Shown in pieces: positions 1 to 64,000 of a DNA stretch of 64,000 bases. Under the pieces are notes generated by a model. That model did not search any database. It was not told where the DNA came from and saw nothing but the letters and a program-made list of their open reading frames with translations. The position numbers and the translations under genes were made by a program. The DNA is from a candidate division WOR-3 bacterium (GTDB lineage Bacteria > Hydrothermota > Tepidihabitantia > SM23-42 > JAOAFX01). How positions within the stretch are numbered: the stretch's first letter is position 1; each line of letters starts with the position of its first letter. The stretch covers positions 31,227 to 95,226 of the forward strand of contig JBDRVV010000004.1 of assembly GCA_039802005.1 (NCBI GenBank). Direction: 5' to 3'.

Positions 1-289
1 GCCTTCTTTCACTAAGTCAAAAAAGAAAAAATTTGAGGCACTTCGTGGTTATAAAGAAATAAATTTAATGGCAATGAAGTTACTGAATGAAGGTGGGATA
101 TTATTTACTTCGTCTTGTTCCTATCATATCTCCAACGAGGAATTTTTAAATATGCTCCGCGATGCAGCAAAAGATGCAAAAAAGCATTTTATAATAATTC
201 ATCAGGGTAAACAGGCGAAAGACCACCCGGTATTATTAAATTTTCCTGAAAGCAATTATTTAAAGGCTTATTTTTTAAGAGTTATTTAA
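1..289 (+). CDS. Class I SAM-dependent rRNA methyltransferase (RlmI-like), C-terminal fragment; 5' end lies outside the window
   Basis: The frame is open from position 2 with no upstream stop. The C-terminus reads GGILFTSSCSYHIS...HPVLLNFPESNYLKAYFLRVI, which matches the RlmI-family C-terminal signature. The gene is convergent with the next one. Confidence 0.6.
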   Translation, partial: PSFTKSKKKKFEALRGYKEINLMAMKLLNEGGILFTSSCSYHISNEEFLNMLRDAAKDAKKHFIIIHQGKQAKDHPVLLNFPESNYLKAYFLRVI

Positions 290-295
290 ATACTT

Positions 296-1426
296 CTATT
301 TCATTACTTCTTTTCTTGAAAAATCTCTCTTCAAAGCAAATTCACTGATGTCGTAAGGGGGTTTTCCGGTTGTGATCAATTCCGCTGTTATGTATCCTAT
401 TTCCGGGCCCAACATAAATCCATGGCCACAAAAACCACCAACTACCCATAATCCTTCAATGTCTGTCTTATCAACGATTGGGTTTCCATCCGGTGTCATC
501 TCATAACTACCTGCCCACTGCCTGATTATCTTCAAATTCTCAAGTTTTGGTATCAACCGCGCCATCCTCCGTCCCATTTCACTTATAAATTCAAAAGATG
601 AACGGACATCCGTTCCTGGCACATTCGGAATCGGTGTATAACATCCAATGATACTGCCCTGTTTTGCTTTTTGATGGAAATAACATCCGTCAGGGCGATA
701 ATCAACAATCATTGGTTTGAAAAAAACTTCTATTGGTTCGGTAATCAAGGATTCATGCCGTTCCGGAAATACCGGAATATCAAGCCCAAGGTGTTTAGAG
801 AATTCCCTTATGAATGGACCTGTTGCATTTACTACAATTGGTGCGTAATATTTTGCATTATCAATTGCAGTAACTGAAACAACCTTATTCCCTTCAACAT
901 TTATTGTCTTAATCTCGCAATGGGTAAATATCTTCCCTTTTTCCTTTATCTTTCTTGCATATCCATCAACTACTAAAAATGGATTTGCCTGACCGTCAGA
1001 TGGGCAGTATGCACCACCAAGTAGACCTTCGGTATTTATGCCCGGAACAATTTCTTTTATTGCTGGCACATCCACATACTCTACATCCAGCCCCATACTT
1101 TTCTGCAATTTTATCAATTGTTTATAGGTCTTTTCTTTCTCTTCGCTGTGCGCCAGAAACAGATACCCATCCTGTTCAAATTCCACATCTACGCCCAGTT
1201 CATATTCCATTACTTTAAATTTCTTTACCGACTCCATCGCCACTTTAATACTCAATTCGGTTGAATACTGCTGTCTTATTCCACCAATACACCTGCCTGT
1301 AGAACCCGCGGTAAGATATTCTTTTTCAAAAAGATAGACCTTTAAACCCTTTTTTGTGAGATAATAACCTGTAGCACAACCGATTATACCACCACCGATT
1401 ATTATGGCATCTGCAGTGTTATTCAT
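296..1426 (-). CDS. FAD-dependent oxidoreductase of the DAO family (sarcosine oxidase beta, glycine oxidase or D-amino acid dehydrogenase-like)
   Basis: 376 aa. It has an N-terminal GxGxxG dinucleotide fold (AIIIGGGIIGCATGYYL) and a C-terminal GHGFMLGP motif typical of SoxB, ThiO or DadA-type flavoenzymes. It is the last gene of the tdh-kbl operon. Confidence 0.75.
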   Translation of the reverse strand: MNNTADAIIIGGGIIGCATGYYLTKKGLKVYLFEKEYLTAGSTGRCIGGIRQQYSTELSIKVAMESVKKFKVMEYELGVDVEFEQDGYLFLAHSEEKEKTYKQLIKLQKSMGLDVEYVDVPAIKEIVPGINTEGLLGGAYCPSDGQANPFLVVDGYARKIKEKGKIFTHCEIKTINVEGNKVVSVTAIDNAKYYAPIVVNATGPFIREFSKHLGLDIPVFPERHESLITEPIEVFFKPMIVDYRPDGCYFHQKAKQGSIIGCYTPIPNVPGTDVRSSFEFISEMGRRMARLIPKLENLKIIRQWAGSYEMTPDGNPIVDKTDIEGLWVVGGFCGHGFMLGPEIGYITAELITTGKPPYDISEFALKRDFSRKEVMK

Positions 1427-1503
1427 TAAAATTTTAAATTTTTAGGTATTTTGGTATTTCCCAAACTTTAGGCATTTTGGACTTTTAGGTATTTAGGCAT
1501 TTT

Positions 1504-2751
1504 TTATAAACCGTACATTGCGACTATTTCGTCTTTCTTCTTTCCGAGAATTTTGTATTTTTCTCCGACCTTTTTAAATGCCTCAATTGCCTTATCAAGA
1601 TGTTCTTTTTCATGGACTGCAGAAATCTGAACCCTTATCCTTGCCTGTCCCTGGGGAACAACCGGGAAGAAAAATCCAACAACATATATACCTTCATCGT
1701 AAAGGTCTCTTGCCATATCCTGCGCAAGTTTTGCATTGTAGAGCATCACCGGTACTATTGGATGGACTCCTTCTTTAATGTCAAATCCTGCCTCTTTCAT
1801 TTTCTGCCTGAAATATTTTGTGTTCTCTTCAAGTTTATCTCTCAATGTGGTTGTGCTGCCAATGATATCCATCACTTTATTTGCCGCAGCAACTACAACC
1901 GGTGGAATTGTATTGGAAAATAAATAAGGACGGGCACGCTGTCTGCACATTTCAACTATCTCTTTGCGTCCACTCACACAACCACCACTTGCACCACCCA
2001 TTGCCTTTCCCAGTGTCGTGGTTATTATATCAATCTTCCCTACAACACCACAGTGCTCATGCGTTCCTCTACCATTCTTACCAAGAAAACCAGTGGCATG
2101 TGAATCGTCCACCATTACCATTGCATCATATTTTTCAGCAAGCTCGCAAATTTTATCAAGTGGTGCAATATCGCCGTCCATAGAAAATACACCATCGGTG
2201 ATAATCATACGGAACCGACAATTTTGTGTTTCCTGAAGTTTTTCTTCAAGATGTGCCATATTCAAATGTTTGTAGTTATATAATTGGGCCTTACAGAGTT
2301 TCATGCCATCAACGATTGAAGCATGAACAAGACGGTCTGCAATCATTGCATCTTCTTTATCAAGAACAACATCAAAAACACCAGCATTGGCATCCATACA
2401 GGATGGGAATAAAACCGTATCTTCAGTTCCTAAAAATTCTGTAAGTTTTTTCTCCAGTTGTCGGTGTATATCCTGGGTTCCGCAAATAAATCGCACCGAA
2501 GACATGCCATAACCACGATTTTCAAGCCCTTCGTGCGCTGCCTTTATAACTTCAGGATGGCTTGAAAGACCAAGATAATTATTCGCGCAGAAATTTAAGA
2601 CTTCCTTGGGTGGTGAACCAGTAGGATATTCAACTTTAATTACTGCCGACTGTGGAGATGCGATATACCTTTCTTCCTTAAATAAACCCTTTTCCCTTAT
2701 TCCCTTCAGTTCATTCGCAAAAAATTCTCTTACTTTATCGCTGAAGGCCAT
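1504..2751 (-). CDS. kbl: Glycine C-acetyltransferase / 2-amino-3-ketobutyrate CoA ligase (Kbl); PLP-dependent alpha-oxoamine synthase
   Basis: 415 aa. It matches Kbl at ortholog level, as recalled from memory: FCANNYLGL, VRFICGTQDIHRQLE, DGVFSMDGD, DDSHATGFLG and the PLP-lysine motif TLGKAMGGASGG. Confidence 0.85.
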   Translation of the reverse strand: MAFSDKVREFFANELKGIREKGLFKEERYIASPQSAVIKVEYPTGSPPKEVLNFCANNYLGLSSHPEVIKAAHEGLENRGYGMSSVRFICGTQDIHRQLEKKLTEFLGTEDTVLFPSCMDANAGVFDVVLDKEDAMIADRLVHASIVDGMKLCKAQLYNYKHLNMAHLEEKLQETQNCRFRMIITDGVFSMDGDIAPLDKICELAEKYDAMVMVDDSHATGFLGKNGRGTHEHCGVVGKIDIITTTLGKAMGGASGGCVSGRKEIVEMCRQRARPYLFSNTIPPVVVAAANKVMDIIGSTTTLRDKLEENTKYFRQKMKEAGFDIKEGVHPIVPVMLYNAKLAQDMARDLYDEGIYVVGFFFPVVPQGQARIRVQISAVHEKEHLDKAIEAFKKVGEKYKILGKKKDEIVAMYGL

Positions 2752-2764
2752 TTAATCCTCCCCA

Positions 2765-3040
2765 TTAACCATCAAGTTTTACAAATTCACCAAGGAGTTT
2801 AATAATGTTATTAACCGTATCAAATGCCTCGGTTGTCGCCTTTTCATCAGGTATCTTTATATTAAATTTTTTCTCAAGGAATGTTTTTAGCGAAACCATT
2901 GAAAAGGAATCAACAATCCCGCTTGATATAAGGGGGGTGTTTTCCGTTATCTCCTGGTCTGAATCCTCATCCAGATACTCTTTTTTCACATAATCTATTA
3001 TTAATTTTTTCAAATCTTCTGCCATTTTTTCCTCCTTCAA
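2765..3040 (-). CDS. Acyl carrier protein (stand-alone, dedicated)
   Basis: 91 aa and acidic. The phosphopantetheine-attachment serine sits in GIVDSFSMVSL. It lies 6 nt downstream of the acyl ligase and 13 nt upstream of kbl. Confidence 0.7.
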   Translation of the reverse strand: MKEEKMAEDLKKLIIDYVKKEYLDEDSDQEITENTPLISSGIVDSFSMVSLKTFLEKKFNIKIPDEKATTEAFDTVNNIIKLLGEFVKLDG

Positions 3041-3046
3041 AAATTT

Positions 3047-4747
3047 TTAATCATTCTCTAATGTTGATATATCACCTATCTCTTCACCCCATTCTTTTGC
3101 CCTTAATAATCTGCGCATTATTTTGCCACTCCTTGTTTTGGGGAGTGAATCCACAAATTCAATCTCTTGTGGCATTGCCAGGGGTGAAAGTTTCTTCCTG
3201 ATAAAGTTCATTATATCAAGTTCAAGTTCATTACTGGGTTTGTATCCGGGTTTTAATGCAACAAATGCTTTTACCACTTCCATATTGACCGGGTCGGGCT
3301 TACCCACCGCTGCTGACTCAGCAACCGCCGGATGTTCAAGTAGTGCAGATTCAATCTCAAATGGTCCGACAAGATGTCCAGCGGTATTTATTACATCATC
3401 ATCCCTTCCCACAAACCAGAAATATCCTTCATTATCAAGGTATGCACGGTCACCACATATATACCAGTTATTTTTAAATTTTTTATCATAAGTCTCTTTA
3501 TTATTCCAGTAAGCCCTCATCATTGATGGCCAGCCAGGTTTTAATGCAATCAATCCGATTGAACCCGGCGTATTTATCGGCTCGTAATTTTTGGGGTCCA
3601 CTACCGTCGCAACAATCCCGGGAAATGCCTTACCCATAGAACCCGGCTTAATCTTCATACCCGGATAATTTGATATAACAATCGCTCCGGTTTCGGTTTG
3701 CCAGTATGAATCATGGAAAGGTAAACCAAATACCTTCTCTGACCAAATGACTGCCTCTGCATTCAATGGTTCACCAACACTTATTAAATGGCGTAAAGAT
3801 TTCAAATTGTATTTCTTCACAATCTCTTCGCCCTCTTTCATTAAAAGTCTGATTGCGGTTGGTGCGGTGTACCATACCGTGACTTTATGTTTCTCAATGA
3901 ATGCATACCATTTTTCGGTGTTGAAACCAATATCATAGACAACCTGGGTGACACCATTTGACCAGGGACCGATTATGCCATAAGAAGTACCTGTTACCCA
4001 TCCGGGGTCTGCGGTACACCAGTATATATCATTCGGTTGAAGGTCCAGGACCCATTTTGCGGTAATGTATTGAGCAATGATAGAAGAATGAACATGCAAT
4101 GCGCCCTTGGGCTTTCCTGTCGTCCCGGAAGTATAATGTAATACCGAGGGGGTCTCTCTATCCGCAGGATAGATATCAAATTTATCCACACGCTGATAAT
4201 CGTCCATACTGAATGCTATTTCTCTCTCTTCAAGGGGCTTTCCTTCATTGTGCAAGACAATAATGTATTTCAATTCCGGAAGTTGTGTTTTAATCTTACG
4301 AACCTTTGACAAATGCTTACGTGTGGTTAAAATTGCGGTTGTCTTAGCATCATCAAGCCTGGTAAACAATGCCTCTTCACCAAATGCCGAAAACAACGGT
4401 TGAACAATAAATCCTGCCTTGAGTATGCCAATAAATGATATGTACAATTCTGGTATGCGATCCATAAAAATACAAACCCGTTCACCTTTTTTTATCCCCA
4501 AGGAAGTCAGGAAATGGGCAAATTTATTGCTGTTTAATCTTATATCTTCGTATGTGAAATGCCTGATTTCGCCGCTAAAACCCTGCCAGATCAATCCTAA
4601 TTTATTGCCCAAACCGAGTTCGCATATCCTATCGCTACAATAATAACCGATGTTATACATTCCGTTTTTGCCAAAATCAAGTTCCTGCTCACTTAATTTC
4701 CAATCAAAATTTTTATATCGTTCATCGTATGAACCAATATTGGACAT
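3047..4747 (-). CDS. AMP-forming acyl-CoA/acyl-ACP synthetase (ANL superfamily)
   Basis: 566 aa. It carries the P-loop-like motif YTSGTTGKPKG, the YGxTE-like motif WQTETGA and the C-terminal GDRAY...GRDDDVINTAG...PKTRSGKIMRR motifs of adenylate-forming ligases. Confidence 0.85.
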   Translation of the reverse strand: MSNIGSYDERYKNFDWKLSEQELDFGKNGMYNIGYYCSDRICELGLGNKLGLIWQGFSGEIRHFTYEDIRLNSNKFAHFLTSLGIKKGERVCIFMDRIPELYISFIGILKAGFIVQPLFSAFGEEALFTRLDDAKTTAILTTRKHLSKVRKIKTQLPELKYIIVLHNEGKPLEEREIAFSMDDYQRVDKFDIYPADRETPSVLHYTSGTTGKPKGALHVHSSIIAQYITAKWVLDLQPNDIYWCTADPGWVTGTSYGIIGPWSNGVTQVVYDIGFNTEKWYAFIEKHKVTVWYTAPTAIRLLMKEGEEIVKKYNLKSLRHLISVGEPLNAEAVIWSEKVFGLPFHDSYWQTETGAIVISNYPGMKIKPGSMGKAFPGIVATVVDPKNYEPINTPGSIGLIALKPGWPSMMRAYWNNKETYDKKFKNNWYICGDRAYLDNEGYFWFVGRDDDVINTAGHLVGPFEIESALLEHPAVAESAAVGKPDPVNMEVVKAFVALKPGYKPSNELELDIMNFIRKKLSPLAMPQEIEFVDSLPKTRSGKIMRRLLRAKEWGEEIGDISTLEND

Positions 4748-4751
4748 TTAA

Positions 4752-5102
4752 TCAACCTCCTGTTTTTTCTTCAATTATTGCAATTCCACAGGCATATTTT
4801 TTTGAATTGCCTGTTCCAATATGTATATAGTTTTTACTATCAGAAATAAATTTTTTAAGTGGCTCGGTCACATTTACTTGTTTGTTCTTCAATTCTATAT
4901 TTTTAAAAAAGAATCCAAAATATAGCCCGATGCCAAGTGCTTTCAAAATCGCTTCTTTGATGCAAAACTTTAAGCCTGCAAATATACGATTTTTTTGAAT
5001 TGATTCCAATTCGCTGGTTGTAAAAATTTGATTAAAAAAATCTTCAGAAACCTTTGAAAACCGGGTCAATTCAATCAGATCAATGCCAATACCCTTTATC
5101 AT
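4752..5102 (-). CDS. acpS: Holo-[acyl-carrier-protein] synthase (4'-phosphopantetheinyl transferase)
   Basis: 116 aa. It has GIGIDLIEL at the N-terminus and the FCIKEAILKALG core typical of AcpS. Spacing to both neighbours is 4 nt. Confidence 0.8.
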   Translation of the reverse strand: MIKGIGIDLIELTRFSKVSEDFFNQIFTTSELESIQKNRIFAGLKFCIKEAILKALGIGLYFGFFFKNIELKNKQVNVTEPLKKFISDSKNYIHIGTGNSKKYACGIAIIEEKTGG

Positions 5103-5106
5103 TATC

Positions 5107-6144
5107 TCAGGGATATAGTAGTATTTTACCGCAATTCCCGCTTTCCATCAATTCCATTCCTTTCTGAAACTCTTCAAGCCGAAAGCGATGGGTAATTATT
5201 GGTTCAAGATCAATTCTTCCTGAGGCAAGAAATCTCGTTGTTTTATACCAGGTTGAGAACATCAATCTTCCATTTATACCTTGTATCGTGAAGTATTTAA
5301 ATACAATCTCCGCAAGATCTATTTTCAAAGGTTTGTCCGGTATCCCCAAGATTGAAAACTGTCCTCCAGGTCTCAAAGCCTTAAGTCCTTCAGCAATTGC
5401 ACTTTGATTGCCCGACATCTCCAGCACAACATCAACACCTTTGCCATTCGTATTTTGCATAATTGTTTCTATGATCTTGTTCTTCTTTGGGTTCAATACA
5501 AGATCCGCCCCGAGTTTTTTAGCAAGATGCAATCTGTATTCATTTACTTCGGTCGCAATGATTTTAGTGGCACCACAGCTTTTACAAACTGCGATAGACA
5601 TCAACCCAATCGGACCACAACCGGTTATCAAAACAGTATTTCCAGCAATCTCACCGGCAAGAACCGTGTGGATTGCGTTACCTAAAGGTTCCATAACCGA
5701 TATATAATCTTTTGGAATTTTATCCTCAATGACCCAGGCATTGTTTGCAGGAACAACAGCATATTCAGCGAATACCCCGTCTATGTCAACACCAAATATC
5801 TTTACATTCTCACAGATATGGGCAAGACCATTGCGGCATAAAAAACAATATCCACAGGCGATATGGGTTTCGGCAGAAATAATGTCGTCTTTCTTTATAT
5901 TCTGAACATTCGCACCAACCTCAACCACCTGACCGCATAATTCGTGACCCATTATTTGAGGTATCTTCCTTATGCGCTTCTGTGCCCAATCATTCCACTG
6001 GAAAATATGAAGGTCTGTCCCGCAGATTGAAGTTGCTAAAACTTTTACCAGGACCTCGTTGGGTCCTGGTGTTGGGACTGGAACATCTAATAATTCTGCA
6101 CCCGGCTCAGATTTTGTCTTAACGACTGCCTTCATTGTTGTCAT
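5107..6144 (-). CDS. tdh: L-threonine 3-dehydrogenase (zinc-dependent MDR family)
   Basis: It matches Tdh at ortholog level: GHE...G catalytic-zinc motif, the CxxCxxC structural-zinc motif CGYCFLCRNG, and a C-terminus FSTWYKTTRFL...PIITHRF...FQKG...GKILL. The ORF track starts at an upstream TTG at 6150. A sigma-70-like promoter (TTGACT-16-TATAAT) in the 29-nt gap after rny places the transcription start near the first ATG, so the mRNA may be leaderless. The exact start is uncertain. Confidence 0.85.
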   Translation of the reverse strand: MTTMKAVVKTKSEPGAELLDVPVPTPGPNEVLVKVLATSICGTDLHIFQWNDWAQKRIRKIPQIMGHELCGQVVEVGANVQNIKKDDIISAETHIACGYCFLCRNGLAHICENVKIFGVDIDGVFAEYAVVPANNAWVIEDKIPKDYISVMEPLGNAIHTVLAGEIAGNTVLITGCGPIGLMSIAVCKSCGATKIIATEVNEYRLHLAKKLGADLVLNPKKNKIIETIMQNTNGKGVDVVLEMSGNQSAIAEGLKALRPGGQFSILGIPDKPLKIDLAEIVFKYFTIQGINGRLMFSTWYKTTRFLASGRIDLEPIITHRFRLEEFQKGMELMESGNCGKILLYP

Positions 6145-6149
6145 AGACA

Positions 6150-6177
6150 ATTATAATAAAAAAATACCCAAAGTCAA
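6150..6177 (-). promoter_or_regulatory. Sigma-70-type promoter (TTGACT-N16-TATAAT) for the tdh-acpS-ligase-acp-kbl operon
   Basis: Read on the minus strand, the rny-tdh gap is aatcTTGACTttgggtatttttttatTATAATtgtctATG. Confidence 0.5.
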
Positions 6178-6179
6178 GA

Positions 6180-7733
6180 TTACTTTGCTACCTCGGTTGC
6201 GCGTGTCTCCCTTACCACTGTAACCTTTATTTGACCTGGATATTGAATCTCTTTTTCAATCCTGCGGGCGATATCGTTTGCAATATTTGTTACCTCTGTA
6301 TCAGAAATAACACCTGGGTTTACCATTACCCTAACTTCTCTACCCGCCTGAATTGCATAAACCCTTTCCACACCATTGAAAGAAGAGACGAGATCTTCAA
6401 GCGCCTTCAGTCTTTTTATATAAGCCTCTATCGTTTCCCTTCTGGCTCCAGGTCTTGCACCTGAAATTGAATCCGCTATCTCAACGATAAAGGCATAAGG
6501 GCTATTTGGTTCGACTTCCTCATGATGAGCGGCAATTGCATTGACAATCACTTCACTTTCATTAAATTTCGCAGCAAGCTCGGCTCCGATCTGGGCATGG
6601 GGACCTTCCATTGTTATATCTGCAACCTTCCCCAGATCATGCAGTAACCCTGCCCGCTTGGCAATTATCGGGTCAAGTCCTAACTCCTGGGCAATAAGTG
6701 AAGAAAGGTATGCAACTTCTTTTGAGTGTTGCATGAGATTCTGTCCGTAACTTGTACGGAAACGCATTTTACCGAGGTGGCGGGCAAGTTCTGGGGCAAG
6801 ACCGATTATCCCCAATTCAAGACAGATTTCCTCTCCGGTATTTTTTATTATAGTTTCTATCTCTTTTTGGGCACTTTTTACAACTTCCTCAATCCGTGCG
6901 GGATGAATTCTTCCATCCGAAATTAATTTTGACATTGCAATTCGTGCGACTTCTCTTCTAATTGGATCAAAACAGGAGAGCGATATCGTTTCTGGTGAGT
7001 CATCAATTATTACTTCAACCCCGGTTAAATTCTCAAATGATCGGATATTTCTACCTTCTCTACCGATGATTCTTCCTTTCATTTCTTCCGAAGGGATTGA
7101 AACTACTGATATAGTTGTTTCCATTGTATGACTTGTCGCACACTTCTGTATTGCCTGAAGAATGATCTCCCGGGCAGTCTCTTCAGCCTTTTGACGTGCC
7201 TCTTCTTTTATGCGATTAAGTAGTGCCGCTGCCTCATGTCTTGCCTCTGCCTCTAAATTTTTCATTAACGAAGATTTGGCTTCTTCTTTTGAAAGATTGG
7301 CAATTTTTTGTAATGCTTCGGTTTCTTCTTTTATTAACTGATCAAGTCTTTCTGATTTTACCTGTATTATCTTTTCCCGATTCTGGAGATTATGCTCTTT
7401 ATTCATAAGCTCTTTCTCTTTGTCAATTATCAATCGTTCCCTTCTCTCCAGACTATTTTCTTTCTCTAATAACCGTCGCTCGGCTTTTTCAATTTCCCTT
7501 CGGCGGTTCAAAGTTTCTTTTTCAAAATTTAATTTTTCTTGATACCAGTGTTCTTTAGCGGCGATTTCGGCAGATTTACGATAATTTTCTGCCTCTTTTC
7601 TGGCATCCTCAATTATTTTTCTTGCTTCTTCCTGGGCACCTAAAATTTTTGCCCGATTGTATTTAAGGTAAAAGAAAACAACAAAAATTGCTTCTAAAGC
7701 CAATATAACTATGGCAATTATTAGCACTAACAT
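6180..7733 (-). CDS. rny: Ribonuclease Y
   Basis: 517 aa. The order is an N-terminal TM helix, a long charged coiled-coil, a KH domain (IIGREGRNIRSFENLTGVEVIIDD) and an HD domain (HSKEVA...LLHDLGK). A GGAGGAGG Shine-Dalgarno sits upstream. Confidence 0.9.
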   Translation of the reverse strand: MLVLIIAIVILALEAIFVVFFYLKYNRAKILGAQEEARKIIEDARKEAENYRKSAEIAAKEHWYQEKLNFEKETLNRRREIEKAERRLLEKENSLERRERLIIDKEKELMNKEHNLQNREKIIQVKSERLDQLIKEETEALQKIANLSKEEAKSSLMKNLEAEARHEAAALLNRIKEEARQKAEETAREIILQAIQKCATSHTMETTISVVSIPSEEMKGRIIGREGRNIRSFENLTGVEVIIDDSPETISLSCFDPIRREVARIAMSKLISDGRIHPARIEEVVKSAQKEIETIIKNTGEEICLELGIIGLAPELARHLGKMRFRTSYGQNLMQHSKEVAYLSSLIAQELGLDPIIAKRAGLLHDLGKVADITMEGPHAQIGAELAAKFNESEVIVNAIAAHHEEVEPNSPYAFIVEIADSISGARPGARRETIEAYIKRLKALEDLVSSFNGVERVYAIQAGREVRVMVNPGVISDTEVTNIANDIARRIEKEIQYPGQIKVTVVRETRATEVAK

Positions 7734-7769
7734 GACAACCTCCTCCCCGGGACTGAGCTAATCAGCCCT

Positions 7770-7940
7770 GGGTAATTTCTTTAAAGTCCCCGCGATTGCC
7801 GTGTGGGAAAAAGTCTCTGAACCCAAGGTTAAAGTGGGCGCCTGTCAACTACAGACAAGTCTGTAGCCAAACTTGGCTCCCTAACGATGGGTGTTGGCTC
7901 AAGACTTAATGCCCATCACGAGCATCGCAGGGAACGAATT
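7770..7940 (-). ncRNA. ssrS: Putative 6S RNA (SsrS)
   Basis: The 205-nt gap downstream of zapA is locally GC-rich and non-coding. On the minus strand the 5' segment ttccctgcgatgctcgtgatggg pairs with the 3' segment cccacacggcaatcgcgggga. A second inner pairing (ttaagtcttgagcc with ggttcagagacttttt) surrounds a central bubble and an apical hairpin (ctacagac-aa-gtctgtag). This matches the 6S closing stem, bubble and terminal stem architecture. The zapA-ssrS order is a widely conserved synteny. Ends are approximate. Confidence 0.5.
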
Positions 7941-8241
7941 AAGTAACAGCCTCGTCAATTTTGAGGATTAATGAATTAATCCTCTGTTCTAATTCTGAAA
8001 TTTTTTTATTTAAATGTTCTTCTTTTTGCAAAAATTCATCCACCAGATTCAAACAGGCAAGAACTGCGATCTTGGTGGTTGACGGTAAGGGAAATTCACG
8101 ATGAATATCCCTCATTTTTTTATCAACTATTTCGGCAATCTTCTTAATCCGTTCCTCATCAATATCCTCGGATGTTATTCTGTAGTCATTTCCGAAGATA
8201 TTGACCAACACCTCATTTGTATGACCCTTCTTCAAGTTCAC
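7939..8241 (-). CDS. zapA: Cell division protein ZapA
   Basis: 100 aa. It has the ZapA pattern: an N-terminal beta domain (VNIFGNDYRITSEDIDE) followed by a C-terminal coiled-coil. Confidence 0.7.
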   Translation of the reverse strand: MNLKKGHTNEVLVNIFGNDYRITSEDIDEERIKKIAEIVDKKMRDIHREFPLPSTTKIAVLACLNLVDEFLQKEEHLNKKISELEQRINSLILKIDEAVT

Positions 8242-8273
8242 TCCTAAATATTATTAATAAAAATAACCATATA

Positions 8274-8450
8274 TTACAGGGTCATCGTGTCTATCTTCTC
8301 AATCAAACCATCAACCTTTCTCTTAACTTCTTCTTCTTTCTCTTTCAATTGCCTGTTCTCTTCTTCAAGTTCAGTTATTCTTTGCTTAAGTTCATTGATT
8401 AAGTTAATCATTCTATCTATCTTTTCTTCAAGTCTTGCTATCCCGTTCAA
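8274..8450 (-). CDS. Small coiled-coil protein, possibly ZapB-like (58 codons, TTG start)
   Basis: Absent from the ORF track because it is under 60 aa. Its translation is (M)NGIARLEEKIDRMINLINELKQRITELEEENRQLKEKEEEVKRKVDGLIEKIDTMTL. A strong AAGGAGA Shine-Dalgarno lies 6 nt upstream. The TTG overlaps the pheT TGA stop (TTGA). The sequence is heptad-rich leucine-zipper-like. It fills the otherwise empty 205-nt gap between pheT and zapA. Confidence 0.45.
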   Translation of the reverse strand: MNGIARLEEKIDRMINLINELKQRITELEEENRQLKEKEEEVKRKVDGLIEKIDTMTL

Positions 8451-10768
8451 TTTGTCTCCTTTGTTCTTAAAATTGCTTTGAAGTTAATAGTTACTTCATT
8501 TATTATTTTGTTTATAAATCTATCAACCTCTTCATCTGTAAGTGTTCTATCCGGTGCCTTAAAATAAAGTCGGAAACCAAGATTCTTTTTACCTTCAGGT
8601 AGATTTTTCCCCTTATAGTAGTCAAAAAGTATGACCTTTTCCAATACCGGTCCTGCAACACGAACAATAAAATTCTTTACCACCGGCACTTCTACGTTCT
8701 CATCAAAAAGGAATGCGAGGTCTCGGATATTCGCGGGGAACTTTGGAGGTGGATTATAGAATGGTTCACTAACAAGAGAGAGTATCCTGTCGATTGATAT
8801 CTCAAAATAATAAAATTCGCGCTCACAGATTTCTGAATCAATGGCACCCAAATAACCAAGTTCCCGATCAGAATGTACAATCTTGACCGACTGGTTGAAC
8901 CCTTTTATTTGATGGTGTTGAAATTCTATTTCTTTTATCCGCATTGCTTCAAAGATCGTCTCCACCACACCCTTGGCATCATAGTAATTCAGTTTCTGAT
9001 TGGTATTTTCCCAGAAATTAGGGTAGCGTTCACCACCCATTATCGCACCGAGCTTCCTTTCCTCAAATGGCTCGGCATTTAAAAGCACATTACCAACCTC
9101 AAAGAGTTTAAGTGAATAATTACCCTTTGAAAGATTGTAATGGACTGTATCAAGAAGACCCAGAAATAGAGTGGGTCTTAATGCATTGAACCGTTCATTC
9201 AACGGGTTCTTTAATTTCACAAACCCACTGTATCCAAGATTTTCAAGTCTTTCGCTGGATACAAGTGAGAGATTATAGGTTTCACTGAAACCCAGCCCTA
9301 TCATATAGGACTTCAGAAATTTTATAAAATTTCTACCCTTATCATATATTTTTGTAACTCCCCAACGTGCTGGTGGGACATCAGGTATATTCATATAACC
9401 ATAGATTCTTGCTACCTCTTCATAGATATCTTCTTCAATCTGGAGGTCATATCTATAATGGGGAATCTTTGCCCTCAACTGATTTTTGCCCGATACCTTT
9501 ATCTCACATTTATCAAGAAGGTTTTTTACCTCCTCGGATTTAAGATTTAAAGAAAGTATTGTATTAAGTCTACCAAGAGAAAATGAAACAATCTTTTGTC
9601 CTGCCTTCTTTCCTACGCTTACAAAATTTGTCTCTTTTGCCCCAGCAGAACTTTTGAACCCTTCACCGGTTATTCTTGAGACTTCATCAACCATTGATAA
9701 ATCCGCACCCCTTTCAAATCTGATTGAAGCTTCAGTCTGTATTCCAAGTTTTCTTCTTGTATGCGCTATTCTTCTCGGATTGAAATATGCACTCTCAAGC
9801 AAAATCCGTTTGGTTGCATTTGTAATTTGGGAAGACCTCGCCCCGATTATTCCAGCAAGGGCAATCGGTCCATTTTTATCAGCAATAACAAGGTCATTTT
9901 CATCAAGTTTAAAAATCGTCCCTTCAAGGGTCACAAATTGTTCATTTTTTTGTGCCTTCCTAATTATCACCGGCAATTTAAGCAAATCAAGATCAAAAGG
10001 ATGGAGTGGCTGACCATATAACAACATATTGATGTTCGTGATATCAACCACATTATTTATCGCATTCATACCCATACAATAAAGGCGCCATTTAATTGAG
10101 AATGGTGAATCTGAAACACGAACATCCTCAAAAATCCTTGCTGTATACCTTGGGCAACCATCAGTGTCAAGTATCTTTATCAGCGAATGGTCAGTATGGT
10201 TTATTTGCTCAAGATTTTTGTCTTTGAAACTAAATTTTATCCCGAGACCAATACTGAATTCCCTTGCCAGTCCAATCACCGATAAAAGGTCAGGACGATT
10301 TGTGCCCACCTTTATATCAAGCACAAGGTCATCAAAATATTCACTGAAATGTGCCCCTTCCTTCCCCTTATCCAAAACAATAACCCCTGTTGATTTTTCA
10401 GCGATACCAAGTTCTTCCTCACTGACCAGCATCCCATTTGATTTTACGCCATCAAAATCTCTTTCACCAACGACCTGGTCTTTGAACTTCTTTCCTGCCG
10501 CCACAACAAAAATGTAGTCATTTAATCTAACATTCGTTGCGGAAGTGACTATTTGCTGATGGGTTGTTGTTTTTATATCAAGAATATTCAAATTTTTAAG
10601 GGTGGGGTGGGGTATAATCTTCAAGATTTTGCCTATGACAATATCACCGGGACACAAATTCTGTTGTTCGCTTATTTCCAAACCAAGATTATTCGCCACT
10701 TTATTTAGCGATTTCAATTCTAATTTTGTATTGAGAATTTCCTCAAGCCATTTAACTGACACTAACAT
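8447..10768 (-). CDS. pheT: Phenylalanine--tRNA ligase beta subunit
   Basis: 773 aa, immediately downstream of pheS. It shows the tRNA-binding, B3/B4, B5 and FDX-ACB domain pattern. Confidence 0.9.
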   Translation of the reverse strand: MLVSVKWLEEILNTKLELKSLNKVANNLGLEISEQQNLCPGDIVIGKILKIIPHPTLKNLNILDIKTTTHQQIVTSATNVRLNDYIFVVAAGKKFKDQVVGERDFDGVKSNGMLVSEEELGIAEKSTGVIVLDKGKEGAHFSEYFDDLVLDIKVGTNRPDLLSVIGLAREFSIGLGIKFSFKDKNLEQINHTDHSLIKILDTDGCPRYTARIFEDVRVSDSPFSIKWRLYCMGMNAINNVVDITNINMLLYGQPLHPFDLDLLKLPVIIRKAQKNEQFVTLEGTIFKLDENDLVIADKNGPIALAGIIGARSSQITNATKRILLESAYFNPRRIAHTRRKLGIQTEASIRFERGADLSMVDEVSRITGEGFKSSAGAKETNFVSVGKKAGQKIVSFSLGRLNTILSLNLKSEEVKNLLDKCEIKVSGKNQLRAKIPHYRYDLQIEEDIYEEVARIYGYMNIPDVPPARWGVTKIYDKGRNFIKFLKSYMIGLGFSETYNLSLVSSERLENLGYSGFVKLKNPLNERFNALRPTLFLGLLDTVHYNLSKGNYSLKLFEVGNVLLNAEPFEERKLGAIMGGERYPNFWENTNQKLNYYDAKGVVETIFEAMRIKEIEFQHHQIKGFNQSVKIVHSDRELGYLGAIDSEICEREFYYFEISIDRILSLVSEPFYNPPPKFPANIRDLAFLFDENVEVPVVKNFIVRVAGPVLEKVILFDYYKGKNLPEGKKNLGFRLYFKAPDRTLTDEEVDRFINKIINEVTINFKAILRTKETN

Positions 10769-10779
10769 TACTACTCCTG

Positions 10780-11781
10780 TTAAAATTGTTCAAGAAATCT
10801 CATATCATTATTATAAAAAACCCTGATGTCATCAATTAGATATTTGATGATCGCCACGCGCTCAACACCCATACCCAGTGCATAACCGGAATATTCTTTC
10901 GGTGAGATTTTGACATTCTTTAAGACCTGAGGATGAACCATTCCGCATCCCAAGAGTTCAAGCCAGCCCGTATTCCCGCAGACCGGACAGCCTTCCCCCT
11001 GGCATACTGAGCAGCTTATCGCAAGTTCACCCGAAGGCTCGGTAAATGGAAAAAAGCTCGGCCGGAGCTCATATTTTGTCTTTGGACCAAAGATATGTTT
11101 CACAAATTCACCGAGCAACCATTTCAACTCACCAAATGAAACTCCTTTATCAACATAAAGCACCTCAACTTGATGAAATACCGGTGAGTGACTCGGGTCA
11201 AAAGGATCAAATCTGTAGCATCTTCCCGGACATATTATTTTTATTGGTGGTTTTATCTTCTCCATGACTCGGATTTGAACCGGCGATGTATGACTCCTTA
11301 AAAGTAATTCATCAGAAATATATAAACTTGAAAAATTATCCCGTGCCGGATGGTCTTGTGGTATATTCAACGCCTCAAAATTATACCAATCGTATTCAAT
11401 CTCAGGTCCTGATGCCACAACAAAACCGAGGTTTTCAAAGAAAGATTCAATTTCGTCCTGGATCAATGAAAGAGGATGTCTATGTCCTACATATCCCATT
11501 CTACCCGGCAACAATGGGTCAAACTTTGGTGTTTGAACCTTAGTAAATTGATTTTGTTTCTGATTTAAAACTTCTGTAAGTTGGGATTTTAAAAGATTTA
11601 TCTCGTTACCAAATCTTTTTCTCTCTTCCATTGGAAGATTCACGAGCTCTTTTATGAGTTCATTAAGAATGCCTTTTCTACCCAGAAAACGAATCCTGAA
11701 TGACTCAAGGGTCTTTGCATCTTTAATATTATTCAACTCGTTTTCAATCGTTGTTTTAACTTCACTAAGCTTCTTTTCCAT
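10780..11781 (-). CDS. pheS: Phenylalanine--tRNA ligase alpha subunit
   Basis: 333 aa with class II aaRS motifs (FRxE-like, GLGxERxxM: GMGVERVAII). Confidence 0.9.
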   Translation of the reverse strand: MEKKLSEVKTTIENELNNIKDAKTLESFRIRFLGRKGILNELIKELVNLPMEERKRFGNEINLLKSQLTEVLNQKQNQFTKVQTPKFDPLLPGRMGYVGHRHPLSLIQDEIESFFENLGFVVASGPEIEYDWYNFEALNIPQDHPARDNFSSLYISDELLLRSHTSPVQIRVMEKIKPPIKIICPGRCYRFDPFDPSHSPVFHQVEVLYVDKGVSFGELKWLLGEFVKHIFGPKTKYELRPSFFPFTEPSGELAISCSVCQGEGCPVCGNTGWLELLGCGMVHPQVLKNVKISPKEYSGYALGMGVERVAIIKYLIDDIRVFYNNDMRFLEQF

Positions 11782-11805
11782 ATTATAAATCTATGCCTTC
11801 ACCTG

Positions 11806-12159
11806 TTATTTCATTTTTTTACAAACTTCAATTAAAGAATTAAATTCTTCAGGATGTTCGTAGGCAAGCATTGCCAAAGTCTTGCGGTCAATATCTATAT
11901 TATTCTTCTTTAACGAGTTAATAAACTCGGAATACTTCAACCCCTGTTGTCTTAAAGCTGCATTTATCCTCGTTATCCATAATGCCCTGAAGACCCTTTT
12001 CTTTTTCTTTCTTTCTCTATAAGCAGAGAGCCACGCCTTCATCACCTGCAACCTTGCAGTTTTGTAAAGGCGGTGTTTTCCACCCCAATAACCACGGGCT
12101 GCCTTCAACCATTTCTTTCTGCGCTTTCGCGTATAAGGTCCGGTTTTTACTCTTGGCAT
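11806..12159 (-). CDS. rplT: 50S ribosomal protein L20
   Basis: 117 aa, basic, starting MPRVKTG...RKRRKK...A. It sits in the infC-rpmI-rplT cluster. Confidence 0.9.
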   Translation of the reverse strand: MPRVKTGPYTRKRRKKWLKAARGYWGGKHRLYKTARLQVMKAWLSAYRERKKKKRVFRALWITRINAALRQQGLKYSEFINSLKKNNIDIDRKTLAMLAYEHPEEFNSLIEVCKKMK

Positions 12160-12284
12160 TTCGTCTTCTCCTTTCTTTTAATATTAAAATGGAGAGCCTG
12201 AAATCTTTAGAATTCAGACTTTACCAGATATTATAACCAAATTAAAATTTCTGTCAAGTGCCGAGTGATTAAAAACGGCACTAA

Positions 12285-12473
12285 TTATTTAAAATCTTTA
12301 AATTTCTTTAAATCTGCCTTAGATACAGGGGTCAATTTTGAAAGCCTTCTTTTCCTTTTCCGCGTTTTTCCGGTAAGAAGGTGCCTTTTCCCTGATTTCC
12401 AACGTAAAATTTTACCGCTTTTTTTAATCTTTACCCTTTTTAACCAACCCCTTTTTGATTTAAGTTTACTCAT
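12285..12473 (-). CDS. rpmI: 50S ribosomal protein L35
   Basis: 62 aa, very basic, with the MSKLKSKRG..KRVK signature. Confidence 0.85.
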   Translation of the reverse strand: MSKLKSKRGWLKRVKIKKSGKILRWKSGKRHLLTGKTRKRKRRLSKLTPVSKADLKKFKDFK

Positions 12474-12993
12474 TACCTGTTCTCCTTTTTTGAGGAATCA
12501 GCGTCACAATTATCACCTGTTCTTCTTGTTTGGGTGGTGATTCTTCACGGGCTATGTCCTTCAAATCATTTACCACCCTTTCAACAAGATTCATACCCAG
12601 GTGCGAATGGAGCAATTCCCTTCCCCTTAATCTCAATTTTACCTTTACCCTATCACCTTTTTCCAGAAATTCTTTGATTTTATTCAACTTCACCTGATAG
12701 TCATGTTCGGATATCTTCATTGATAATCTCATCTCACGAACCTGGGTCTGGTGTTGATGTTTTTTTGATTCTCTTTCCTGCCTTTTCTTTTCATAGACAT
12801 ATTTACCAAAATCCATCAGACGGCAAACCGGTGGTTGGGCATCTGGAGAAACCTCAACCAGGTCAAAGCCCCTTTCTCGGGCAATGCGCAGGGCAATTGC
12901 AATATCAAAAATGCCCATATATTGGCGGTTCTCATCCACCAGTTTTACCTTTTCTGCCTTTATTTCATTATTAACCTTTGGTAGATTTTTAAT
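12466..12993 (-). CDS. infC: Translation initiation factor IF-3; probable AUU start codon
   Basis: The IF-3 core is present (NNEIKAEKVKLVDENRQYMGI...VCRLMDFGKYVYEKKR). The ORF track extends to a GTG at 13017 that overlaps thrS by 29 nt. However a perfect AAGGAGGAG Shine-Dalgarno followed 5 nt later by ATT (12991-12993) overlaps the thrS stop by one nt and gives the canonical IF-3 N-terminus (M)KNLPKVNNEIKAEKV. Confidence 0.85.
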   Translation of the reverse strand: MKNLPKVNNEIKAEKVKLVDENRQYMGIFDIAIALRIARERGFDLVEVSPDAQPPVCRLMDFGKYVYEKKRQERESKKHQHQTQVREMRLSMKISEHDYQVKLNKIKEFLEKGDRVKVKLRLRGRELLHSHLGMNLVERVVNDLKDIAREESPPKQEEQVIIVTLIPQKRRTGNE

Positions 12994-14887
12994 CTTCTCC
13001 TCCTTGTTCTGAATCACATAAATTAAAAAAATCTTTTAATTTCATTTCACCAAGGTCTCCGCGACCTCTTTTTCTAACTGAAATGGTCTTCTTCTCAGCT
13101 TCTCTTTGACCGATGACAAGAATATATGGAATCTTTTTGACCTCTGCCTCTCTTATACGATAATTTATCTTCATAGACTTGCTGTTAAATTCGGTTCTAA
13201 GCCCGTGTTTCAAACACCGCTGATACACATCTTTTGCGTAAGTTGATTCTTTATCCGTTATCGGCATCACAACGACCTGGACCGGTGCAAGCCATAGCGG
13301 GAATGCACCGGCATAATGTTCAATCAATGTTCCAATAAATCTTTCAAGAGAACCATATAATGCCCTGTGTATCACAACAACTTCTTTATGCTGACCTTTT
13401 GCATCCATATATTCAATGTTAAACCTTTTCGGTAGGTTGAAATCAAACTGAACCGTGGTAGCCTGCCAGGCACGCCCAATTGCATCAAGGATGTTGATAT
13501 CAATCTTTGGGCCATAGAACACCGCCTCACCAATCTGGACCTTATATTGAAGATTTACCTTCTTCAACGCTGAGATAAGTCCATTCTCTGCCCTCTCCCA
13601 TTCTTCATCTGAACCCATAAATTTCTCTTTATTCTTAGGGTCGCGCACCGAAAGATTCACCTGGAAATCCTCAAAACCAAATTTTTTGAATATCGTAAGG
13701 GTCAATTGCAGAATTTTTACAACTTCCTCTTCAATCTGGTCGGGGCGGCAAAAAATATGAGCATCATCTTGAGTAAATCCTCTTACCCTTAAAAGTCCAT
13801 GTAGTGTCCCTGACAGTTCATTTCTATAAACCGTAGCAAGTTCCGCATATTTTATTGGTAATTCCTTATAACTCCTGACCTTTGATTTATAAATTAATAT
13901 ATGGCCGGGGCAGTTCATAGGTTTAAGCACATATTCCTCATTCTCAACCGGTAAAGTGAACATTTTATCACGGTAATATTCATAGTGTCCTGATATATGC
14001 CAGAGATTGCTCCGGGCAATATGCGGGGTCATTATCAATTCATAACCGTTCTTTAAATGCTGTTTTATCCAGTATTCTTCAATCAATTTTCTTATAATAG
14101 TCCCTTTGGGATGCCAGAACACAAGCCCTGCACCTGCCTCTTCAAATATTGAAAAGAGTTCAAGTTCAGTTCCTAATTTTCTGTGGTCTCTTTTCTGTGC
14201 CTCTTCAAGTTTTCTCAGATAACTCTTCAACTGTTCCTGGGAAGTGAATGAAATACCGTATATTCTTGAAAGCATTGGCAAACGAGAATCACCCCGCCAG
14301 TATGCACCGGCAACGCTCAGGAGTTTAAAAGCCTTTACCAATCCGGTTCTCGGAATATGCGGACCCCGGCAGAGATCAACAAACTCTCCATTACGATACA
14401 AGCTTATTTCTTTATCAGGAATTTCTCTAACAAGTTCAACCTTATAATTTTCGTTGCGCCTCGTGAAAAATTCAATCACTGCTTCCTTAGTCATCACAAT
14501 CCGTTCAAATGGAATATTTTCTTTTATGATTTCTGTCATTTTATCTTCAATCTTTGCAAGCTCTTCATTCGTGAAAGGAGTCGCGCGGTCAAAATCATAA
14601 TAAAACCCCTGGTCAATTGCAGGACCTATCGCAAGTTTCGTATCTGGCCACAATGATTTAACTGCCATTGCCATTATGTGAGAAGTTGAATGCCAGAATA
14701 TCTGCTGACCATCGGGTTCACTAAAACTGACTGGCTCAATTTCACAGTTTTGGTCAATTACAGTACTTAAATCCTTCAATTCACCATTAATGCGTACCGC
14801 AATACAATCATCATCCTTTATCAATTCCGACGCCTTAATACCTGGCTCAACTTCCATTATACTATTATTCAATTTGACTTTTAACAT
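12989..14887 (-). CDS. thrS: Threonine--tRNA ligase
   Basis: 632 aa with a TGS N-terminal domain, class II motifs and HRALYGSLERF near the C-terminus. It sits in the classic thrS-infC-rpmI-rplT context. Confidence 0.9.
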   Translation of the reverse strand: MLKVKLNNSIMEVEPGIKASELIKDDDCIAVRINGELKDLSTVIDQNCEIEPVSFSEPDGQQIFWHSTSHIMAMAVKSLWPDTKLAIGPAIDQGFYYDFDRATPFTNEELAKIEDKMTEIIKENIPFERIVMTKEAVIEFFTRRNENYKVELVREIPDKEISLYRNGEFVDLCRGPHIPRTGLVKAFKLLSVAGAYWRGDSRLPMLSRIYGISFTSQEQLKSYLRKLEEAQKRDHRKLGTELELFSIFEEAGAGLVFWHPKGTIIRKLIEEYWIKQHLKNGYELIMTPHIARSNLWHISGHYEYYRDKMFTLPVENEEYVLKPMNCPGHILIYKSKVRSYKELPIKYAELATVYRNELSGTLHGLLRVRGFTQDDAHIFCRPDQIEEEVVKILQLTLTIFKKFGFEDFQVNLSVRDPKNKEKFMGSDEEWERAENGLISALKKVNLQYKVQIGEAVFYGPKIDINILDAIGRAWQATTVQFDFNLPKRFNIEYMDAKGQHKEVVVIHRALYGSLERFIGTLIEHYAGAFPLWLAPVQVVVMPITDKESTYAKDVYQRCLKHGLRTEFNSKSMKINYRIREAEVKKIPYILVIGQREAEKKTISVRKRGRGDLGEMKLKDFFNLCDSEQGGED

Positions 14888-15017
14888 CGCTCAATTATAA
14901 AGCATTTTTTAATTTTGTCAATGGGCTCAAACACTATTTCTTATTGAATCTTCTAAAAATGGACAATTATTCAACATTTTTCAGCCCGTATTTTAAATGT
15001 TGATTTTTAAAAATATT

Positions 15018-16088
15018 TTATGAGGTAAATAGTCTTTTATGCCCCTCAACTATGCGTTGTTCAAAGGGTGACTCACGAATGACCCTTAATTCTTTTTTTG
15101 CATTATAAACAATCTCCTCCGCCCTATTATTCTTACCATATATATATTCATACGCACGGGCACCAGCAATCTTCCCTTCAAGCATCGCAGTTGAAGCCTC
15201 TTCTATTGAGGCGAGGTCACCAGCGACAAAAATATGCGGCCTTGATGTCTGGAGGTCCTCATTATAATATGGAACATTACCCCCCAGATCAGGTACATAT
15301 CTTATATCACAGCCTGCTTGATATAATAGTTCACATAGAGGAGATAAACCAACCGCAATCAAAATCATATCACAATCAATGATTTGCTCTTTCCCCCCAA
15401 TACATTCAAATTTATCATTGACTTCGGTAATAACTGCCGATTCTACACAATCCTTTCCCCTTGCCTCAATAATCGTATGTTTCAGTAATATAGGCACACC
15501 TGCCCTTTTTATCTTCGCAGCATGAACATAGTAACCACCGATTTTAGGCAAAATTTCAATTATCGCAGCCACCTCAACACCTGCCTGCAGGAGTTGGTAA
15601 GGAACAATCAAACCGATATTACCCGAGCCAACGACCAATGCCCTTTTGCCGGGAACAACACCGTAAACATTCATCATGGTCTGAACTGCTCCGGCACCAT
15701 ATACTCCAGGCAGGTCGGCATTTTCAAAGGCAAGCATATTCTCACTCGCACCAGTTGCAAAAACATAGCTCTTTGCCTTCACCTGAAGCAATTCATCATT
15801 TTTCAAAACTCCCAATGAATCATCGTCATAATATCCAATCACAGTAGCATTTAACATTACATCAATACCTAATTGATAAACATGTTCACTAAGAATTTTT
15901 GCAATATCAATTCCCCTGACGCCGCAATAATGTTCTTTTGAACCGAAGAACTTATGGGTTTGTTTTATTAACTGACCCCCGAGGACGGGATTGTCATCTA
16001 TTATTAATACTGATGCACCAAGTTCTTTTGCAATAATCCCTGCATTCAGACCAGCAGGACCACCGCCTATTACGCAAATATCAACCAT
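15018..16088 (-). CDS. FAD/NAD(P)-binding oxidoreductase, pyridine nucleotide-disulfide family (HcnB/SoxA/OoxA-like subunit)
   Basis: 356 aa with two GxGxxG folds (VIGGGPAGLNAG and LVVGSGNIGL). It overlaps by 8 nt the upstream 2Fe-2S protein gene. Confidence 0.65.
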   Translation of the reverse strand: MVDICVIGGGPAGLNAGIIAKELGASVLIIDDNPVLGGQLIKQTHKFFGSKEHYCGVRGIDIAKILSEHVYQLGIDVMLNATVIGYYDDDSLGVLKNDELLQVKAKSYVFATGASENMLAFENADLPGVYGAGAVQTMMNVYGVVPGKRALVVGSGNIGLIVPYQLLQAGVEVAAIIEILPKIGGYYVHAAKIKRAGVPILLKHTIIEARGKDCVESAVITEVNDKFECIGGKEQIIDCDMILIAVGLSPLCELLYQAGCDIRYVPDLGGNVPYYNEDLQTSRPHIFVAGDLASIEEASTAMLEGKIAGARAYEYIYGKNNRAEEIVYNAKKELRVIRESPFEQRIVEGHKRLFTS

Positions 16089-16395
16089 CCAGCCGTCCCT
16101 TTCCTTTTTGCCTTCTCACCCGCATTCCTTCTTTTAAAGGTTCCATACACACCATTACATTTGCTCTGCCATCAACTTCCATAAGACAAGAAGAACATTT
16201 GCCGACTGCACAGAAGAATCCCCTGGGTCTGTTGTATTTCTCTGAGTATCTCAAAATTCTTATTCCTGCAGCGTGGAGCGCAGCTGCAATCGGGAGTCCC
16301 TCATATCCTTCAAGTTCTTTGTCTTCAAAATAAAATTTTACTCTTCTACCCCTTTTGAATTGTAATATCGGATGTTCAGTTATATATCCTTCCAT
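16081..16395 (-). CDS. (2Fe-2S)-binding protein (HcnA / SoxA N-terminal-domain-like)
   Basis: 104 aa with a cysteine cluster CAVGKCSSC...C as in the small subunits of HcnABC, opine oxidase and sarcosine oxidase-like complexes. Confidence 0.6.
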   Translation of the reverse strand: MEGYITEHPILQFKRGRRVKFYFEDKELEGYEGLPIAAALHAAGIRILRYSEKYNRPRGFFCAVGKCSSCLMEVDGRANVMVCMEPLKEGMRVRRQKGKGRLDG

Positions 16396-16397
16396 TA

Positions 16398-17162
16398 TTA
16401 TTTAAAATAATTCACTGCATTTTCAAAAATTTTAAACCCATCGCCCTTTTCGTTGAGTTTCTTTCTTGTATGGAGTGGGTGTTGTAAATAAGAAATATGA
16501 CGCTCAGGATGGGGCATTAATCCAAGTATCCTACCGGTCTTATCAGCAATGCCTGCAATATTCATAACTGAACCATTGGGATTATATGGATAGCCACCGA
16601 GTCTTCCTTTTTCATCTACATATTGGAATACAATCTGTTCTTCGATTTTCTTTAGAATTTGCCTGTTTTTTACAACAAATTTACCTTCGGCATGGGCAAC
16701 AGGTAATGAAATTATCTTATTTATGCCTCGTGTGAATACCGAACGCTCCGGGTAAACTTTCAAGTCTACCCAACGGTCCTCAAACCTTTCAGAATCATTG
16801 GTAATCAAACTAACTGTCTGTTCAATGAAATAACCATCAAAACCGGGTAGTATACCTGCCTTTACAAGCACCTGGAAGCCGTTACATATACCTAAAATTA
16901 GATTGCCTTTTTCAATAAACTTTAAGATTTTGTCTTTGAGTTTATATTTTATCTCATTTGCCAGAATCTTTCCAGCACTTATATCATCCCCATAGGTAAA
17001 GCCGCCAGGGAATACAAGGATTTTGTAATTCAAAAGATTTTTGTTTTTTATCTCATCTATATAAACGCGTTCTGCATGCGCACCCGCAAGTTCAAATGCA
17101 TAGACCGTCTCAAGGTCGCAATTTGTTCCTGCTGCGCGAACAACAAGGGTTCTAATCTTCAT
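16398..17162 (-). CDS. purQ: Phosphoribosylformylglycinamidine synthase subunit PurQ (class I glutamine amidotransferase)
   Basis: 254 aa with GTNCD, PGGFTYGDD, the catalytic cysteine in GICNGFQVL and the C-terminal NPNGS..NIAGI...MPHPER motif. Confidence 0.8.
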   Translation of the reverse strand: MKIRTLVVRAAGTNCDLETVYAFELAGAHAERVYIDEIKNKNLLNYKILVFPGGFTYGDDISAGKILANEIKYKLKDKILKFIEKGNLILGICNGFQVLVKAGILPGFDGYFIEQTVSLITNDSERFEDRWVDLKVYPERSVFTRGINKIISLPVAHAEGKFVVKNRQILKKIEEQIVFQYVDEKGRLGGYPYNPNGSVMNIAGIADKTGRILGLMPHPERHISYLQHPLHTRKKLNEKGDGFKIFENAVNYFK

Positions 17163-17359
17163 TCTTTTAAAGAAACATAAATAGTTCTTCTTTCCCGTCT
17201 GAATTTTATTTTGTCTTCACGCGCCAGCCATCCGAGCCCCATATAAAACATATTTATCGGCAAACCCGACTTTCTCATCAATCTTGTTATTACCATTTCT
17301 CCTTCTTCTTTGAGTTTCTTCCATATATTGCCCGCAGCAAAACCGATATCAGAAATCAT
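17159..17359 (-). CDS. Small winged-helix-like protein of unknown function
   Basis: 66 aa. It overlaps purQ by 4 nt (ATGA). It is not PurS. The motif MGLGWLAREDKI looks like a wHTH recognition region. Confidence 0.3.
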   Translation of the reverse strand: MISDIGFAAGNIWKKLKEEGEMVITRLMRKSGLPINMFYMGLGWLAREDKIKFRRERRTIYVSLKE

Positions 17360-17413
17360 AGTTCCTCCTGTTTTATAAAATTATTGGAAATTTTTAAATC
17401 TTTGTTTTGAATA

Positions 17414-18235
17414 TTAAAGATTAATTTCAGTGCCGGTGCATGCCGCATCAATATCATATCCCGGGAATTTTTTTCTTGTCTGTTCCAGTACATTATTGAT
17501 AAAATCATCACTGCTTGATGGGTCATGATGGGTAAATAATACTCTTTTAACTCTACAATCCTTTGCTAATTGCATCACCTGATTGAATGTAGAATGTCCC
17601 CAACCAATCTTGGTATGATAGTTTTCATCAACATACTGGGCGTCGTGTATTAATACATCAGCACCTTTTACAAATTTTATAAATTTTTTATAAGGAGTGC
17701 GCGGATTTGGTGAATTTAATTCATTATCAGTAAGAAATACTACACTCTTATTATTTTCAGTAAGTTTTAAACCGAATGTATAATTAGGATGATTGTTCTG
17801 GATTACCTGTATCGTCATTTTTCCAATTCTAAACTTAGGCTTCGTTTTCTTAAACGTAAATTTTGCAGGTAAATCTGTCAGTTTTATAGTTGGAAAGAAT
17901 GGAATATGCATTTGATAAGAAAGTGCTTTCTTTGCTGCAACCTCATTCTCTGGTCCATATATACTTATAGTCGTATTCTTTGAATATGCCGGTGCAAAGA
18001 ATGGGAACCCCTGGATATGGTCCCAGTGATAATGGGTAAAAATCAAATGCAGGTCGCTTTTTTTATTCTGTATTAAATATACACCAAGTTCTCTGATTCC
18101 GCTACCCGCATCTATAATTACTGACTCGCCGTTGTTCGTCTCTACATAAACGCAGGTCGTATTGCCCCCGTATTTTATTGTATTCTTACCCGAGACCGGG
18201 ATTGAACCCCGGGTTCCATAAAATTTTATAAACAT
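17414..18235 (-). CDS. MBL-fold metallo-hydrolase
   Basis: 273 aa with the HxHxDH motif (THYHWDHIQG). Confidence 0.75.
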   Translation of the reverse strand: MFIKFYGTRGSIPVSGKNTIKYGGNTTCVYVETNNGESVIIDAGSGIRELGVYLIQNKKSDLHLIFTHYHWDHIQGFPFFAPAYSKNTTISIYGPENEVAAKKALSYQMHIPFFPTIKLTDLPAKFTFKKTKPKFRIGKMTIQVIQNNHPNYTFGLKLTENNKSVVFLTDNELNSPNPRTPYKKFIKFVKGADVLIHDAQYVDENYHTKIGWGHSTFNQVMQLAKDCRVKRVLFTHHDPSSSDDFINNVLEQTRKKFPGYDIDAACTGTEINL

Positions 18236-18583
18236 TTAATCTTTTTCCTTTGTCTTTTGTCCCATCCGGCAATTTCCGTCAAAGAATACGCCGGATTGAA
18301 TTATCAAACCCTTACAGATAATATCGCCATACATCTGGGCACCGCTCTGGAATTCAAGCAATTCTTCTGATTGTATGTTGCCCTCAATCTTACCACCGAT
18401 CACCCCAGATTTACAAGTTACATTACCTTTGATAAATCCAGTATTGCCGCAAAATAAATTATCTTTCACTACAATATTGCCTTCGACCGTTCCATCTATT
18501 TTTATAGAACCTGTAATCTTCAAATCACCATTCACCACGGTATTCCTGCCAATTATGGTATCAATCTTGCCTTCCTTTTCCAT
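18236..18583 (-). CDS. Bactofilin (polymer-forming cytoskeletal protein, DUF583/CcmA family)
   Basis: 115 aa of repetitive beta-helix-like G-x-I/V repeats (GDLKITGSIKIDGTVEGNIVV...GNVTCKSGVIGGKIEGNI). Confidence 0.75.
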   Translation of the reverse strand: MEKEGKIDTIIGRNTVVNGDLKITGSIKIDGTVEGNIVVKDNLFCGNTGFIKGNVTCKSGVIGGKIEGNIQSEELLEFQSGAQMYGDIICKGLIIQSGVFFDGNCRMGQKTKEKD

Positions 18584-18651
18584 AATCTCCTTTCTTAAAA
18601 ATAGATTATATTTAAAAACAAAAAGAAGTCAACAACCAAATTTAAAAAATT

Positions 18652-19836
18652 TTATTTATTTGCAACCTCTGGACTAACATAAAGTCCCTTTTTTAATTTG
18701 CTTGCACCCGGGATCCAGCACCTTGGATCAGTTGGTGTTTTATTAACCATAATCTGAAAATGCAAGTTTGATCCTGTGCACATACCGGTCTTACCCATTT
18801 CACCTATCTCCTGCCCCTTGATGACCGTGTCCCCTTCAGCAACACTGATTTTATTTAGATGGATATAAACTGTATGAATCCCCTGCCCGTGGGCAATCAC
18901 AATACTCTTACCATGTCCCTCAAGTTCTTGAGCCATCACTACAACACCAGTATTCGCAGCCAATATTTTTGTGCCAACCGCATTGGAGATATCAATTGCC
19001 CGATGCGACCATTTATCAAGGCCATTATTATATTTACGGGCAATCCCAAACATTGATGTTATTGAACCAGCACAGGGCCAGATAAAATCGCCATTACATA
19101 AAAGGGTATCAAAAGTTTTAGTATATGCCTTAGCAAAATATTTACCACTTTCAAACTTCATCATTTCAAGGGTTTCCTGGGTAAGGACATGGATATCAAG
19201 TTGTGCGGTGTCTTCTTCAGCAAAATCACCAGGGATAACTTTAAATGGTATTTTATAACTTTTCTTCTCTTCATTTTCTTCATATCGTAGAGTCATAAAA
19301 TATCTTCCTGTGTCTACGTCCATAGGCACAGCAAGAACCGTCCGATAAATATTTCTTCCTGCAGGATAGAGTTTATAATTTCGGTTTAAAAATTTTATTT
19401 CTGGTTTTATTAAGGGCAAAACTGCCGTAACATTTAGTGTTGCAATCTCGCCCTGTTTGTAAATCTTCTTGTCCAAGGATATGCTTTGAAATATACCATT
19501 AATAAGTGTATCCTTAGAAACATGTGCGCTTGTAATTTTGTTATCAATTCTATCAATCTTTTCTCCAAGATTACCGCCCGGTACATATTCTTTTGTCTGA
19601 AGGGGCGGATTAAATATATTCAGCCGGATTACCGTTGGTTCAGCGAGTTGTGGGTAAAAATTTGGAATAAATTCTATAATTTTATCTGTAGGTGTCAATC
19701 TTTTATCAAGATTGATTTCTTTTTCTAAATTAGCATTTTTCGTAGTATCGTTCTGCACATTATTTTGCTGGTCATTTGCATAAATACTATAACAAAACCA
19801 CAAAGATAAAATAATTTTTACACATATCTTCTTCAT
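18652..19836 (-). CDS. M23 family metallopeptidase (LytM domain) with signal peptide
   Basis: 394 aa. A signal peptide is followed by a C-terminal LytM domain carrying the HxxxD and HxH motifs (HRAIDIS...GSNLHFQI). Confidence 0.8.
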   Translation of the reverse strand: MKKICVKIILSLWFCYSIYANDQQNNVQNDTTKNANLEKEINLDKRLTPTDKIIEFIPNFYPQLAEPTVIRLNIFNPPLQTKEYVPGGNLGEKIDRIDNKITSAHVSKDTLINGIFQSISLDKKIYKQGEIATLNVTAVLPLIKPEIKFLNRNYKLYPAGRNIYRTVLAVPMDVDTGRYFMTLRYEENEEKKSYKIPFKVIPGDFAEEDTAQLDIHVLTQETLEMMKFESGKYFAKAYTKTFDTLLCNGDFIWPCAGSITSMFGIARKYNNGLDKWSHRAIDISNAVGTKILAANTGVVVMAQELEGHGKSIVIAHGQGIHTVYIHLNKISVAEGDTVIKGQEIGEMGKTGMCTGSNLHFQIMVNKTPTDPRCWIPGASKLKKGLYVSPEVANK

Positions 19837-19942
19837 TTGTCAATTTTAACCAATATTCAATTGATGTCAAGTAGGATAAAAATGAGCCTCCTCACCTTGG
19901 TTTAAAATTCTTTATGTTATTTTTATCAAATGCCATTGTTTT

Positions 19943-20230
19943 TCACCATTTACCGTATTTAATATCAAAACTTCTAAATTCGCTTGTTGGCTCCTCATAA
20001 ACTATCTCAACATCATCAACCCTTGCACCCGGTGGTCCCTGCCAGCACCAGTCAATAAGTTTTTGCAGGTCAGTTTCTTTACCTTCGGCGATGATTTCTA
20101 CCCTGCCATCATCAAGATTCTTCACCCAACCAGTAATACCCAGTCTTTGCGCAAGTTCTTGTGTATGCACCCTGAAAAAGACGCCTTGAACGCGACCCGA
20201 TATATATAAATGAACGCGTGAATAGCTCAT
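19943..20230 (-). CDS. acyP: Acylphosphatase
   Basis: 95 aa with the VxGxVQGVFFR and GWVxN signatures. Confidence 0.85.
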   Translation of the reverse strand: MSYSRVHLYISGRVQGVFFRVHTQELAQRLGITGWVKNLDDGRVEIIAEGKETDLQKLIDWCWQGPPGARVDDVEIVYEEPTSEFRSFDIKYGKW

Positions 20231-20335
20231 ATAGTATTATACTAATTTAAGATAATCGGTCAATGGATAACAATAAGTTGGCATCAATACTGCAAAATAA
20301 CTACTTCTGTTGCATATAATTTACAAAATTAATTT

Positions 20336-20367
20336 CTAAAAAAAGAGCCCCGCTTTAAGCGGGGCTC
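20336..20367 (-). terminator. Rho-independent terminator of the 916-aa T9SS cargo gene
   Basis: A 9-bp GC-rich stem (GAGCCCCGC / GCGGGGCTC) with a 5-nt loop is followed on the minus strand by a run of 7 U. Confidence 0.75.
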
Positions 20368-20386
20368 ATTATCTCTGGATCAGAAA

Positions 20387-23137
20387 CTATTTTACAAGAA
20401 TAAGTTTGTGGGTCGCGACCTTACCTTCTGCTTCAAGTTTCAAGAAGTAAATCCCGTTTGCAAGATTTTTGGTATCCCAAGAGATTTTTCTGGTACCTGC
20501 TAATTCCATGCCATTGACAAGTGTAGTAACAAGTTTGCCGGTTACATCAAAAACTTTAAGAGAAACATTGGTTGTTCTCGTAAGGGTATAAACAATTACT
20601 GCATCCTTTGTTGGATTGGACATATTGGATGCAAAACCAAAGGTTGAATTAATCTTATGTGCATCAGGTTTTTCTGAAATTCCATATACACCCAGATTAA
20701 TTAAACCTTCTGTAGCATTAGTTGCTGTACCACTTGCGGTATTGTAACCACCCGGGCAGAAGAATGTACCACCATTCAAGGTTGGAACATAGACTGCATT
20801 CTGAGCATTAGAAATTGGAGTCGGTTTATTAAGACTCTGATGCCACTGGTTATCTGCTGGGTCATAATACCAGGTATCGTAGGCAGGTACACCGTGGTCA
20901 TCACCACCCGTGAAGTAGAACTTGCCAAGGACACAAGCACCCTGAACCCTTGAGCGGCCAGGTGTGCCTGATGGTCCGGTCGGAATATTAGGACCCTGGG
21001 ACCAGGTGATAGATTGGGGATTGGTTGGGTTAATCACGCCAATGTATAAATTTGTAACATAATCGCCATTATAACCACCCGCAACAAATATAGTATCACC
21101 AGAAATCCCAATTGCGAATGAGCGATTTGTGGTTGGCAGGTTGGTTCCAGTTGTCCAGGTATTATTTGCGGGGTTATAGATATCAACGCTGTTGTAGTAA
21201 GTTGAACCAGATTGACCACCGATTACATATATCAGGGTATCACGCCAGGCAACTGCACCGAGGAAATGTCTACCAACAGGGAGATTTGCTCGGTCAATAA
21301 CAGTTCCAGCAACCGGGTCAAATTCCTGATTGTAGTTCAAGGCATTAAAGCTATCATCACCGCCACCTATGACATAGATCTTACCATCCACAACAGCAGC
21401 TACACATCTCTGGGTTGCGTGATTTAGAACTGTTGATAGTGTTGTCCAGGTTTCATTGGTACAGTTAAACGCATAAATTGCATTGGTTGCAGATCCAGTA
21501 TTCCCACCAAGTGAATAGACTGTTGGTGTACCAGTAACATCAGTATAGACACAGGCATGGTAATAATTAGGTGCAGGCATTGGATTAGAATATATCTTCC
21601 AGAAAGAAGATTGAGTAACTGTGGTTTTTGAAATTGTATCATTGGATGGATTTGCATCACCACCGAGAGCTGTAAAGGCATATACATTATAGGTGATGCC
21701 ATTGTTTGGTCCGGTTGTCCAGGTAGGAAAGGTCAATGTTGTATCTTCACCAGCAGGAAGTGTAACATTTATAAATTGATTATAAATGGTTGTTCCTGAA
21801 GAGTCTATTTTGAAGTAGCAATTAAAGGTTTCATTATTTTGACCAAAATTCTTGTAGGTAGCAACTGGATTGATTGCAGTATTCGGAAATACGGTGGTGC
21901 CAGGTGCAGCGATTGCTATTGTTCCTACATCATGTGGTAAGCTCCCTCTAAGTTCTACATTATCAAATGCCGCATACCACTCCCAATAAGCATTGGTATA
22001 GGCAAAATAAACCCTTATTGATTCAGCACTTGCATATGCCGAGACATCTACTGAGTCCCAGGCTGGCCCTGAACTTGCATTCTGCCAGCTCCGAAGTTCA
22101 ACAGGTGCCTGCCAGGCACCGCCAGTAAATACCCGCACACCAACCGCCAATTTCTCACTATAACCGCCACTATACCAGTAAAAGGAGTAGCCAAACTTCA
22201 ATAAAAACATATTCATTGGAGGTCTAACCGCAGGGGAATAGGCAGTGTCATTGATGGTAACCGTTCCAGCCGCATCACTATCAATCCAGTAAGATGAATC
22301 ACCGGGTGAAGGACAAGCCCAGGATGCGTGGAGTTGTGACCATTGAACATCCCAACCAGCCGGAAATGCTTGACCATTAGTATGAGTCCAGCCTTGATGA
22401 CCGGTCTCAAAATCCCAGATATAACTGACTGGTGCAGAAGTAGTTCCATAAATCTGGAATGAGGATTCGTGCGGATTGCCAAAGACTGTGGTCGCAGGAA
22501 CCCACTGGGGAAAACCAAAGACTGCGCTCTTGAAATACATCTGCTGGCCATCACCCCAGCCAGGATTATTAGCGGGCCAGGAACAATTATTCCCCCATTG
22601 TGGAGGAAAGAGTAGCGTCGGTTCAAATTCAATCCAGTAACGAGTTCCGGGAAAAGCGTGGAATGGTGGAATTTTTGCAGTGTATTGATAATACAGACCT
22701 AAATTCTGCTCGGTGAATGATACGCGCGCAACATAAATAGGGGCCTGCTTTGGTTGGGGACCACTTGCACCCGTGCTATCTTCATATATCTTTATCCAGA
22801 AATCTACAGGGAGAGTAGGTGTACCGTTCCAGTAGCCACCCCACCAGACAAGGGAATCAACATCTGTTTCAAAAGGTACACTGAAATTATCCGCAATCTC
22901 AGCTTCAAAAGGATAGACACTATCCCACTGGCAAGCATCAAAGGTATAATAACCAGTTGCTGCCTGGTCAAACAGTAACTCACTACGGTCACCGAGAATC
23001 GGTTCCTGACTTATACCTACATTGATTGGACTTTTTAATGTAGGCATAGTATTCTGATTTTGTGCATCAGTGTTGTTATCAGCAAAGACAACCAATGCAA
23101 AAATCAGAATCAATGATAAGCCTAATAATTTCTTCAT
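20387..23137 (-). CDS. Large secreted Kelch/beta-propeller repeat protein with a T9SS C-terminal sorting domain
   Basis: 916 aa with a signal peptide. Kelch-like repeats recur (KIYVIGGGDD, LIYVIGGQSG, IFVAGGYNGD). The last ~70 aa, ending ...NGIYFLKLEAEGKVATHKLILVK, form a Por_Secre_tail-type domain. Confidence 0.6.
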   Translation of the reverse strand: MKKLLGLSLILIFALVVFADNNTDAQNQNTMPTLKSPINVGISQEPILGDRSELLFDQAATGYYTFDACQWDSVYPFEAEIADNFSVPFETDVDSLVWWGGYWNGTPTLPVDFWIKIYEDSTGASGPQPKQAPIYVARVSFTEQNLGLYYQYTAKIPPFHAFPGTRYWIEFEPTLLFPPQWGNNCSWPANNPGWGDGQQMYFKSAVFGFPQWVPATTVFGNPHESSFQIYGTTSAPVSYIWDFETGHQGWTHTNGQAFPAGWDVQWSQLHASWACPSPGDSSYWIDSDAAGTVTINDTAYSPAVRPPMNMFLLKFGYSFYWYSGGYSEKLAVGVRVFTGGAWQAPVELRSWQNASSGPAWDSVDVSAYASAESIRVYFAYTNAYWEWYAAFDNVELRGSLPHDVGTIAIAAPGTTVFPNTAINPVATYKNFGQNNETFNCYFKIDSSGTTIYNQFINVTLPAGEDTTLTFPTWTTGPNNGITYNVYAFTALGGDANPSNDTISKTTVTQSSFWKIYSNPMPAPNYYHACVYTDVTGTPTVYSLGGNTGSATNAIYAFNCTNETWTTLSTVLNHATQRCVAAVVDGKIYVIGGGDDSFNALNYNQEFDPVAGTVIDRANLPVGRHFLGAVAWRDTLIYVIGGQSGSTYYNSVDIYNPANNTWTTGTNLPTTNRSFAIGISGDTIFVAGGYNGDYVTNLYIGVINPTNPQSITWSQGPNIPTGPSGTPGRSRVQGACVLGKFYFTGGDDHGVPAYDTWYYDPADNQWHQSLNKPTPISNAQNAVYVPTLNGGTFFCPGGYNTASGTATNATEGLINLGVYGISEKPDAHKINSTFGFASNMSNPTKDAVIVYTLTRTTNVSLKVFDVTGKLVTTLVNGMELAGTRKISWDTKNLANGIYFLKLEAEGKVATHKLILVK

Positions 23138-23554
23138 TTCTTCTCCTTTTTTATTAAGATAATCATTACAAATAAACCAACCTATTTGTAAAAGGTTGGA
23201 TTGACACGGATATGTACTTTAAATAAGTTTTTTTCGTGCAAAATCCGTGTCTACTTGTTTCTGTTTATCACCCCCTTTCTTTGACAAAGGTATTAGAGAT
23301 AGTAGGAATACTATTCAGCAATAGGGATAAACTTTTCTATTGCCCATGTAGTAACCTATCAACTTTTCCCTTTTAATTTCTTAGAATTACCTAATAATCG
23401 TTTGATTGCAATTATTAGCGGTGATATATTATATTCCTTTTTGGCAAAATGTCAATACCCCGATTTGTTATAGTTCAGAACCCCAAATATCTTTCCCAAG
23501 TTATTAAATAAATATGGAAAATTTTTACAATAAATAGTTAAAACTTATTCTGAT

Positions 23555-24277
23555 TTAAGGTGTTATTGCGCCCACGAGTGAATAAACTTCTTTTGCCCCA
23601 TTATCTTTCAACACCCTTGCGCATTCTTTAATCGTTGCACCGGTAGTCATCACATCATCAATAATTATAATTTTTTTATCTTTAACTGAAAATTCCTTTT
23701 TTAATCTAAACGCATTCCTGACATTATCCTGCCTTTTTTTATGATCAAGGCGTGTCTGGGTTCTGGTATTTTTGATTCTAATCAAGCAGTCTAAAACAGA
23801 TATAGTAGTTTCCTGACTGATTATTTTTGAAAGCAGTTCAGCCTGATTATAAGTCCTGCGAAGTTTTTTCCACCAGAAAAGTGGTACCGGGACTAAATGG
23901 TTTGCATCCCGCAGATAAAAGTCGTTTTTCAAAACCCCTGACATACCCATACCAAAAAAATTAGCAAGTTGTGTTTTACCACGATATTTTAAATGGTGTA
24001 TGATTGTATCAACCGGGGACACATATAATGCAAACGCCCTGCCATAATCAAGGGTTTTCTCATATCTGCAGAATCTACAGGTTTTCGTATCATTGATTGG
24101 TCTACCACAATTCGGACACAAAGGAGATTTTGGATAGAGAATGAGGTCAAGGCAATTATCACATACCAGATATCGTTCAATCTCCTTTCCACAGATAATA
24201 CAGAAATTGGGGAGTATAAAATCAATAAAGCAATTTAAATTTCCTGTTATATAATTTAAAATTTTTTTTAATTCCAT
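23555..24277 (-). CDS. ComF-family protein (double zinc ribbon plus phosphoribosyltransferase domain)
   Basis: 240 aa with CxxC...CxxC pairs and the PRTase motif IIIIDDVMTTGAT. Confidence 0.7.
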   Translation of the reverse strand: MELKKILNYITGNLNCFIDFILPNFCIICGKEIERYLVCDNCLDLILYPKSPLCPNCGRPINDTKTCRFCRYEKTLDYGRAFALYVSPVDTIIHHLKYRGKTQLANFFGMGMSGVLKNDFYLRDANHLVPVPLFWWKKLRRTYNQAELLSKIISQETTISVLDCLIRIKNTRTQTRLDHKKRQDNVRNAFRLKKEFSVKDKKIIIIDDVMTTGATIKECARVLKDNGAKEVYSLVGAITP

Positions 24278-24449
24278 TCTTATGTACTACAAATGATATT
24301 ACACAAAATTTCGGCGATGTCAAGGAAAGTAATTTACCACACCGTCTTTTATTATCCAATTAATTTCGGAAAACAATCCATATTCAATGCAATTAGAAAA
24401 TTTAGTTAGAAACTACTTGAAATTTGGCAAAATTTTCCTATAATCTTAT

Positions 24450-25670
24450 ATGGTGCGGGTATTGAACTCCGGTGATTCAAGAATTCCGAGAGATGCACGA
24501 TTATTAACGATTGATAAAAATCCCCTCAATGATATATTTGATTACTTTTTCTATAATGATTCTACGAAGAAAAGAAATCTCGTATTCACAATGAACGGAA
24601 GTAAAAAGGTAATATCTTTAAACCCTGGAGAAGATATAAATATTATCCTTGAAGAACCCCGCTATAAAAAATGTGAGAACGACTGTGATTATTGCTTTAT
24701 TAAAGGATTGCCTGCAGGTTTGCGAAAAGAATTATATTTCCGCGATGATGACTATCGTCTTTCTTTCATTTTTGGGAATTTCTTGAGTCTTACTAACCTA
24801 ACCGATGAAGATATAGCACGTATAATAAAGATGAGACTCTCACCCCTGTATGTTTCGGTTCATACTACAAATCCCATTTTACGTTCAAGGTTGTTCAAAA
24901 ACAAAAGAGCCGAACTTATAGTTGAACAATTAAGAAAACTTATTGAGGGGGATATCAAAATTCATTGTCAGGTTGTTGTGATTCCCGGATTAACAGATGG
25001 AATAAATATAGAAAAAACCGTCAATGACCTTTTCAGATTATTCCCGGGTGTATCTTCAGTTGGTATCGTGCCCGTAGGCAAAACAAAATTTTTAAAAAAA
25101 TTCTCAGGTGTAAATAAAAAACTTGCTTTAAAAATCGTTAAAGATACAAATCTAATGCACTTAAATTTTAGAAAGAAAGTAAACCGGGGATTTGTTTATA
25201 TCGCGGATGAATTTTTTATTAAGGCAGGAATCCCTATTCCTGAAAGGGATTACTACGACGAATTTTATCAATATGAAAATGGGATAGGTATGGTAAGGCA
25301 GTTGCTTGATGAGATTGATTCAATTAAATGTCTGAATAAAATTTCGGGGAAATTTCTCTTTGTTACTGGTGAACTTGCCTACCCTTTTATCAATTATCTA
25401 AAGAAAAAATTAGCTAGTAAAAAACTTTTCATTGATGTCCTTCCGGTAAAAAATAGATTCTTTGGTGATATGGTCACAGTCTCCGGGTTGCTTACTGGCA
25501 ATGATATATATAACGCATTGAGATTGACCGCGAAAAAATATGACCGAATTATCCTTCCACCAAATTGTGTGAATGACAATGGAAAATTTTTAGATGATTT
25601 TAACCTTAATGGAATAAATTATATTGTTTCACCATATTCAATAAAGGAATTGCTCTTATGGCTACAGTAG
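24450..25670 (+). CDS. DUF512-family protein (radical-SAM-like), conserved upstream of der
   Basis: 406 aa with a CxxxCxxC-like motif (CENDCDYCF). Its position directly upstream of, and overlapping, der matches the conserved DUF512-der synteny. Confidence 0.5.
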   Translation: MVRVLNSGDSRIPRDARLLTIDKNPLNDIFDYFFYNDSTKKRNLVFTMNGSKKVISLNPGEDINIILEEPRYKKCENDCDYCFIKGLPAGLRKELYFRDDDYRLSFIFGNFLSLTNLTDEDIARIIKMRLSPLYVSVHTTNPILRSRLFKNKRAELIVEQLRKLIEGDIKIHCQVVVIPGLTDGINIEKTVNDLFRLFPGVSSVGIVPVGKTKFLKKFSGVNKKLALKIVKDTNLMHLNFRKKVNRGFVYIADEFFIKAGIPIPERDYYDEFYQYENGIGMVRQLLDEIDSIKCLNKISGKFLFVTGELAYPFINYLKKKLASKKLFIDVLPVKNRFFGDMVTVSGLLTGNDIYNALRLTAKKYDRIILPPNCVNDNGKFLDDFNLNGINYIVSPYSIKELLLWLQ

Positions 25671-26935
25671 CAATCGTCGGCAGAAAGAATGTCGGTAAAT
25701 CATCAATATTCAATCGTCTTGTCGGCAGAAGGCTGAGCATAGTCCACGAGACCCCTGGTGTCACAAGAGACAGAATTTATGGAGAAGTCTTCTGGCGGGG
25801 AAGGATATTTAATTTGATTGATACCGGTGGTTTCTTTCCTGAGGAAGAAAATATTCTTGCCAGAAAAATTATGTATCAAATTGAACTCGCCTTGAAGCAG
25901 GCAGATTTGATATACTTTGTTGTTGATGGCAGGGCGGGATTAATGCCTGCGGAACAGGAAATTGCCGAACTGCTCCGTAGATTAAATAAACCCGTTTATT
26001 TGCTTATCAATAAAATTGATAATAAATCGCTCTTGCCTGTAATAAATGAATTTTACAAATTGGGATTTAATAAAGTATTTGCAGTTTCGGCTGAAGGTGG
26101 AATTGGTTTTGGTGAGGTGCTTGATGAGACGATAAAATTGTTGCCCGTTATAAAAATTAAAAAAGATACGCGTTTAATAAAAATTGCAATTTTAGGACGA
26201 CCAAATGCGGGTAAATCTACACTCCTTAATACAATCATCAAGGAAGAGAGGGCAGTGGTTGACGAAAAGCCAGGAACAACAAGGGATCTCGTCAATGCCC
26301 AGTTTATATTCAAAGACAAAAAGATTGAAATCATAGATACATACGGGTTAAAAAAACGCTCCCGCATAAAAGAGCCGATAGAATTCTATTCAATGATGCG
26401 GGTGATGCATATCATTGATGATATTGACATTGGAATAGTACTATTTGATGTCACCCAGGGTGTGGTTCACGAAGATTGTCACATTGCATCATTATTATTA
26501 TCAAAGGCAAAAGGTATAATAATTGCGCCGAACAAAATTGATTTATTGAATAAACAGGAATACAGAAAAATCTTACATTCTACGATTGGATCATTTAGGT
26601 TCGTTGATTTCGCACCCGTTGTTCTTATTTCAGCAAAACAAAATATTGGCATTGATAGATTACTTCAGGTAATAATTGATGTTTATTCAGAACTCAACAA
26701 AAAGGCAAGTACAAAAACCCTTAAGGATTTACCAGATTCACTCAAACCTCCACCGAACGGCCGAATTTTAAAGATAACCCAAACTGACACAAATCCACCA
26801 AGATTCAGGGTTCAAACAACAGTCCAATTAAAAGAAAATTATATTCAATATTTGCGCAACACAATAAGAAATTATTTCGGGTTCTCTGGTGTTCCTATAA
26901 TTATCAAAACTGAACAGACAAGGAAAAATAAATGA
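25658..26935 (+). CDS. der: Ribosome biogenesis GTPase Der (EngA)
   Basis: 425 aa with two tandem GTPase domains (GRKNVGKSS and GRPNAGKST) and a KH-like C-terminus. Confidence 0.9.
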   Translation: MATVAIVGRKNVGKSSIFNRLVGRRLSIVHETPGVTRDRIYGEVFWRGRIFNLIDTGGFFPEEENILARKIMYQIELALKQADLIYFVVDGRAGLMPAEQEIAELLRRLNKPVYLLINKIDNKSLLPVINEFYKLGFNKVFAVSAEGGIGFGEVLDETIKLLPVIKIKKDTRLIKIAILGRPNAGKSTLLNTIIKEERAVVDEKPGTTRDLVNAQFIFKDKKIEIIDTYGLKKRSRIKEPIEFYSMMRVMHIIDDIDIGIVLFDVTQGVVHEDCHIASLLLSKAKGIIIAPNKIDLLNKQEYRKILHSTIGSFRFVDFAPVVLISAKQNIGIDRLLQVIIDVYSELNKKASTKTLKDLPDSLKPPPNGRILKITQTDTNPPRFRVQTTVQLKENYIQYLRNTIRNYFGFSGVPIIIKTEQTRKNK

Positions 26936-27531
26936 TGAATATAACAAATATTCTGATTTCTTTTCTTATTGGAATGCTATTCGGGATAATACCATTTTCT
27001 TATTTGTTGGGACTTATAAAAGGTGTTGATTTGAAGAAAACCGGAAGCGGCAATATCGGCGCAACAAATCTTGGCAGATCTCTTGGTTTAACATTTTTCA
27101 TCATTGGATTTTTACTTGATGCGTTAAAGGGTTTTTTACCAGTACTCATTACCCGTTCTTTCAATCTCTATCCCGCCTTTGCAGGTGCCGGAGCAATCCT
27201 GGGGCATATCTTTAATCCTATTTTTCATTTTAAAGGTGGAAAGGGGGTATCAACAACGATTGGCGTTGCTCTAAGTATTGTGCCCCAACCATTTTTGATA
27301 GCAATTGGCGTATGGTTGATTATTTATCTAAGTACCTATATAGTTTCAATCGCCTCAATAAGTATGGCAATAATTCTTTCCATTGCTACATTTTTGATTG
27401 GAAAATCAGAACCGAGTGAAAAGATTTTGATTGTAATTATCAGTATACTCGTGCTCTATGCCCATCGTTCAAATATAAAAAGATTAATAAACAAAACAGA
27501 ATCAAAAACAATCCTGTGGAGGAAGAAATGA
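26932..27531 (+). CDS. plsY: Glycerol-3-phosphate acyltransferase PlsY
   Basis: 199 aa, polytopic, with GSGNIGATN and HIFNP motifs. Confidence 0.85.
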   Translation: MMNITNILISFLIGMLFGIIPFSYLLGLIKGVDLKKTGSGNIGATNLGRSLGLTFFIIGFLLDALKGFLPVLITRSFNLYPAFAGAGAILGHIFNPIFHFKGGKGVSTTIGVALSIVPQPFLIAIGVWLIIYLSTYIVSIASISMAIILSIATFLIGKSEPSEKILIVIISILVLYAHRSNIKRLINKTESKTILWRKK

Positions 27532-28514
27532 ATATAGCAATTCTCGGATGTGGTAACTGGGGTTCGGTGTTCGGCATTATGCAGTATAAAAATGGTCATA
27601 GTGTAAAAATATGGGAATTTGATAAAAAACGTGCTGAGAAGGTTCAGAAAACAAGAGATAACAGTCCATTTCTTTTAAAATATAGAATCCCTGATTCAAT
27701 CTTGATTGATTGGCGTTTGGAAAATATAGTAAAAAATTGTGACCTAATAGTATTTGCAGTACCCTGCCAGACATTGAGAAATGTTTTAATCGAAATGGAA
27801 AAAATAAAAATAAAAACAAAAGAATTTTTGAGTTTAATAAAAGGGATTGATATAAAAACCCTCCAGTTACCATCAGGAATTATCAAAAACAGATTTCCTG
27901 AAAGTAAATGTTTTGTGTTATCAGGTCCCTCAATTGCAAATGAGATAATAAGAAATGAACCGACCGCTGTCGTCCTTGCCAGTTATGATTTAGATAGGGC
28001 AAAAAAATTACAACCCGAGATTGCTGCGGAAAATTTTAGAATTTACATATCTGACGATGTAATCGGAGTTGAACTTGGTGGTGCGGTTAAGAATGTACTG
28101 GCGCTCGCCTGCGGAATAAGTGATGGATTAGGGTTTGGTTCTAATGCCAAAGGTGCATTAATATCACGGGGTATCTTAGAAATTCAAAGGCTTGGCTCAA
28201 AAATGGGCGCAAATCCTAAAACATTTTATGGGTTATCAGGTCTTGGCGATTTGATAACCACATCTTTCAGTGAAGAATCGAGAAATCATTTATTTGGCAA
28301 GATGCTCGGCAGGGGTAAATCTGTAAAAGAAATAAAAAAAGATTTTGTAATGGTTGCCGAAGGGGTACCGACTGCAAGGGCGGTAATGGAACTTGCAAAA
28401 AAATATAATGTTGAAATGCCAATATCAAAGGTTGTTTATGAAATCATTTACAAAAGAAAATCCCCTTTACAGGGTTTAAAGAGTTTAATGTTAAGACCAT
28501 TAAAAAATGAATAG
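27516..28514 (+). CDS. gpsA: NAD(P)H-dependent glycerol-3-phosphate dehydrogenase
   Basis: 332 aa with an N-terminal GxGxWG Rossmann fold (ILGCGNWGS) and a GpsA-type C-terminal domain. It sits in the der-plsY-gpsA synteny. Confidence 0.9.
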   Translation: MEEEMNIAILGCGNWGSVFGIMQYKNGHSVKIWEFDKKRAEKVQKTRDNSPFLLKYRIPDSILIDWRLENIVKNCDLIVFAVPCQTLRNVLIEMEKIKIKTKEFLSLIKGIDIKTLQLPSGIIKNRFPESKCFVLSGPSIANEIIRNEPTAVVLASYDLDRAKKLQPEIAAENFRIYISDDVIGVELGGAVKNVLALACGISDGLGFGSNAKGALISRGILEIQRLGSKMGANPKTFYGLSGLGDLITTSFSEESRNHLFGKMLGRGKSVKEIKKDFVMVAEGVPTARAVMELAKKYNVEMPISKVVYEIIYKRKSPLQGLKSLMLRPLKNE

Positions 28515-28525
28515 AGGAGGTAAGG

Positions 28526-28858
28526 ATGGCTGAGAAAGAGTTTTATTCTATAAAAGAAGTAGCAAAAATGCTTGAAATTCCTGCTTATGTATTGAGATAC
28601 TGGGAAAAAGAATTTCCTATGCTTAGACCACACAGAAATAGACTGGGCAGGAGATTTTATTCTCAGAAAGATATAGAAATAGCACGTATGATAAAAGTAA
28701 TTTTGTATGAACAGGGATTTACAATAGCGGGTGCGCGAAAAAAGTTGGCATCTATAACCCAAGGTCCGGAACAATTAACATTGCCGTTAAGTGATGCAGT
28801 AAAGATTATAAAAGAAGTGAAAGAGGAGTTAAAAGAAATCCGCTCTCTGTTAGATTAA
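28526..28858 (+). CDS. MerR-family transcriptional regulator
   Basis: 110 aa with an N-terminal HTH (YSIKEVAKMLEIPAYVLRYWEKEF). Confidence 0.7.
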   Translation: MAEKEFYSIKEVAKMLEIPAYVLRYWEKEFPMLRPHRNRLGRRFYSQKDIEIARMIKVILYEQGFTIAGARKKLASITQGPEQLTLPLSDAVKIIKEVKEELKEIRSLLD

Positions 28859-28883
28859 AAATCTTTAAATTTTAGAATCCTGA

Positions 28884-28911
28884 TTGACAAGGTTTTTATG
28901 TTGAATATAAT
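28884..28911 (+). promoter_or_regulatory. Consensus sigma-70 promoter (TTGACA-N16-TATAAT) driving the tRNA-like element and tRNA-Leu
   Basis: TTGACA at 28884-28889 and TATAAT at 28906-28911. The predicted transcription start is about 4 nt before the tRNA-like 5' end at 28922. Confidence 0.6.
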
Positions 28912-28921
28912 AATTATGTTT

Positions 28922-29037
28922 GCCGGGATGATGGAATTGGTAGACGTAGCGGACTTTTGAGAATTCCGCTTCCGTTTAGCGGAATTCGAAATCCCGCATG
29001 CTGTTTGCGGGAAAAATCCTATCGCCGTGAGGCGATA
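28922..29037 (+). pseudogene. Degenerate tRNA-Leu-like element. Its first 35 nt are identical to the downstream tRNA-Leu 5' half. Three stable hairpins follow and there is no acceptor 3' strand
   Basis: 28922-28956 equals 29070-29104 exactly, covering the acceptor 5' strand, D-arm and anticodon stem 5' side. Downstream are hairpins of 10 bp (28961-28987), 6 bp (28993-29011) and 7 bp (29020-29037). A variable-arm-like and a TTCGAAA T-loop-like segment are recognisable. No 3' acceptor complement (TCCCGGC) is present. Confidence 0.35.
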
Positions 29038-29069
29038 AAAAGATTTTAGTATTGATTTATATTATCGTT

Positions 29070-29155
29070 GCCGGGATGATGGAATTGGTAGACGTAGCGG
29101 ACTTAAAATCCGCTTCCCCGCAAGGGGAGTGCCGGTTCAAGTCCGGCTCCCGGCA
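29070..29155 (+). tRNA. tRNA-Leu (anticodon UAA), type II with long variable arm
   Basis: A canonical cloverleaf: 7-bp acceptor stem GCCGGGA/TCCCGGC, D-loop AATTGGTAGA, anticodon loop CTTAAAA, variable arm CCCCGCAAGGGGAG and T-arm GCCGGTTCAAGTCCGGC. CCA is not encoded. Confidence 0.85.
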
Positions 29156-29232
29156 TTGTCGTAGTATAAATGCCAACCCCGCCACTTTGTGCGTCGGATT
29201 AAACTTTGGATTTTGACATTTGAAATTTTGAA

Positions 29233-30585
29233 TTACAATAGACCTTTCTGCCTATATCTTGCAATTCTATTCAGGAGTGTCTTATATGATACCCTCAGTC
29301 TCCTTGCCGTCTCTGCTTTATTCCACTCTGTTTGCTCAAGAGTCTTTTTGATAAGTTCTGCCTCAGCCATTTCTCTGCCATAATTTGCTGCGGTCTTTAA
29401 ATCCATATTTCCCACTAAAACTTCCGCTCTCTTTTTTGTCTGTAATGGCAACAGGATGTGTTCAGAATTTATAGTTTCTCCAGCCAGTATATTTGCCCGC
29501 TCAATGGTATTCTCCAGTTCACGCACATTTCCGGGCCAATCATAATTAATTAATTTTTGAAGGGCAGATTCCGAAATCTTCTTATTTGATTTTATTTTTT
29601 TTAAAAAATGTTCAACAAGCAAAGGAATGTCTTCTTTTCTGTCTCTCAATGGTGGAATTATTATTGGGAAAACACTTAATCTGTAATAAAGGTCTTCCCG
29701 AAATCTTCTTTCATTAACGAGGGTATGTAAATCCTTATTGCTTGCCGCAATTATGCGGACATCAACTTTTATTGAAGCAGTTCCACCCAGACGTTCAAAT
29801 GTTTTTTCCTGAATGACCCTCAATATTTTTGCCTGCAGATCAATACCCAGATCTCCAATCTCATCAAGAAATATTGTGCCTTTATGAGCAAGTTCAAATT
29901 TTCCAATCTTCCGTGCCACCGCACCGGTAAACGCGCCTTTTTCTGAGCCGAATAATTCATTTTCCAACAATTCACTTGGTATCGCTGCACAATTTATGGT
30001 TACAAACGGAGCCTCCTTTCGGGGCGATAGACTATGACAGGCCCTTGCAAATAGTTCTTTTCCAGTCCCTGATTCACCAAGAAAAAGCACAGTTGCTTCA
30101 GTTGGTGCAACTTTTTTGAGTAACTCAATTGATTTTTTTATCACTTCACTCACACCTACAATTTCAGGGAAACCATGGATATTTTGGACCATCTCTTTGA
30201 GCAGAATGTTTTCATATTGGGCTCTTTGCTCCCCAATGATCTTTTTGACTAAAATAATAAGTTGCTCTGTATCAAATGGTTTGGTAAGAAAATCACAGGC
30301 ACCCATTTTCATTGCTTCAACCGCTCTCTCCACTGTACCAAATGCCGTCATTATAATAAATTTTGCCTCTGAATCAATGTTTTTCAATTCACGGAGGACA
30401 TCAATACCATCAATGTCGGGAAGACGTAAATCCAACAATACAAGATTTATCTTTTCTCTCTTAAAAATCTGAATAGCCTCACGCCCATTTCGGGCAATTA
30501 AGGTTGAGAAACCTGCATCATCAAGTGCCACCTTCAATATCTCAGCAAAACTTGTTTTATCCTCAACGATTAGTATATCTGCCAT
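29233..30585 (-). CDS. Sigma-54-dependent response regulator (NtrC family: REC, AAA+ and Fis-type HTH domains)
   Basis: 450 aa with receiver aspartate context LVLLDLRLPD, Walker A GESGTGKE, the GAFTGA motif as written in the sequence, and a C-terminal HTH. Confidence 0.9.
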   Translation of the reverse strand: MADILIVEDKTSFAEILKVALDDAGFSTLIARNGREAIQIFKREKINLVLLDLRLPDIDGIDVLRELKNIDSEAKFIIMTAFGTVERAVEAMKMGACDFLTKPFDTEQLIILVKKIIGEQRAQYENILLKEMVQNIHGFPEIVGVSEVIKKSIELLKKVAPTEATVLFLGESGTGKELFARACHSLSPRKEAPFVTINCAAIPSELLENELFGSEKGAFTGAVARKIGKFELAHKGTIFLDEIGDLGIDLQAKILRVIQEKTFERLGGTASIKVDVRIIAASNKDLHTLVNERRFREDLYYRLSVFPIIIPPLRDRKEDIPLLVEHFLKKIKSNKKISESALQKLINYDWPGNVRELENTIERANILAGETINSEHILLPLQTKKRAEVLVGNMDLKTAANYGREMAEAELIKKTLEQTEWNKAETARRLRVSYKTLLNRIARYRQKGLL

Positions 30586-32180
30586 TAGATTTTAAAATTC
30601 TGTATTACCTTTGCGAGCCTTTCAGTAATATTTAGCAATTCCTGGCTTGTGGCAGCAAATTCCTCAGTTGCTGCTGATTGTTCCTCAAGCGAAGCAAGGA
30701 TTTGCTCTGCCGCAGTAGAATTATCCTTTGAAATATTAAATGAGTCCTCTATTTGTTTCAACATTGCAGTAATTTCTTCTTCTTCTTTGGAAATAACATT
30801 TTTGATATTTTTTATTGCCCCATTCAATTCAATAACCGCATTTGATATTGTGCGTAATGATTCGGTTGTGGATTTAACAACCTGATTTCCATCATATATT
30901 GCCTTTCTTACTTCTTCGGAGCTTTCCGCTACACTTTTTATTGAATCAATCATTTCTTTTACTATTTCCCCGATCTCCATCGCTGAGTTCTGGGTATTAT
31001 CTGCAAGTTTCTTTATTTCATCAGCAACAATGGCAAAACCCTTTCCGAACTCACCCGCACGAGCAGCCTCAATGGAGGCATTGAGGGAGAGAATATTTAT
31101 CTTTTCTGATATTTTATTGATAGTCTCTATTATTTTCGTAATTGTATTTGATACATCATGTAATTTTGCCATCAATCCAATAAGATATTCATACCTGGTT
31201 CCTATAATCTCTATATTTTTTAATGCCATATCACTCATCTGTAATCCATTATTTGCACTTGCTGAAAAATTCTCAGCGTGAGTCTCAACTTTTTTTATGT
31301 TATCAACAACTGAAAAACTTATTTCACTTAAAGACTTACCCATAGAAATTGATTTATCAAGTTCCTGAAACTGGCGGTCAACGCCTTCGGTCATCTTCTG
31401 GGTTGTAGATACAATCTCTGAAATTGCCGTTGACAACTCATTTGATGTTGATGCAATCTGTGCGCTGATTTCGCTCAATTGTTTAGATGTATCAACGACC
31501 AGTTTTATTATATTTGCCTCGGTCTCAACGAGAGTCTTAATAGTTCTGCCTAAAAAATAAATTTCGTCCGGTGCTCCCTTTTCTTCAATATGTACATGCA
31601 AATCTCCCTTCTCCACTTTTTTCAAAACTTCTTGCAGTTCTTTAAGGCGCACAAGGTCACGGTCAAAGTCTACAATGAGTAAGAAAGAAACAAATGTTAA
31701 GAAAATTAGTTTAACTAATTCCATCCCCAAATTTATTTCCGGGTATAAGTTCTGAGTCAAAACCAACATTAAAACATAAGCAAAGTCTACAAGGGCAATG
31801 GCGTAAATTCCATTTTTTATCCCGAGCAGGTAGCCCGGATGCAAGATGATATAGAAATATATCAAAAAGAACGGAATTCTTAATTGAGGTTGAATAAATG
31901 ATAGACAAAATGTTAAAATTGTTGCAGTCACGGTAGTTATGATATAAGGAATTACAGGCGAATAGATATTTTTGGTTGACAGTATGTAAATGACCAGCCC
32001 GAAAATAAAGACAATTGCGGTAAGAACAGGTATAAAGATTGGAACTGGAAAGAACTTTAAAATTGCACCGAATAAAAATACCACCTCAAACAACAGGCAG
32101 AATAGCATAGTTGCCATACTGCCTTTTTTGGCAAAATTTAAACCTTTCAACCTCATATCTTCGTTGGTATTCATTATCAC
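30585..32180 (-). CDS. Methyl-accepting chemotaxis protein with a polytopic (about 6-7 TM) N-terminal sensor region
   Basis: 531 aa. The highly conserved MCP signalling-domain core [33 protein letters not shown] is present. The N-terminal 200 aa are hydrophobic multi-TM. The stop overlaps the response-regulator start. Confidence 0.8.
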
Positions 32181-33424
32181 CTCCTGAAAATTTCCTGGGT
32201 TTTCTTCATCGCACAGAACTCACCACACATAGTGCAGGTGAGTGCGGAATGAGAACGTTTACGTAAAAATATTTTCTTCGCCCTTACGGGATCAATCAAA
32301 AGGTTGATCATTTTTTTCCAGTCAAGAGAGAATCTTGCTTTAGACAAATTAAGGTCACGCATCTTTGCCCCAACCAAGCCTTTACCAATATCTGCAGCGT
32401 GGGCAGCAATTTTTAAGGCAATAACACCTTCACGCACATCTTCCACGCTTGGCAAACCGAGGTGTTCAGCAGGAGTAACATAGCATAAAAAATCCGCCCC
32501 ATAATAAGCAGCAAGGGCACCTCCGATTGCAGCAACGATATGGTCATAGCCTGCTCCAATATCTGTCACCAACGGACCAAGCACATAAAATGGTGCACCA
32601 TCACATATTGTTTTTTGTAATTTGATATTTGCCTCTATCTCATTTATTGGAATATGTCCCGGCCCTTCCACAATTACCGAAACATCATTCATTCTTGCTT
32701 CTTTTACTAAATCACCAATTATCACAAGTTCTCTTATCTGATATTCATCTGTAGCATCACTAATCGCACCAGGTCTCAAACCATCGCCAAGACTAAGTGT
32801 TGCTGTGTATTTCTTTGCTAACTTGAGCAGACGATCGTAATATTCATAGAGAGGATTTTCTTTATTATTTGCCTTCATCCATTCAATCATCATTGAACCA
32901 CCACGACTCACCACACCACAGACTCTTCTCTTTTTTTCCATTCCCCTTATTGCTTCCCTGGTGATACCACAATGGACCGTAATAAAATCAACGCCATCTT
33001 CAAGATGTCTTTCTATTGTTTCAAATATTTCATCAACACTCGCCTTTGTAAAAGGCTTTTTCTTCTTGCGCATATCAATCGCCACTTGATATATCGGTAC
33101 CGTCCCCACTGCCACACTTGATGCATTCAAAATCTCTCTTCTGATTCTATTAATATCTCCACCCGTTGACAAATCCATCACCGCGTCAGCACCACTCTCA
33201 ATAGCAACCTTTAATTTTTTCAACTCATATTTTAAGTTTGCAAAATCAGGCGATGTTCCTATATTGGCATTTATCTTCGTCCGACATCCCTTTCCTAATA
33301 TGAGGGGTTTTATTTTATGAAGGCGACTTTTTATTAAAACCGCGGTTCCGTTTTTTAAATTTTTTTTCAATGTCTCGGTGCTTATCCCTTCTTCTTTTGC
33401 CAGTTTACCAATCAAATCATTCAT
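32177..33424 (-). CDS. thiC: ThiC-family radical SAM enzyme (phosphomethylpyrimidine synthase, or a BzaA/BzaB-like paralog)
   Basis: 415 aa with [17 protein letters not shown] and VGTVPIYQ motifs and a C-terminal [11 protein letters not shown] cluster. This is the short anaerobe-type form. Confidence 0.75.
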
Positions 33425-33666
33425 TTTGCATACTCCACATTAACACCAAGGGAGGTCTTAGGAACTGCATATGCAACAAATTTTAATATAAAATTCATTG
33501 CCTTTTCTTCATTTGGTGCTTCAAATATTAAAACATAATCCGGTTTGCCAAAAAGTGATAAAAATTCTCTAATCTTTATTTCTTCGGGAACTTTTAAAGT
33601 CTTGACTGCATTGAGCAATTCATCAGCACGACCTGGAATAACATCAAGCGTAGTGATAAAAGTCAT
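33421..33666 (-). CDS. GYD-domain protein
   Basis: 81 aa with a GYD-family-like core (GKPDYVLIFEAPNEE). It overlaps the ThiC-family gene start by 4 nt. Confidence 0.4.
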   Translation of the reverse strand: MTFITTLDVIPGRADELLNAVKTLKVPEEIKIREFLSLFGKPDYVLIFEAPNEEKAMNFILKFVAYAVPKTSLGVNVEYAK

Positions 33667-33686
33667 TCTGCCTCCTCATAAATTAT

Positions 33687-33714
33687 ATTATATGCTAAAA
33701 TGTAAAGCTGTCAA
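33687..33714 (-). promoter_or_regulatory. Consensus sigma-70 promoter (TTGACA-N16-TATAAT) for GYD-thiC-MCP-RR, lying inside the 3' end/gap of the upstream GNAT gene
   Basis: The minus-strand read is TTGACAgctttacattttagcaTATAATataatttatgaGGAGGcagaATG. The leader is under about 20 nt. Confidence 0.55.
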
Positions 33715-33728
33715 GAAATAGGTGGATT

Positions 33729-34844
33729 CTATAAAGTGCCTTGATATATTCTATATTTTTTATATAACCTACCACCCATTTTTAAAATTGTATTATTTAC
33801 TGGGTAATTATCCTCAAGGGTCCAGCTCAATTCTCCACTATTGTATCCGAGTTTCATTCCGGCCTTCAAAGTTTCAAGGACCATCAATCCTTCAAGGCCC
33901 AATTTTTGATAATCTTTTTTAACCCCCATTATCATCAATCGAGCCTCCTTAATTTTATTTTTGTAATAGAGAAATTTTATCATTCCAAGGAGGTCTAATT
34001 TACCATTTAGTTTTTTTAGAATAAAGTTATAATTTGGTACAGTTAGAGAAACACCGACCGGAACATTATCAATTTCAACAATTATAACCAATTCGGGGAC
34101 AATGAGATCTTTAAGAGTCTTGGCAATATGAGAGAATTCGGAATCAGTCATTGGTACAAAACCCCAGTTTCTGCTCCAGGCGTCGTTATAGATTTCTTTA
34201 ATCTTTTTCACTTCGTTTGAGAAGTCATCAATATCAACCGGTCTTACCTTTAAATCTCTCACCCTTTTACGAATAAGCGAGCACATTTTTTCTAATCTCT
34301 CAAATGGTGCATTTTTTGCTTCAATATAAAAAGCATATAAATCCTTTGCCTTTGTTAGTCCTGCGGCTTGGGCGAGTTCATGGTAATATTCAAATGTATA
34401 TGTCATCATAATCATCGGCTCTAAGAAATAGCCTTCAAGGAGAAATCCCACCTCTTCATTGGTCGAAGGATTGAATGGACCAACAAATTTAGTCATTCCT
34501 TTTTCTTTATGAAATTCGCGCACGGCATTGAATAATGCCACCGCCGACTCTACATCATCTTCGCACTCAAAGAATCCAAAATATCCAGTCTTCTCATTCC
34601 AGAATTCAATAAAATTGTAATCAACTATTGCACAAACCCTACCAACAACTTCCTTATCGCGATAAACAAGAAACATCTCTCTTTCTGCATGCTCCCAGAA
34701 TGGATAATTTTTCTTATCAAACATATTGTAGACATCTTTTTTTAAAGGTGGAACCCAGTAACGGTTATTTTTGTATAAACGATACGGCAACTCTACAAAA
34801 GACTTTAATTCCTTTTCATCTTTGACCGGAACTACTTTTATCAC
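33729..34844 (-). CDS. Long (371 aa) GNAT-superfamily N-acyltransferase-like protein; candidate bacterial ceramide synthase or N-acyl amino acid synthase
   Basis: 371 aa with no signal peptide. The GNAT assignment rests on length and context; no motif was checked. It overlaps by 4 nt the upstream Spt-like gene. Confidence 0.4.
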   Translation of the reverse strand: MIKVVPVKDEKELKSFVELPYRLYKNNRYWVPPLKKDVYNMFDKKNYPFWEHAEREMFLVYRDKEVVGRVCAIVDYNFIEFWNEKTGYFGFFECEDDVESAVALFNAVREFHKEKGMTKFVGPFNPSTNEEVGFLLEGYFLEPMIMMTYTFEYYHELAQAAGLTKAKDLYAFYIEAKNAPFERLEKMCSLIRKRVRDLKVRPVDIDDFSNEVKKIKEIYNDAWSRNWGFVPMTDSEFSHIAKTLKDLIVPELVIIVEIDNVPVGVSLTVPNYNFILKKLNGKLDLLGMIKFLYYKNKIKEARLMIMGVKKDYQKLGLEGLMVLETLKAGMKLGYNSGELSWTLEDNYPVNNTILKMGGRLYKKYRIYQGTL

Positions 34845-36028
34845 TTTACCAGACCAAATTCTTTAGCGCACCGTCTAAATACATCAAGCACGATATTTAT
34901 ATCTTCGTCTGTATGCGTAGCCATATAACTTGTTCTGATAAGTGCCCTGCCCGGTGGTGTGGCAGGAGAAATAACTGGATTGGCAAATACACCATTTTCA
35001 AAAAGGCTTTTCCAGAAGGCAAAACATTTTTCATCTTCACCGATAATCACGGGGATAACCGGGGTTATGCTCTCACCTGTATCAAGCCCGATATCTTTAA
35101 ATCCCTTTCTCACTCTTTCTGTTACTTCCCAGAGTCTTTTCCGGCGTTCTGGTTCAGTCTTTATTATCTCCAGAGATTTTAACGCACTGGCAACTGATGC
35201 CGGGGTCATACTTGCCGAAAATATGAGTGCGCGGGCAGTATGTCTAATGTGGGTTATCACATCCTTTTCCGCTACGACGAAACCACCAAGTGATGCGAAT
35301 GATTTACTGAATGTACCCATGATTATATCAACTTCATTTAATAAATTGAAGTGTTCACATACACCACGCCCGTGCTCTCCCATCACACCAATGCCATGAG
35401 CATCATCTACAAGCAGCCTCGTGTTAAATTTTTTCTTCAGTTTTACAATCTCCGGTAGATTTATTACATCGCCCTCCATACTGAAAACTCCATCTACCAC
35501 AATCAATTTTCCTTTATTATGGGGTATTGATTTCAATATTCTTTCCAGGTCATTCATATCATTATGTTTAAATTTTTTGACCTCAGCGAATGAAAGTCTA
35601 CAACCATCTATGATGGATGCGTGGTCCTGCCTATCTATGATAATAACATCGTCTTTACCCGCAATCGCAGATATTATTCCGAGGTTAGTTTGAAATCCGG
35701 TTGAAAATACAATTCCATCATCTTTTTCAAAAAAATCGGCGAGCTCTTTTTCAAGTCTGATATGAATATCAAGTGTCCCGTTTAAAAATCTTGAACCAGA
35801 ACAGGTCGAACCATATTTTTGAACCGCTTCAATTGCAGCTCTTTTCAATCTTTCATCTGCAGCAAGTCCAAGATATCCATTGGAACCTATCATAATATAT
35901 TCCCTGCCGTTAATCATTACTCTATGGTCCTGTGCTGATTCAATTGGTGTAAAATAAGGATAAATATTTATACTCTTGGCACGATTTACTGCTTCAACGG
36001 TGGCTTTGCATTTTTTAAATATATCCAT
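34841..36028 (-). CDS. Serine palmitoyltransferase-like alpha-oxoamine synthase (PLP-dependent)
   Basis: 395 aa. The motifs are IGSNGYLGL, GSRFLNGTLD, DGVFSMEGD, DDAHGIG and the PLP-lysine motif GTFSKSFASLGG. The TFSKS form is characteristic of Spt rather than BioF or Kbl. Confidence 0.6.
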   Translation of the reverse strand: MDIFKKCKATVEAVNRAKSINIYPYFTPIESAQDHRVMINGREYIMIGSNGYLGLAADERLKRAAIEAVQKYGSTCSGSRFLNGTLDIHIRLEKELADFFEKDDGIVFSTGFQTNLGIISAIAGKDDVIIIDRQDHASIIDGCRLSFAEVKKFKHNDMNDLERILKSIPHNKGKLIVVDGVFSMEGDVINLPEIVKLKKKFNTRLLVDDAHGIGVMGEHGRGVCEHFNLLNEVDIIMGTFSKSFASLGGFVVAEKDVITHIRHTARALIFSASMTPASVASALKSLEIIKTEPERRKRLWEVTERVRKGFKDIGLDTGESITPVIPVIIGEDEKCFAFWKSLFENGVFANPVISPATPPGRALIRTSYMATHTDEDINIVLDVFRRCAKEFGLVK

Positions 36029-36064
36029 TTTTTTATTATAATGAATTTCTCACTAAAGTCAATA

Positions 36065-37333
36065 TCATAAAATGTTTCGCAAAAACCACTTCAGTTCAAA
36101 GATTTTTTCAATGTCCTTTGCATTCAGGAATTTTCTTGTCTCACAATCTTCCTCAACAATCTTCTTTAAATGCCTTTTTTCTTCCATTGACCTGAACGAA
36201 AGTTTCTGAACCAGATCATACGCTGTCTTTCTATTCATCCCTTTCTCAATCAATCTATTCATCAAATTCTGTGATGCATAAAGCCCAAGACTGTTATTGA
36301 TATTCTCCATCATCCGTTCAGGATAGACCCTTAAATTTTCTAAGACCCATATAATTTTTTTGGTTATATAATGAACAATATGAAATGCATCAGGAATGAT
36401 AACCCTTTCTACCGAAGAATTGGTCAAATCCCTTTCATGCCAGAGATTGATGTTTTCAAACGCTGGTATCAAATAACCCCTGAGGACCTTTACAAGACCA
36501 CATACCCTCTCACAGGTAATTGGATTTTGTTTATGAGGCATTGCTGATGAACCCTTTTGACCTTTCGTAAATGGCTCAGCCACTTCACCAATTTCAGAGC
36601 GTGAAAGATTTCTTATCTCGGTGGCTATTCTCTCAATGGCACAACCATATAGCACAAGGGCGGTTAGCAGAAAGGCATGCCGGTCTCGTGGTATTACCTG
36701 AGTTGAGACCGGTTCCGGCACCAAGTCTAATTTTTTCATAACCTTCTTTTCAATGTCCGGTGGAATAATTGTATAACTACCAACAGCACCTGATAATTTA
36801 CCGAATGCGATTTCTTTTTTTGCCTGACATAACCGCTCTCTTGCCCTCAATACTTCCTGATACCAGGAATTTATTTTATAACCAAATGTGATAGGTTGAG
36901 CGTATATCCCATGGGTTCTCCCAATTTGCGGTGTCTTATGATATTTAACTTCAAGCCTTTTCAAATTTTTTAATAGTTTATCTATATCCTTCAGTACAAT
37001 GTTAAGCCCATCTTTCAATATCAAACCCCAGGCGGTATCAACGAGGTCATAAGAAGTCATACCAAAATGGAGCCATCTTCCCTCTTCTTTACCAATCTTT
37101 TCTCTCACTGCCTCAAGGAATGCAATAACATCGTGGTTTGTTATCTTCTCTATCTCTTCTACCCGCTCAGGGTCAATCTTTATCCTCTCTAATTTTTTAC
37201 CCAATCCCCTTGGAATTATTCTGAGTTCTTCCTGGACCTCTGCGACTGCCTTCTCAACAAGTACCCATACTTCCATTTTATGTTCTTCACTGAATATCTT
37301 TCTTATCTCTTCTGTTTCATATCTTTTTATCAT
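36065..37333 (-). CDS. purB: Adenylosuccinate lyase
   Basis: 422 aa of the fumarase/aspartase family with PurB-like termini. Confidence 0.85.
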   Translation of the reverse strand: MIKRYETEEIRKIFSEEHKMEVWVLVEKAVAEVQEELRIIPRGLGKKLERIKIDPERVEEIEKITNHDVIAFLEAVREKIGKEEGRWLHFGMTSYDLVDTAWGLILKDGLNIVLKDIDKLLKNLKRLEVKYHKTPQIGRTHGIYAQPITFGYKINSWYQEVLRARERLCQAKKEIAFGKLSGAVGSYTIIPPDIEKKVMKKLDLVPEPVSTQVIPRDRHAFLLTALVLYGCAIERIATEIRNLSRSEIGEVAEPFTKGQKGSSAMPHKQNPITCERVCGLVKVLRGYLIPAFENINLWHERDLTNSSVERVIIPDAFHIVHYITKKIIWVLENLRVYPERMMENINNSLGLYASQNLMNRLIEKGMNRKTAYDLVQKLSFRSMEEKRHLKKIVEEDCETRKFLNAKDIEKIFELKWFLRNIL

Positions 37334-37394
37334 AGACTAATTATACCCAGAAAATTTTTGTTTTCAACAAAAATTTTTGATATCTTGCGGAAGT

Positions 37395-38603
37395 CTAATT
37401 GACAAAAATTATCTTTAAATTCTTTAGTTCATTTTCATTCTGTATATGACAGAAATAAATCCCATTTGGCAGGAGAGTATTCGCTTCATCCCTGCCATCC
37501 CAGGCTACAACATATTCTCCAGAGATTTTGAATTCATGCATCAGCCTCCTCACCAGTCTGCCCGATTCATCGTAGATATTTATCTTTACTATTCCGGGTT
37601 TAGATACATAGTAATTGATATTGACTGATTTGTTGAACGGATTCGGCTGAAGGATAAAATTTTTTGTCGCATCCTTGCCTGCTCGGTCAAATTTTTGGTA
37701 TATTGGAATTAAATGGACAGGTTCACCGGGTTTTAAACAGGCAATTGTGCGATTCGGAATTTCAACCCATCTCTGGCTTGATGTATCAAGTGGTTGGGAA
37801 GCAACGACCCAGAAATTGGAAACCAGGGAATCAGGATAATAGTAAACGGTTATTGCCCTTGGTTCTGATTTTGTAAAATTTAATGCCCATAACTTATTAC
37901 CGTCAGACATCACAAAGTTCAATTGCGCATTACTCGTTCCAAGCGCAGAATCGAGTTTAATAACTGCCATCTTAATACATTCCTCAATTGAAAGATCAGG
38001 GTTCATATCTAAAACTTCAATCATTAGTATGGCGAACAAATCAGAATCAAGATAGTTTGGAGCATAATCAGGAGGATTTTGCTCAAGATATAGAGGATTG
38101 ATTGAAGAAATCAATCTTAGTAAAATGTCCGTATTAATTGTACCATTATGGGCAAAGAGTATATCAAAATTTCTTTTAATACATTGTCTCCGAAAAGGAT
38201 GAGGATCAGGAATGCCACCCGTTGGTCCGCTGGAACTCTTACGCACATGGGCAACTGCAGAATTTTTAACATTTCTGAGTAATTCCTTGGTCATTTCTGA
38301 ATATCTGGGGTCAAGTGGTGCAGATGGCTCTCCACGACGGATAACTGGTAAGATTGTATCGCTTTGGGATTCAATAAAATAAGCAATACCCCAACCATCA
38401 GGATTTTTTGCTCCGAGTTTGCGTAAAGAATCAAGGTGGGTTGTGATAATATCACTAATTGCTGGCGTGTTTTCAGACAATATAATACCCCAGAACCTGC
38501 ACTCATGATTTTGTTCCAAATTTTTCCGGCAGGAAATAGTAAAGGATAAAATGATAAATAGAAAAGTAAAATATGGAATATCCTTATTTTTGCATTGGCC
38601 CAT
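37395..38603 (-). CDS. Secreted class-II (Ntn) glutamine amidotransferase-like protein with lipoprotein-type signal and T9SS C-terminal sorting domain
   Basis: 402 aa. A signal peptide and a lipobox-like FTISC precede an Ntn nucleophile context CRFWGII...DGWGIAYF (GATase_6/EgtC-like). The C-terminus ...PNGIYFCHIQNENELKNLKIIFVN is a T9SS sorting domain. Confidence 0.5.
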   Translation of the reverse strand: MGQCKNKDIPYFTFLFIILSFTISCRKNLEQNHECRFWGIILSENTPAISDIITTHLDSLRKLGAKNPDGWGIAYFIESQSDTILPVIRRGEPSAPLDPRYSEMTKELLRNVKNSAVAHVRKSSSGPTGGIPDPHPFRRQCIKRNFDILFAHNGTINTDILLRLISSINPLYLEQNPPDYAPNYLDSDLFAILMIEVLDMNPDLSIEECIKMAVIKLDSALGTSNAQLNFVMSDGNKLWALNFTKSEPRAITVYYYPDSLVSNFWVVASQPLDTSSQRWVEIPNRTIACLKPGEPVHLIPIYQKFDRAGKDATKNFILQPNPFNKSVNINYYVSKPGIVKINIYDESGRLVRRLMHEFKISGEYVVAWDGRDEANTLLPNGIYFCHIQNENELKNLKIIFVN

Positions 38604-38802
38604 ATTTGAATTATATTGATAGAAGATTTGATGTCAACAAAGTAAAATTTCTAAACAAAAATTTGCTATTGGTTAATGGGCATGACTGCCGGTATGGTCT
38701 TTGGACATTGTCATCTGCGTTAAAATTAAAATTTGGCTATTGTTTGGAGTTTGGTGCTTGGGGTTTGGAATTTAACAATTTTTTGGGGCTTGGTTGATTT
38801 GC

Positions 38803-40218
38803 TCATAGTTTTATCACTGATATTATTATCTTTTCTTTAAGATTGTCAGCACAAATAAAATAAATCCCTGGAGGAACTTCATTTGCGTTTTCATCGTTAC
38901 CATCCCAGATAAAATCCACAATTCCTGATTTTTTTGGTGCTAATTTTTTTAATAATCTTCCGTTAATATCATAAATTTTTATATCAGACAGATCCAAATG
39001 TTCTGAAGGAGCAAATTTGATATATAGTTTTTCCCTGAATGGCGAGGGGAATGTTCTTATCTTGATGGGAGATATAGCTTTTTTGCACAATTCCTTAACT
39101 CCCACCGGGTCAGTATATGTCTTAACGAGATAAGCATTATTATCACCAGCACCATAGGAATTGGTTATGCCAGCAATTATGTATCCATTGTCCGATGTTT
39201 TTTTTACTGAATAAGCACAATCTGTGCCTGTACCACCGTAAAGAAACATCCAGAGATTCAACCCAGAAGTATCTGTTCTTACCACATACATTTCATAACT
39301 GAAGTTACCGCCAATTACATAATTATTTTGACCCACTTCCTGAACTGAGAATGCAGTATCGTTATTCAAACTTCCCTGAAACCTACTCCAAATTAATGTT
39401 CCACGCTGGTTATATCTCAAAAGACACCATTCATATCCAAGCAGTGTAAAATATCCAGTTCCACAAACAATATATCCAGAATCTTGAGTCTGTTGAACAC
39501 AGAATCCCTTTTCATCAAGGTAAGAACCATAGAGCCCTGTCCATTCAATGTCTCCCAGCGAATCTATTTTTACAGTGTAAACATCGCTACCACCATTACC
39601 ATAAGAGTATGTTTCGCCCGTTATAATACAGCCATCATCAAATGTGCTGTTCACACAATATGCGTAATCATCCAAATTCCCGCCATAGGTCTTAAACCAG
39701 ATAATATTACCGGTCGAGTCTATTTTTATCAAAAAGACATCGTTATTGCCTGCGCCTGATGAATTTGTTGTTCCACAAATGAGGTATTTATTGTCATAAG
39801 TTTTAACAATTGAATAACCAGATTCTTCAAGTGAGTCTCCATAGGTTTCTGTCCAGATTGAGTCACCATATTCATTTATTTTGATTAAGAATATATCGCC
39901 CATGCCCTGAGTGAATGAATATGTAGTCCCAAGAATCAAATAATTATTATTATCGGTCGGACAGATTGCATAACCATAATCGTCCTGTGAACCACCGAAA
40001 GTTTTTGTCCAAATCGGATAACCCAATGAATCAACTTTAAAAACATAAACATCATATCCACCATTGCCAAAAGAATTTGTTGAGCCCACTGCAATAAATC
40101 CTTTATCTGAACATTCTATAACGGCACGGGCATAATCATCATTGTCACCCCCGTAAATCCTGCCCCATTTAATCTCAGGACTTTGCATTATGAAGATGTT
40201 AAGAAAAATAAAAAACAT
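38803..40218 (-). CDS. Secreted beta-propeller repeat protein with T9SS C-terminal sorting domain
   Basis: 471 aa. Repeats of about 50 aa have the form TNSFGNGGxDVYxxKxDSxGxxxWTKTxGGxxDDYxY. The C-terminus ...PPGIYFICADNLKEKIIISVIKL is a T9SS sorting domain. Confidence 0.5.
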   Translation of the reverse strand: MFFIFLNIFIMQSPEIKWGRIYGGDNDDYARAVIECSDKGFIAVGSTNSFGNGGYDVYVFKVDSLGYPIWTKTFGGSQDDYGYAICPTDNNNYLILGTTYSFTQGMGDIFLIKINEYGDSIWTETYGDSLEESGYSIVKTYDNKYLICGTTNSSGAGNNDVFLIKIDSTGNIIWFKTYGGNLDDYAYCVNSTFDDGCIITGETYSYGNGGSDVYTVKIDSLGDIEWTGLYGSYLDEKGFCVQQTQDSGYIVCGTGYFTLLGYEWCLLRYNQRGTLIWSRFQGSLNNDTAFSVQEVGQNNYVIGGNFSYEMYVVRTDTSGLNLWMFLYGGTGTDCAYSVKKTSDNGYIIAGITNSYGAGDNNAYLVKTYTDPVGVKELCKKAISPIKIRTFPSPFREKLYIKFAPSEHLDLSDIKIYDINGRLLKKLAPKKSGIVDFIWDGNDENANEVPPGIYFICADNLKEKIIISVIKL

Positions 40219-40296
40219 ACCATTTATATTTTATTAATTGCCAATTGTTTGTCAATTTCCCCCTTGACAGGTTTCAGTTTTTGATTATAATAGGTT

Positions 40297-40932
40297 ATGC
40301 TTTCGAATAGAAGACCATTTTGGTCGAAAAATCTAAAGGTGGATTCAATGGCGGTTTCTAAGAAGGCAATGCGGGATGCAATAGTGGATGCTGCCCGCTA
40401 TATCTTTGCAAGATTTGGATATCGCAAGGCAACGATTGATTCAATTGCCCGTGCTGCACGCAAGGGCAAAAGTTCGGTTTATTATTATTTCAAAAATAAA
40501 GAAGAAATTTTTCTGGCGGTTATTGAAAAAGAAGCAAATGCAGTTAAATCCGAGATAAAAAATGCCCTTGCCTCAGCAACCGACCCGCGTGAGAAACTTA
40601 CAATCTATGTCCTTACAAGAATGCGGGTATTCCATCGCATTGCGCGTTTTTATAGTTCATTCCGCGAGGAATATTTAAAAGAGTATGATTTTATCCAGCG
40701 TTTTCGTGAAAATTATGACCGATACGAAACAAAACTCATTCTTGATATTCTGCGGGAAGGAATCAAAAAAAATATCTTTTCAATTCCGGACCCAGCACTG
40801 GCAGCCGGATATTTTGTAACCGCTCTTAAAGGATTTGAATATCTCTGGGGAACCGAAGAAGATATTGACAAACTTGAGAAAAAGACCGAGGCAATGCTGG
40901 AAATGCTTTATCGGGGCATTCTGAAAAGATGA
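40297..40932 (+). CDS. TetR/AcrR-family transcriptional regulator
   Basis: The protein is about 195 aa from the internal Met at about 40348. An N-terminal HTH (ATIDSIARAARKGKSSVYYYFKNKEEIF) is typical of TetR. Confidence 0.75.
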   Translation: MLSNRRPFWSKNLKVDSMAVSKKAMRDAIVDAARYIFARFGYRKATIDSIARAARKGKSSVYYYFKNKEEIFLAVIEKEANAVKSEIKNALASATDPREKLTIYVLTRMRVFHRIARFYSSFREEYLKEYDFIQRFRENYDRYETKLILDILREGIKKNIFSIPDPALAAGYFVTALKGFEYLWGTEEDIDKLEKKTEAMLEMLYRGILKR

Positions 40933-41001
40933 CAAAAATTTTTTTAGTAATTTTCGACCAAAAAACTAAAATGGTCAAAAATTCTGTAAAGGAGAACATA
41001 A

Positions 41002-43230
41002 ATGAAAAGAATTGCATCATTCATTGTTAATAAACAAGCAATTATTCTTTTTGTAATCACTGTATTGAGTTTTCTGTTCGCATTCTTTTTAAGGAAAATT
41101 GTAATAAATTCGGATTTGAGCAGTTATTTACCGAAGACTGACCCGGCGGTTAAACTTCTTGATTATATCGGTGAAAAGTACCGCGGAAATAGTCTCGCTA
41201 TTGTTATAATAAAATCGGATGATGTTTTTAAACTTGAAACCATAAAAGCCATTGACTATCTCACCCGTCAATTCCGTCAGATTGATGGTGTCACTTATGT
41301 AACGAGTTTAACCAATATCCTTGATATTAAAAAAACCGAAGAAGGATTGGAGATTGGTAAATTGATTGATGAAGATAATATTCCTAATCAGGAGGTCTTA
41401 TACAAAATTAAAGAATATGCACTACGTAAAGAAATTTATCGCAATAAATTGATTTCTGAAGATAGCAAGACGACTCTTATCATCTGTCGTATTGATGGGG
41501 ACAAATCAAAGGTGGCAAAGACGATTGAAAGGGTCACGAAAAATGCAGACTTGCAAAATATTAAAACCTATTTTGCCGGTTTGCCTTTCCAGTTGAATGC
41601 GGTAAACGATATGATAATAAAAGATATAAAAATTCTTTTGCCATTTGTGGCACTGGTGATTTTGTTAATTCTCTATTTGAGTTTTGGTTCATTGCTTCAT
41701 GTTGTATTGCCTTTGATCTCGGTTGGTCTGAGTGCCCTGTGGACTATAGGACTTATGGCATTATTAAAAATCCCTCTCACCATTATCACCAATATCATAC
41801 CTGCGATCCTTATGGCAGTTGGTAGCGCCTACGCGATCCATATAATTTGTAAATTTATGGAAGAAAAAGACGAAAATGTTCAAATACGAGCGAAAAATTC
41901 TTTATCCAAGGTAATTATTCCAGTGTTTCTTGCAGCCCTCACGACCATTATAGGTTTCACATCTTTTATCTTTGGGTCTTATCTTATTATGATACAACAG
42001 TTTGGAGTTTTCACATCTTTAGGCATTATTTTTGCATTTTTGCTCAGTATAACTATAATACCAATAATCCTTGGGAATAGCAAGAATTTGAAATTGAATC
42101 AGCGGCAAAATTTGAATTTTTTAAATCGGATAATGGAACACACTGGATATTGGATTCTTCGCCATAAAGACATTGTCTGGATAGTGGGAGCAGTTATTGG
42201 AATAGGATTTTTGTTCGGTACTTCTTTAATAAAAACAAAGGTGGATTTTCTTGATTATTTTAAAGAGAAAAGTTCCATTCGGATCACCGAAAAGATAATG
42301 GAAGAAAGTTTCGGCGGTTCAGTCCCCATACAGATTCTAATAAAAGGAGATTTACAGGACCCCGAAGTCCTCCTGGCAATGAAAGATTTTCACAATTTTC
42401 TTGATACACTCAAAGGCGTATATCACCCACAATCCATAATTGATTTGATTGAAGAAATGAATGATGCAATGGGCGAAGGGAAAAAAATCCCTGATACAAA
42501 AGAAAAAATCAACAATCTCTACTTTCTTCTTGAAGGTGAAGAAACGATTGAACAACTCATTAACGATGATAAGACTGAAGGCATTATCCAGGCAATGACC
42601 GCGGGTGCATATAATGAAGAAAGCGAATTAATAATTAAAAAAATTCGGGACTACATTAAATCCAAGAATAACGGTCTCTATAACTTTGAATTCACTGGCT
42701 CTGCAGTCGTTTACCAGCATCTGAACCAGAGTCTATTAAAAAGTCAGTTAATCAGTCTTATCATTGCAATTGTTGCGATATTTATCTGTTTGCTCTTTCT
42801 CACCCACTCGCTCTCTGCAAGTCTTTTAGGACTAGTGCCGATCTTTTTCGGATTATCTATTCTCTTTGGAACAATGGGATTTTTAAAGATTCCGCTTGAT
42901 GTTGCAACTGTGCTTTTAGGAAGTATCTGCGTGGGAATAGGTATTGATTACTCAATACATTTTCTCAACCGTTATTCTTACGAGCGTAAGCAAAATAATC
43001 CTGAAAAGGCATTGCTTACTTCAATAAAATATACTGGTAGCGCAATTGTAGTAAATGTATTCACGGTAATGTTAGGCTTTTTAGTTTTAATCTTTTCTAA
43101 TCTTGTACCGGTGATAAGATTCGGTATCTTGCTGGGAATAACAATGCTAAGCACTGGTTTGGGCGCAACCGTTCTTTTGCCCGCAGTTATTTTAAAAACA
43201 AAAGAAAACAAAACAAGGAGAACAAAATGA
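41002..43230 (+). CDS. MMPL/RND-superfamily transporter (12 TM helices, two large periplasmic loops)
   Basis: 742 aa. There are two 6-TM bundles (about 200-360 and 560-735), each preceded by a large hydrophilic loop. The SSD/MMPL-like motif GIGIDYSIHF is present. Confidence 0.75.
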   Translation: MKRIASFIVNKQAIILFVITVLSFLFAFFLRKIVINSDLSSYLPKTDPAVKLLDYIGEKYRGNSLAIVIIKSDDVFKLETIKAIDYLTRQFRQIDGVTYVTSLTNILDIKKTEEGLEIGKLIDEDNIPNQEVLYKIKEYALRKEIYRNKLISEDSKTTLIICRIDGDKSKVAKTIERVTKNADLQNIKTYFAGLPFQLNAVNDMIIKDIKILLPFVALVILLILYLSFGSLLHVVLPLISVGLSALWTIGLMALLKIPLTIITNIIPAILMAVGSAYAIHIICKFMEEKDENVQIRAKNSLSKVIIPVFLAALTTIIGFTSFIFGSYLIMIQQFGVFTSLGIIFAFLLSITIIPIILGNSKNLKLNQRQNLNFLNRIMEHTGYWILRHKDIVWIVGAVIGIGFLFGTSLIKTKVDFLDYFKEKSSIRITEKIMEESFGGSVPIQILIKGDLQDPEVLLAMKDFHNFLDTLKGVYHPQSIIDLIEEMNDAMGEGKKIPDTKEKINNLYFLLEGEETIEQLINDDKTEGIIQAMTAGAYNEESELIIKKIRDYIKSKNNGLYNFEFTGSAVVYQHLNQSLLKSQLISLIIAIVAIFICLLFLTHSLSASLLGLVPIFFGLSILFGTMGFLKIPLDVATVLLGSICVGIGIDYSIHFLNRYSYERKQNNPEKALLTSIKYTGSAIVVNVFTVMLGFLVLIFSNLVPVIRFGILLGITMLSTGLGATVLLPAVILKTKENKTRRTK

Positions 43231-43976
43231 AAAAATACATAAAAATAACCAGCATATTCTTTGTTCTGCTGGCTGCAACTCAAACAATAGCGGCTGAGGA
43301 ATCTTTGAATGCCAATGGGGTTTTAAAGAAAGTTGATGAAGTCCTCATGGCACCCAAAGACCTTTCAGCACTGATGAAAATAAATATCATAAATAAAAAT
43401 GGTGATGTGAAAAATCGGGAAGTCCAGATGTACCAGAAAGGTGATAATAAAAGGTTGGTAAAGGTCTTGGCACCTGCAGATCAGAAAGGAATTGGATTTC
43501 TTTCTTTACCCGATGATGTGATCTATGTCTATCTTCCTGCCTATAAAAAGACCAGACGCATCGCCGCCCATGTGAAAAATCAGAAATTTGTGGGCACAGA
43601 TTTCACCTACGAAGACCTTGAGGCTAAGAAATATTCTGAGAAGTGGCAACCAGAAGGTTTAAAGAATGATGGGGTATTTTACTTACTTGAGCTCAGTCCC
43701 AAACCTGGTCATATCTCCGAATATGCGCGGGTAAATCTGTATGTGCGAAAGGATGATTACTTTCCAGTGAAATCCGAATTTTTCAACAAAAAAGGCGAGA
43801 TGATAAAAAAAATGGAAATCCTGAAAACAGAAATAATAAAAGGATATATCATACCCAAGAACTATCTTATGCAGGACATACGCAGTGGCAATAGAACCGA
43901 AATGGTAATGGAAGAGATAAAGGTTGATACCGGCTTAAAAGATGATATCTTCACGGAGCGAAATCTTGCCCAGTAA
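43227..43976 (+). CDS. Outer-membrane lipoprotein-sorting (LolA-like, DUF1329-type) periplasmic protein
   Basis: 249 aa with a signal peptide. Its start overlaps the MMPL gene stop by 4 nt. The assignment is the family typically paired with MMPL/RND exporters. Confidence 0.5.
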   Translation: MKKYIKITSIFFVLLAATQTIAAEESLNANGVLKKVDEVLMAPKDLSALMKINIINKNGDVKNREVQMYQKGDNKRLVKVLAPADQKGIGFLSLPDDVIYVYLPAYKKTRRIAAHVKNQKFVGTDFTYEDLEAKKYSEKWQPEGLKNDGVFYLLELSPKPGHISEYARVNLYVRKDDYFPVKSEFFNKKGEMIKKMEILKTEIIKGYIIPKNYLMQDIRSGNRTEMVMEEIKVDTGLKDDIFTERNLAQ

Positions 43977-44093
43977 AAAAATTATCCTCTCCTTTACCCC
44001 CCGAAACAAGCCTATCCTGGCGCCACGCCAGGATTCGGGACAGGTTCTCTCCCACAGGCGGAGAGATTAACTGAGAAATCCAAGGAGGTCAAA

Positions 44094-45422
44094 ATGAAAT
44101 TACAAAAAATAAATAAAATAATTATAATATTTTTTGCATTAAACCTTGTCTTCGGTCTTGATTGGTCTGGATATTTTTCCACAGACCATAGATTTCTGAT
44201 AAAAGAATACGCACCACTGTCTTTTGAAGAATACAGACTAACTCTAAATCCCCAGCAGAGCATCTATGATAATATCAAATTCTCCAGCGAAATCTGGCTT
44301 CGTTCATCCGGTCTGCCCGAAATAGAAAATCTTGATGACCTTTTTACAAAGGACAGGATTACACCATTTGAAATTGATATTCGCGAGGCATACATTGATA
44401 TTCTAAAATTTCCTGTGGAAAATATTGATATGCGGATTGGACGACAGCGGATTGCCTGGGGAACTGCAGACAAGATAAATCCCACCGATAACCTGAATCC
44501 CCTTGACCTTGAAGATATCTGGGATTTTGGCAGACATCTTGGGTCAAACGGAATTAAGATTGAAGGCTATATTAAAGATTTTAACCTCTCTTATATCTTT
44601 ATTCCGCGATTCACACCGGCATTATTACCGCAGAATGCATTATACACAAATTATTCTAATATCACACTTCCACCGGGTATCAATCCTGCACAAATTACTA
44701 ACTCAATTTCTATGCCCGATTACAATATAAAGAATTCAATACAAGGATTGCGGGTAAAAAAGAATCTCTTTAACTTTGACTTCTCAATGAGTTATGTCTA
44801 TGGAAGAGATGGCATTCCAATCTTAAAAAATACCACAATTATCCCAGTGGATATGCTCGGTAATGTTAATATCTACAACGAACTTGCCTTTCCTAAAATG
44901 CAGATATTTGGCATGGATTTTGCCGGTGCAATTGGTGATATTGGAATATGGGCAGAAGGCGCATTATTCTTGCCCGAGAGTATTCATTACGAGATTGATT
45001 TATCACAACTGGGAATGGGTGTGCTGGATTCTTTGATTCTTGATAAAAAACCATATGCGAAATTCGTGCTCGGTAGTGATTATACATTCAAAAATGGCAT
45101 TTATATTAACCTGCAGTATGTTCATGGATTTTTCCAAGAGCGTGGCAAAGAAATTGAAGATTACATATTACTCGGTTTGGAATGGAAATTATTTGAAGAT
45201 AAATTGAAACTGATGCCGCTGGCTGGTGGCTTTGAAATTAAGGATTTTTCTGATTTCAAGAACAATTATGCATTTGTTTATGCCCCTGAAATTTCTTATA
45301 AACCAGTTGAAAACTGTGAGCTAATTCTTGGGGCGCGGGTGATTGATGGAAAAGAGATAACAAACTTTGGCAGATTGAAACAGAATGACGAGTTTGTATT
45401 GAAGGCAAGATACAGCTTCTAA
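44094..45422 (+). CDS. Outer-membrane beta-barrel protein (DUF1302-like)
   Basis: 442 aa with a signal peptide, alternating amphipathic strands and a C-terminal aromatic residue (...KARYSF) typical of OMP barrels. Confidence 0.5.
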   Translation: MKLQKINKIIIIFFALNLVFGLDWSGYFSTDHRFLIKEYAPLSFEEYRLTLNPQQSIYDNIKFSSEIWLRSSGLPEIENLDDLFTKDRITPFEIDIREAYIDILKFPVENIDMRIGRQRIAWGTADKINPTDNLNPLDLEDIWDFGRHLGSNGIKIEGYIKDFNLSYIFIPRFTPALLPQNALYTNYSNITLPPGINPAQITNSISMPDYNIKNSIQGLRVKKNLFNFDFSMSYVYGRDGIPILKNTTIIPVDMLGNVNIYNELAFPKMQIFGMDFAGAIGDIGIWAEGALFLPESIHYEIDLSQLGMGVLDSLILDKKPYAKFVLGSDYTFKNGIYINLQYVHGFFQERGKEIEDYILLGLEWKLFEDKLKLMPLAGGFEIKDFSDFKNNYAFVYAPEISYKPVENCELILGARVIDGKEITNFGRLKQNDEFVLKARYSF

Positions 45423-45512
45423 TTAGCTAGACAGTTAAGGGTAAATATTTATCTTATTTACGGAAATGTAGGGCAAGCCTGTAAAGGTTCGCCCTTGCTT
45501 TAATGTAGTAAA

Positions 45513-46943
45513 TTATTCAATTTTTACCAGTTTCTTGGTAATTATGTGACTATCCTTTTTCAATTGAACAAAATAGACACCGGGGACTGTTAGCGATGAG
45601 ACTTTCTGCCCATCTATGCGGTAGATTGACAATTGTGCATCCGCAGGATGATAAATTATTTTTGACTGTTTAGTAAATGGATTTGAAAATAATAATTGCA
45701 AATCAGATTGGACTGGTTTGTTTTTCGCAAATTCTTCGACTCCGATTTGATTCAGACACCGTGAGAAATAGATATCGGGATTAGTTTGCCCATTGCGACA
45801 ATCACACCAGAGTGCAGCAATATACTGACTTCCTGCAGTACAAGCAGTGTAGTCACCAATAAATGTATTGGCGTATGCCACGGTATCCGACACCCTTTGA
45901 TTGACACTCCAGGTAGTTCCATAATTTGTTGAGTATGCATAGTACTGACCAATCCAGTATCTACTCCGGCCTCTGGTATCATGCCAGACAACATGGAGAT
46001 TGTCATTCGGGTCAACTGCAATCCAAGGATAGAATTGCAAGGTAGTATCACCCGCAGGTGTATCATTTATCTTGACCGGTGTTGACCAGTTAACACCCTG
46101 GTCTGTTGAACGCGAAAAACTAACATCCAGTTGATTACTACCCCAGCGTGAATCAGCAAAGACAACATATAAACGTGTTCTATCCCTGCTCGTCGCAAAT
46201 GAAGGTATATTGTTTAGACGATAAGGTGTAGTAGGAGGACTCCAAGGGCAGGTTATAATCGTTTGCTGTCCGAGCCAGGTAGCACCTAAATTAGTTGATC
46301 TGTTCAAACGGATGTCCTGCATTCCCCAGCCAACGAATAAATTCTGCCCGGTCCCACGGAAAGCCATAGTTCCGTTACCTCCAGAGCCAATTGAAACCGC
46401 GGTAGACCAGGTCTGTCCGTAATCAGTAGAATATTTGAATCTCAATGCCCCGGTTCCACCATAATCATACCAAGTCAAAAACATATAATTCCCATCAACT
46501 GTTGCCCAGGGTTTATCATCAAGGGTATTGGGTGTGTTTGGTGTTAAACAAAGCGATGTTCCCCAAGTCTTACCCCAATCACGGGATTTAGTCAGAAAAA
46601 TATCACCGGTATAGTTTGATGCATTGTAGGATAGCCAGACATAACAGATATGCCCTGAATCATTTACCACAATGCAAGGATCGCAATCCCCAGGATAGGT
46701 TGGTTCATACATTAAAGTCTCAGCCCAAGTTGTGCCGCTATTGGTAGAACGGGCAAAACCCACATGATATGTACCCGTGCGATTATCATTCCAACCCCCG
46801 CAGAATAATGTATCCTGATAGTTTGCCATGGTCGTTTCATTTTGATTGCCTGTGCCCGGGTCCTGGCTTACCTTTATATTCGGTATCCATGGTGGATTTG
46901 CAAAGGCCGCTCCGCATAATAAAAGCAAAATAATGGATCTCAT
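45513..46943 (-). CDS. BNR/Asp-box repeat glycosidase (sialidase-like) with T9SS C-terminal sorting domain
   Basis: 476 aa with a signal peptide. There are at least five Asp-box repeats (SxDxGxTW: STNSGTTW, STDYGQTW, STNLGATW, STDQGVNW, STNYGTTW). The C-terminus ...PGVYFVQLKKDSHIITKKLVKIE is a T9SS sorting domain. Confidence 0.65.
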   Translation of the reverse strand: MRSIILLLLCGAAFANPPWIPNIKVSQDPGTGNQNETTMANYQDTLFCGGWNDNRTGTYHVGFARSTNSGTTWAETLMYEPTYPGDCDPCIVVNDSGHICYVWLSYNASNYTGDIFLTKSRDWGKTWGTSLCLTPNTPNTLDDKPWATVDGNYMFLTWYDYGGTGALRFKYSTDYGQTWSTAVSIGSGGNGTMAFRGTGQNLFVGWGMQDIRLNRSTNLGATWLGQQTIITCPWSPPTTPYRLNNIPSFATSRDRTRLYVVFADSRWGSNQLDVSFSRSTDQGVNWSTPVKINDTPAGDTTLQFYPWIAVDPNDNLHVVWHDTRGRSRYWIGQYYAYSTNYGTTWSVNQRVSDTVAYANTFIGDYTACTAGSQYIAALWCDCRNGQTNPDIYFSRCLNQIGVEEFAKNKPVQSDLQLLFSNPFTKQSKIIYHPADAQLSIYRIDGQKVSSLTVPGVYFVQLKKDSHIITKKLVKIE

Positions 46944-47368
46944 TTTTCCTCCCGGGTTGATAAGATTGCATTGATTTTATCAATTAATTCTTTTTCCAGG
47001 TTTCCATTTGATTGTGCACTACGCCAGTGGGGCGGAATTAATAGTAATGCTGAGGGTGTTCCAAATCGTTCAAACCCTGCATTAATTTCAATTTTGGTAT
47101 TTTCAGCATCAATTGAATTTAGTCTTATGAATATCTGTACTCTTGCTTGGGTCCAGCCGGGATTATCGTCTGGGAATTCTTCGACGATATACTGCGAAAG
47201 AGATTTGATATTAAATTCGGTAATTGCGGTAACAATATTGTTCTCATCTTTATAATCTATTTCATATCCCGACTCAGTGATAACTTTTTGCAAAGTATTG
47301 GTTACTTCTGGTAGCGGGCAGTTTAATATTGTATCATACGAGAAAAGACAAAGCAAGAAAAATGACAT
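46940..47368 (-). CDS. Hypothetical lipoprotein
   Basis: 142 aa with a signal peptide and cysteine (LLCLFSYDTILNC). It overlaps the downstream BNR gene by 4 nt. Confidence 0.4.
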   Translation of the reverse strand: MSFFLLCLFSYDTILNCPLPEVTNTLQKVITESGYEIDYKDENNIVTAITEFNIKSLSQYIVEEFPDDNPGWTQARVQIFIRLNSIDAENTKIEINAGFERFGTPSALLLIPPHWRSAQSNGNLEKELIDKINAILSTREEK

Positions 47369-47476
47369 AACACCTCCTTACTCATAAATTGTAGTTAAAT
47401 ATCAAAAAAAGTCAATAATTAATATTCATAAAAAATACCCTTGACCTTGCCATTTAGATAATTATAATTTTATACA

Positions 47477-47935
47477 ATGTCCAGAATTATTTATACACTT
47501 GGTACGGGCACTCGCGGTATAAAAAATTTTTTCAAGATAATTAAGAACAAAAATATTGACATAATAGTTGATGTGAGAAGATTCCCCACCAGTAAATTTG
47601 AAGAATTTAAAAAGAAACATCTTGAGCGGATTTGTAACGAAGAAGGCATTGTATATTTATACTTCGGCAACGAACTTGGCGGATTTCGTAAAGGTGGATA
47701 TGAGGGATATATGAAAACAGATGAATTTACAAGAGGCATTGATGAAATAGTTAAGATCTCATATGATAAAACCATCTGTATCATCTGCGCTGAAACGCTA
47801 CCCTGGAAATGCCATAGAAGATTTATTGCAAAAAAATTGATGGAGATAGGTTATGAGGTTATCCATATAATTGATGAGAAACATAGCTGGCAGCAAAAAT
47901 TCTTACATTCTTCCTTGAAAAGAGAGGGTGAATAA
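47477..47935 (+). CDS. DUF488-family protein
   Basis: 152 aa. The N-terminus IYTLGTGTRGIKNFFKII...DVRRFPTSK and a CHR cysteine-histidine motif are typical of DUF488 (YeaO-like). Confidence 0.6.
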   Translation: MSRIIYTLGTGTRGIKNFFKIIKNKNIDIIVDVRRFPTSKFEEFKKKHLERICNEEGIVYLYFGNELGGFRKGGYEGYMKTDEFTRGIDEIVKISYDKTICIICAETLPWKCHRRFIAKKLMEIGYEVIHIIDEKHSWQQKFLHSSLKREGE

Positions 47936-48641
47936 TTATATGATACGAATCGGTTGTTGTGGATTTCCTGTTGCAAGAGAAAGATACTACAAGAAATTTT
48001 CAGTTGTTGAAGTCCAATCAACATTCTATGATTTTGTCAACCCTAAGACCTTAGAAAAATGGCGTGCTGAAGCACCAAAAGATTTTGAATTCGTCTTGAA
48101 GGCATTTCAATTTATAACACATTCTGCAAATTCACCTACTTATAAGCGCGCGAGACACACAGAAAATCTGAAATTAGAAAACCTGGGCAATTTCAAGCCG
48201 ACAAAGGATGTCCTTGAATGTTTTAAGGTACTTACCGAATATGCCGAAATTCTTAAGACAAGGGTTATAATCTTTCAATCACCGCCCAGTTTTGAACCGA
48301 GAAAAGAGAATATAAAAAATATGGAAAAATTCTTTGATAAAATTGACCGAGGAAATTTGCTCTTTGGCTGGGAATCAAGGGGAAAATGGCAACCAAATGA
48401 AATCAAAAATATTTGTGAAAAACTTGATTTGGTTGATGTGGTTGATCCGTTCTTAAGAGAATCAACTTATGGCAAAATCTTTTATTATCGGCTACACGGT
48501 GGGAAGGACTACAAACACAAATTCACTGATGAAGAATTAAAAAATCTGGCAAAAAAAACAAAAAACAGGGATGGCTACGTGATGTTCAATAATATTTCAA
48601 TGTTTGAAGATGCACATAGATTTTTTGAGATAAGGAGGTGA
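47928..48641 (+). CDS. DUF72-family protein (YecE-like)
   Basis: 237 aa with an N-terminus MIRIGCCGFPVARERYYKKFSVVEVQSTFY characteristic of DUF72. It overlaps the DUF488 gene by 8 nt. Confidence 0.6.
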   Translation: MNNYMIRIGCCGFPVARERYYKKFSVVEVQSTFYDFVNPKTLEKWRAEAPKDFEFVLKAFQFITHSANSPTYKRARHTENLKLENLGNFKPTKDVLECFKVLTEYAEILKTRVIIFQSPPSFEPRKENIKNMEKFFDKIDRGNLLFGWESRGKWQPNEIKNICEKLDLVDVVDPFLRESTYGKIFYYRLHGGKDYKHKFTDEELKNLAKKTKNRDGYVMFNNISMFEDAHRFFEIRR

Positions 48642-48644
48642 TTT

Positions 48645-49001
48645 ATGTTCTGTCCAATATGTAAGGCAGAATACAGACCGGGCATAACCGGATGTGTAGA
48701 TTGTAATGTGGAACTTGTTGATAAATTACCCGAAGAAAAGGTCGATAAAAATAATAAACAAGATAAAGAAAAAATTAATTATGAGGAGGTCTGGATAAGT
48801 TTCAATCCTGCCGAAGTTATGTTTGTAAAATCCATTTTGGCAGAAACTGAAATGGAATACTATTTTATTGGTGAAAATTTTCAGGTCGTCCAACCACTCG
48901 TTGAACCAATAAGATTAATGGTGAGAAAAGACTATGTTGTAAAAGTAAAAGAAATTCTTAAGGAGATTGCTTTCACTCCTAAATCAGAAGAAACAGATTG
49001 A
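48645..49001 (+). CDS. Zinc-ribbon protein, DUF2007-like (putative signal-transducing protein)
   Basis: 118 aa with an N-terminal CPICK...CVDC ribbon and an alpha/beta C-terminal domain. It starts 3 nt after the DUF72 stop. Confidence 0.4.
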   Translation: MFCPICKAEYRPGITGCVDCNVELVDKLPEEKVDKNNKQDKEKINYEEVWISFNPAEVMFVKSILAETEMEYYFIGENFQVVQPLVEPIRLMVRKDYVVKVKEILKEIAFTPKSEETD

Positions 49002-49104
49002 TTTTTTAGAGATGGTTCTGATTACTATTGCATAATGTAGTGACAGAGTTTACTCTGCACAATTCTATTGACTTACTAATATTTTTTTTTACAATCTAAT
49101 CACT

Positions 49105-50235
49105 ATGCGGACCGGGATTGCAGATTTACCATTGCATTATGGCAGGGCACCGAGATGGCTTTTTGAAAAAATGGTCAAACTCTCAAGGGCAATCATAGAA
49201 GTAATTGTTGCCGAATACGGACCAGACGAATTTTTAAAACGCATTTCTGATCCTTACTGGTTTCAGGCATTCGGCTCGGTCTTGGGATTTGACTGGCATT
49301 CATCAGGTGTTACTACAACTGTCTGTGGTGCAATGAAAGAAGGAACAAAGGATATTGCCTTTGCACTCGGCTTATTCTTTTGTGGCGGTAAAGGTGGCAC
49401 ATCAAGAAAGACACCAAAGGAGATTGAGAAGATTGCTGAAAAAATTGGCAAAGACCCAAAGAATTTGATATACGCTTCAAAACTCTCCGCAAAGATTGAT
49501 AATACCTGTGTCCAGGATGGGTATAATTTGTATCATCATATGTTTATTTTCACGAAAGATTTAAATTGGGCAGTTATCCAGCAGGGGATGAATGTAGTTC
49601 CCCTAACCCTTACCCCCGCATCAAATACGGAGCAGGCCTTCTCCCGCTGGGGGCGAGGAAATATAAAAAAAGGAACTGCACGTCGGTACCACTGGCTTTC
49701 TTTAAAATTAAATTCCTTTGTCTGTGAACCGCATAATGCAGTATGCTGCGATATGACTCAACCCTGCCTTAATATGGTCGCAGAAGAGAGCGAAGAATCA
49801 AGAAGAATTGTGACTGAAATTTCAAAAGAGAAACCAGAAAAGATTCTAAAAGAGACTGAAACAATTTTGAAGATGCCCACCAGGCATCCGGTATTAAAAA
49901 TTGATATAAATCCCAAATATTTTTACAAAGTATTACTAAAGACATACGAATCTTCACCAAAAGATTTTGAAAACCTTCTCCAGGTTGAAGGCATAGGTCC
50001 TAAGACCTTGCGGGCACTTGCCCTAATCGGTGAATTGATATATGGTGCAAAACCCTCGTTTCGCGACCCGGCACGATATTCATTTGCCCATGGCGGGAAG
50101 GACGGATTTCCTTATCCGGTTGACCGCGAAACATATAACCAATCAATCAGTTTTCTTGAATCGGCGATAACACATGCAAAAATTGGTGAAACCGAACGGT
50201 TGAAAGCACTCCGAAAGTTAAAATTCATTTATTAG
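49105..50235 (+). CDS. DUF763-family protein
   Basis: 376 aa. The N-terminus MRTGIADLPLHYGRAPRWLFEKMVKL...FGSVLGFDWHSSGVTTTV matches the conserved DUF763 N-terminal region. Confidence 0.55.
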   Translation: MRTGIADLPLHYGRAPRWLFEKMVKLSRAIIEVIVAEYGPDEFLKRISDPYWFQAFGSVLGFDWHSSGVTTTVCGAMKEGTKDIAFALGLFFCGGKGGTSRKTPKEIEKIAEKIGKDPKNLIYASKLSAKIDNTCVQDGYNLYHHMFIFTKDLNWAVIQQGMNVVPLTLTPASNTEQAFSRWGRGNIKKGTARRYHWLSLKLNSFVCEPHNAVCCDMTQPCLNMVAEESEESRRIVTEISKEKPEKILKETETILKMPTRHPVLKIDINPKYFYKVLLKTYESSPKDFENLLQVEGIGPKTLRALALIGELIYGAKPSFRDPARYSFAHGGKDGFPYPVDRETYNQSISFLESAITHAKIGETERLKALRKLKFIY

Positions 50236-50506
50236 CTTAGACAAGTTAACCTGAATCCTTATTGCTTTCCCTTTTCTGGAAATTTTAAGTTCTCATACTA
50301 AATGTCAATATGCGCTTCTTTTTCCGCAATCTATTATAGCACGTATTAGCCCATATATAAGTTCCAATCCCCCTCTTTCCCCCTTTCGTAAAGGGGGATA
50401 ATGGGGGATTATTGAATGAGAAACCAAAACTTCTGATAGTTAAGAAAAAATTCAGGAACGATCTCTTCATATTGAAAAATGTGGAGAGGATAGTCAGCAA
50501 GTTAAC

Positions 50507-50535
50507 CTGTTGACTTTTTTAATTAAATTTATATA
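50507..50535 (+). promoter_or_regulatory. Sigma-70-type promoter (TTGACT-N17-TATAAT) for the 50540 gene
   Basis: TTGACTtttttaattaaatttatATAATTtg sits immediately upstream of the start codon region. Confidence 0.45.
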
Positions 50536-50539
50536 ATTT

Positions 50540-51520
50540 GTGGTGAAAGTTTCAACCAAATTAACTTTAATAATCATTCTTGCAACACTAATATTTTTTT
50601 ATTGTCGCAGATTTCCCGAAAGTGTAGGTAAGGCAAGAGATGTAGTAATTGTTGCCTCTGAATCAGATACCACACTGATTAATACAAATCTTCAAATTTA
50701 TCATTATGTCCCCCAGCGTGAACCATATTTTATTTTTGTCTATGCATCTGACACAATGCTAAAAAATGTAAAACAATTCCATTCGCTCTTCTTATATGGT
50801 TCGTTAAAAGAGCAATTCATATATGAATTGCTGAATGAAGAAGCCCGTGAGGCGACAAAAAAAGATACATTCAATCTTTTCAAAGTTAACAACCTCTGGG
50901 CAAAAAATCAAACCGTTTTGATACTTGCTGTATCTGAAAATCAATATATCAAGCAGGGGATCATTAAATATCAGAAAATGATTAAAAAAATTCTTGAAGA
51001 GGCGTATTACCAGAAAGTAAAGTCATCATTTTATGAAAAAAATATGGATAAGAATATTCAAAATCAGTTAATTAAATTTGGGTGGTCAATGGATGTGCCT
51101 GTTGGCTGGATGATTGATTCTACATATAAGAGCGAAAATTTTATCTATGTCCATACCCATTATCCTGACCGTAGCGTATTTCTGTATAAAGAGAAAAGCA
51201 CATTTTTAAGTGATTCATTTGCAATCGAGAAAAGAAATGAACTCACAAAAAAATTTTATAATGGGGATTATGTTTTCAAAGAGCTGACAACAGTTGAACC
51301 AATTGAATTTCAAGATATGAAAGGATTGAGGATAAAAGGCGTCTGGCAGAATGATTCGCTTGTAGCGGGTGGACCTTTTATTTCCTATTTTCTGACCAAA
51401 AATGATTCGTTATATGCTATTGATGGAATGCTATTTCTACCCGGTGAGCGGAAAACTGATTATATAATGGGACTCGAGGTAATGATGAATTCAGCAAAAA
51501 GAGTAGGGTATGCAAAATAA
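50540..51520 (+). CDS. Hypothetical membrane-anchored protein
   Basis: 326 aa with an N-terminal signal-anchor. I recognise no confident family. Confidence 0.4.
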   Translation: MVKVSTKLTLIIILATLIFFYCRRFPESVGKARDVVIVASESDTTLINTNLQIYHYVPQREPYFIFVYASDTMLKNVKQFHSLFLYGSLKEQFIYELLNEEAREATKKDTFNLFKVNNLWAKNQTVLILAVSENQYIKQGIIKYQKMIKKILEEAYYQKVKSSFYEKNMDKNIQNQLIKFGWSMDVPVGWMIDSTYKSENFIYVHTHYPDRSVFLYKEKSTFLSDSFAIEKRNELTKKFYNGDYVFKELTTVEPIEFQDMKGLRIKGVWQNDSLVAGGPFISYFLTKNDSLYAIDGMLFLPGERKTDYIMGLEVMMNSAKRVGYAK

Positions 51521-51571
51521 TTCACTTGACAATCTTTATTATTTGATTAAAATATAGTGTTGGAGGCATAA

Positions 51572-52894
51572 ATGGCCGAACAAGATTTTACTGAAATTGC
51601 CCGATTGGCAGAACGATATAACAAGGACCCTAAATCACGGATTTTTGTGCAACTTGCTGATGCCTATAGGAAAAATAATATGGTTGATGAGGCTTTAGAG
51701 GTTCTGAAGCAAGGTCTTCAGCATCATCCGCAGTATCCGCTTGCCTATCTAATTTTAGGTAAGTGCTATTTTGATAAAAGGATGTATGGTCAGGCGAGGG
51801 AGGCATTGGAAAAAACTATTGAATTTGACCCAGTTAATATAGTGGCGCTGCGGATGCTCGCCCAGGTATGCGAAAATTTAAAAGATGAAGCCTGCCAGAT
51901 AAAAGCCTATAAAGGAATTGTCTCAATTGACCCGAGCGATGAATTGGCAAAAAACAAACTTACTCAACTTGAGGCAGGGCAGAGAAAGGGAGAGATCTAC
52001 ACACTAACTCTTGCCCAGGAATACGAGAAACAAGGCAACCTGGAAGAGGCATTAAAAGTTTATGAACACTTAAGTTTTATGGACCCTACAGACCTCGCTA
52101 TTAAACATAAGGTAAACGAGTTGAAAAATAAAATTTCTGGGGTTGTTCAGGAAATAAAAAAGGACGAAGAAACAAAAGTTGCTGAAATGAAATTAGAGAG
52201 TTATTTTCAGCCCGAAGATATCGCTACTACACCCGAGGTAGAAATGCCACAAGTCCCTGAACCCCAATTAGGGGAACATATCATTGATCTTGATAAAACA
52301 CCTCCCCCGGTGATAGAAGAAATAAAACCAGTGATTACGCAAGAACAACCTGTCATAGAAGAAGCAAAACCTGAACCTGTTATTGAAAAGAAAGAAATGG
52401 AAAAAATAGAAGACACCGAAGAAGTCCTCTCACTTGAGGAATTCCTTGCTGAACCGGTTGAACAGGTGCCCGAAACAAAACCCGCACCGGTCATTGAAGA
52501 AGAAATCCACCCCGATATCTCAGTTAAAGAACCTGAAAAAACACCAGTTAGTGAAACGTTCGGTGAGCAATTTAAAATAGAAGAACCTGAGACGCCGTTA
52601 GTGGAAAAACCAAGTAAAGCTGAAACAGAAGAGACTCAATCAATCCAGGATTTACTTATAAGTCCGGTTGAACAGGAAATAAAACAAGAACCCGAACCAG
52701 TAAGAGAAATAGTAATTGAAAGGCCCCCGGAAAAAATTGAAGAACCGAAAGAACCTTTAAAAACGGCGGAAGAAAAACCCGTTGAATCACAACCAACCCA
52801 ATCCGAAGAAGAAAAGAAAAAAGAGGAACCCCCCAAACCAAAAGAAGAAGATTTCAAATCGTTCCAGGATTGGCTTTCAAGCCTTTTGAAATAA
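51572..52894 (+). CDS. TPR-repeat protein with a long acidic, Pro/Glu/Lys-rich C-terminal tail
   Basis: 440 aa. The N-terminal 200 aa are TPR-like helices. The C-terminal about 230 aa is low-complexity with EPxIE/KPEP repeats. Confidence 0.55.
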
Positions 52895-52898
52895 AATT

Positions 52899-53369
52899 AT
52901 GAATATCAAAAAGATAAAAGAACTCGTAAAAATATTAGAAGAAAGTCCCCTTACCGAGATTGAACTAACAGACTTTTGGGGTAGAAAACTTAAGTTATCA
53001 AAGGCTGATGGTACTCGGAAAGGGAAATTTATTGAAACAAGTGTAGTTGTTCCAGAAACAAAAGAACAACCTACTCCATTAGTATCTACAACAAAAGAAC
53101 CCGAGAAAAAAGAGATACAAAAAAAGAATCTTGTAGCAATCCGTTCACCGATTGTCGGAACATTTTATCGTGCACCCGCTCCTGATGCACCCCCTTATGT
53201 TGAGGTTGGCGATATAGTTAAACCCGGTCAGGTCGTCTGCATAGTTGAAGCGATGAAACTGATGAATGAGATTGAATCTGATGTTGCAGGAAAGATTGTG
53301 CAGATACTAGTCAAGAACGAAGAACCAGTTGAATATAATCAGGAATTATTTCTGGTTGAACCACTATGA
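52899..53369 (+). CDS. accB: Acetyl-CoA carboxylase biotin carboxyl carrier protein
   Basis: 156 aa with a biotinyl-lysine motif [10 protein letters not shown] and a Pro/Ala-rich linker. Confidence 0.85.
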
Positions 53370-53419
53370 ACTGGTTAAATGGTTATTGGTTGAAATTAAA
53401 TAATTAAAAAGAGAAAAAT

Positions 53420-54526
53420 ATGGAGCTTAAAACTTTACTTGAAAAAATGATGAAAGTAAATGCCTCAGACCTTCACCTTAAGGCTGGGGCACCCCCGGTT
53501 TTTAGAATTGATGGTAGACTTGTGATAGAAAAGTCTGAGTCTTTAACTCCGGAAGTTCTAAAGACAATGGCATATCAGATAATGACCCCTTCCCAGCAAC
53601 AGACCTTTGAAAGAATGAAAGAGATGGATTTTGCAATTGGGGTTCGTGGTGTAGGGCGCTTTCGTGTCAATATATTCTTACAGCGTGGTAGCATTGCGAT
53701 TGCAATGCGGGCGATACCGATGTCGGTAAAAAGGATCGATGAATTAAATCTACCACCAATCCTAAAAGAAATTTCTCTAAAACCCAGGGGGTTGATTCTT
53801 GTCACCGGGACAACCGGCAGTGGCAAATCAACAACCCTCGCGGCAATGATAGAACACATAAACGAAAATATATCAAAACACATCATAACAATTGAAGACC
53901 CGATTGAATATCTATTCCGCGATAATCTTTCAGTGATCAATCAGCGTGAAGTTTTGATGGATACCATATCATTTTCTATTGCACTTCGCCATATCTTGCG
54001 TCAGGATCCTGATGTTATATTAATCGGGGAAATCAGAGACCGAGAAACTATGGATGTGGCACTGAAGGCTGCGGATACCGGACATCTGGTTATGTCTACA
54101 CTCCACACATTGAATGCAACCGAAACAATCAACCGTATCATATCGTTTTATCCACCACACCAGCATCAGCACATAAGAGTTTTACTTGCTGCCACCCTTG
54201 TTGGAGTAGTATCTTTGAGGCTATTACCGAGGGCGGATGGTAAAGGGAGAATTCCTGCCGTTGAAATTCTTGTGGCGACACCAACCATTAAAGAATATCT
54301 ACTCGATCCAGTAAAAACATTATTGATACAGTCGGTGATTGAAGAAGGCTATGGACAATACGGTATGCAGACATTTGATCAATCTATATTCCGCCTCTAC
54401 AAGGATGGACTGATATCTTATGATGATGCAATTCAAGCAGTCTCCAACCCCGATGAATTCAAACTGAGGCTTGTTGGTATTGAAGCCACTGCAGAACGTG
54501 GCTGGGGTTCTTTTGAGAAAAAGTAG
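53420..54526 (+). CDS. pilT: Type IV pilus retraction ATPase PilT
   Basis: 368 aa with Walker [10 protein letters not shown], an Asp box, His box and the PilT-specific AIRNLIRE-like region ([17 protein letters not shown]). Confidence 0.85.
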
Positions 54527-55875
54527 TGGGATTTGAAAAACTCCTTGTCGCCAATCGTGGCGAAATCGCCATAAGGATAATTCGTGCGGCAAAAGAACTC
54601 AATTTAAAAACTGTAGCGATATATTCAGAAGCCGATGCTGATGCACTCCATACGCGTCTGGCAGATGAAGCTGTTTGTATAGGTCCGGCACCAGCGCGAG
54701 ACAGTTATCTCAATATAACAAGAATCATCAGTGCTGCAGAAATAACCGGGGCAAGGGCAATACATCCCGGCTACGGATTTCTCGCTGAAAATGCAGAATT
54801 CGCTGAAATATGTGAATCCTGCGGGATTACATTCATAGGTCCTAAACCCGAGCACATTAGGGCAATGGGTGATAAGATAAGGGCTAAAGAAACATTTGCG
54901 AAATTCGGCGCCTCGGGAATTCCAGGCAGCGACGGAGAGGTTGAAAATATTCGTGATGGGAAGAAGATTGCCTCAAGGATAGGATACCCCATAATTCTGA
55001 AGGCTGCGGCCGGTGGGGGCGGGAAGGGAATGAGAATAGTCAGAGATGAAAATGAAATGGAATCCGGATTTAGAATCGCCCAGGCCGAGGCAAAAGCAGC
55101 GTTTGGCGACCCAAGGCTATATATTGAAAAATACATTGAAAGACCAAGGCATATTGAAGTTCAAATTCTTGGAGATACCAAAGGCAATGTTGTCGCTTTG
55201 GGAGAAAGGGAATGTTCAATCCAGAGACGGCATCAGAAGTTAGTTGAAGAATCACCCTCAGCAGCGGTTGATGACAATTTGAGAAAAGCATTAATGGAAA
55301 CTGCGGTAAAGGCTGCCGTTGGAATTGGTTATCAATCAGCAGGCACGATTGAATTTCTTATGGACGAAAATAAAAATTTTTACTTTATGGAAATGAATAC
55401 GAGGATACAGGTTGAACATCCGGTTACAGAAATGGTTACTGGAATTGACATATTAAAAGAACAGATAAAGATTGCCCTTGGAGAAACAATTTCTTTCAGA
55501 CAAGATGATGTTAAATTAAGAGGAAGTGCCATTGAATGCAGGATAAATGCGGAAGACCCGAAAAGGAATTTTGCGCCCTCACCCGGAAAAATAACATTCT
55601 TCCATATCCCTCAGGGAATTGGCGTTCGTTTTGATACACATATTTTCGCTGGTTATACTATACCCCCACATTATGATTCATTGATTGGAAAGCTCATCTG
55701 CCATGGGAATTCAAGGAAAGAAGCGATTGCCCGGATGAAGCGGGCACTCGAAGAACTTGTAATAGAAGGAATTTCTACAACAATTCCATTTCATATTGAA
55801 GTTATGAATAACGAAAAATTTATTGAGGGTGATATTTCAACTAAATTCATTGAAGAAAATTTTGGGCTTAAGTAA
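54526..55875 (+). CDS. accC: Acetyl-CoA carboxylase biotin carboxylase subunit (GTG start)
   Basis: 449 aa. The N-terminus [21 protein letters not shown], an ATP-grasp domain and the C-terminal biotin carboxylase domain are present. Confidence 0.9.
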
Positions 55876-55888
55876 TAGTAAATTTAAA

Positions 55889-58735
55889 TTAAAGAATTTT
55901 ACGCAGGAATTGACCAGTATATGAATCTTCTTTTTTTGATACATCTTCCGGGGTTCCTGTACAAACAACTTTTCCTCCCTCTTCCCCACCTTCGGGACCC
56001 AAATCAATAATCCAGTCGGCACATTTAATTACTTCAAGATTATGTTCAATCACAATTACTGTATTACCACGGTCAACAAGTTTGTTTAAAACATCCAGAA
56101 GTAACTTTACATCTTCAAAATGAAGTCCTGTGGTTGGTTCATCAAGGATATATAATGTCTTTCCGGTAGCAATCTTTGAGAGTTCTTTAGCAAGTTTTAT
56201 ACGTTGTGCCTCTCCACCCGATAGAGTAGTCGCTGGTTGACCCAATTTTATATAACCAAGTCCAACATCATATAATAACTGAAGTTTTCTTTTTATCGGT
56301 GGAATATGCTGAAAGAATTCAAGTGCCTCTGATACTGACATATTCAATACCTCGCTGATATTTTTACCTTTATATTTAACTTCAAGGGTTTCACGATTGA
56401 ATCTCTTACCTTGACAGGCATCACAGGTTATATATACATCAGGAAGAAAATGCATCTCAATCCACAAAATTCCACCCCCCTCACACTGCTCACACCTACC
56501 GCCCGGTACATTGAATGAAAACCTGCCCGGTTTATAACCGCGCACCTTTGATTCGGGCAGAGATGCAAAAAGATCCCTTATTGGTGTGAACGCACCGGTA
56601 TAGGTTGCTGGGTTTGAACGGGGTGTTCTACCAATTGGCGATTGGTCAATATTTATTACTTTGTCAATATGTTCAAGCCCAATTATCTCTTTATATTCAC
56701 CTGGCGGGTATTTTGAATGGTAATACTCCTGTGCCAGTGCGCGGTAGAGAGTATCAACAATGAGTGTAGATTTACCAGAACCACTAACACCTGTCACACA
56801 TACAAATACCCCAAGAGGAATTTCTACGTCTATTGATTTGAGATTGTTTGCCCTTGCCCCTCGAATTATCAAAGAACCCCTTTTTTGTCTGCGTGTTTTT
56901 GGAATTTCTATTCTTTTAATTCCCGATAAATATTGTCCCGTGATTGATTTAGGATTCTTTGCAATTTCATCAGGAGTGCCCACACATACCACATAACCAC
57001 CATTTTCACCGGCCCCGGGTCCCAAATCAATGATATAATCGGCAGAATGAATTGTCTCCGAATCATGCTCAACAACCAGAACTGTATTACCGAGGTCGCG
57101 TAAGGACTTTAAGGTGTCAAGCAATCTTTTGTTATCTCTTTGATGAAGCCCGATAGAAGGTTCATCAAGGATATATAACACGCCGACCAATCCCGAACCA
57201 ATCTGGGTGGCAAGTCTCACCCTTTGTTCCTCGCCGCCGGCAAGTGAATCAGTCGTCCTATCAAGTGTAAGATAATCAAGTCCGACCGAATTCAAAAATT
57301 CAAGCCTTCTCATGACCTCCTTTATTACATCCTTTGCAACAATCTTCTCTTTTTCAGAGAGATTCAAATGTTTAAAGAAATTAAGGGCATTTTTAACTGA
57401 AAGTTCTGTTATCTCAGCAATATTTTTCTCATTTATTTTAATTGATAAACTTTGAGGTTTCAATCTTTTCCCTTTGCAATCAGGACACGGTGTAATAACC
57501 ATATAGTCTTCAATTTCTTCACGCACAGATTCAGAACTTGTCTCATGAAATCTTCTCATCAATTCAGGGATAACTCCTTCAAACATTTCCTGGAAAACGC
57601 CCCTTCCCGAACCATCTCTTCTAATATATTCTACTTCTATCGGTATATTTTCACCGTGCAAGATAATCTCCCTGACTTCAGGGGGCAATCTATTGAATGG
57701 TTTATCAAGGTCAAATTTTAATTTCTTTGCAAGTCCTTTCAATACTGCAGTGCGCCAGGAACCCGGTAATCCATAAGGTTTTATTGCACCATCAAGGATT
57801 GAAAGATTAGGATTAAGAATAACCCTTTTAGGTTCAATCTCCATTTTTGTCCCCAACCCATCACAGGTTTCACAGGCGCCGTAAGGAGAATTAAATGAAA
57901 ACATTCTGGGAGAAATTTCAGGATAACTTATACCACAATTAACACAGGCAAGTTTCTGGCTAAAGATTACTTCTTTTTTTGAATCAATGATAACTATTAA
58001 AAGTCCTTCCCCTTCTCGCAACCCCATTTCAATTGAATCCGCAAGCCTTTTTCTTATTCCATCTTTTAAGATAATACGATCAATAACAATTTCAATATTG
58101 TGTTTTTTATAGCGTTCCAGTTCAGGTACATTTTCAATCTCATAGATTTTACCATCAATCCTCACCCGAACATAACCCCTTCTTTTTATCTTTTGCAGAT
58201 ACTCCTTATATTCACCTTTTCTTCCCCTTACTACCGGTCCGAGAATCTCAATCCTTGTTCCAGCAGGATAAGAAAGTATTGCATCAACTATTTGGTCCGT
58301 CGTCTGTGATTCAATATGCCTTCCACACTGATAGCAATATGGAATTCCGATACGGGCATATAATATTCTTAAATAATCATATATTTCTGTGACCGTACCC
58401 ACAGTTGAACGGGGATTTTTTGATGCAGTTCTCTGCTGAATTGCGATTGCCGGAGAAAGTCCATTTATTTCATCTACATCTGGTTTATCCATCATACCCA
58501 AAAATTGTCTTGCGTATGCTGACAAGGATTCTACATATCTCCGTTTACCTTCAGCATATAATGTATCAAATGCAAAAGAAGATTTGCCCGAACCAGAAAT
58601 GCCGGTGATTACAACAAATTTATTTCTTGGAATAAAAACATCGATATTTTTTAGATTATGAACCCTTGCACCCTTGACCCTTATGCCATCATTTTGATCC
58701 AACATATTCTTTAAAAAATAGTGTTTGATTAACAA
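55889..58735 (-). CDS. uvrA: Excinuclease ABC subunit A
   Basis: 948 aa with two ABC ATPase modules (GVSGSGKS twice), zinc fingers and the LSGGE signature repeated. Confidence 0.9.
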
Positions 58736-59007
58736 CCAAATATTTTTTCCCGTACGAATGAAATAATAAGAGATAAATTAACTTTTCAAAAAAATTTATC
58801 AATATTATCAATTGGTTATTCATTGTTTAATTTTAATCAAAAGGCACTGAAAGTCAAGGATAGTTCTTTTAATCTGATAATTCTATTTTAAACAAAAAAG
58901 CATATTCCCTATTGACAATGGTTCAAAATTATTTATAATATTATAGCTTTGACCGTAGAGGTTGCCCTTATGAATTTCAAGGGCGATGAAGGCTGAAAGG
59001 AGGAAAT

Positions 59008-59220
59008 TTGGTCTACGGAAAAGTTAAATGGTTCGACGGTAAGAAGGGTTACGGTTTTATAGAGAAAGAAGATGGTTCCGGTGATGTCTTTGTCCATTAT
59101 CAAGATATAGTGGGTGAAGGTTATCGGGTCCTTAGAGAAGGCGAACGAGTTAAGTTTGAGATAACCCAGACTCCGAAAGGAGATAAAGCAATTAAAGTCG
59201 AACGTGCAAAAAATGAATAA
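59008..59220 (+). CDS. cspA: Cold-shock protein (CspA family), TTG start
   Basis: 70 aa with GKVKWFDGKKGYGFI (RNP1) and VFVHY (RNP2). A strong AAAGGAGGA Shine-Dalgarno lies upstream. Confidence 0.9.
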   Translation: MVYGKVKWFDGKKGYGFIEKEDGSGDVFVHYQDIVGEGYRVLREGERVKFEITQTPKGDKAIKVERAKNE

Positions 59221-59237
59221 CGGATTCGTAGCAATCC

Positions 59238-59275
59238 AAAGCAGAGCCTGGATAAATCCAGGCTCTGCTTTTTAA
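59238..59275 (+). terminator. Rho-independent terminator downstream of csp
   Basis: A 14-bp perfect stem (AAAGCAGAGCCTGG / CCAGGCTCTGCTTT) with a 6-nt loop is followed by a T run. Confidence 0.7.
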
Positions 59276-59287
59276 AAACATCACGAA

Positions 59288-60568
59288 ATGGAAAAAAGAG
59301 CGGAAGAAATAAAAGAACTTCTAAAAAATAGCATAAATCTTGAAATCCAAGGCAAGTACAAAGATGCGGTTACTTTATTGGAAAAGGCAATAAAGTTAAA
59401 CCCCAAGGATGGCAATTTATATAACCGTCTCGGCGATTTATATCTGAAATTAAATAGAACAAAAGAGGCAATCACCGCATATCAGACAGGCATAGAGGCA
59501 TTTAGGGCAGACAATTTTTTAAGAAATGCCCTTGCCCTTTGCAAGAAAATTTTGCGTTATGATCCCGGTAACCCCGAAATCAATTTTACTATTGCCAAAA
59601 TACTCATTGACCTTGATGAAAAGGGTGATGCATCGATGTATCTATTCTCTTATATAGAAAGACAAATGGCATCGGGCAATAAAAAAGAAGTAATGCAGGC
59701 AATGGAACTCTTAAAAAGTCTTAAATTGAACGATAGCAATGTGGCGAGCAAGATGGCAACAATATATGATAAGGTAGGCGAAAAGAAAAAGGCTGAAGAA
59801 GTAAAAAAAGAAATACCTGAAATCACCCCGGAACAAATTCCCGAAACAAATATTACCGATCTTGAATTACAACCGATAATTGAGGAAAGTAGAACAGAAT
59901 CTCATTTACATAAAACAAACGTTGATTTTGAATCTTTAAACCGTCTGGAGAATATTTCCAATGAATTTGAAAGGGTGATTAGGGAATTACGTAAGACAAT
60001 GCGAATAGATGAAGTTATTGTTGCAATTGATAAGTCATTAAATATCTTCTCCCAACAACAAAAAGAAACAATCAATTTGTTACATAAATCATTAAATACT
60101 GACTTAGAAAATTTACGGCGAGTAATCAGTGGCTTGCAGGAAGGTTCAAAGAAAAATTTAGATGAAATTTCAAAAATTATTACAGCCCTGGATCGTTCAG
60201 TAAATGAAATTAATAAAAATCAAAAATTCATTGTTGAAGAAATTACCAGAAATCTAAATAATATCGGTGGACAATTTGAATCAGCAACCAAGAAAATGCT
60301 TGAAGACCTCCGAAATCTTACATCCTGTTATGAATCAACAAGCAAAGATGTCTGCACAAAGGTTGATGAAAACCGTCAGATTACATCATCTTTATTAAAG
60401 GTCGGCAGCGAAACAAAAATTGGTATTCAAACCATTAATGATAGTCTCTTAAAATTTTTTCTCAATCAGGATGCCCAGATTAAAAAATTAAATAAATTTA
60501 TTTTAATTGTATGTATAATACTCGGTGGCATAGCAGGTTTACTTTTGCTTATTTTATTTTTAAAATAA
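59288..60568 (+). CDS. TPR plus coiled-coil protein with C-terminal transmembrane anchor
   Basis: 426 aa. The N-terminus holds TPR-like helices, the middle is a long coiled-coil, and the last 25 aa are hydrophobic (ILIVCIILGGIAGLLLLILFL). Confidence 0.45.
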   Translation: MEKRAEEIKELLKNSINLEIQGKYKDAVTLLEKAIKLNPKDGNLYNRLGDLYLKLNRTKEAITAYQTGIEAFRADNFLRNALALCKKILRYDPGNPEINFTIAKILIDLDEKGDASMYLFSYIERQMASGNKKEVMQAMELLKSLKLNDSNVASKMATIYDKVGEKKKAEEVKKEIPEITPEQIPETNITDLELQPIIEESRTESHLHKTNVDFESLNRLENISNEFERVIRELRKTMRIDEVIVAIDKSLNIFSQQQKETINLLHKSLNTDLENLRRVISGLQEGSKKNLDEISKIITALDRSVNEINKNQKFIVEEITRNLNNIGGQFESATKKMLEDLRNLTSCYESTSKDVCTKVDENRQITSSLLKVGSETKIGIQTINDSLLKFFLNQDAQIKKLNKFILIVCIILGGIAGLLLLILFLK

Positions 60569-60643
60569 AAGACTAATGCAAAAACAATTTTTACTTTATC
60601 CCGATTCTTATTGACTTAGTTAGTCTAATATATATAATTATCT

Positions 60644-61576
60644 ATGAAAATACTTGTTACTGGCGGTGCAGGTTTTATTGGTTCACATATTGTAGATGCT
60701 TATATAAATGAAGGTCATAATGTAGTAATCATTGATGACCTCTCAACCGGTGATATTAAAAATGTAAATTCTAAGGCAATTTTTGTCAAACAGGATATCA
60801 TTAGTCATGAAATTGAAGAAATATTTAAAAGATATAACTTTGACATTGTAAACCATCATGCAGCCCAGATAAATGTGCGTCGTTCTCTTGACGATCCATT
60901 ATTCGATGCCAAGGTAAATGTAATGGGTTCGCTAAATTTACTCAGTCTTTCTGCAAAATATAATGTTAAAAGGTTTATTTTTGCTTCAAGTGGCGGTGCC
61001 ATCTATGGGGAACCCGAAAAATTCCCTATCACCGAAGATTTTAAACCCGAACCACTATCTCCTTATGGTGTTGCAAAACTCACGGTAGAAAATTATATAA
61101 AAGTTTTTGCAAGACTATATAATTTTGATTATGTAATTCTGCGGTACAGTAATGTATACGGTCCAAGACAGATCTCCAAGAGCGAGGCGGGTGTCATATC
61201 AATATTCATAAACCAGATCCTTGAAAATAAAGAATGTTTTGTAAATGGTGATGGTAACCAGGTACGAGACTATGTCTATGTTGGAGATGTAGTAAAAGCA
61301 AATCTCTATGCCCTTAATTCCTGCCCGGGATATTTTAATATTGGCACCGGAATCGAAACCAGTGTCAACGATTTGCTTGATATTTTTAGCACAATACTTA
61401 AAAAAGAGATAGCCCATAAACACCGGGAACCAATACCAGGAGAAGTATTCAAGAATGTCCTTGATTATTCTAAAGCGAGAAAAACTTTTAACTGGTCGCC
61501 CGAAGTTCCGTTGATAAAGGGAATTGAGCTAACCTATAGATATTTTTATAATGAAAGGCAAGGCAAGGTATCTTGA
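60644..61576 (+). CDS. NAD-dependent epimerase/dehydratase (UDP-sugar 4-epimerase-like SDR)
   Basis: 310 aa with an N-terminal GGAGFIGSH Rossmann motif and YxxxK catalytic dyad context (SPYGVAK). Confidence 0.75.
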   Translation: MKILVTGGAGFIGSHIVDAYINEGHNVVIIDDLSTGDIKNVNSKAIFVKQDIISHEIEEIFKRYNFDIVNHHAAQINVRRSLDDPLFDAKVNVMGSLNLLSLSAKYNVKRFIFASSGGAIYGEPEKFPITEDFKPEPLSPYGVAKLTVENYIKVFARLYNFDYVILRYSNVYGPRQISKSEAGVISIFINQILENKECFVNGDGNQVRDYVYVGDVVKANLYALNSCPGYFNIGTGIETSVNDLLDIFSTILKKEIAHKHREPIPGEVFKNVLDYSKARKTFNWSPEVPLIKGIELTYRYFYNERQGKVS

Positions 61577-62441
61577 CCCTGAAGTCTTAGCCCGATTATC
61601 AAATATTGGTATAAAGGCAAGGCTTGTAGTAGAAGGATTTCTGACTGGATTACACCATAGCCCCTACAAGGGTTTTTCTCAGGAATTCACAGATTACCGT
61701 CCTTATATTGCCGGTGATGAAGTAAAGTGGATTGATTGGAAGATATATGCAAGGCGGGACAGATTTTATGTAAAAGAATATCAAGAAGAAACCAATCTCC
61801 GCGGTTATATCTTACTTGATAAAAGTGGTTCAATGGGTTATGGTAAAAAGATAACAAAACTTGAGTATGCAAAATTTCTCAGTGCCTGTATCGCCTATCT
61901 ATTATTCAAACAGCGTGACGGGGTTGGGATAATCACATTTGATACTAAAATCAATGAGTTTATACCACCATCAGCGAGGAAGATTAATTTTACAAGGAGC
62001 ATTGAAGTAATTGATAAAGTAAATCCAGGAAATGAAACATCACTCGCTAATGTATTATTTGACCTTGGTCAGAGGATAAAAAGACGCGGACTCGTAATAC
62101 TCATCTCAGATTTATTTGATGATCCAATACGGGTTTTAAAATCACTAAAATCTTTTCGTGCGCGTAAACATGAAATAATAGTTTTCCAGATAATTGACCC
62201 GGATGAATTTATCTTTCCATTCTCAGAGACCGCACTGTTTCAGGACATGGAAACGAATGAGCATCTTGTTATTGAACCTAAGGCGATAAAACATTCTTAT
62301 CAGAAGAACTTCCGGGCATTCCTTGATTATTACCAGAAAGGTATGTTTGAATCACACATTGATTATGAGTTAATCAACACGACACAAAGTTATGACCGGG
62401 CGTTAATCTCTTATCTCCATAAACGCACAAAACTATTATGA
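61551..62441 (+). CDS. DUF58-domain protein (vWA-like, MoxR-system associated)
   Basis: 296 aa with a DUF58-type core (GFSQEFTDYRPYIAGDEVKWIDWKIYARRDRFYVKEY...LLDKSGSMGYG). It overlaps the epimerase gene by 26 nt. Confidence 0.65.
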   Translation: MKGKARYLDPEVLARLSNIGIKARLVVEGFLTGLHHSPYKGFSQEFTDYRPYIAGDEVKWIDWKIYARRDRFYVKEYQEETNLRGYILLDKSGSMGYGKKITKLEYAKFLSACIAYLLFKQRDGVGIITFDTKINEFIPPSARKINFTRSIEVIDKVNPGNETSLANVLFDLGQRIKRRGLVILISDLFDDPIRVLKSLKSFRARKHEIIVFQIIDPDEFIFPFSETALFQDMETNEHLVIEPKAIKHSYQKNFRAFLDYYQKGMFESHIDYELINTTQSYDRALISYLHKRTKLL

Positions 62442-62443
62442 AA

Positions 62444-64000
62444 TTCCTCAATCCAATTTATCTTTTTGGTTTGGTTCTAATCGCAGTTCCCATAATTATT
62501 CATTTAATGTTCAAAAAGAATTTGAAAAAAGTCCTTTTTTCATCTTTGTTATTTTTAAAAACTTCCGAATCACAGAGGTTGAGATGGCTGAAATTAAAAG
62601 AAATTTTAACATTAATAACCCGCTGTATAATGGTTGCCTCCATATTTTTAGCCCTTGCCAGACCTCAATATGAAGGAAATTTTTTTACGAAGAACAAACT
62701 TGCTGCAGTGTATTTAGTTATTGATAATTCCTTTAGTATGCATTATGGAAAAAATTTTGAAAATGCCTTAAATCAGGCAGAAAAAATTATTAATAATTAT
62801 TCTTCACGAAGCATTTTTTATGTGGTGCCGCTTTGTCTTCAAGACGGATATAACCCATTCTGGGCAGAAAAAAATACCGCACTCAGTCAATTGAAATCCA
62901 TAAAACTATCCTTTGCTACCGGCTCATTAAAAACATTATATGAAAAATTTTTACTGGAACATACGGATATCCCAAAAGAATTCGTGTACATAGGTGATGG
63001 CCAGATTATAAACTTCATAGGCCTTAAAGAGTTAACAAATTTCTACTGGTTTCAAATTCCTGGTGGTAGCAACATCGCTATTGAAAATGTATCACTGAAA
63101 GAACCTTATTTTATTCCCAAAGATAATTATGAATTAAGTGTAAATATCAAAAATTATGGTTCAAAACCATTTTCTACAAAAATTGAACTCACTGCGGGCA
63201 ATTTTTATAGAGACCAAAAATCAATAATTCCTGCTGGGCAGAATATAGATATATCTTTCTCAATACCTTCCTATATCCGCAATGGCATAATAAAGATTGA
63301 AGAAGATAGCCTATCTGATGATAATCAATATTATTTTTCTAAATCACTGCTTGAAAAGATAAGATTGTTAATAGTGGGTGATTCAAAATATATTAAAATA
63401 GCATTAGCCCCTTCCCCGGAAATAAAAACCCCATTTGAAATAGCGAAAGCAAATAGTATAAAAGAATTGGACATTAGACCATATCATATTATTTTAATTA
63501 ATGGAATAGAAGAAATCACTGAATTTGAACTTATAAAACTACAGAATTTTCTTTTCCAGCCAAAGAGCGGTCTGATACTATTTTTAGGACCAATAATCGG
63601 CTCCAATTTAAAAAATTGGATATACAATTATGCTAATCTTGAGGAATTTCTGAATCTTGAAGGTTATGTTACTATAAAATGGATTGATACTGATTATTCT
63701 TTCTTTTCTTTATTCAAAGAAGATGCTGGTTTAAGAGGAGTAAAAATTTTCAAAATGTGGAAAATGAAACCTAAGTCAAAGACTCTGATAAAACTTGATA
63801 ACGATCTGCCGCTTTTAATAAATCAAAATAATATTATGATTTTCCCGACTGTGTTCAGTGATACCTATACCGATATTGTCTATAATCCCAATTTTATCCC
63901 CCTTTTGCATTCCGTTATTTATGGTCTGTTGAACAAAAATGTTGATAATGAATATCACATAGACGAAATTGAACAAAAGGTTAAACTGAAAGAAAAATCA
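62444..64000 (+). CDS. BatA-like aerotolerance-type membrane protein with N-terminal double-TM domain (3' end outside window)
   Basis: The frame is open from ATG 62444 to the window end with no stop. The N-terminus MKFLNPIYLFGLVLIAVPIIIHLMFKK matches the conserved N-terminal double-transmembrane domain family encoded next to DUF58 genes. Confidence 0.5.

Follow-up and report, generated by a model that had tools for sequence, protein, structure and literature searches.

A candidate division WOR-3 bacterium carries, in the 64,000-nucleotide stretch of DNA analyzed here (the window), a set of six minus-strand genes encoding an L-threonine 3-dehydrogenase (Tdh), an AcpS-type 4'-phosphopantetheinyl transferase (PPTase), an adenylate-forming ligase, an acyl carrier protein (ACP), a Kbl-type alpha-oxoamine synthase (hereafter named AOS415) and a DAO-family flavoenzyme. 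Because this cassette joins Tdh and Kbl to a private ACP, an activating enzyme and an acetate ligase, the carrier of the two-carbon unit is probably a protein arm and not coenzyme A. We consider it probable that the locus encodes a self-contained, ATP/AMP+PPi-coupled module interconverting threonine with glycine and acetate, in which acetyl-S-ACP takes the place of acetyl-CoA. If this is true, a protein-bound pantetheine arm stands in for free CoA and insulates the acetyl thioester from the CoA pool of the cell. No description of an ACP-linked Tdh/Kbl arrangement was found in the full-text literature or curated families searched, and public annotations label the cassette proteins plainly as Kbl, Acs and ACP.

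Organization of the locus

The six genes, which a preliminary description had placed 4 to 77 nt apart behind a single promoter, are all present as open reading frames (Table 1). From tdh to the DAO gene, the intergenic gaps measure 4, 4, 21 (6 if the ACP starts from TTG), 13 and 77 nt. The true start of the ACP is the ATG at 3025, 5 nt past an AAGGAGG Shine-Dalgarno sequence, and that of tdh is likely the ATG at 6144 or 6135. The promoter-like site ahead of tdh bears out the earlier claim, its hexamers and T-rich spacer being invariant in five related WOR-3 MAGs despite differing upstream gene ends. Since an ATG lies only 6 nt past the -10 element, the transcript would have little or no leader. 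An RNase Y gene on the same strand stops just 29 nt upstream of the operon, so read-through from it may also occur. The six genes are presumably co-transcribed; the only terminator-like site on the minus strand inside the operon lies within the DAO reading frame. The repeat-containing spacer between the AOS415 and DAO genes may have a regulatory or promoter function within the operon. Riboswitches and leaders, including a threonine-responsive leader, were looked for at the locus and none was found.

Table 1. Features of the six-gene locus (positions in the window)
Feature	Position	Strand	Details
sigma-70-type promoter-like site	6150..6177	-	TTGACT-16 nt-TATAAT, 11/12 matches
L-threonine 3-dehydrogenase (Tdh)	5107..6135	-	ORF 5107-6150; TIGR00692 483.7 vs 458; NF003808 478 vs 380
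AcpS-type PPTase, 116 aa, pI 9.3	4752..5102	-	PF01648 51.1 vs 25; TIGR00556 47.6 vs 45.35
Acs-derived adenylate-forming ligase, 566 aa, proposed acetate:ACP ligase	3047..4747	-	PF00501+PF13193; NF003313 794.9 (cut-off 729)
Stand-alone carrier protein (ACP), 86 aa, pI 4.5	2765..3025	-	ORF 2765-3040, opening at TTG; PF00550 24.4 vs 20.8
Kbl-type alpha-oxoamine synthase AOS415	1504..2751	-	TIGR01822 632.8 vs 493
A+T-rich AOS/DAO spacer, 77 nt	1427..1503		three TTTAGG(C/T)ATTTT copies, 25-26 nt apart
DAO-family FAD amine/amino-acid dehydrogenase/oxidase, 376 aa	296..1426	-	PF01266 236 bits

Conservation of the cassette and features of its proteins

Gene-neighborhood analysis, proposed in the preliminary description, identified 80 cassette loci from at least 10 phyla, mostly of uncultured bacteria. 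The loci were drawn from WOR-3, Stahlbacteria, Ignavibacteria/Chlorobi-like bacteria, Bacteroidota, Zixibacteria and Eisenbacteria, and also from Acidobacteriota (including Aminicenantes), Fermentibacteria, Riflebacteria, Planctomycetota, Chromatiales and Clostridia MAGs. The ACP gene was followed by that of AOS415 in 68 of 69 loci and preceded by the ligase gene in 66 of 73, on a shared strand and with median gaps of 22 nt (ACP-AOS415) and 63 nt (ligase-ACP). Since 66-68 of about 70 informative loci show this order, the arrangement lies far beyond chance, and the insertion of PPTase, ligase and ACP genes between tdh and kbl stands as a real functional unit. The near-constant adjacency also makes AOS415 very probably the partner of the ACP, as had been suggested. 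Pairwise identities of AOS415, ligase and ACP co-vary (r = 0.74-0.81), which would fit inheritance as a single unit.

As a point against the module proposed below, only around half of the loci have PPTase and Tdh genes next to the cassette (a PPTase was detected by tblastn in 34 of 63). In its favor, the Tdh genes recruited beside the cassette come from at least four different lineages. The DAO gene, found in 19 loci of WOR-3 and Stahlbacteria only, is a lineage-specific accessory. No other neighboring gene, including any alternative ACP client or acetyl-ACP consumer, recurred in the 80 loci, and the cassette can thus be regarded as self-contained. In complete WOR-3 chromosomes, S9 peptidase and flavodoxin genes are located upstream of tdh; Pst/PhoU genes adjoin the cassette in Zixibacteria and Eisenbacteria.

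The ortholog-level assignment of tdh and kbl was confirmed, as were the families named for the PPTase, ligase, ACP and DAO proteins (Table 1). AOS415 retains the PLP lysine (Lys249) and the stacking His143, and shares approximately 55-60% identity with solved Kbls. Among the clades considered for this 415-aa protein, placement within Kbl held, in a distinct, near-monophyletic and highly conserved subclade; serine palmitoyltransferase models gave 241-334 bits against cut-offs of 500-670, and scores were below the BioF and CqsA cut-offs, far below in the case of CqsA. The subclade is marked by LVHASIVDG (Asn to Val), SCMDAN (Phe to Met) and a 3-residue insertion near residues 43-48, the substitutions adjoining the PLP-stacking His. 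It is further distinguished by a unique, conserved and Lys-rich C-terminal tail, ILGKKKxEIIxxYGL, of about 14-15 residues (401-415; coordinates 1507-1551), for which the AF2 model (pLDDT 86) predicts a helix at 406-413 (>90). Fold matches include the cysteate acyl-ACP transferase 7u7h, the BioF-ACP crosslink 8dle and 2x8u; sister oxoamine synthases such as E. coli BioF use acyl-ACP. Ignavibacteria and Bacteroidota encode AOS415 and a canonical 403-aa Kbl in tandem, so neither enzyme duplicates the other.

The ACP carries its phosphopantetheine serine, Ser40, in the motif VDSFSMV (codon 2906-2908) and reached the cut-off of no NCBIfam model. It has 5832 relatives, the best 120 of which are all at least 80% identical, and its nearest solved chains are 6cxt, PltL and DltC. 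It resembles ligase-loaded type II carriers (PltL, DltC) and not the fatty acid synthase (FAS) AcpP. Across the phyla, conservation of its helix II/III core is 90% or higher, as would be expected of a carrier docking with three partners. The PPTase retains the GIGIDx and KEAxxKAxG motifs and scores under the acpS equivalog cut-offs.

The ligase is a Bacillus-type acetyl-CoA synthetase homologue that matches the 572-aa AcsA (PDB 9g79) at 587 bits. Its acetate pocket is complete (V251, T252, V324, W349), and the corresponding S. enterica Acs residues V310, T311, V386 and W414 are kept in 100% of 58 family members; a medium-chain clade from the same search has Gly at position 414, where Trp shuts the Acs pocket to acyl groups above about C2-C3. 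Acetate therefore appears to be the type of substrate, and a long-chain acyl role is not supported. K609 and the CoA 3'-phosphate contact R584 (S. enterica numbering) are conserved in 98-100% of the family. Leu459 (codon 3371-3373) occupies the position of Acs Arg526, a residue reportedly required for the CoA step (PMC10455477); this position is Leu in 98% of the family and invariantly Arg in three reference Acs. Leu526 marks one ligase clade, two other sampled branches of which adjoin a PP-binding carrier and an MBOAT protein (plus a GDSL/DUF1574 protein) in a Dlt-like layout. It is not exclusive to carrier-linked ligases: two Leu-type representatives lie beside 2-oxoacid dehydrogenase E1 genes and one in a polysaccharide cluster, and an ACP is visible near none of the three.

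The 347-aa dehydrogenase is assigned to Tdh by its scores (Table 1) and has catalytic Cys38/His64/Glu65, a structural CxxCxxCx7C zinc site and GCGPIG; the acidic Glu closing beta-2 points to NAD(H) as the probable cofactor. The DAO enzyme falls under the cut-offs for soxB (158 vs 529) and ThiO (116 vs 251), and its best solved relative is 1y56_B (229 bits), which we take to be the L-proline dehydrogenase beta subunit.

Proposed pathway and alternative readings

In the proposed module, the small PPTase would modify Ser40 of the private apo-ACP to give holo-ACP. The ligase would catalyze acetate + ATP + holo-ACP <-> acetyl-S-ACP + AMP + PPi, AOS415 would catalyze acetyl-S-ACP + glycine <-> 2-amino-3-oxobutanoate + holo-ACP, and Tdh would interconvert 2-amino-3-oxobutanoate + NADH and L-threonine + NAD+. 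The net reaction of this closed cycle would be threonine + NAD+ + AMP + PPi <-> glycine + acetate + NADH + ATP. We infer both the role of the ACP as thiol substrate of the ligase and AOS415 and the direction of flux. For the WOR-3 operon we lean slightly, and tentatively, towards catabolism, in view of the DAO gene in the operon and the peptidase and flavodoxin genes upstream of tdh. Peptide-derived threonine would be converted to glycine and acetate, the reversed ligase would conserve the thioester as ATP, and the DAO enzyme would oxidize glycine or another amine. A point against catabolism is that every characterized ligase-carrier pair known to us consumes ATP to load the carrier; a point against biosynthesis is that Tdh/Kbl is classically catabolic.

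It is possible, and only slightly less likely than the catabolic reading, that the same machinery makes L-threonine from acetate and glycine: the ligase would spend ATP to keep the private ACP acetylated, AOS415 would condense the acetyl group with glycine and Tdh would reduce the product, the ATP-clamped thioester pool being independent of the acetyl-CoA/CoA ratio. Other carrier-linked members of the ligase's clade must be loaders, and the ACP-using oxoamine synthases, to our knowledge, all work in the condensing direction. A rough estimate puts the Tdh/Kbl pair close to equilibrium, and Marcus and Dekker (1993) reportedly found it capable of threonine formation in E. coli. A constitutive housekeeping role would also suit the strong promoter and the Shine-Dalgarno sites. 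However, such a route would putatively duplicate the aspartate pathway and would be needless for synthesis where a canonical Kbl lies in tandem; moreover, in WOR-3 the oxidative DAO gene and the nearby peptidase suggest catabolism, and the search for a threonine-responsive leader was negative.

Passing CoA-enzyme equivalog thresholds, AOS415 and the ligase could retain plain Kbl and Acs activity. The ACP and PPTase would then either serve an enzyme encoded elsewhere or have a non-substrate role with the synthase, as a subunit or as a regulator. The conserved R584 and K609, and the presence of Leu526 in ligases without a nearby ACP, are compatible with this reading, which we consider unlikely: ACP-AOS415 adjacency is near-invariant, the three proteins co-vary, AOS415 has its own signature and tail beside a canonical Kbl, no other ACP client recurs, and a dedicated PPTase argues for a pantetheine arm in use. 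Less likely still is a supply module, in which acetyl-S-ACP made from threonine by Tdh and AOS415, and from acetate by the ligase, is used by an unlinked enzyme such as an acetyltransferase or a condensing enzyme. Every enzyme would then work in its textbook direction, and sister ligases feed carriers that pass acyl groups to MBOAT transferases, but a candidate consumer is conserved beside the cassette in none of the phyla and the ACP is unlike FAS AcpP.

The preliminary description had suggested an acyl-ACP substrate, taken here as a long- or medium-chain acid loaded on the ACP. Its condensation with an amino acid would yield an aminolipid, a sphingoid-like base or an alpha-hydroxyketone signal, with the MDR dehydrogenase as ketoreductase. 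Clusters of oxoamine synthase, ACP and ligase do occur in bacterial sphingolipid synthesis, and the Pst/PhoU neighbors could hint at phosphate-sparing lipids. The acetate-type ligase pocket with its invariant Trp414, the Kbl-clade synthase and the adjoining dehydrogenases, which are Tdh or Tdh-like and score best as Tdh, make this very improbable. The Spt-like enzyme 30 kb away, also put forward as the ACP user, has a GNAT-domain protein as its own partner, and no link between it and the ACP was found. A chance fusion of threonine catabolism with lipid-activation genes in one genome, for which the unusual gene mix is the sole argument, is refuted by the order and strand shared across phyla.

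Comparison with known systems

As in the E. coli-type kbl-tdh operon, both enzymes pass their equivalog cut-offs, keep their catalytic residues and are encoded in one operon. Here, PPTase, Acs-type ligase and ACP genes sit between tdh and kbl, the synthase belongs to a separate Kbl subclade, and the proposed thiol substrate is holo-ACP instead of CoA. Delivery of a carrier-borne thioester to a PLP synthase would be shared with the acyl-ACP oxoamine synthases (BioF with pimeloyl-ACP, SulA 7u7h and bacterial Spt); in the sphingolipid clusters of Sphingomonas wittichii and Caulobacter, a dedicated ACP and ACP synthetase lie beside Spt. The acyl chains used by those enzymes are long or dicarboxylic, and the amino acid is decarboxylated in the reaction, whereas an acetyl group and a non-decarboxylating, reversible Kbl-clade enzyme are proposed for the cassette.

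In DltA-DltC, a stand-alone adenylate-forming ligase loads a type II carrier of about 80 aa, as proposed here, and the Dlt-like cassettes contain ligases of the same Leu526 clade. The client of DltC is a membrane O-acyltransferase, and that of the cassette ACP would be a cytoplasmic Kbl-type synthase; unlike DltA, the ligase is Acs-like and keeps Trp414. Citrate lyase and malonate decarboxylase, with their acetyl-S-ACP, are alike in concept only: each has a private ACP whose acetyl thioester takes part in central C-C cleavage, together with its own ATP-dependent acetate:SH-ACP ligase (CitC, MadH) and its own transferase for the prosthetic group. That group is a phosphoribosyl-dephospho-CoA derivative and not 4'-phosphopantetheine, and the protein families are presumably unrelated to those of the cassette, with no sequence similarity expected. 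Finally, the AMP-forming Acs1 of Syntrophus aciditrophicus, which is reversed to make ATP (PMC4992975, PMC13404658), provides a precedent for the ATP-forming direction of the catabolic reading. Acs1 is a long-type, acetyl-CoA-using enzyme with its bias set by a CoA-binding loop, whereas the cassette ligase, a short-type enzyme without the E-G-x-R loop consensus, would have a protein-bound thioester as its substrate.

Layout and conservation of the cassette

Six minus-strand ORFs form the cassette, in the order tdh, PPTase, ligase, acyl carrier protein (ACP), Kbl-type alpha-oxoamine synthase (415 aa, hereafter AOS415) and DAO flavoenzyme. The intergenic gaps measured 4, 4, 21, 13 and 77 nt, in agreement with the tight spacing given in the preliminary description. 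The ACP gene starts at the ATG at 3025, with an AAGGAGG Shine-Dalgarno site 5 nt before it, and the synthase gene is preceded by a GGGGAGG site. The hexamers of the promoter-like element in front of tdh are kept even in one of the five related MAGs whose upstream sequence is otherwise unalignable. The internal genes have strong Shine-Dalgarno sites and tdh has none; given the short distance between its ATG and the -10 element, translation of tdh may start on a leaderless mRNA. Upstream of the operon come first the RNase Y gene, whose end is 29 nt away, and then 6S RNA, zapA, pheST, infC and thrS, the ZapA-6S arrangement being known from other bacteria. Searches of the window and 10 diverse loci with Rfam at gathering thresholds matched 6S RNA and tRNAs only, and no riboswitch, T-box or leader that would show the direction of flux. 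In the spacer that separates the synthase gene from the DAO gene, TTTAGG(C/T)ATTTT occurs three times with a period of 25-26 nt, alongside an A/T palindrome; the spacer may serve as an operator or as an internal promoter driving the DAO gene.

Coordinates of the features discussed, in the window or, where a locus is named, in that related locus
Feature	Position	Strand	Remarks
Six-gene cassette	296-6177	-	
Promoter-like TTGACT-16-TATAAT	6177-6150	-	hexamers and T-rich spacer invariant in five related MAGs
tdh start	6135-6150	-	ATG 6 nt past the -10 hexamer, no Shine-Dalgarno site
Ligase (566 aa)	3047-4747	-	
ACP (86 aa)	2765-3025	-	
AOS415	1504-2751	-	
Synthase-DAO spacer (77 nt)	1427-1503		
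6S RNA gene	7783-7936	-	73 bits, gathering score 46; between zapA (7939-8241) and the RNase Y gene
Second oxoamine synthase (395 aa) and 371-aa partner	33729-36028	-	560 bits on the CFB-type serine palmitoyltransferase model, cut-off 640
Two FlgD-Ig and Por_Secre_tail proteins	37395-40218	-	type IX secretion sorting; one with a class-II glutamine amidotransferase domain
AOS415-type and canonical Kbl in tandem	L033 7265-9796		
pstSCAB (Eisenbacteria)	L004 9543-13042		
S9 peptidase and flavodoxin (WOR-3)	L001 2191-4776		
Ligase, PP-binding protein and MBOAT	L087 5001-6890, 9109-10524		
Ligase, PP-binding protein and MBOAT	L088 129-4630		
Ligase and E1 alpha + beta	L094 1893-4657		
Ligase and E1 alpha + beta	L096 244-3976		

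An ACP scan of one genome per species yielded at least 234 relatives, and the cassette is present in no fewer than 234 species-level genomes. The best 80 loci, all from MAGs, were analysed. They come from WOR-3, Stahlbacteria, Ignavibacteria/Chlorobi-like bacteria, Bacteroidota, Zixibacteria, Eisenbacteria, Acidobacteriota (Terriglobia, Thermoanaerobaculia and Aminicenantes), Fermentibacteria, Riflebacteria, Planctomycetota, Chromatiales and Clostridia MAGs. A database search with the ACP returned 5832 relatives, the best 120 of which are all at least 80% identical, and MAGs of candidate division WOR-3 encode proteins with 100% identity to it. A 415-aa synthase (at least 66% identical) directly follows the ACP in 68 of the 69 loci with enough downstream sequence, and the ligase directly precedes it in 66 of 73. 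PPTase and Tdh-like genes were found upstream in 34 and 30 of 63 loci, respectively, and three ACP homologues looked up independently showed the identical layout. The insertion of ligase and ACP beside the synthase recurs across these loci, and the chance operon fusion that had been kept as an alternative is excluded by these counts. Clustering of all ORFs of 81 loci, with an ORF caller that is crude in high-G+C loci, revealed no further recurrent neighbour beyond the six genes; Pst/PhoU, PhoH, TGT, pilus and ApbC neighbours are lineage-specific.

Mean identity between phyla is 78% for the synthase, 75% for the ligase and 74% for the ACP, and the pairwise identities of the three proteins are correlated (r = 0.74-0.81). 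Such high identities between phyla are in keeping with a strongly constrained unit, and one that probably moves horizontally as well. Of note, pstSCAB adjoin the cassette on the same strand in Zixibacteria (L045 and L050, with phoU too) and in Eisenbacteria; one phylum has them in front of the ligase and the other behind the synthase. This adjacency may point to a link with phosphate or PPi status, or may be a coincidence. In complete WOR-3 chromosomes (L001, L018, L061 and L071), genes for an S9 prolyl-oligopeptidase-family protein and a flavodoxin stand directly upstream of tdh, in place of RNase Y, and the DAO enzyme could pass its electrons to this flavodoxin.

The oxoamine synthase, Tdh and the flavoenzyme

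AOS415 is of the Kbl type, exceeding both Kbl equivalog cut-offs (TIGR01822, 632.8 vs 493; NF005394, 613.8 vs 460). It shares 55-60% identity with solved Kbls, the PLP-site residues are all present, and K249 (PLP), H143 (stacking), D215/D216 and H218 (DDSHA motif) are invariant in the AOS415 alignment and match the E. coli Kbl motifs. In a neighbour-joining tree (all trees here are of this kind, with modest samples), 61 ACP-linked synthases did not group with 20 canonical Kbls, four of them solved, and formed a separate clade beside them. On average, the ACP-linked synthases share 76% identity with one another and 58% with canonical Kbls, which average 60% among themselves. The two groups can be told apart at 11 positions, some of them in the C-terminal tail. 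Compared with canonical Kbls, the AOS415 clade carries Val for Asn directly in front of the PLP-stacking His and Met for Phe in the SCFDAN loop; two Tyr are replaced by Phe, one Ser by Ala and one Ala by Val. Typical of the clade, too, are an insertion of three residues near 43-48 and a 14-residue tail (ILGKKKxEIIxxYGL) absent from canonical Kbls. The confident AF2 model of AOS415 (pLDDT 86) matches Kbls best in fold and predicts a helix for the tail (residues 406-413, pLDDT above 90).

In L033 and about 18 other Ignavibacteria, Bacteroidota and Aminicenantes loci, the AOS415-type gene is directly followed by one for a canonical 403-aa Kbl. Each paralogue scores about 611 bits with TIGR01822, and the pair shares 60-65% identity; encoded in tandem, the two enzymes are therefore not redundant. 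The genomic context points to an ACP-bound thioester as the substrate of AOS415, instead of acetyl-CoA/CoA. Membership of a bacterial sphingolipid cluster (Spt, ACP and ACP synthetase) failed: AOS415 scores 241-334 bits against serine palmitoyltransferase models with cut-offs of 500-670, and the pocket of the ligase, which would have to be long-chain specific, is closed by Trp414. No ACP link was found for the Spt-like synthase elsewhere in the window, which has its own partner: its gene overlaps by 4 nt that of a 371-aa protein with a C-terminal GNAT domain. This 395-aa synthase is 32% identical to the Kbl-type enzyme. Its pairing with the GNAT protein recalls, in our view, bacterial Spt plus ceramide synthase, and by this analogy WOR-3 may make a sphingolipid-like lipid. 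The FlgD-Ig proteins encoded at 37395-40218 carry sorting domains that indicate a T9SS cargo system in the WOR-3 genome.

The assignment of tdh held: the protein exceeds TIGR00692 (483.7 vs 458.35), and its translation has C38, H64/E65, the structural zinc ligands CxxCxxCx7C and an NAD-type GCGPIG...ATE Rossmann motif. Every MDR gene adjoining a cassette scores best as Tdh, which speaks against the ketoreductase role suggested for the MDR enzyme. These adjacent genes belong to several lineages: a WOR-3/Stahlbacteria type (72-94% identical, above the cut-off), an E. coli-like type (L046, 584 bits), the type found in L048 (413 vs a cut-off of 380), a 371-aa type just below the cut-off (343-351 bits) and a 409-aa type with the N-terminal third changed (272-274 bits). 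Different Tdh lineages have been recruited repeatedly, an argument for 2-amino-3-oxobutanoate as the metabolite that the cassette enzymes share. As for the flavoenzyme, described previously as glycine/sarcosine-oxidase-like, only its place in the DAO superfamily is secure; it fails the ThiO (116.4 vs 250.8) and soxB (158.2 vs 529) models, and its best solved relative is 1y56_B (229 bits), which we take to be the beta subunit of an archaeal L-proline dehydrogenase.

Carrier protein, PPTase and ligase

The ACP passes PF00550 (24.4 vs 20.8) and reaches no NCBIfam cut-off, failing the AcpP model TIGR00517 (29.2 vs 70.45). Its attachment motif VDSFSMV places Asp-Ser where helix II begins and is conserved to 90% or more. 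The nearest solved carriers (6cxt, PltL and DltC) are ligase-loaded type II carriers, not AcpP. An ornithine-lipid ACP for OlsHI (NF052616), a system that belongs to a planctomycete GH3-type pathway (PMC12493201), was considered and rejected (59.1 vs 130). For the PPTase, the AcpS-type domain (PF01648, 51.1 vs 25; TIGR00556, 47.6 vs 45.35) and the motifs GIGIDx (metal-binding Asp) and KEAxxKAxG (Glu-x3-Lys), conserved in 42 sequences, bear out the original assignment. A housekeeping role is not borne out, as the protein falls below all housekeeping AcpS equivalogs (holo-ACP synthase TIGR00516, 48.1 vs 59.8). With 28-40% identity between phyla, it represents a divergent, cassette-specific lineage.

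The ligase exceeds the acetate--CoA ligase equivalog of the Bacillus AcsA type (NF003313/PRK04319, 794.9 vs 729) and matches the 572-aa AcsA of PDB 9g79 with 587 bits. Residues V310, T311, V386 and W414 of the S. enterica Acs acetate pocket, as well as K609 and R584, are kept in 98-100% of 58 family members; position 414 is Gly in a medium-chain clade from the same representative search. Since the acetate pocket is intact, a long-chain substrate is very unlikely. Three conserved arginines of S. enterica Acs, R191, R526 and R584, are described as critical for the CoA-dependent step (PMC10455477). Arg526 is invariant in three reference Acs and is Leu in 98% of the ligase family (n = 58). R191 is unconserved in the family, at a position where the alignment is uncertain and B. 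subtilis AcsA also differs. The three arginines are therefore not all retained, R526 being lost and R584 kept. This fits a changed thiol acceptor and is not proof of one; we infer that the acceptor is the ACP rather than free CoA. An argument from the loop consensus of the ligase was dropped, as the short-type B. subtilis AcsA is without this consensus too.

Ligase relatives were sought among 1.8 billion cluster representatives and placed in a neighbour-joining tree. Leu, rarely Met or Phe, at position 526 marks one clade that holds the cassette ligases; Arg526 is kept in the Bacillus-type AcsA, long Acs and Macs-type clades. As a clean marker of ACP loading, Leu526 succeeded only in part: two more branches are carrier-linked, but two Leu-type representatives adjoin E1 dehydrogenase genes and one lies in a polysaccharide cluster. 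A carrier was absent near both informative Arg-type controls (n = 2), and two other controls are on short contigs; the neighbourhood sample is small and such controls are few. The carrier-linked ligases of L087 and L088 (W414F) stand beside a 77-79-aa PP-binding protein and an MBOAT protein, together with a 38-aa ORF and a GDSL/DUF1574 protein in L088. These loci are putative Dlt-like envelope-acylation cassettes with an Acs-type enzyme in DltA's place. In L094 and L096, the Leu526-type ligase is the first gene of an operon encoding E1 alpha and beta subunits of a 2-oxoacid dehydrogenase of the acetoin or pyruvate type. The representative search also returned a 949-aa Acs-like ligase (P0242) with an insertion of about 380 residues that splits the conserved YWCTADPGW motif, ends in HNC and looks like an intein.

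A candidate acetyl-ACP cycle and its relation to known systems

In the mechanism that we propose, the PPTase would make holo-ACP and the ligase would interconvert acetate, ATP and holo-ACP with acetyl-S-ACP, AMP and PPi. AOS415 would interconvert acetyl-S-ACP and glycine with 2-amino-3-oxobutanoate and holo-ACP, and Tdh would join 2-amino-3-oxobutanoate to threonine. Such a closed cycle would be the simplest model to use every conserved part and nothing else. Sequence comparison, the source of all the evidence, shows the gene content, the clade placement and the residues; that the ACP is the substrate, and in which direction the flux runs, we infer. Its acetyl-ACP core seems to us fairly probable. 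By our own rough thermodynamic estimate, the reaction of threonine, NAD+ and a thiol to glycine, an acetyl thioester and NADH is near equilibrium, so a private carrier pool could serve either direction.

Within the acetyl-ACP core, a catabolic direction is tentatively put first. Tdh and Kbl are classically catabolic, and this direction would agree with the oxidative DAO gene in the operon, the S9 peptidase and flavodoxin upstream in WOR-3 chromosomes and the canonical Kbl in tandem. A precedent for a reversed Acs exists in Syntrophus (PMC4992975, PMC13404658). The cassette could then be a self-contained, horizontally spread energy module of anaerobic peptide degraders, in which threonine would give glycine and acetyl-S-ACP, and the reversed ligase would use AMP and PPi to yield acetate and ATP; we regard this as a rather unlikely scenario. 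We know of no earlier case of substrate-level phosphorylation from a carrier-protein thioester, or of a central acetyl unit in catabolism being held apart from the CoA pool. Flux towards threonine, again given acetyl-ACP, is a little more doubtful than catabolism. It would match the carrier-linked sister ligases, which must be loaders; to our knowledge, the ligase-carrier pairs described so far all work as loaders and the ACP-using oxoamine synthases as condensing enzymes. That acetyl-ACP is supplied to an unlinked consumer appears improbable.

If the acetyl-ACP reading is correct, a textbook two-enzyme pathway has a protein-tethered variant with acetyl-S-ACP in the place of acetyl-CoA, which would have escaped notice, every part scoring above the annotation threshold set for its ordinary relative. 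Public records label the cassette proteins plain glycine C-acetyltransferase and acyl carrier protein, NCBIfam holds no model specific to the cassette, and a full-text literature search found no description of tdh/kbl with an ACP. Many cassette proteins annotated as plain Kbl and acetate--CoA ligase would then be mis-assigned as to substrate. Lineages dominant in anoxic sediments and bioreactors carry the cassette (WOR-3, Zixibacteria, Ignavibacteria, Aminicenantes, Eisenbacteria and Acidobacteriota), and the finding would therefore affect metabolic reconstructions of uncultured heterotrophs in terms of threonine, glycine and acetate flux and ATP yield. It would also define an Acs-like clade that may act on protein-bound thiols, and provide a compact five-gene system, tractable in E. 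coli, in which the reason for insulating one acetyl thioester from the CoA pool becomes testable.

Closest among known systems are the kbl-tdh operon, the ACP-using oxoamine synthases (BioF, SulA and bacterial Spt with ACP and ligase), the ligase-carrier pairs of the Dlt type and, in terms of concept, citrate lyase and malonate decarboxylase with their acetyl-ACP. Unlike any of these, the cassette combines a Kbl-clade enzyme with Tdh, an Acs-type ligase and a private ACP.

Follow-up and report, generated by a model that had tools for sequence, protein, structure and literature searches.

A truncated upstream copy of tRNA-Leu(UAA) in a WOR-3 bacterium, possibly the scar of an old integration

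The promoter, the half-copy and the intact gene

The DNA analyzed here, hereinafter the window, is a 64-kb stretch from a candidate-division WOR-3 bacterium, and all positions are given in its numbering. It contains an intact tRNA-Leu(UAA) gene preceded by a second, incomplete copy of the 5′ part of the same gene. This half-copy is followed by about 95 nt of non-tRNA sequence comprising three hairpins, then by a 32-nt second leader (leader 2) and finally by the intact gene:

28884–28911, + strand: native sigma-70-type promoter of tRNA-Leu(UAA), with TTGACA (28884–28889), a 16-nt spacer and TATAAT (28906–28911)
28913–28956, + strand: pseudo-copy of the tRNA-Leu 5′ part, made up of 9 nt of 5′ flank and tRNA positions 1–35 (28922–28956)
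28957–28973, + strand: altered anticodon loop, in which TTGAGAAT replaces AAAA, then TCCGCTTCC
28961–28987, + strand: hairpin 1, GAATTCCGCT / AGCGGAATTC, 10 bp with a 7-nt loop
28985–28996, + strand: T-loop-like TTCGAAATCCCG, including ATCCCG at 28991–28996
28992–29012, + strand: hairpin 2, UCCCGCA / UGCGGGA, 7 bp with a 7-nt loop
29012–29037, unstranded: A-tract AAAAATCC and hairpin 3, TATCGCC GTGA GGCGATA with a GNRA-type loop (stem-loop 29020–29037)
29038–29069, + strand: leader 2, 32 nt directly 5′ of the intact tRNA, with no promoter-like site called
29070–29155, + strand: intact class II tRNA-Leu(UAA) with a long variable arm (ARAGORN; Rfam RF00005, 54.3 bits)

All three hairpins, including the first one of 10 bp, lie where an earlier reading of this DNA from its letters alone (the sequence-only reading) had placed them. 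The promoter, described there as a perfect TTGACA-N16-TATAAT, indeed matches the consensus at 12/12 positions and is the sole perfect match returned by our promoter scan within 28400–29400. A near-identical version is kept in several relatives (loci L001, L002, L098–L100, L116 and L009), and we infer a transcription start near 28918. The intact gene does not encode its CCA. The tRNA that it specifies reads UUA, and the host organism is A+T-rich.

Beginning 2 nt past the −10 hexamer is a direct repeat of 44 nt (28913–28956 against 29061–29104; 42/44 identical), inside which lies an exact 37-nt run (28920–28956 = 29068–29104), 35 nt of which are tRNA positions 1–35. As an exact 37-nt repeat could not originate by chance in 64 kb, the half-copy is real, and the sequence-only reading was correct in equating its first 35 nt with the 5′ half of the tRNA gene. 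The same reading saw part of the −10 region duplicated before the real tRNA, which is true only weakly, given this starting point of the repeat and the gaps needed to extend the similarity further upstream. The pseudo-half spans the 5′ strand of the acceptor stem, the D arm, the 5′ strand of the anticodon stem and CTT. Its anticodon loop is CTT-TTGAGAAT, 11 nt in all, as against CTT-AAAA, 7 nt, in the tRNA; this loop (CTTTTGAGAAT, between GCGGA and TCCGC) thus departs from the 7-nt loop of a tRNA. The earlier statement that the copy diverges from the anticodon loop onward is accurate for the loop itself, but the copy resumes past it: AATTCCGCTTCC (28962–28973) matches the tRNA's AAATCCGCTTCC at 11/12 positions. 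The segment TCCGCTTCC covers the anticodon stem's 3′ strand plus the beginning of the variable arm, and the likeness to the tRNA stops there. Past CCGCTTCC, the window remnant matches what remains of the tRNA and its trailer no better than shuffled sequences do (646/1000 shuffles equal; p = 0.65). An enlarged loop is also present in L116 (CTTTCGGAGCA) and L080 and, being common to these two and the window, is an old change.

ARAGORN and Rfam RF00005, tRNA finders of the kind that the sequence-only reading had recommended running, call the downstream gene alone; neither returns a tRNA in 28913–29040, even at E ≤ 10. The upstream copy is not a functional tRNA gene: a cloverleaf with a paired acceptor stem and a T arm is not detected in it. 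The earlier observation that it has no 3′ acceptor strand is essentially right, as just the short ATCCCG at 28991–28996, invariant across all four long forms of the locus (window, L116, L080 and L111), is complementary to CGGGAT (tRNA positions 3–8) in the pseudo-half; judged from this complementarity, an acceptor-like pairing of the two is possible. The T-loop-like segment does not significantly resemble the real T arm.

The scan calls no promoter-like site directly upstream of the real tRNA, in line with the earlier remark that it lacks a good −35, and detects no + strand terminator-like site between the promoter and the tRNA gene. Hence, the half-copy would be part of a co-transcribed leader of tRNA-Leu, one of the options that the sequence-only reading had raised and one that follows from this anatomy of a single promoter without an intervening terminator. 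A transcript starting at about 28918 would cover the pseudo-half and all three hairpins, which lack a + strand U-tract behind them; cleavage by RNase P at 29070 would then separate the tRNA from an approximately 150-nt leader. Predicted folds of the whole precursor pair the 5′ acceptor strand of the pseudo-half with the real 3′ acceptor strand, so that leader and tRNA could interact. More speculatively, the hairpins may hold the tRNA-like strands (TCCGC, ATCCCG) in local pairs and thereby spare the folding of the real tRNA.

The locus in WOR-3 relatives

Orthologous loci in WOR-3 relatives occur in three states: the promoter followed by the tRNA, the promoter followed by hairpin 3 and the tRNA, and the long form seen in the window. 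The first, an empty site, is found in L001, L002 and L098–L100, in which a near-identical promoter lies 11–14 nt before a single tRNA; as it drives a lone tRNA there, the promoter is native to the gene. In the second state, hairpin 3 is the sole hairpin retained (L009, L083 and L089), reduced to its 3′ half in L087. In L104 (CP070686.1) just the 3′ half of hairpin 3 is visible, beside a 100-N gap that covers the region of the long form; the same 12-mer at both ends of a 100-N run in L001 marks that run as a scaffold gap, and the run in L104 was treated likewise. Outside the window, the long form occurs in three further lineages, L116/L117, L080 and, in part, L111. The carriers of the half-copy have a neighboring regulator only about 59–85% identical to that of the window, and the closest relatives, with regulators 86–92% identical, lack the module or have hairpin 3 alone. 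Overall, the module is absent or partial in most sampled relatives, including L001 and L002 (regulators 92% and 89% identical). Four loci retrieved with the regulator P0063 (L112–L115) have no tRNA beside it and are uninformative.

Wherever it occurs, the pseudo-half is identical to the tRNA of its own genome (35/35 in the window and L116, 30/30 in L080 and 37/37 in L111). The tRNA variant of L111 differs from the others, and its pseudo-half follows the resident tRNA. The spacing of the two copies is 148 nt in the window, 147 nt in L116 and 157 nt in L080. Two 5′ fragments, one of 20 nt and one of 37 nt, precede the tRNA in L111 and are separated by spacers unrelated to each other.

The points at which identity breaks off bear on the notion of a relic or relation of the classical group I intron of tRNA-Leu(UAA), known from cyanobacteria and plastids, or of a split or permuted tRNA. 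The sole point in favor is positional: the tRNA is the same, and its identity with the half-copy breaks off right after CTT in the window and L116, at the site of the intron (after U34). Nevertheless, it ends after position 30 in L080 and after A35 in L111, no intron core or Rfam intron match is found at E ≤ 10, the 148-nt insert holds a second copy of the 5′ exon, and the downstream gene (29070–29155) is intact and uninterrupted. The Rfam scan together with the break points of L080 and L111 effectively refutes this origin, and we give it virtually no weight.

A more serious contender, which we still regard as a minority possibility, is the decayed tandem duplication that the sequence-only reading had also entertained. 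Under it, the whole tRNA-Leu(UAA) gene with a short flank, a unit of about 150 nt, would have been duplicated into a two-gene operon under one promoter; a 4-nt insertion in the anticodon loop would have inactivated the upstream copy, and its 3′ two-thirds would have turned into the hairpins as conversion kept the 5′ third. The near-constant spacing of the copies would fit an 86-nt tRNA plus a spacer of 60–70 nt, and the 7–9 nt of flank upstream of either copy (TATGTTT) are shared and differ from those in the empty-site relatives. The invariant ATCCCG, which follows the T-loop-like TTCGAAA, is similar to TCCCGG in the 3′ strand of the acceptor stem. By eye, hairpin 2 and the GAAAATCC behind it also look like the hairpin in the trailer downstream of the real tRNA, with its GAAAT(T/A)C, in L080, L103, L106 and L111. 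In L080, a 15-nt stretch of hairpin 2 (GAGTGCCGTATCGAG) matches that genome's own T arm (GAGTGCCGGTTCGAG) at 13/15 positions, which hints, against an origin by integration, that there was once a complete gene copy. However, this match is marginal (42/1000 shuffles; p about 0.04) and 22 nt out of register, leaving the duplication with marginal support; the window copy past CCGCTTCC has no significant likeness to the tRNA, as noted above, and the same applies to the L111 remnant when compared with the tRNA 3′ half and trailer (p = 0.19).

Tandem tRNA pseudogenes in operons likewise have head-to-tail copies under one promoter with one of them dead, but the window copy differs in having no detectable 3′ half and in setting a perfect 5′ third beside a scrambled remainder. 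Two intact genes at orthologous loci, the pattern that the sequence-only reading had named as speaking against its proposal, were found in no relative. The ARAGORN survey behind this statement covered about 35 WOR-3 loci; L116/L117, which lay outside it, have the same truncated half as their upstream copy. Moreover, the mutually unrelated spacers of L111 indicate that its array is not a repeated unit. A larger repeat unit, with hairpin 3 and leader 2 also upstream of the pseudo-half, was considered and rejected (402/2000 shuffles in L116 and about 160/2000 in L111).

Integrase islands and the origin of the half-copy

In three other WOR-3 lineages (L103, L107 and L109/L110), tyrosine-integrase islands sit in the same tRNA gene, inserted from its 5′ side, with the order HTH_36, HTH_17, tyrosine integrase, about 28 nt and the intact tRNA-Leu(UAA). 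Downstream of these tRNAs lie the regulator and thiC genes of the window, and in L107 also the chemoreceptor-like (MCP) gene. The island of L110 is complete and is bounded on both sides by direct copies of tRNA positions 1–48, a perfect repeat of 49 nt with a distance of 10,221 nt between the copies. This repeat ends in ..TCCGCTTC, at most 1 nt from the point where the window copy loses its likeness to the tRNA, a coincidence for which tandem duplication offers no reason. Integration of such an island leaves a displaced 5′ fragment of the tRNA behind the native promoter; in L109, a sister sample of L110, the native promoter is present upstream of the displaced fragment, which has a 33-nt deletion. 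The tRNA of L103 has a 3′ half identical to that of L080 and a D arm with five differences, of which four are substitutions and one is an inserted base; such a chimera would be expected had the 5′ part of the tRNA come with the island. WOR-3 bacteria appear to carry a clade of tyrosine-integrase islands that use the 5′ side of tRNA-Leu(UAA). The 5′-side integrase is common in the clade, with 2,288 homologues at E ≤ 1e-40.

This orientation is rare. In the arg2 islands of Klebsiella, integration is upstream of the target tRNA at a D-loop sublocation, and 5′-side placement is reported as exceptional among tRNA-targeting islands (bioRxiv 10.1101/2020.11.02.365908). These share with the WOR-3 islands their position on the 5′ side of the tRNA gene and differ in phylum, tRNA and integrase clade. 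The WOR-3 repeat, running from position 1 through the anticodon stem, is the mirror image of the anticodon-loop class. Insertion from the 5′ side entails that the regenerated tRNA is transcribed from within the island or, after decay of the latter, through the scar from the original promoter.

The sequence-only reading held a remnant of site-specific integration to be less likely than its other options, since integrative elements usually duplicate the 3′ end of a tRNA; given that islands of relatives use the same tRNA from the 5′ side, this ranking was probably wrong. We consider that the element is most likely a dead, displaced copy of the 5′ part of tRNA-Leu(UAA) lying behind the native promoter, a rather ordinary relic, though some of its conserved features are curious. 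With moderate confidence, we further propose that it is the scar of an old integration that now serves as the approximately 150-nt pre-tRNA leader of tRNA-Leu(UAA). Approaching from the 5′ side, a tyrosine-integrase island would have crossed over with the tRNA gene at or close to the anticodon loop, supplying its own 5′ part of the tRNA and displacing the original 5′ part with the promoter to the far end of the island. Deletion of the island interior would later have left about 110 nt. The enlarged anticodon loop common to the long forms would destroy the crossover site and thereby fix the scar; gene conversion from the adjacent essential tRNA may keep the 30–37-nt 5′ part identical, the remainder of the half-copy having diverged or been lost in most lineages.

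Displaced tRNA fragments are known from the ends of tyrosine-integrase islands and prophages (PMC4383910), and tRNA gene fragments have been described in prokaryotes (PMC9897764); a 5′ fragment upstream of the gene is one of the configurations accepted by the Islander pipeline (PMC4383910). The window agrees with such islands in having, at 28913–28973, a partial tRNA copy in direct orientation on the same strand and upstream of the intact regenerated gene, the side expected for a 5′ fragment. Further, close relatives have an unoccupied site, and in others the same gene is occupied by islands in the same configuration. The fragment array of L111 with its unrelated spacers is also the pattern expected from repeated integrations. 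The window differs in that 112 nt of non-coding DNA without an integrase lie between the repeats, that a 5′ instead of the usual 3′ part is displaced, and that deep lineages share a conserved, structured remnant. In the absence of an integrase or island DNA between the copies, membership among the islands is possible solely as a decayed remnant.

Some observations constrain or count against an origin by integration. The shared TATGTTT flank would require a longer segment of identity or conversion extending into the flank. A nearly invariant hairpin 3 and covarying hairpins 1 and 2, in a module found in lineages with a neighboring regulator only about 59–66% identical to that of the window, should not be expected of a dead scar. 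By tblastn, no homologue of the WOR-3 integrase is found in the 64-kb window, which has no island gene either. The remnant does not resemble the left end of the L110 island, the sole island end compared (score 17; 146/500 shuffles equal), and leader 2 is unlike the spacers between integrase and tRNA in L103, L107 and L109; if the half-copy is a scar, it thus stems from a different family of elements. Integrase relatives in viral contigs are at most 39% identical (about 30% for distant ones) and have the classical 3′-side arrangement; we set them aside as a source and retain them for contrast alone. The pattern of the tRNA 5′ half matched just ordinary phage tRNA-Leu genes within tRNA clusters in viral contigs, and that of the 5′ half with the enlarged loop had 0 matches there.

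Elements such as the cis-mobilisable elements of Streptococcus and decayed islands have attachment sites at both ends and no recombination genes. The window resembles these in its two attachment-site-like repeats around a short non-coding remnant, and differs in the far smaller size of the latter (about 150 nt) and in the mutated presumed crossover site. Such systems raise the prospect of a miniature non-autonomous element of about 150 nt between attachment sites, moved in trans by the integrases of full-size islands. It would account for the same compact form in the window and the distant L080 and its absence from the closest relatives of the window, and the abundance of 5′-side integrases in the clade would provide the enzyme. 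Nevertheless, we regard it as very unlikely. All long forms have an altered anticodon loop, the presumed crossover region, so that recombination with an intact copy should be blocked, and a double-stranded circle of 150 bp would be a very small intermediate. Further, the 22-mer at the pseudo-copy junction has 0 exact matches in metagenome contigs, the hairpin 3 motif has 0 matches in viral contigs, and a covariance model of the module finds no further copy in 368 kb (the window and 43 loci), leaving it at this one site only.

Conserved hairpins in the leader

The stem of hairpin 1 is perfect (28961–28970 with 28978–28987; 100% complementary) and incorporates TCCGC from the former anticodon stem. 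Three of the eight pairs shared by the window, L116 and L080 covary (AATTCCGC/GCGGAATT, GCATCCGC/GCGGATGC and GGTTCCGC/GCGGAACC, respectively). A hairpin is retained at the position of hairpin 2 in L116, L080 and L111, with two pairs altered on both sides. Hairpin 3 is the best-conserved part: its block is 32/33 identical to L116 and 25/28 to L080, and its core is invariant among the four aligned sequences; identity at 4-fold codon sites between the window and L116 is just 0.44–0.53. Across the four sequences, pairing is kept in 92% of cells as against 34–44% when the partners are slid, and double-sided changes affect 5/21 pairs, a count reached in 11/500 shuffles and compared with at most two in the slid controls. 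Given the covariation in hairpins 1 and 2 and a conservation of hairpin 3 beyond what neutrality would allow, the region appears to be under some constraint. Leader 2 is poorly conserved, except for an AAGAT(G) motif and the last 7–9 nt, which are also repeated before the pseudo-half.

On the − strand, hairpin 3 resembles an intrinsic terminator, with a G+C-rich stem followed by a GGATTTTT U-tract (29040–29017). The GGATTTTT tail is retained in L116 and L080 and is shorter in L111. Going by these features, it qualifies as a predicted − strand intrinsic terminator and, speculatively, may stop antisense transcription. Leader peptides or attenuation were also considered for the leader and discarded; the overlapping ORFs of 20–54 aa are merely mechanical and none is credible.

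The constraint could mean that, whatever its origin, the leader is a selected structured RNA that controls the maturation or folding of the tRNA-Leu(UAA) precursor, or that acts as a mimic or decoy for a factor recognizing tRNA 5′ parts; the identity to the tRNA would then be held by selection and not by conversion alone. The conserved pairing, the near-identity of the hairpin 3 block against about 50% at neutral sites, the tracking of the resident tRNA variant by the L111 pseudo-half and the predicted pairing with the real 3′ acceptor strand are all consistent with this, as is the fold of the window leader (−52.9 kcal/mol; z = −3.9 versus shuffles). However, the L080 leader folds no better than shuffles (z = −0.3), the long form is available in just four sequences, and the module is wholly or partly lost in most sampled relatives, the closest (L001 and L002) included. 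Covariation in short palindromes can also come from templated mutation at the DNA level. An Rfam 15 scan of 28800–29300 at E ≤ 10 returns tRNA only, the other best scores being 10–19 bits against thresholds of 37–117, and the covariance model finds no copy elsewhere. Hence, we judge this account unlikely. In its specific form, the leader RNA would act in cis, imitating the 5′ part of the tRNA that it precedes, and would tune maturation or output either by transient pairing with the 3′ half of tRNA-Leu(UAA) as the latter is made or by binding a factor that recognizes the tRNA. This form would explain the tracking, the covariation of hairpins 1 and 2 and the near-invariance of hairpin 3 across deep WOR-3 lineages, and appears quite improbable to us. 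If the conserved hairpins are functional, they would belong to a hitherto undescribed kind of leader element derived from a tRNA.

The locus illustrates concerted evolution of a fragment of 30–37 nt with the neighboring gene, accompanied by repeated independent deletions. For annotation, the half-copy is a clean case of a piece of a tRNA gene that does not deserve the label tRNA, and it also accounts for assembly breaks at this locus in several metagenome bins.

The architecture of the tRNA-Leu(UAA) locus

The tRNA-Leu(UAA) gene is preceded by a promoter-driven partial copy of itself (hereinafter the pseudo-half) and three hairpins, which together constitute a module separated from the gene by a second leader. 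All essentials of this arrangement, as proposed by the sequence-only reading, are confirmed, with the repeat, the promoter and the hairpins located as follows:

28526-28858: MerR-family gene (Pfam MerR_1)
28884-28911: perfect TTGACA-N16-TATAAT promoter
28913-28956: 44-nt stretch repeated at 29061-29104 (42/44 identical, 37 nt exact), made up of 9 nt of flank and tRNA positions 1-35
Thereafter: altered anticodon loop (11 nt versus the normal 7), then TCCGCTTCC, still matching the tRNA
28961-28987: hairpin 1, with 10 perfect pairs
28992-29012: hairpin 2
29020-29037: hairpin 3, with a GTGA loop
29038-29069: second leader, 32 nt, directly before the intact tRNA
29070-29155: intact tRNA-Leu(UAA) (ARAGORN; Rfam, 54 bits)
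29233-30585, - strand: convergent sigma-54 regulator gene

The copy thus also takes in the 3′ anticodon-stem strand, more than had been described. The scans returned neither a tRNA call nor an Rfam family match for it, and its identification as a tRNA, a group I intron or a member of an Rfam family is ruled out. With no promoter-like site called directly in front of the real tRNA, and nothing resembling a + strand terminator called between the promoter and the tRNA gene, the tRNA is most simply transcribed through the half-copy. On the - strand, hairpin 3 (29017-29040) has the form of an intrinsic terminator, its tail being GGATTTTT; it is the sole terminator-like call in 28400-29400 and lies about 195 nt beyond the regulator stop codon, past the antisense tRNA. 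In the predicted minimum free energy fold of the whole precursor (28918-29160), the 5′ acceptor strand of the pseudo-half pairs with the 3′ acceptor strand of the real tRNA (z = -5.2); by this model, the two identical 5′ acceptor strands can compete for the single real 3′ strand. Elsewhere in the window, a 6S RNA (SsrS) gene is encoded at 7783-7936 on the - strand (Rfam RF00013, scoring 73 bits where the threshold is 46).

States of the locus in relatives

Judging from the sequences of its MerR protein and sigma-54 regulator, the window belongs to candidate division WOR-3. Orthologous loci, gathered via these two proteins and the tRNA 5′ half, display four states: no insert, hairpin 3 only, the long form, and occupation by an island. 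In the first (loci L001, L002 and L098-L100), a near-identical promoter lies 11-14 nt before a single tRNA; L101 likewise has a single tRNA, with a different promoter in front. The second (L009, L083 and L089) consists of promoter, hairpin 3, second leader and tRNA, while hairpin 3 is reduced to its 3′ half in L087; in L104, where a gap adjoins it, the 3′ half is likewise all that can be seen. Long forms are found in L116/L117, L080 and L111. The L116/L117 locus, with a regulator 85% identical to that of the window and the same MerR-GpsA synteny, has a 35-nt pseudo-half whose break point matches that of the window to the base, followed by hairpins 1, 2 and 3 and the second leader, with a copy spacing of 147 nt. 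L080 has a 30-nt pseudo-half, three hairpins and a spacing of 157 nt; the C-terminus of its regulator is about 54-59% identical to that of the window and comes closest to a group of regulators with 65-67% full-length identity to the window's. L111 combines a 37-nt pseudo-half with hairpins 2 and 3, lacking hairpin 1. A single deletion between two TAT microhomologies separates L009 from L116, and the hairpin-3-only form is therefore derived from the long form.

Several assemblies break at or near the locus: in L104, a 100-N gap (4540-4639) directly after an EF-Tu gene lies just upstream of the remaining 3′ half of hairpin 3; the contig of L102 stops 1 nt short of the tRNA and that of L106 within it; and in L080 only 6 nt of contig precede the pseudo-half. 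These breaks are consistent with repeats at this locus. The surroundings also vary. In L098-L100, tRNA-Leu(UAA) has a divergent tRNA-Leu(CAA) gene (4237-4324) upstream, and the MerR-GpsA synteny gives way to a glycoside hydrolase 57 gene. The clade containing L080 has, between tRNA and regulator, a 23S rRNA intervening-sequence protein gene (PF05635; L080, 496-855; L102, 3980-4345; L104, 3980-4336; L107, 7418-7804), which the clade of the window lacks.

Integrase islands and the origin of the half-copy

In the island-occupied loci (L103, L107 and L109/L110), a tyrosine integrase gene, preceded by HTH_17 and HTH_36 genes, lies about 28 nt upstream of the intact tRNA-Leu(UAA) on the same strand, and the conserved host genes, namely the regulator and thiC, lie downstream of the tRNA, together with the intervening-sequence protein gene and a chemoreceptor-like (MCP) gene in L107. 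L110 contains the island in full: 10.2 kb bracketed by the two copies (66-114 and 10287-10335) of a perfect 49-nt direct repeat, which consists of tRNA positions 1-48 and one upstream base. In L109, a sister sample of the same island, the displaced fragment is preceded by a TTGACA-N17-TATAAT promoter and has a 33-nt internal deletion (L109 400-420 versus L110 66-114); decay of the displaced fragment is visible within a population. The L103 tRNA shares its 3′ half and trailer hairpin with that of L080 and differs at five places in the D arm (four substitutions and a 1-nt insertion), the outcome to be expected had its 5′ part come from the island. In distant viral relatives of the integrase (about 30% identical), the tRNA follows right after the integrase gene on the opposite strand, i.e., the classical 3′-side arrangement, making the WOR-3 orientation the unusual one. 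Integration upstream of the target tRNA has been reported before, at Klebsiella arg2 (bioRxiv 10.1101/2020.11.02.365908), and the Islander pipeline explicitly permits a 5′ fragment upstream (PMC4383910).

Among the viral contigs, L137, L138, L140, L142, L146, L152 and others carry integrase relatives beside tRNA-Arg(UCU), tRNA-Thr or tRNA-His at provirus ends. Within L110, a 424-aa island gene with no Pfam match contains seven tandem copies of a 126-nt unit (2308-3363; 66-79% identical), and the left half of the island has three copies (225-274, 1821-1870 and 3909-3958) of a 50-nt TGGCACA-rich motif with a G-rich hairpin after it. This motif might have a regulatory role or be an arm site for the integrase.

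The window element behaves like a decayed displaced tRNA-gene fragment at an island attachment site, in the uncommon 5′-side orientation, and most probably is one. Its configuration, the empty sites and the occupied sites in relatives support membership of this class. It lacks the defining integrase, and it could not be shown to be homologous to the end of an island. A displaced-fragment origin would explain why the native promoter is owned by the fragment rather than the gene, why the tRNA similarity stops right after the anticodon stem, at most 1 nt from the L110 repeat boundary, and why L111 has a fragment array with unrelated spacers. In that locus (BBDRAFT_10311553, reverse complement of 3851-4800), a TTGACA-N17-TATAAT promoter is followed by two tRNA-Leu 5′ fragments and then the intact gene: the first fragment, 20 nt long with mismatches, looks like a copy now under the length needed for gene conversion, and the second, of 37 nt, is identical to the gene. 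The array looks like the trace of serial integrations. On the other side, no integrase is encoded in the 64-kb window, the similarity of the remnant to the single available island end is not significant, and the second leader is unlike the integrase-to-tRNA spacer of all three islands. We give the reading of the element as the scar of a decayed island about an even chance.

A whole-gene tandem duplication that later decayed is an appreciable though rather unlikely source. The almost constant copy spacing among the long forms, the 7-9-nt flank common to both copies, the invariant ATCCCG resembling an acceptor 3′ strand, and an L080 stretch matching its own T arm at 13/15 positions (p about 0.04) lend it some support. 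However, the window copy shows no similarity past CCGCTTCC (p = 0.65), and two intact tRNA-Leu(UAA) genes, which the sequence-only reading had taken as the mark of simple recent pseudogenisation, are found at no orthologous locus, no relative having kept both live.

Probable gene conversion and constraint in the module

The window and L116 agree at only 44-53% of 4-fold degenerate codon sites, yet their pseudo-halves are identical at 35/35 positions and the block GCGGGAAAAATCCTATCGCCGnGAGGCGATAAA at 32/33. In every genome the pseudo-half equals the 5′ half of that genome's own tRNA, including the L111 variant GGCGGAATCTGGTAGACGC, which is unlike the others. These identities amount to concerted evolution of the pseudo-half with the resident tRNA, for which gene conversion from the adjacent gene would be the simplest cause. 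Conversion cannot explain the conservation of the hairpins. Across the four long forms, standard pairs occupy 92% of pair cells as against 34-44% with slid partners; double-sided changes occur in 5/21 pairs, a count reached by only 11/500 shuffles, with hairpin 1 contributing three and hairpin 2 the other two; and the core of hairpin 3 is invariant. Thus, some constraint acts on the module.

That this constraint reflects a selected tRNA-mimicking leader RNA seems improbable. Against a strong function, the module is deleted, in whole or in part, from most of the relatives sampled, even the closest ones, the L080 leader has no stability advantage over its shuffles, and a covariance model, searched over the window and 43 loci, finds the module at the tRNA-Leu(UAA) locus only. 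Three possible causes of the constraint can be named. The hairpins may sequester tRNA-like strands (hairpin 1 TCCGC, hairpin 2 ATCCCG), sparing tRNA folding from interference by the leader, an idea which the predicted pairing of the pseudo 5′ strand with the real 3′ acceptor strand fits. Templated mutation at the DNA level may preserve short palindromes. Hairpin 3, whose - strand U-tract is conserved, might terminate antisense transcripts arriving on the - strand from the convergent regulator operon.

Follow-up and report, generated by a model that had tools for sequence, protein, structure and literature searches.

Why a gene for the thiamine enzyme ThiC should stand in a WOR-3 bacterium with no TPP riboswitch before it, a gene for a small protein overlapping its start and genes for a chemoreceptor and a response regulator behind it, is the question raised by this locus. 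The original prediction reported four packed genes, and in the 64,000-nucleotide stretch of DNA analyzed here (the window) all four minus-strand ORFs were recovered, with agreeing domain content. In order of transcription these are an 81-aa GYD-like gene (33421..33666), called from its ORF and a weak Pfam GYD match; a gene for a 415-aa short-form HMP-P synthase of the radical SAM type (ThiC, 32177..33424), which passes the NCBIfam cut-offs; a chemoreceptor (MCP) gene (30585..32174), detected by Pfam PF00015 and PF00672; and an NtrC-type response regulator (RR) gene (29233..30585) with Pfam REC, sigma-54 AAA+ and HTH_8 domains. A candidate intrinsic terminator of the operon, taken from a consensus scan, is located on the same strand at 29017..29040, beyond a convergent tRNA-Leu gene. 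All three junctions had been described as overlaps, and this stands for GYD/thiC (4 nt, ATGA) and MCP/RR (1 nt, TAATG), but not for thiC/MCP. The MCP start is most likely the ATG at 32174 and not the GTG at 32180, because this ATG is preceded at 5 nt by AGGAGG, and 529 aa is the length of the closest orthologs. This ATG is 2 nt past the thiC stop, so that thiC and the MCP gene are tightly coupled without overlapping. From the promoter prediction we infer that the four genes share one transcript.

The operon promoter, TTGACA-N16-TATAAT (33687..33714, minus strand), matches the sigma-70 consensus at 12 of 12 positions, with the -35 hexamer TTGACA at 33714-33709, a spacer of 16 and the -10 hexamer TATAAT at 33692-33687. 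Between it and the GYD ATG at 33666, a short leader with a GAGGAGG Shine-Dalgarno can be read from the minus strand at 33667..33686. The predicted consensus promoter with a leader under 20 nt is thus borne out; the leader is ~15 nt, and there is therefore no room in it for an aptamer. Perfect TTGACA and TATAAT hexamers occur at the same place 5' of the GYD gene in 11/11 WOR-3 loci, spaced by 16 (17 in L008), although the upstream flanks differ among these loci. No second promoter matching at 11/12 or better was found ahead of the cluster genes, or between any two of them, in the 11 loci scanned; L006 and L009 have an additional 11/12 match within the RR coding sequence. One strong housekeeping-type promoter thus appears to drive the operon. 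Eight perfect consensus promoters are present in the 64-kb window, several of them just 5-6 nt from a start codon, and by this measure short-leader consensus promoters are the norm of the genome.

The claim that the TPP riboswitch is missing was confirmed, with none detected by Rfam at the gathering threshold in the whole window. Nor was one found further upstream, in a long 5' UTR reaching over the GNAT gene, when Rfam was run at E<=10 on 33300-36300, a region that takes in the leader and the GNAT and SPT genes. The TPP riboswitch (RF00059) was also not found in related loci L001-L010 or in L081, L084 and L088; in a positive control, Rfam detected it in 5/5 loci from other phyla. What does not hold is the premise that this riboswitch almost universally precedes thiC, as it fails in the window ThiC's own clade: 40 of the 68 evaluable nearest relatives are without one, an absence that was Rfam-confirmed for 20 of the 40. 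A ThiD2+TMP-TENI fusion gene located ~5 kb upstream of the cluster in sister loci L081 and L084 likewise has no TPP riboswitch; no further thi gene was found in the 64-kb window by Pfam searches of ORFs of at least 150 aa and gap ORFs. Since the thiamine genes of the clade lack riboswitch control, the operon is probably transcribed constitutively. For thiamine biology this mainly corrects an assumption, as short-form thiC occurs without a TPP riboswitch in many uncultured anaerobic lineages.

The original prediction allowed that the ThiC homolog might be a paralog with another role, for example in benzimidazole synthesis of the BzaA/BzaB type. In the broader form considered here, the paralog would be of the BzaA, BzaB or BzaF type, or otherwise neofunctionalized, and yield a benzimidazole or another product; the missing riboswitch speaks for this. 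The clade-specific change Q249S, at a column otherwise at least 97% conserved, could be counted on the same side. However, the window protein passes both ThiC equivalog models, scoring 589.5 bits against NF009895 (cut-off 410) and 547.8 bits against TIGR00190 (cut-off 460), and misses the cut-off of 700 for the BzaB model TIGR04386 by 197 bits (502.7 bits). Its model-score profile matches those of riboswitch-controlled ThiCs, and its ThiC-minus-BzaB margin (+87 bits) is above theirs (+31 to +45). The protein keeps 108 of the 110 columns conserved among 69 other ThiCs; the residues E253, C314, D214 and H257/H321, the last two of which we take to be the metal-binding histidines, are invariant in 11/11 WOR-3 ThiC sequences, as is CTMCGEFC. 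The three C-terminal Fe-S cysteines are spaced CX2CX3C and not CX2CX4C, as is usual in the short clade (79/80 loci). Catalytic roles have been assigned to E413 and C474 of CcThiC and to D383 of AtThiC, and BzaF has Asn at the position of D383, a discriminator between ThiC and BzaF (PMC12661338). The window ThiC retains both the catalytic Glu and the catalytic Cys, and in place of the BzaF Asn it has Asp214, an Asp shared by all 80 aligned sequences. A cobalamin riboswitch or a cob-operon context is typical of bza genes. Rfam found no cobalamin riboswitch in the window and Pfam scans found no cob genes among the neighbors, whereas a ThiD2-ThiE consumer of the ThiC product is encoded nearby in sister genomes. 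The benzimidazole or neofunctionalized paralog is accordingly considered highly improbable. Judged by its sequence the window protein is an orthodox ThiC, which would turn AIR into the thiamine pyrimidine HMP-P, its normal job; HMP-P would in turn feed the ThiD2-ThiE fusion enzyme.

The 81-aa protein scores 23.8 bits (E 4.7e-5) against Pfam GYD (PF08734), under the cut-off of 31.4. Weak GYD matches are precomputed on many of its orthologs, and some sources call these orthologs GYD-domain proteins. Homologs fall into 185 clusters; the best 120 of the 185 are all at least 64% identical, and those of the 120 that are labeled with a taxon all belong to WOR-3. The AF2 model (pLDDT 92.7) predicts a beta-alpha-beta-beta-alpha-beta, ferredoxin-like fold, which among solved structures comes nearest, at weak E-values, to muconolactone-isomerase-like proteins and to RAM modules of the stand-alone kind. 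The family profile retrieved only noise from PDB sequences (E>0.08), and the literature on GYD/COG4274 yielded nothing informative. The idea that this protein replaces in trans the N-terminal domain of long ThiC is unsupported, as no ThiC chain is among the fold matches. Most likely the translationally coupled protein would serve as a ThiC accessory or as a small-ligand-binding partner.

The chemoreceptor consists of a membrane sensor (~aa 19-177), a HAMP domain (178-229; PF00672, 36.8 bits) and a long methylatable signaling hairpin (230-531; PF00015, 119.6 bits) of about 43 heptads by our own count. Of the 6-7 transmembrane helices originally proposed, six are supported and a seventh is not. 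The hairpin has the canonical conserved tip (11 residues) and two methylation sites of the form [ASTG]2-x2-[EQ]2-x2-[ASTG]2, and from these motifs the protein looks like a conventional, methylatable receptor coupled to CheA/CheW. The 6TM sensor has no Pfam match at E<=10. A word-indexed search with the 6TM domain alone returned two matches and was too insensitive, and an exhaustive HMMER search was used instead; exhaustive phmmer recovered only five representatives, one confirmed in a WOR-3 cluster, two from a distant high-GC lineage and two fragments. Members of the MCP ortholog group turned up almost exclusively in WOR-3. The AF2 model of the sensor superposes on modules of the adenylyl-cyclase/ImcA type, with six short predicted TM helices and minimal loops.

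In the RR, the phospho-acceptor pocket and the GAFTGA motif are intact, and D52, T80, K102, Walker A and GAFTGA are conserved in ten aligned WOR-3-clade sequences; the protein reaches no NCBIfam equivalog cut-off. No convincing -24/-12 sigma-54 site was found in the window or in related loci, which contain only scattered sites with two mismatches. The one sigma-54-like match that recurs proved to be a false lead, as it sits inside the tRNA-Leu gene. Pfam searches of ORFs of at least 150 aa and gap ORFs in the 64-kb window bear out the statement that neither a histidine kinase nor CheA is encoded there, and the same searches found no CheW, CheR, CheB or rpoN. No kinase, CheA or CheW gene lies within 10 kb of the cluster in any locus. 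The literature on WOR-3 chemotaxis yielded nothing informative.

The four-gene cluster is complete in 17 of the 18 WOR-3/Stahlbacteria loci recovered, with varying flanks; the incomplete locus, L007, has GYD-thiC-RR without the MCP gene. Identities across the cluster loci are 70-93% for ThiC, 48-92% for the MCP and 64-93% for the GYD-like protein. A metagenome scan with the 6TM alignment gave at least five true loci, every one with the full cluster. This conserved cluster and its promoter in WOR-3/Stahlbacteria are new, as are a small protein and a 6TM sensor detected almost exclusively in that lineage. Conservation in one clade could, however, reflect inheritance and not selection. The cluster would then have been kept by descent, with ThiC and the GYD-like protein unrelated to the MCP and RR, the latter two perhaps unrelated to each other, and the signaling genes riding a strong constitutive promoter. 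Consistent with this, the association is seen in a single clade, and at 70 thiC loci examined in other phyla no GYD-like, MCP or NtrC-type gene adjoins thiC. L007 manages without the MCP, distant homologs of the 6TM-MCP lack both neighbors, with thiC missing at L087 and the RR at L089, and the sigma-54 scan of the window and related loci found no regulatory site connecting the parts. Against it, gene order and tight spacing persist even where MCP identity falls to 48% and the flanks on both sides have changed, the promoter is exactly in place in 11/11 loci and, within the clade, the MCP ortholog group is found only in the cluster context. We regard simple descent as a possible but less probable explanation than a lineage-specific four-gene operon comprising a normal ThiC, its small partner and a sensory output pair, which we consider reasonably probable.

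In this lineage-specific operon the MCP and RR would form the output pair. The receptor, presumably dimeric, may respond through a compact hexahelical domain, modeled as adenylyl-cyclase/ImcA-type, to a partner protein or to a cue that is lipophilic or sits in the membrane. By analogy with Myxococcus Che3-CrdA, it would tune the activity of a CheA-type kinase whose gene would lie elsewhere, and this kinase would set the phosphorylation state of the RR, a putative phosphorylation-dependent sigma-54 activator. The sensory circuit first proposed is a possibility that gains support from the conserved adjacency of MCP and RR and from the retention of the whole operon in 17/18 loci. Control of the regulator by the receptor is hypothetical and would follow the Che3 analogy; on the other side stand L007, which lacks the receptor, the distant sensor homologs without either neighbor and the conventional, CheA/CheW-coupled look of the MCP. 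Any functional link of the sensor pair with thiamine synthesis is likewise hypothetical, and their coupling can be put forward only conditionally. One form of it is a metabolic-sensory unit in place of the riboswitch, in which HMP, thiamine, AIR or a by-product of the thiamine pathway would be sensed by the 6TM receptor and/or the GYD-like protein, the RR would adjust genes for salvage, transport or related functions and ThiC activity would be tuned post-translationally by the small protein. In the clade both thiC and thiD2-thiE are without a TPP riboswitch, and some other control is therefore expected; the strict co-conservation and translational coupling of the cluster and the RAM-like, ligand-binding fold predicted for the small protein point the same way. 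The co-conservation with thiC may equally be a historical accident, and we hold this unit to be unlikely. Similarly speculative is a protein-based circuit tying thiamine-pyrimidine synthesis to sensing, in which the orphan, adenylyl-cyclase-type 6TM receptor and/or the RAM-like protein would detect HMP, thiamine or a related membrane-permeant cue and the sigma-54 activator would relay it, possibly without a dedicated CheA. Were this circuit real, vitamin B1 metabolism would be regulated in a new way, and there would be a natural example of a "cyclase-type" 6TM receptor whose ligand could be assigned. As the cluster is strictly co-conserved with thiC, a concrete, testable guess at the cue can be made, namely the pathway metabolites. 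For signal transduction, this family, detected almost exclusively in one lineage, joins a hexahelical cyclase-type module to an MCP hairpin beside a sigma-54 activator, and is a possible handle on what 6TM modules sense.

Each part of the operon can be set against a known system. The window ThiC shares its core motifs, catalytic residues and Fe-S cysteines with known short-form ThiC (NF009895/TIGR00190; 3EPM, 4S27), but its gene lacks a TPP riboswitch and stands between a GYD-like gene on its 5' side, to which it is translationally coupled, and signaling genes on its 3' side. The small protein has the ~80 aa size and the predicted fold of the GYD family (PF08734/COG4274) and of stand-alone RAM modules (such as STS042, 2ZBC); it differs from the GYD family in falling below the Pfam gathering score, and constitutes a distinct subfamily, detected almost exclusively in WOR-3 and always adjoining thiC. 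Hexahelical receptor modules are known from class III adenylyl cyclases, the diguanylate cyclase ImcA and CqsS-type quorum sensors (PMC4821796, PMC10904736). The modeled sensor, with its six short TM helices, is superposable on those of AC9, AC5, Rv1625c, ImcA and CqsS-type sensors, but shares just 8-11% sequence identity with its fold matches and no detectable sequence homology; its output is a HAMP domain and MCP hairpin, in contrast to the cyclase or kinase outputs of these proteins. As in Myxococcus xanthus Che3-CrdA, a methyl-accepting receptor gene lies beside a gene for a REC-AAA+-HTH sigma-54 activator, and this arrangement hints at chemosensory signaling that steers transcription rather than motility. 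The Che3 cluster encodes CheA, CheW, CheB and CheR, and its output, the NtrC-like CrdA, has a dedicated kinase, CrdS (PMC3147164). Of these components the MCP and RR alone are present at the WOR-3 loci, with no CheA, CheW, CheB, CheR or CrdS-like kinase gene within 10 kb of the pair; the WOR-3 pair further differs in standing within a thiC operon and in having a receptor whose sensor, a 6TM module, is unrelated.

The four genes of the cluster, identified from open reading frames and Pfam matches, lie on the minus strand of the window, which derives from a MAG of candidate division WOR-3, and encode an 81-aa GYD-like protein (33421-33666; 100% identical to NCBI ABIL69_02325), a 415-aa ThiC homologue (32177-33424), a chemoreceptor (MCP) and a 450-aa NtrC-type response regulator (RR, 29233-30585). 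The original prediction that successive genes overlap holds at two junctions: the GYD stop and thiC start have ATGA in common, and a single base of TAATG belongs to both the MCP stop and the RR start. It probably does not hold at the thiC/MCP junction. The longest MCP ORF spans 30585-32180, but the most likely start is ATG 32174, because AGGAGG is located 5 nt upstream of it, within the final thiC codons, and the closest MCP orthologues are 529 aa; this start leaves a 2-nt gap after the thiC stop. A consensus promoter (33687-33714, minus strand) matches at 12 of 12 positions, with TTGACA at 33714-33709, a 16-nt spacer and TATAAT at 33692-33687, and is followed by GAGGAGG and then the GYD-like start codon, ATG 33666. 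The leader of ~15 nt agrees with the predicted length of less than 20 nt. Eight perfect TTGACA-N16-TATAAT promoters were found in the 64-kb window versus 0.08 expected, five on the minus strand (12230-12257, 14894-14921, 23428-23455, 33687-33714 and 38610-38637) and three on the plus strand (28884-28911, 40264-40291 and 58912-58939). Three of these (ahead of thrS at 14887, TetR at 40297 and the gene at 38603) leave only 5-6 nt before the start codon, suggesting that the host organism commonly makes mRNAs with no leader or almost none. The short leader of the operon is a habit of this genome and hence unremarkable.

Each of the 11 loci examined has a perfect TTGACA/TATAAT promoter 20-25 nt ahead of the GYD start, with a spacer of 16 nt except in the WOR-3 locus L008, where it is 17 nt. 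No second match of at least 11/12 was detected ahead of the cluster or between its genes in these 11 loci; L006 and L009 carry an additional 11/12 match within the RR coding sequence. The larger intergenic gaps of a few loci contain GC-rich hairpin inserts and no promoters. Comparison across loci thus gives good support to the prediction of a single transcription unit. The GC-rich palindromic inserts (e.g., ccctctcaccttgggggagaggg), found at the MCP-RR or thiC-MCP junctions of some loci (L006, 10853-10968; L009, 10853-10976; L010, 9240-9304), resemble REP or MITE-like elements, or else hairpins of an attenuator.

In the genome scan, the ten WOR-3/Stahlbacteria loci all keep the order and orientation GYD-thiC-MCP-RR except for L007, a GYD-thiC-RR arrangement with a 7-nt junction and the MCP missing. 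The complete cluster is also present in two further contexts (L084 and L088) and in all five metagenome loci that were found by the sensor domain alone, and overall in 17 of 18 loci, with identities to the window as low as 70% for ThiC, 48% for MCP, 64% for the GYD-like protein and 63% for RR. The upstream flank is PurB-SPT-GNAT in some loci versus ThiD2-ThiE/HPF/HPr-kinase/EIIA/acyl-ligase in others, and the downstream flank is likewise variable. In the 70 loci from other phyla, thiC is never accompanied by an adjacent GYD-like, MCP or NtrC-type gene. Linkage of the cluster genes appears clade-specific and not obligatory, because two distant high-GC homologues of the receptor stand alone: L087 has no thiC within 211 nt upstream, and in L089 the next gene downstream is ftsX, not a regulator gene. 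Pure hitch-hiking of genes without functional relation, against which the retention of the cluster between changing flanks speaks, is an appreciable but less likely alternative.

Upstream neighbours of the cluster in other WOR-3 genomes include ThiD2-ThiE, a hibernation factor (S30AE), HPr kinase and EIIA(Man) (L081, 4899-7659; L084, 4578-7414; L088, 898-1290). This set recalls the hpf and ptsN genes that accompany rpoN in Proteobacteria; no rpoN was seen in these loci. Lipid-type genes are located in the window at 296-6150 and 33729-36028 (both minus strand), the set comprising a DAO oxidoreductase, a class I/II aminotransferase, an ACP (2765-3040), an acyl-AMP ligase, a phosphopantetheinyl transferase and a Zn-ADH. 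A serine-palmitoyltransferase-like gene (NF047600, 560 bits vs a cut-off of 640) adjoins a 371-aa GNAT-like protein; these genes may point to a WOR-3 pathway for sphingolipid-like or N-acyl lipids.

As predicted, no TPP riboswitch precedes the operon: Rfam at gathering thresholds returned only one 6S RNA (7783-7936, minus strand, 73 bits) and one tRNA across the whole window. A more distant aptamer overlapping the GNAT gene had been considered, but is excluded by Rfam searches of 33300-36300 at E<=10, which returned nothing relevant. The premise that this riboswitch almost universally precedes thiC is contradicted by related loci. A genome scan by ThiC sequence yielded 80 loci, 70 of them from other phyla, of which 68 could be evaluated for a THI-box pattern within 1.5 kb upstream of thiC; the pattern is present in 28 and lacking in 40. 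All five pattern-positive loci tested were confirmed by Rfam (72-79 bits, directly upstream of thiC), and 20 pattern-negative loci, from Ignavibacteria, Zixibacteria, Elusimicrobia, Omnitrophota, Thermoplasmata and other groups, yielded no TPP riboswitch at any position. Short-form thiC without a riboswitch is therefore common among the nearest relatives of the window ThiC; the features first noticed are real, but the missing riboswitch was over-weighted.

By sequence, the window protein appears to be an orthodox ThiC. It matches ThiC_Rad_SAM (599 bits) and scores above both of the NCBIfam equivalog cut-offs for ThiC (589.5 > 410; 547.8 > 460). ThiCs located immediately downstream of TPP riboswitches (L012, L020 and L056) have the same score profile and lie nearer the BzaB model, with ThiC-versus-BzaB margins of +31 to +45 bits versus +87 for the window protein. 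The CX2CX3C spacing, found in 79 of 80 loci, is the norm of the short ThiC clade. The catalytic Glu (E253), essential Cys (C314), two invariant His and three cluster Cys are retained in WOR-3 ThiC, and of 110 alignment columns at least 97% conserved in 69 other ThiCs, this clade alters two (Q249S and the conservative D329E). Residue 249 (32678-32680), four residues ahead of the catalytic Glu on the same strand, is a clade-specific Ser (Lys in one locus) and Gln in 67 of the 69 other ThiCs. AtThiC D383 is among the few active-site differences from BzaF, which has Asn there (PMC12661338, a 2025 mechanistic paper); alignments to 3EPM and 4S25 map it to window D214, which is Asp in 11 of 11 WOR-3 sequences. 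The suggestion of a BzaA/BzaB-type paralog was rejected on the Asp at D214, the kept catalytic residues and a score 197 bits under the BzaB cut-off, and a Bza-like or neofunctionalised enzyme is very improbable. Sister genomes carry a ThiD2-ThiE fusion gene ~5 kb upstream of the cluster, so an HMP-P consumer exists; a TPP riboswitch was looked for at this fusion gene and none was found.

The 81-aa protein matches Pfam GYD at 23.8 bits, under the 31.4 cut-off. Its relatives form 185 clusters; among the 120 listed, identity is at least 64% and every cluster with a taxon name is WOR-3, consistent with a tight subfamily. The predicted structure (pLDDT 92.7) is a beta-alpha-beta-beta-alpha-beta ferredoxin-like domain, whose nearest solved folds, at weak E-values, are muconolactone-isomerase-type proteins, a stand-alone RAM module (2ZBC) and Lrp/AsnC RAM domains. 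At most, the model would fit an accessory protein that binds a small ligand or oligomerises.

The receptor contains HAMP and MCPsignal domains. The 6-7 membrane helices described at first are corrected to six: the N-terminal 180 residues comprise six short helices with minimal loops. TM4 is aromatic, proline-rich and highly conserved (R101-x-P-F-F-x-I-Y-F-Y-I-x3-P). Searches with the 6TM part gave no Pfam hit at E<=10 and, out of 1.84 billion proteins, just five representatives at 50% identity. For the full-length receptor, scores fall abruptly from 347 bits in the orthologue group (~57 clusters) to 138 bits in MCPs of the generic Firmicute type. The sensor appears from modelling to be an orphan cyclase-type 6TM module. 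Such modules have been put forward as lipophilic-ligand receptors and can be exchanged for the quorum sensor CqsS, which has been fused to the Rv1625c cyclase (PMC4821796); in ImcA, a partner sensor docks on the module (PMC10904736). The cytoplasmic part looks conventional, with HAMP, ~43 heptads, a canonical hairpin tip and two methylation-consensus sites.

RR comprises Response_reg, Sigma54_activat and HTH_8 domains and reaches no named NCBIfam equivalog cut-off. It is probably a phosphorylation-dependent sigma-54 activator, because the phospho-acceptor pocket (D52, T80, K102), Walker A, GAFTGA and HTH_8 are intact in ten aligned WOR-3-clade sequences. The reported lack of a histidine kinase or CheA was borne out: neither these nor CheW, CheR, CheB or rpoN were found in the 64-kb window or, in sister loci, at distances up to 10 kb. 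A scan of the window and related loci for -24/-12 promoters gave no credible site; the one recurrent match was rejected as it lies inside the convergent tRNA-Leu gene. A degenerate tRNA-like copy (28915-29005, plus strand), uncalled by ARAGORN or Rfam, is located upstream of tRNA-Leu(TAA) (29069-29156) and directly 3' of a consensus promoter; it has roughly the first 36 nt of the adjacent tRNA-Leu in common, and could represent either a duplicate in decay or a leader element. Por_Secre_tail (T9SS) sorting domains in two proteins, one a 916-aa Kelch-repeat protein, and a PilT-like ATPase (20387-23137 and 37395-38603, minus strand; 53420-54526, plus strand) hint at functions in type IX secretion and type IV pili, which a chemosensory system could serve.

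That the receptor and activator are coupled to thiamine status, in a genuine thiamine-linked sensory circuit, is unlikely. We consider it fairly probable that a normal ThiC and its putative clade-specific small partner are transcribed constitutively from the strong promoter, on a transcript that would also carry the receptor and the sigma-54 activator, these two probably cooperating through a kinase encoded elsewhere. New here is a conserved, clade-specific putative operon with an apparently orphan cyclase-type 6TM chemoreceptor. The closest precedent for a receptor paired with a sigma-54 activator is the Myxococcus Che3 pathway, the output of which is the NtrC-like CrdA (PMC3147164).

Follow-up and report, generated by a model that had tools for sequence, protein, structure and literature searches.

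In Caulobacter crescentus, the ceramide genes comprise spt (CC_1162), cerS or bcerS (CC_1154), cerR (CC_1164), acpR (CC_1163), and aasR (CC_1165). The bacterial ceramide synthase, bCerS, was reportedly defined in a 2022 paper in Nature Chemical Biology. A related gene set is present in the non-K-12 E. coli 2011C_3361, where yghO adjoins an operon encoding a fatty acyl-AMP ligase (aasR), an NAD-dependent epimerase, acp, and spt; in E. coli K-12, an IS5 element is found in place of the aasR/epimerase/acp/spt operon. The gene yghO (ECD_02850) has been listed alongside CC_1154 as an N-acyltransferase gene needed for dihydroceramide (PMC9386255), and CC_1154 has been named cerS (PMC11324152). The order of the steps is debated between two laboratories: N-acylation before reduction has been proposed for Caulobacter (PMC11087976), and another group favors reduction first. 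In sphingolipid-producing Bacteroidota, the three ceramide genes are unlinked (PMC11334938).

The locus considered here lies in a 64-kb stretch of DNA from candidate division WOR-3, referred to below as the window, and its central feature is a pair of genes encoding a PLP-dependent synthase and a GNAT-like acyltransferase (Table 1). The pair probably constitutes a self-contained bicistronic operon that covers steps one and two of bacterial ceramide synthesis, and it represents a further instance of a known system rather than a new one. The original prediction described two ORFs of 395 and 371 aa with a 4-nt stop/start overlap, and this is confirmed both by the ORF list and by the letters of the junction (...GTA AAG TGA / GTG ATA AAA...), with the two genes on the minus strand, which had been left unstated. 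The overlap between the spt stop and the bcerS-like start represents translational coupling. Full-length homologues of each ORF number in the hundreds to thousands, and both are thus real genes. Profile matches also confirm that the pair is flanked by purB and a ThiC-family gene, with purB, spt, the GNAT gene, and thiC all co-directional; a small GYD-domain ORF in front of thiC had been overlooked. The nearest homologues of the 371-aa protein bear the name candidate division WOR-3. Neighboring genes bear T9SS sorting domains, consistent with an FCB-related lineage.

Table 1. Position of the gene pair, its flanking genes, promoter-like sites, and other features of the window.
Feature	Position	Strand	Description
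spt	34841..36028	minus	395-aa ORF, ATG start; PLP-dependent synthase, PLP lysine K242 in GTFSKS
bcerS-like gene	33729..34844	minus	371-aa ORF, GTG start; tandem-GNAT N-acyltransferase (fold predicted), YghO / CC_1154 family
GTGA overlap	34841..34844	minus	spt TGA stop and bcerS-like GTG start share four bases
Promoter-like site of the pair	36035..36062	minus	TTGACT, 16-nt spacer, TATAAT; 11/12 consensus
purB	36065..37333	minus	upstream of spt; TIGR00928, 464 bits, passes cut-off
Next promoter-like site	33687..33714	minus	before the GYD-thiC unit; TTGACA, 16 nt, TATAAT; 12/12 consensus
GYD-domain ORF	33421..33666		81 aa; between the GNAT gene and thiC
ThiC	32177..33424	minus	downstream of the pair; 590 bits, passes cut-off
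tdh-acpS-ligase-ACP-kbl operon	296..6150		includes a DAO-family oxidase gene
tdh			within 296..6150; 484 bits (cut-off 458)
Kbl	1504..2751		633 bits (cut-off 493), passes
Carrier protein (ACP)	2765..3025		86 aa, ATG start
AMP-binding ligase	3047..4747		acetate-CoA ligase model, 795 bits (cut-off 729), passes
HAE3-type RND transporter	41002..43230		preceded by a TetR gene; followed by genes for a LolA-like and then a 442-aa protein

The 395-aa protein is a predicted serine palmitoyltransferase (Spt) of the Bacteroidota/Sphingobacterium type. Both motifs quoted for it in the original prediction are present, GSNGYLGL at residue 48 and GTFSKS at residue 238. Among NCBIfam families, the top-ranking model is NF047600 (SerpalmtaseCFB), with 560 bits against a cut-off of 640; the other Spt models, BetaP (426 bits, cut-off 500) and AlphaP (349 bits, cut-off 670), also score below their thresholds, as do BioF TIGR00858 (390 bits, cut-off 426) and Kbl NF005394 (382 bits, cut-off 460). 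Since 560 bits falls short of the curated equivalog cut-off, NCBI rules would withhold the Spt name. In a PDB sequence search, the best match is the Sphingobacterium multivorum enzyme, SmSPT (433 bits), followed by Sphingomonas SPT (about 300 bits), with a Thermus BioF/Kbl enzyme (about 272 bits), Kbl (about 245 bits), and BioF (about 210 bits) lower down; the cysteate acyltransferases SulA and CapB reach 239-243 bits.

The alignment with SmSPT runs without gaps across 372 residues, and 13 of the 14 active-site residues are identical (N50, G78, S79, F81, H136, S183, D208, A210, H211, T239, S241, K242, and F270 in the 395-aa protein). The sole mismatch is I269 in place of M271 of SmSPT, a residue that touches the substrate via its main chain in the active site described in PMC10196870. 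The window's own Kbl paralogue differs at four of the 13 matched positions. A neighbor-joining tree of 59 synthases, built without bootstrap, places the 395-aa protein inside a clade of GNAT-adjacent synthases and SmSPT, together with the synthases of the WOR-3 relatives L002 and L008; the proteobacterial SPTs are sister to this clade, and Kbl and BioF fall outside. Family ranking, PDB ranking, active-site residues, and the tree all support the claim that the enzyme is of the Spt rather than the BioF or Kbl type. As for a position inside BioF, which had been named as grounds against that claim, BioF branches outside the Spt clade of this tree without bootstrap, and the BioF cut-off is not reached.

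It might be asked whether serine is the substrate at all. By the same two-step chemistry, the pair would then start from alanine or glycine, yield 1-deoxy or 1-desoxymethyl bases, and so make an N-acyl amino-ketone or amino-alcohol resembling a sphingolipid. According to PMC10196870, SmSPT takes L-alanine and glycine too, less efficiently, and a Black Sea study describes 1-deoxyceramides and suggests that Spt-like enzymes may use other amino acids as substrates; the Spt score below the equivalog cut-off (560 against 640 bits) points the same way. However, the SmSPT residues N52, G80, and S243, which place the serine hydroxyl via water, are all kept among the 13 matched active-site positions, and the use of another amino acid appears distinctly unlikely. 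A synthase of the cysteate acyltransferase type (CapB/SulA), with which the pair would make sulfonolipids such as N-acyl capnine, is highly improbable. FCB-group bacteria do produce sulfonolipids using an Spt-like synthase, and SulA (7u7h) and a cysteate-C-fatty acyltransferase (28eh) are detectable homologues of the 395-aa protein, but the cysteate enzymes score some 240 bits where SmSPT scores 433, the tree groups the protein with SPT, and neither a cysteate synthase nor a capnine reductase was seen among the scanned genes of the window.

The second gene, in turn, is supported as encoding a putative full-length member of the YghO family of the bCerS type. Profile libraries say little about it: Pfam yields only a weak Acetyltransf_1 match (residues 252-352), and NCBIfam gives no match at E < 0.01. 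At the same time, BLASTP aligns the 371-aa protein with E. coli YghO over nearly its entire length (residues 9-368 against 25-387) at 32% identity and E 1e-68. An AF2 model is confident and predicts a tandem-GNAT fold, and a PDB sequence search with the protein returns no match at E up to 1. The tie to Caulobacter bCerS runs via E. coli YghO and the literature (PMC9386255), and with the predicted fold it upholds the suggestion that this GNAT-like protein is of the bacterial ceramide synthase kind. The other suggestion, an aminolipid acyltransferase of the OlsB/GlsB type, is set aside, the corresponding profile families being unmatched in Pfam and NCBIfam.

The association of the two genes extends far beyond WOR-3. 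A scan for homologues of the acyltransferase took one genome per species and kept the best 80 loci from more than 597 relatives; these come from Zixibacteria, Elusimicrobiota, Ignavibacteria, Bacteroidota, Nitrospirota, Gemmatimonadota, Acidobacteriota, Myxococcota, and others. Among the 71 of these best 80 loci that have enough upstream sequence to be evaluated, an Spt-like gene lies within 7 kb of the GNAT homologue in 49 species genomes, and in 36 it is located directly upstream on the same strand. A CerR-like gene of the epimerase family is present at 37 of the same 71 loci, 35 of which contain both the Spt-like and the CerR-like genes, and a PAP2-family gene stands beside the GNAT homologue at about 15. 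Operons with the order epimerase-Spt-GNAT are found in Elusimicrobia and elsewhere, metagenomic contigs included, and their epimerases match the epimerase of the E. coli cluster over the full length with E values of 1e-33 to 1e-35. The view of Spt and the GNAT protein as a gene pair is therefore borne out by an adjacency that is kept in many phyla, frequently together with a CerR-type reductase. The remaining 22 of the 71 evaluable YghO-family loci (again from the best 80 of more than 597), three other WOR-3 genomes included, lack an Spt within 7 kb, and the YghO family may therefore have other roles too.

Closer to the window, the order purB-spt-GNAT recurs in four WOR-3 relatives (L002, L008, L088, and L089). 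The purB-spt-bcerS unit is present on CP070705.1 and CP070686.1, both complete chromosomes from WOR-3. The 4-nt overlap, as ATGA or GTGA, recurs in L088, L089, and L008, and L002 has a 9-nt gap instead. That the two genes are unrelated neighbors, a housekeeping synthase of the BioF/Kbl type next to a GNAT enzyme acetylating another amine, is barely credible and largely refuted by synteny: the purB and thiC surroundings, the poor profile matches of the GNAT protein, and the 22 of 71 loci (best 80 of more than 597) without a nearby Spt would suit it, but the BioF and Kbl cut-offs are not reached, a bona fide Kbl is already encoded at 1504..2751, the overlap is kept in WOR-3, and in 36 of those 71 genomes, from many phyla, the GNAT gene immediately follows Spt.

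The pair appears to be transcribed on its own. The 36-nt gap between purB and spt contains a promoter-like site whose -10 box stops 6 nt short of the spt ATG, and a leaderless or near-leaderless transcript is therefore predicted. A promoter-like site with full consensus precedes the GYD-thiC unit and thus sets the downstream boundary of spt-bcerS. From the GNAT stop codon up to this boundary, nothing resembling a terminator was found. Equally good promoter-like sites precede purB, the ORF at 38603, and the GYD gene. Altogether, the window contains 22 promoter-like sites that match the consensus at 11 or more of its 12 positions; the spacer measures 16 nt in every case. A start codon follows 2-9 nt after the end of 13 of these sites, a placement that points to transcripts with little or no leader. 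Looser matches are, in total, no more numerous than in shuffled controls, and the case for promoters therefore rests on position, not number.

The promoter-like element also precedes spt in the WOR-3 relatives L088, L089, L002, and L008. Because this element, the overlap, and the gene order recur in WOR-3 relatives, spt-bcerS is best regarded as an independent unit of two genes with a predicted near-consensus promoter, separate from purB and thiC. Its place between these two genes is likewise best read as lineage synteny that implies no shared function. The context of the pair had been called odd; the purB/ThiC setting is real, but the oddness disappears, since separate promoter-like sites precede purB, spt, and the GYD-thiC unit.

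By its family, the Spt would convert L-serine and a long-chain acyl thioester into 3-ketodihydrosphingosine, and by analogy with the Sphingobacterium enzyme the acyl donor would most likely be acyl-CoA. The coupled tandem GNAT may then N-acylate 3-ketodihydrosphingosine, or its reduced form, in the cytoplasm to give an oxidized ceramide or dihydroceramide. The 3-keto group would be reduced by the product of a gene outside the window, or this step may be absent altogether; reduction and the addition of a head group would in any case belong elsewhere.

Measured against a complete ceramide pathway (Spt, bCerS, and CerR), the window is without CerR. When the 64-kb window was searched for a CerR-type reductase by tblastn with three CerR-like proteins, only a GalE-like gene at 60644..61576 matched, with 42-81 bits and in the N-terminal half. 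This epimerase was rejected as CerR, as it scores 195 bits as GalE, 49 as HpnA, and 42 against E. coli CerR (N-terminal half). The best-matching models of CerR-like proteins themselves are of the HpnA/OleD type. A linked CerR is absent at the related WOR-3 loci, and a Zixibacteria CerR query returned no match bearing a WOR-3 name among the top 120, few of which carry names. Given that ceramide genes are unlinked in Bacteroidota, an unlinked reductase is the simplest expectation for WOR-3. It is rather unlikely that the lineage truly does without CerR, in which case the leaderless pair would yield a 3-keto ceramide as the end product or would need a non-homologous reductase; bracketed with this speculation, as a separate point, is an ACP-dependent amino-ketone pathway for the operon at 296..6150. 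If CerR were indeed missing, the coupling of Spt with bCerS would be natural evidence for N-acylation before reduction in bacteria.

The original prediction went further and proposed that the window encodes most of a sphingolipid-like pathway, with a dedicated ACP, acyl-ACP synthetase, and AcpS at 2765-5102 and an MMPL/LolA-like exporter at 41002-45422. The former three belong to the tdh-kbl operon, which is preceded by one strong promoter-like site at tdh and lies with its ACP and ligase genes 29 kb from the spt pair. The ligase shares 23% identity with E. coli AasR, and BLASTP finds no match between the window's ACP and E. coli AcpR. In 87 related loci, no gene for ACP, the ligase, AcpS, MMPL, the LolA-like protein, or the 442-aa protein was found near the GNAT homologue (7-10 kb). 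The ACP, ligase, and AcpS were accordingly rejected as an AcpR/AasR system on the grounds of the acetate-CoA ligase score, the missing AcpR match, and the lack of linkage in the 87 loci, and MMPL with the LolA-like protein was rejected as a linked exporter, being unlinked to the pair in every one of them. With no CerR in the window either, the claim to most of a pathway is not supported, and the window's ACP, ligase, AcpS, and MMPL genes should carry no sphingolipid annotation, which corrects an over-reading. It is rather unlikely that the ligase-ACP-Kbl operon serves an ACP-dependent amino-ketone pathway and not simply the breakdown of threonine. The Kbl next to the cited ACP is a second alpha-oxoamine synthase of the window and had gone unmentioned.

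A full-text search found no literature linking WOR-3 to sphingolipids, and the Black Sea study has no mention of WOR-3 in its supplements. The pair provides sequence-level evidence that uncultured members of candidate division WOR-3 may be able to make the ceramide backbone, which would add a lineage to the likely bacterial sphingolipid producers. Moreover, Spt-bCerS linkage is commoner than CerR linkage, and this tight coupling fits the acylation-before-reduction model of the type put forward in PMC11087976, the order being debated. As a compact self-promoted two-gene unit, the pair should be easy to express heterologously.

Compared with Caulobacter, the window shares an Spt and a YghO-family N-acyltransferase for two cytoplasmic steps. 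Its Spt, however, is of the Bacteroidota rather than the Rhodobacteria type, the pair has no adjacent counterpart of AcpR or AasR and no cerR in the window, and the two genes overlap, whereas spt and cerS of Caulobacter are eight locus tags apart (CC_1162 and CC_1154). In non-K-12 E. coli, YghO is 32% identical over its full length to the 371-aa protein and Spt is 40% identical to its counterpart, but there five genes make up a complete set, one that includes a dedicated ACP and a fatty acyl-AMP ligase and in which yghO is divergent, while the window has two co-transcribed genes.

S. multivorum SPT (PDB 3a2b, 8guh) is the closest solved relative of the synthase at 433 bits; the 13 of 14 active-site residues held in common include H138, D210, H213, and K244 (SmSPT numbering), and M271 is isoleucine in the window's Spt. 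The ceramide genes of Bacteroidota are unclustered (PMC11334938), and those of the window overlap. Finally, the WOR-3 pair differs from the epimerase(CerR)-Spt-GNAT operons of Elusimicrobiota, Zixibacteria, Nitrospirota, Myxococcota, and others in having no linked reductase or frequent PAP2 neighbor and in following purB, but it shares with them the same families in the same Spt-then-GNAT order, their Spt proteins being 48-60% and their GNAT proteins 40-51% identical to those of the window.

No Spt-like gene lies within 7 kb of 22 of the 71 YghO-family genes compared (L009, L012, L016, L017, L026, L034, and 16 more), among them those of three WOR-3 genomes with 43–47% identity; such genes may be either unlinked orthologues or paralogues with a different substrate. 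In E. coli K-12, yghO is adjoined by an IS5 element, while in another E. coli strain (L007), the place of this element is occupied by an aasR-epimerase-acp-spt operon. Thus, the acyltransferase gene is the only one K-12 retains from the cluster. In other phyla, the GNAT gene is frequently adjoined by a gene for a PAP2-family membrane protein (weak PAP2_C match), a candidate head-group transferase; no PAP2-family counterpart is present in the window.

Features of the window and of related loci (window positions unless a locus is named)
Feature	Coordinates	Strand
Operon-like array: tdh, acpS, AMP ligase (acetate-CoA-ligase-type), 86-aa carrier protein, kbl, DAO-family oxidase	296..6150	-
Promoter-like site of this array	6177..6150	
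Candidate secreted protein, Kelch-repeat, T9SS C-terminal sorting domain	20387..23137	-
thiC	32177..33424	-
81-aa GYD-domain ORF	33421..33666	-
Candidate secreted protein, class-II glutamine amidotransferase domain, T9SS C-terminal sorting domain	37395..38603	-
Candidate secreted protein	38803..40218	-
TetR regulator, HAE3-type RND/MMPL transporter, LolA-like protein, 442-aa protein	40297..45422	+
Example near-consensus promoter-like sites	38610..38637, 37340..37367, 36035..36062, 14894..14921, 40264..40291	
Region of IS5 and adjoining yghO, E. coli K-12	L006 3044..5341	
PAP2-family gene beside GNAT	L001 9114..10055; also L015, L018, L020, L022, L030, L041, L051, L059, L066, L074	

The GYD-domain ORF neighbouring the spt pair, which was missed by the original prediction, shares 4 nt with the start of thiC and has its own promoter-like site scoring 12/12; the GYD–thiC pair is present in the related locus L088 as well. 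The transporter module, in which the 442-aa protein gives a faint DUF1302 match, is also preceded by a 12/12 promoter-like site and looks like a system for the export of a lipid or hydrophobe; linkage of this module to the spt genes is not seen in other genomes. The window as a whole carries 22 sigma-70-type sites that are close to consensus (11/12 positions or better), each with a 16-nt spacer. Since 13 of them stop 2–9 nt (mostly 5–6 nt) upstream of a start codon, leaderless transcription is suggested to be widespread in this WOR-3 genome.

The tdh-kbl array has a single strong promoter-like site, its gene order is also found in L090 and L091, and its carrier protein bears the motif GIVDSFS. 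The ACP and AcpS genes sit inside what reads as a threonine-breakdown operon. The ligase-ACP-synthase order of the array resembles the aasR-acpR-spt order of proteobacteria; however, the array synthase scores above the Kbl (glycine C-acetyltransferase) cut-off and the ligase above that for Acs (acetate-CoA ligase).
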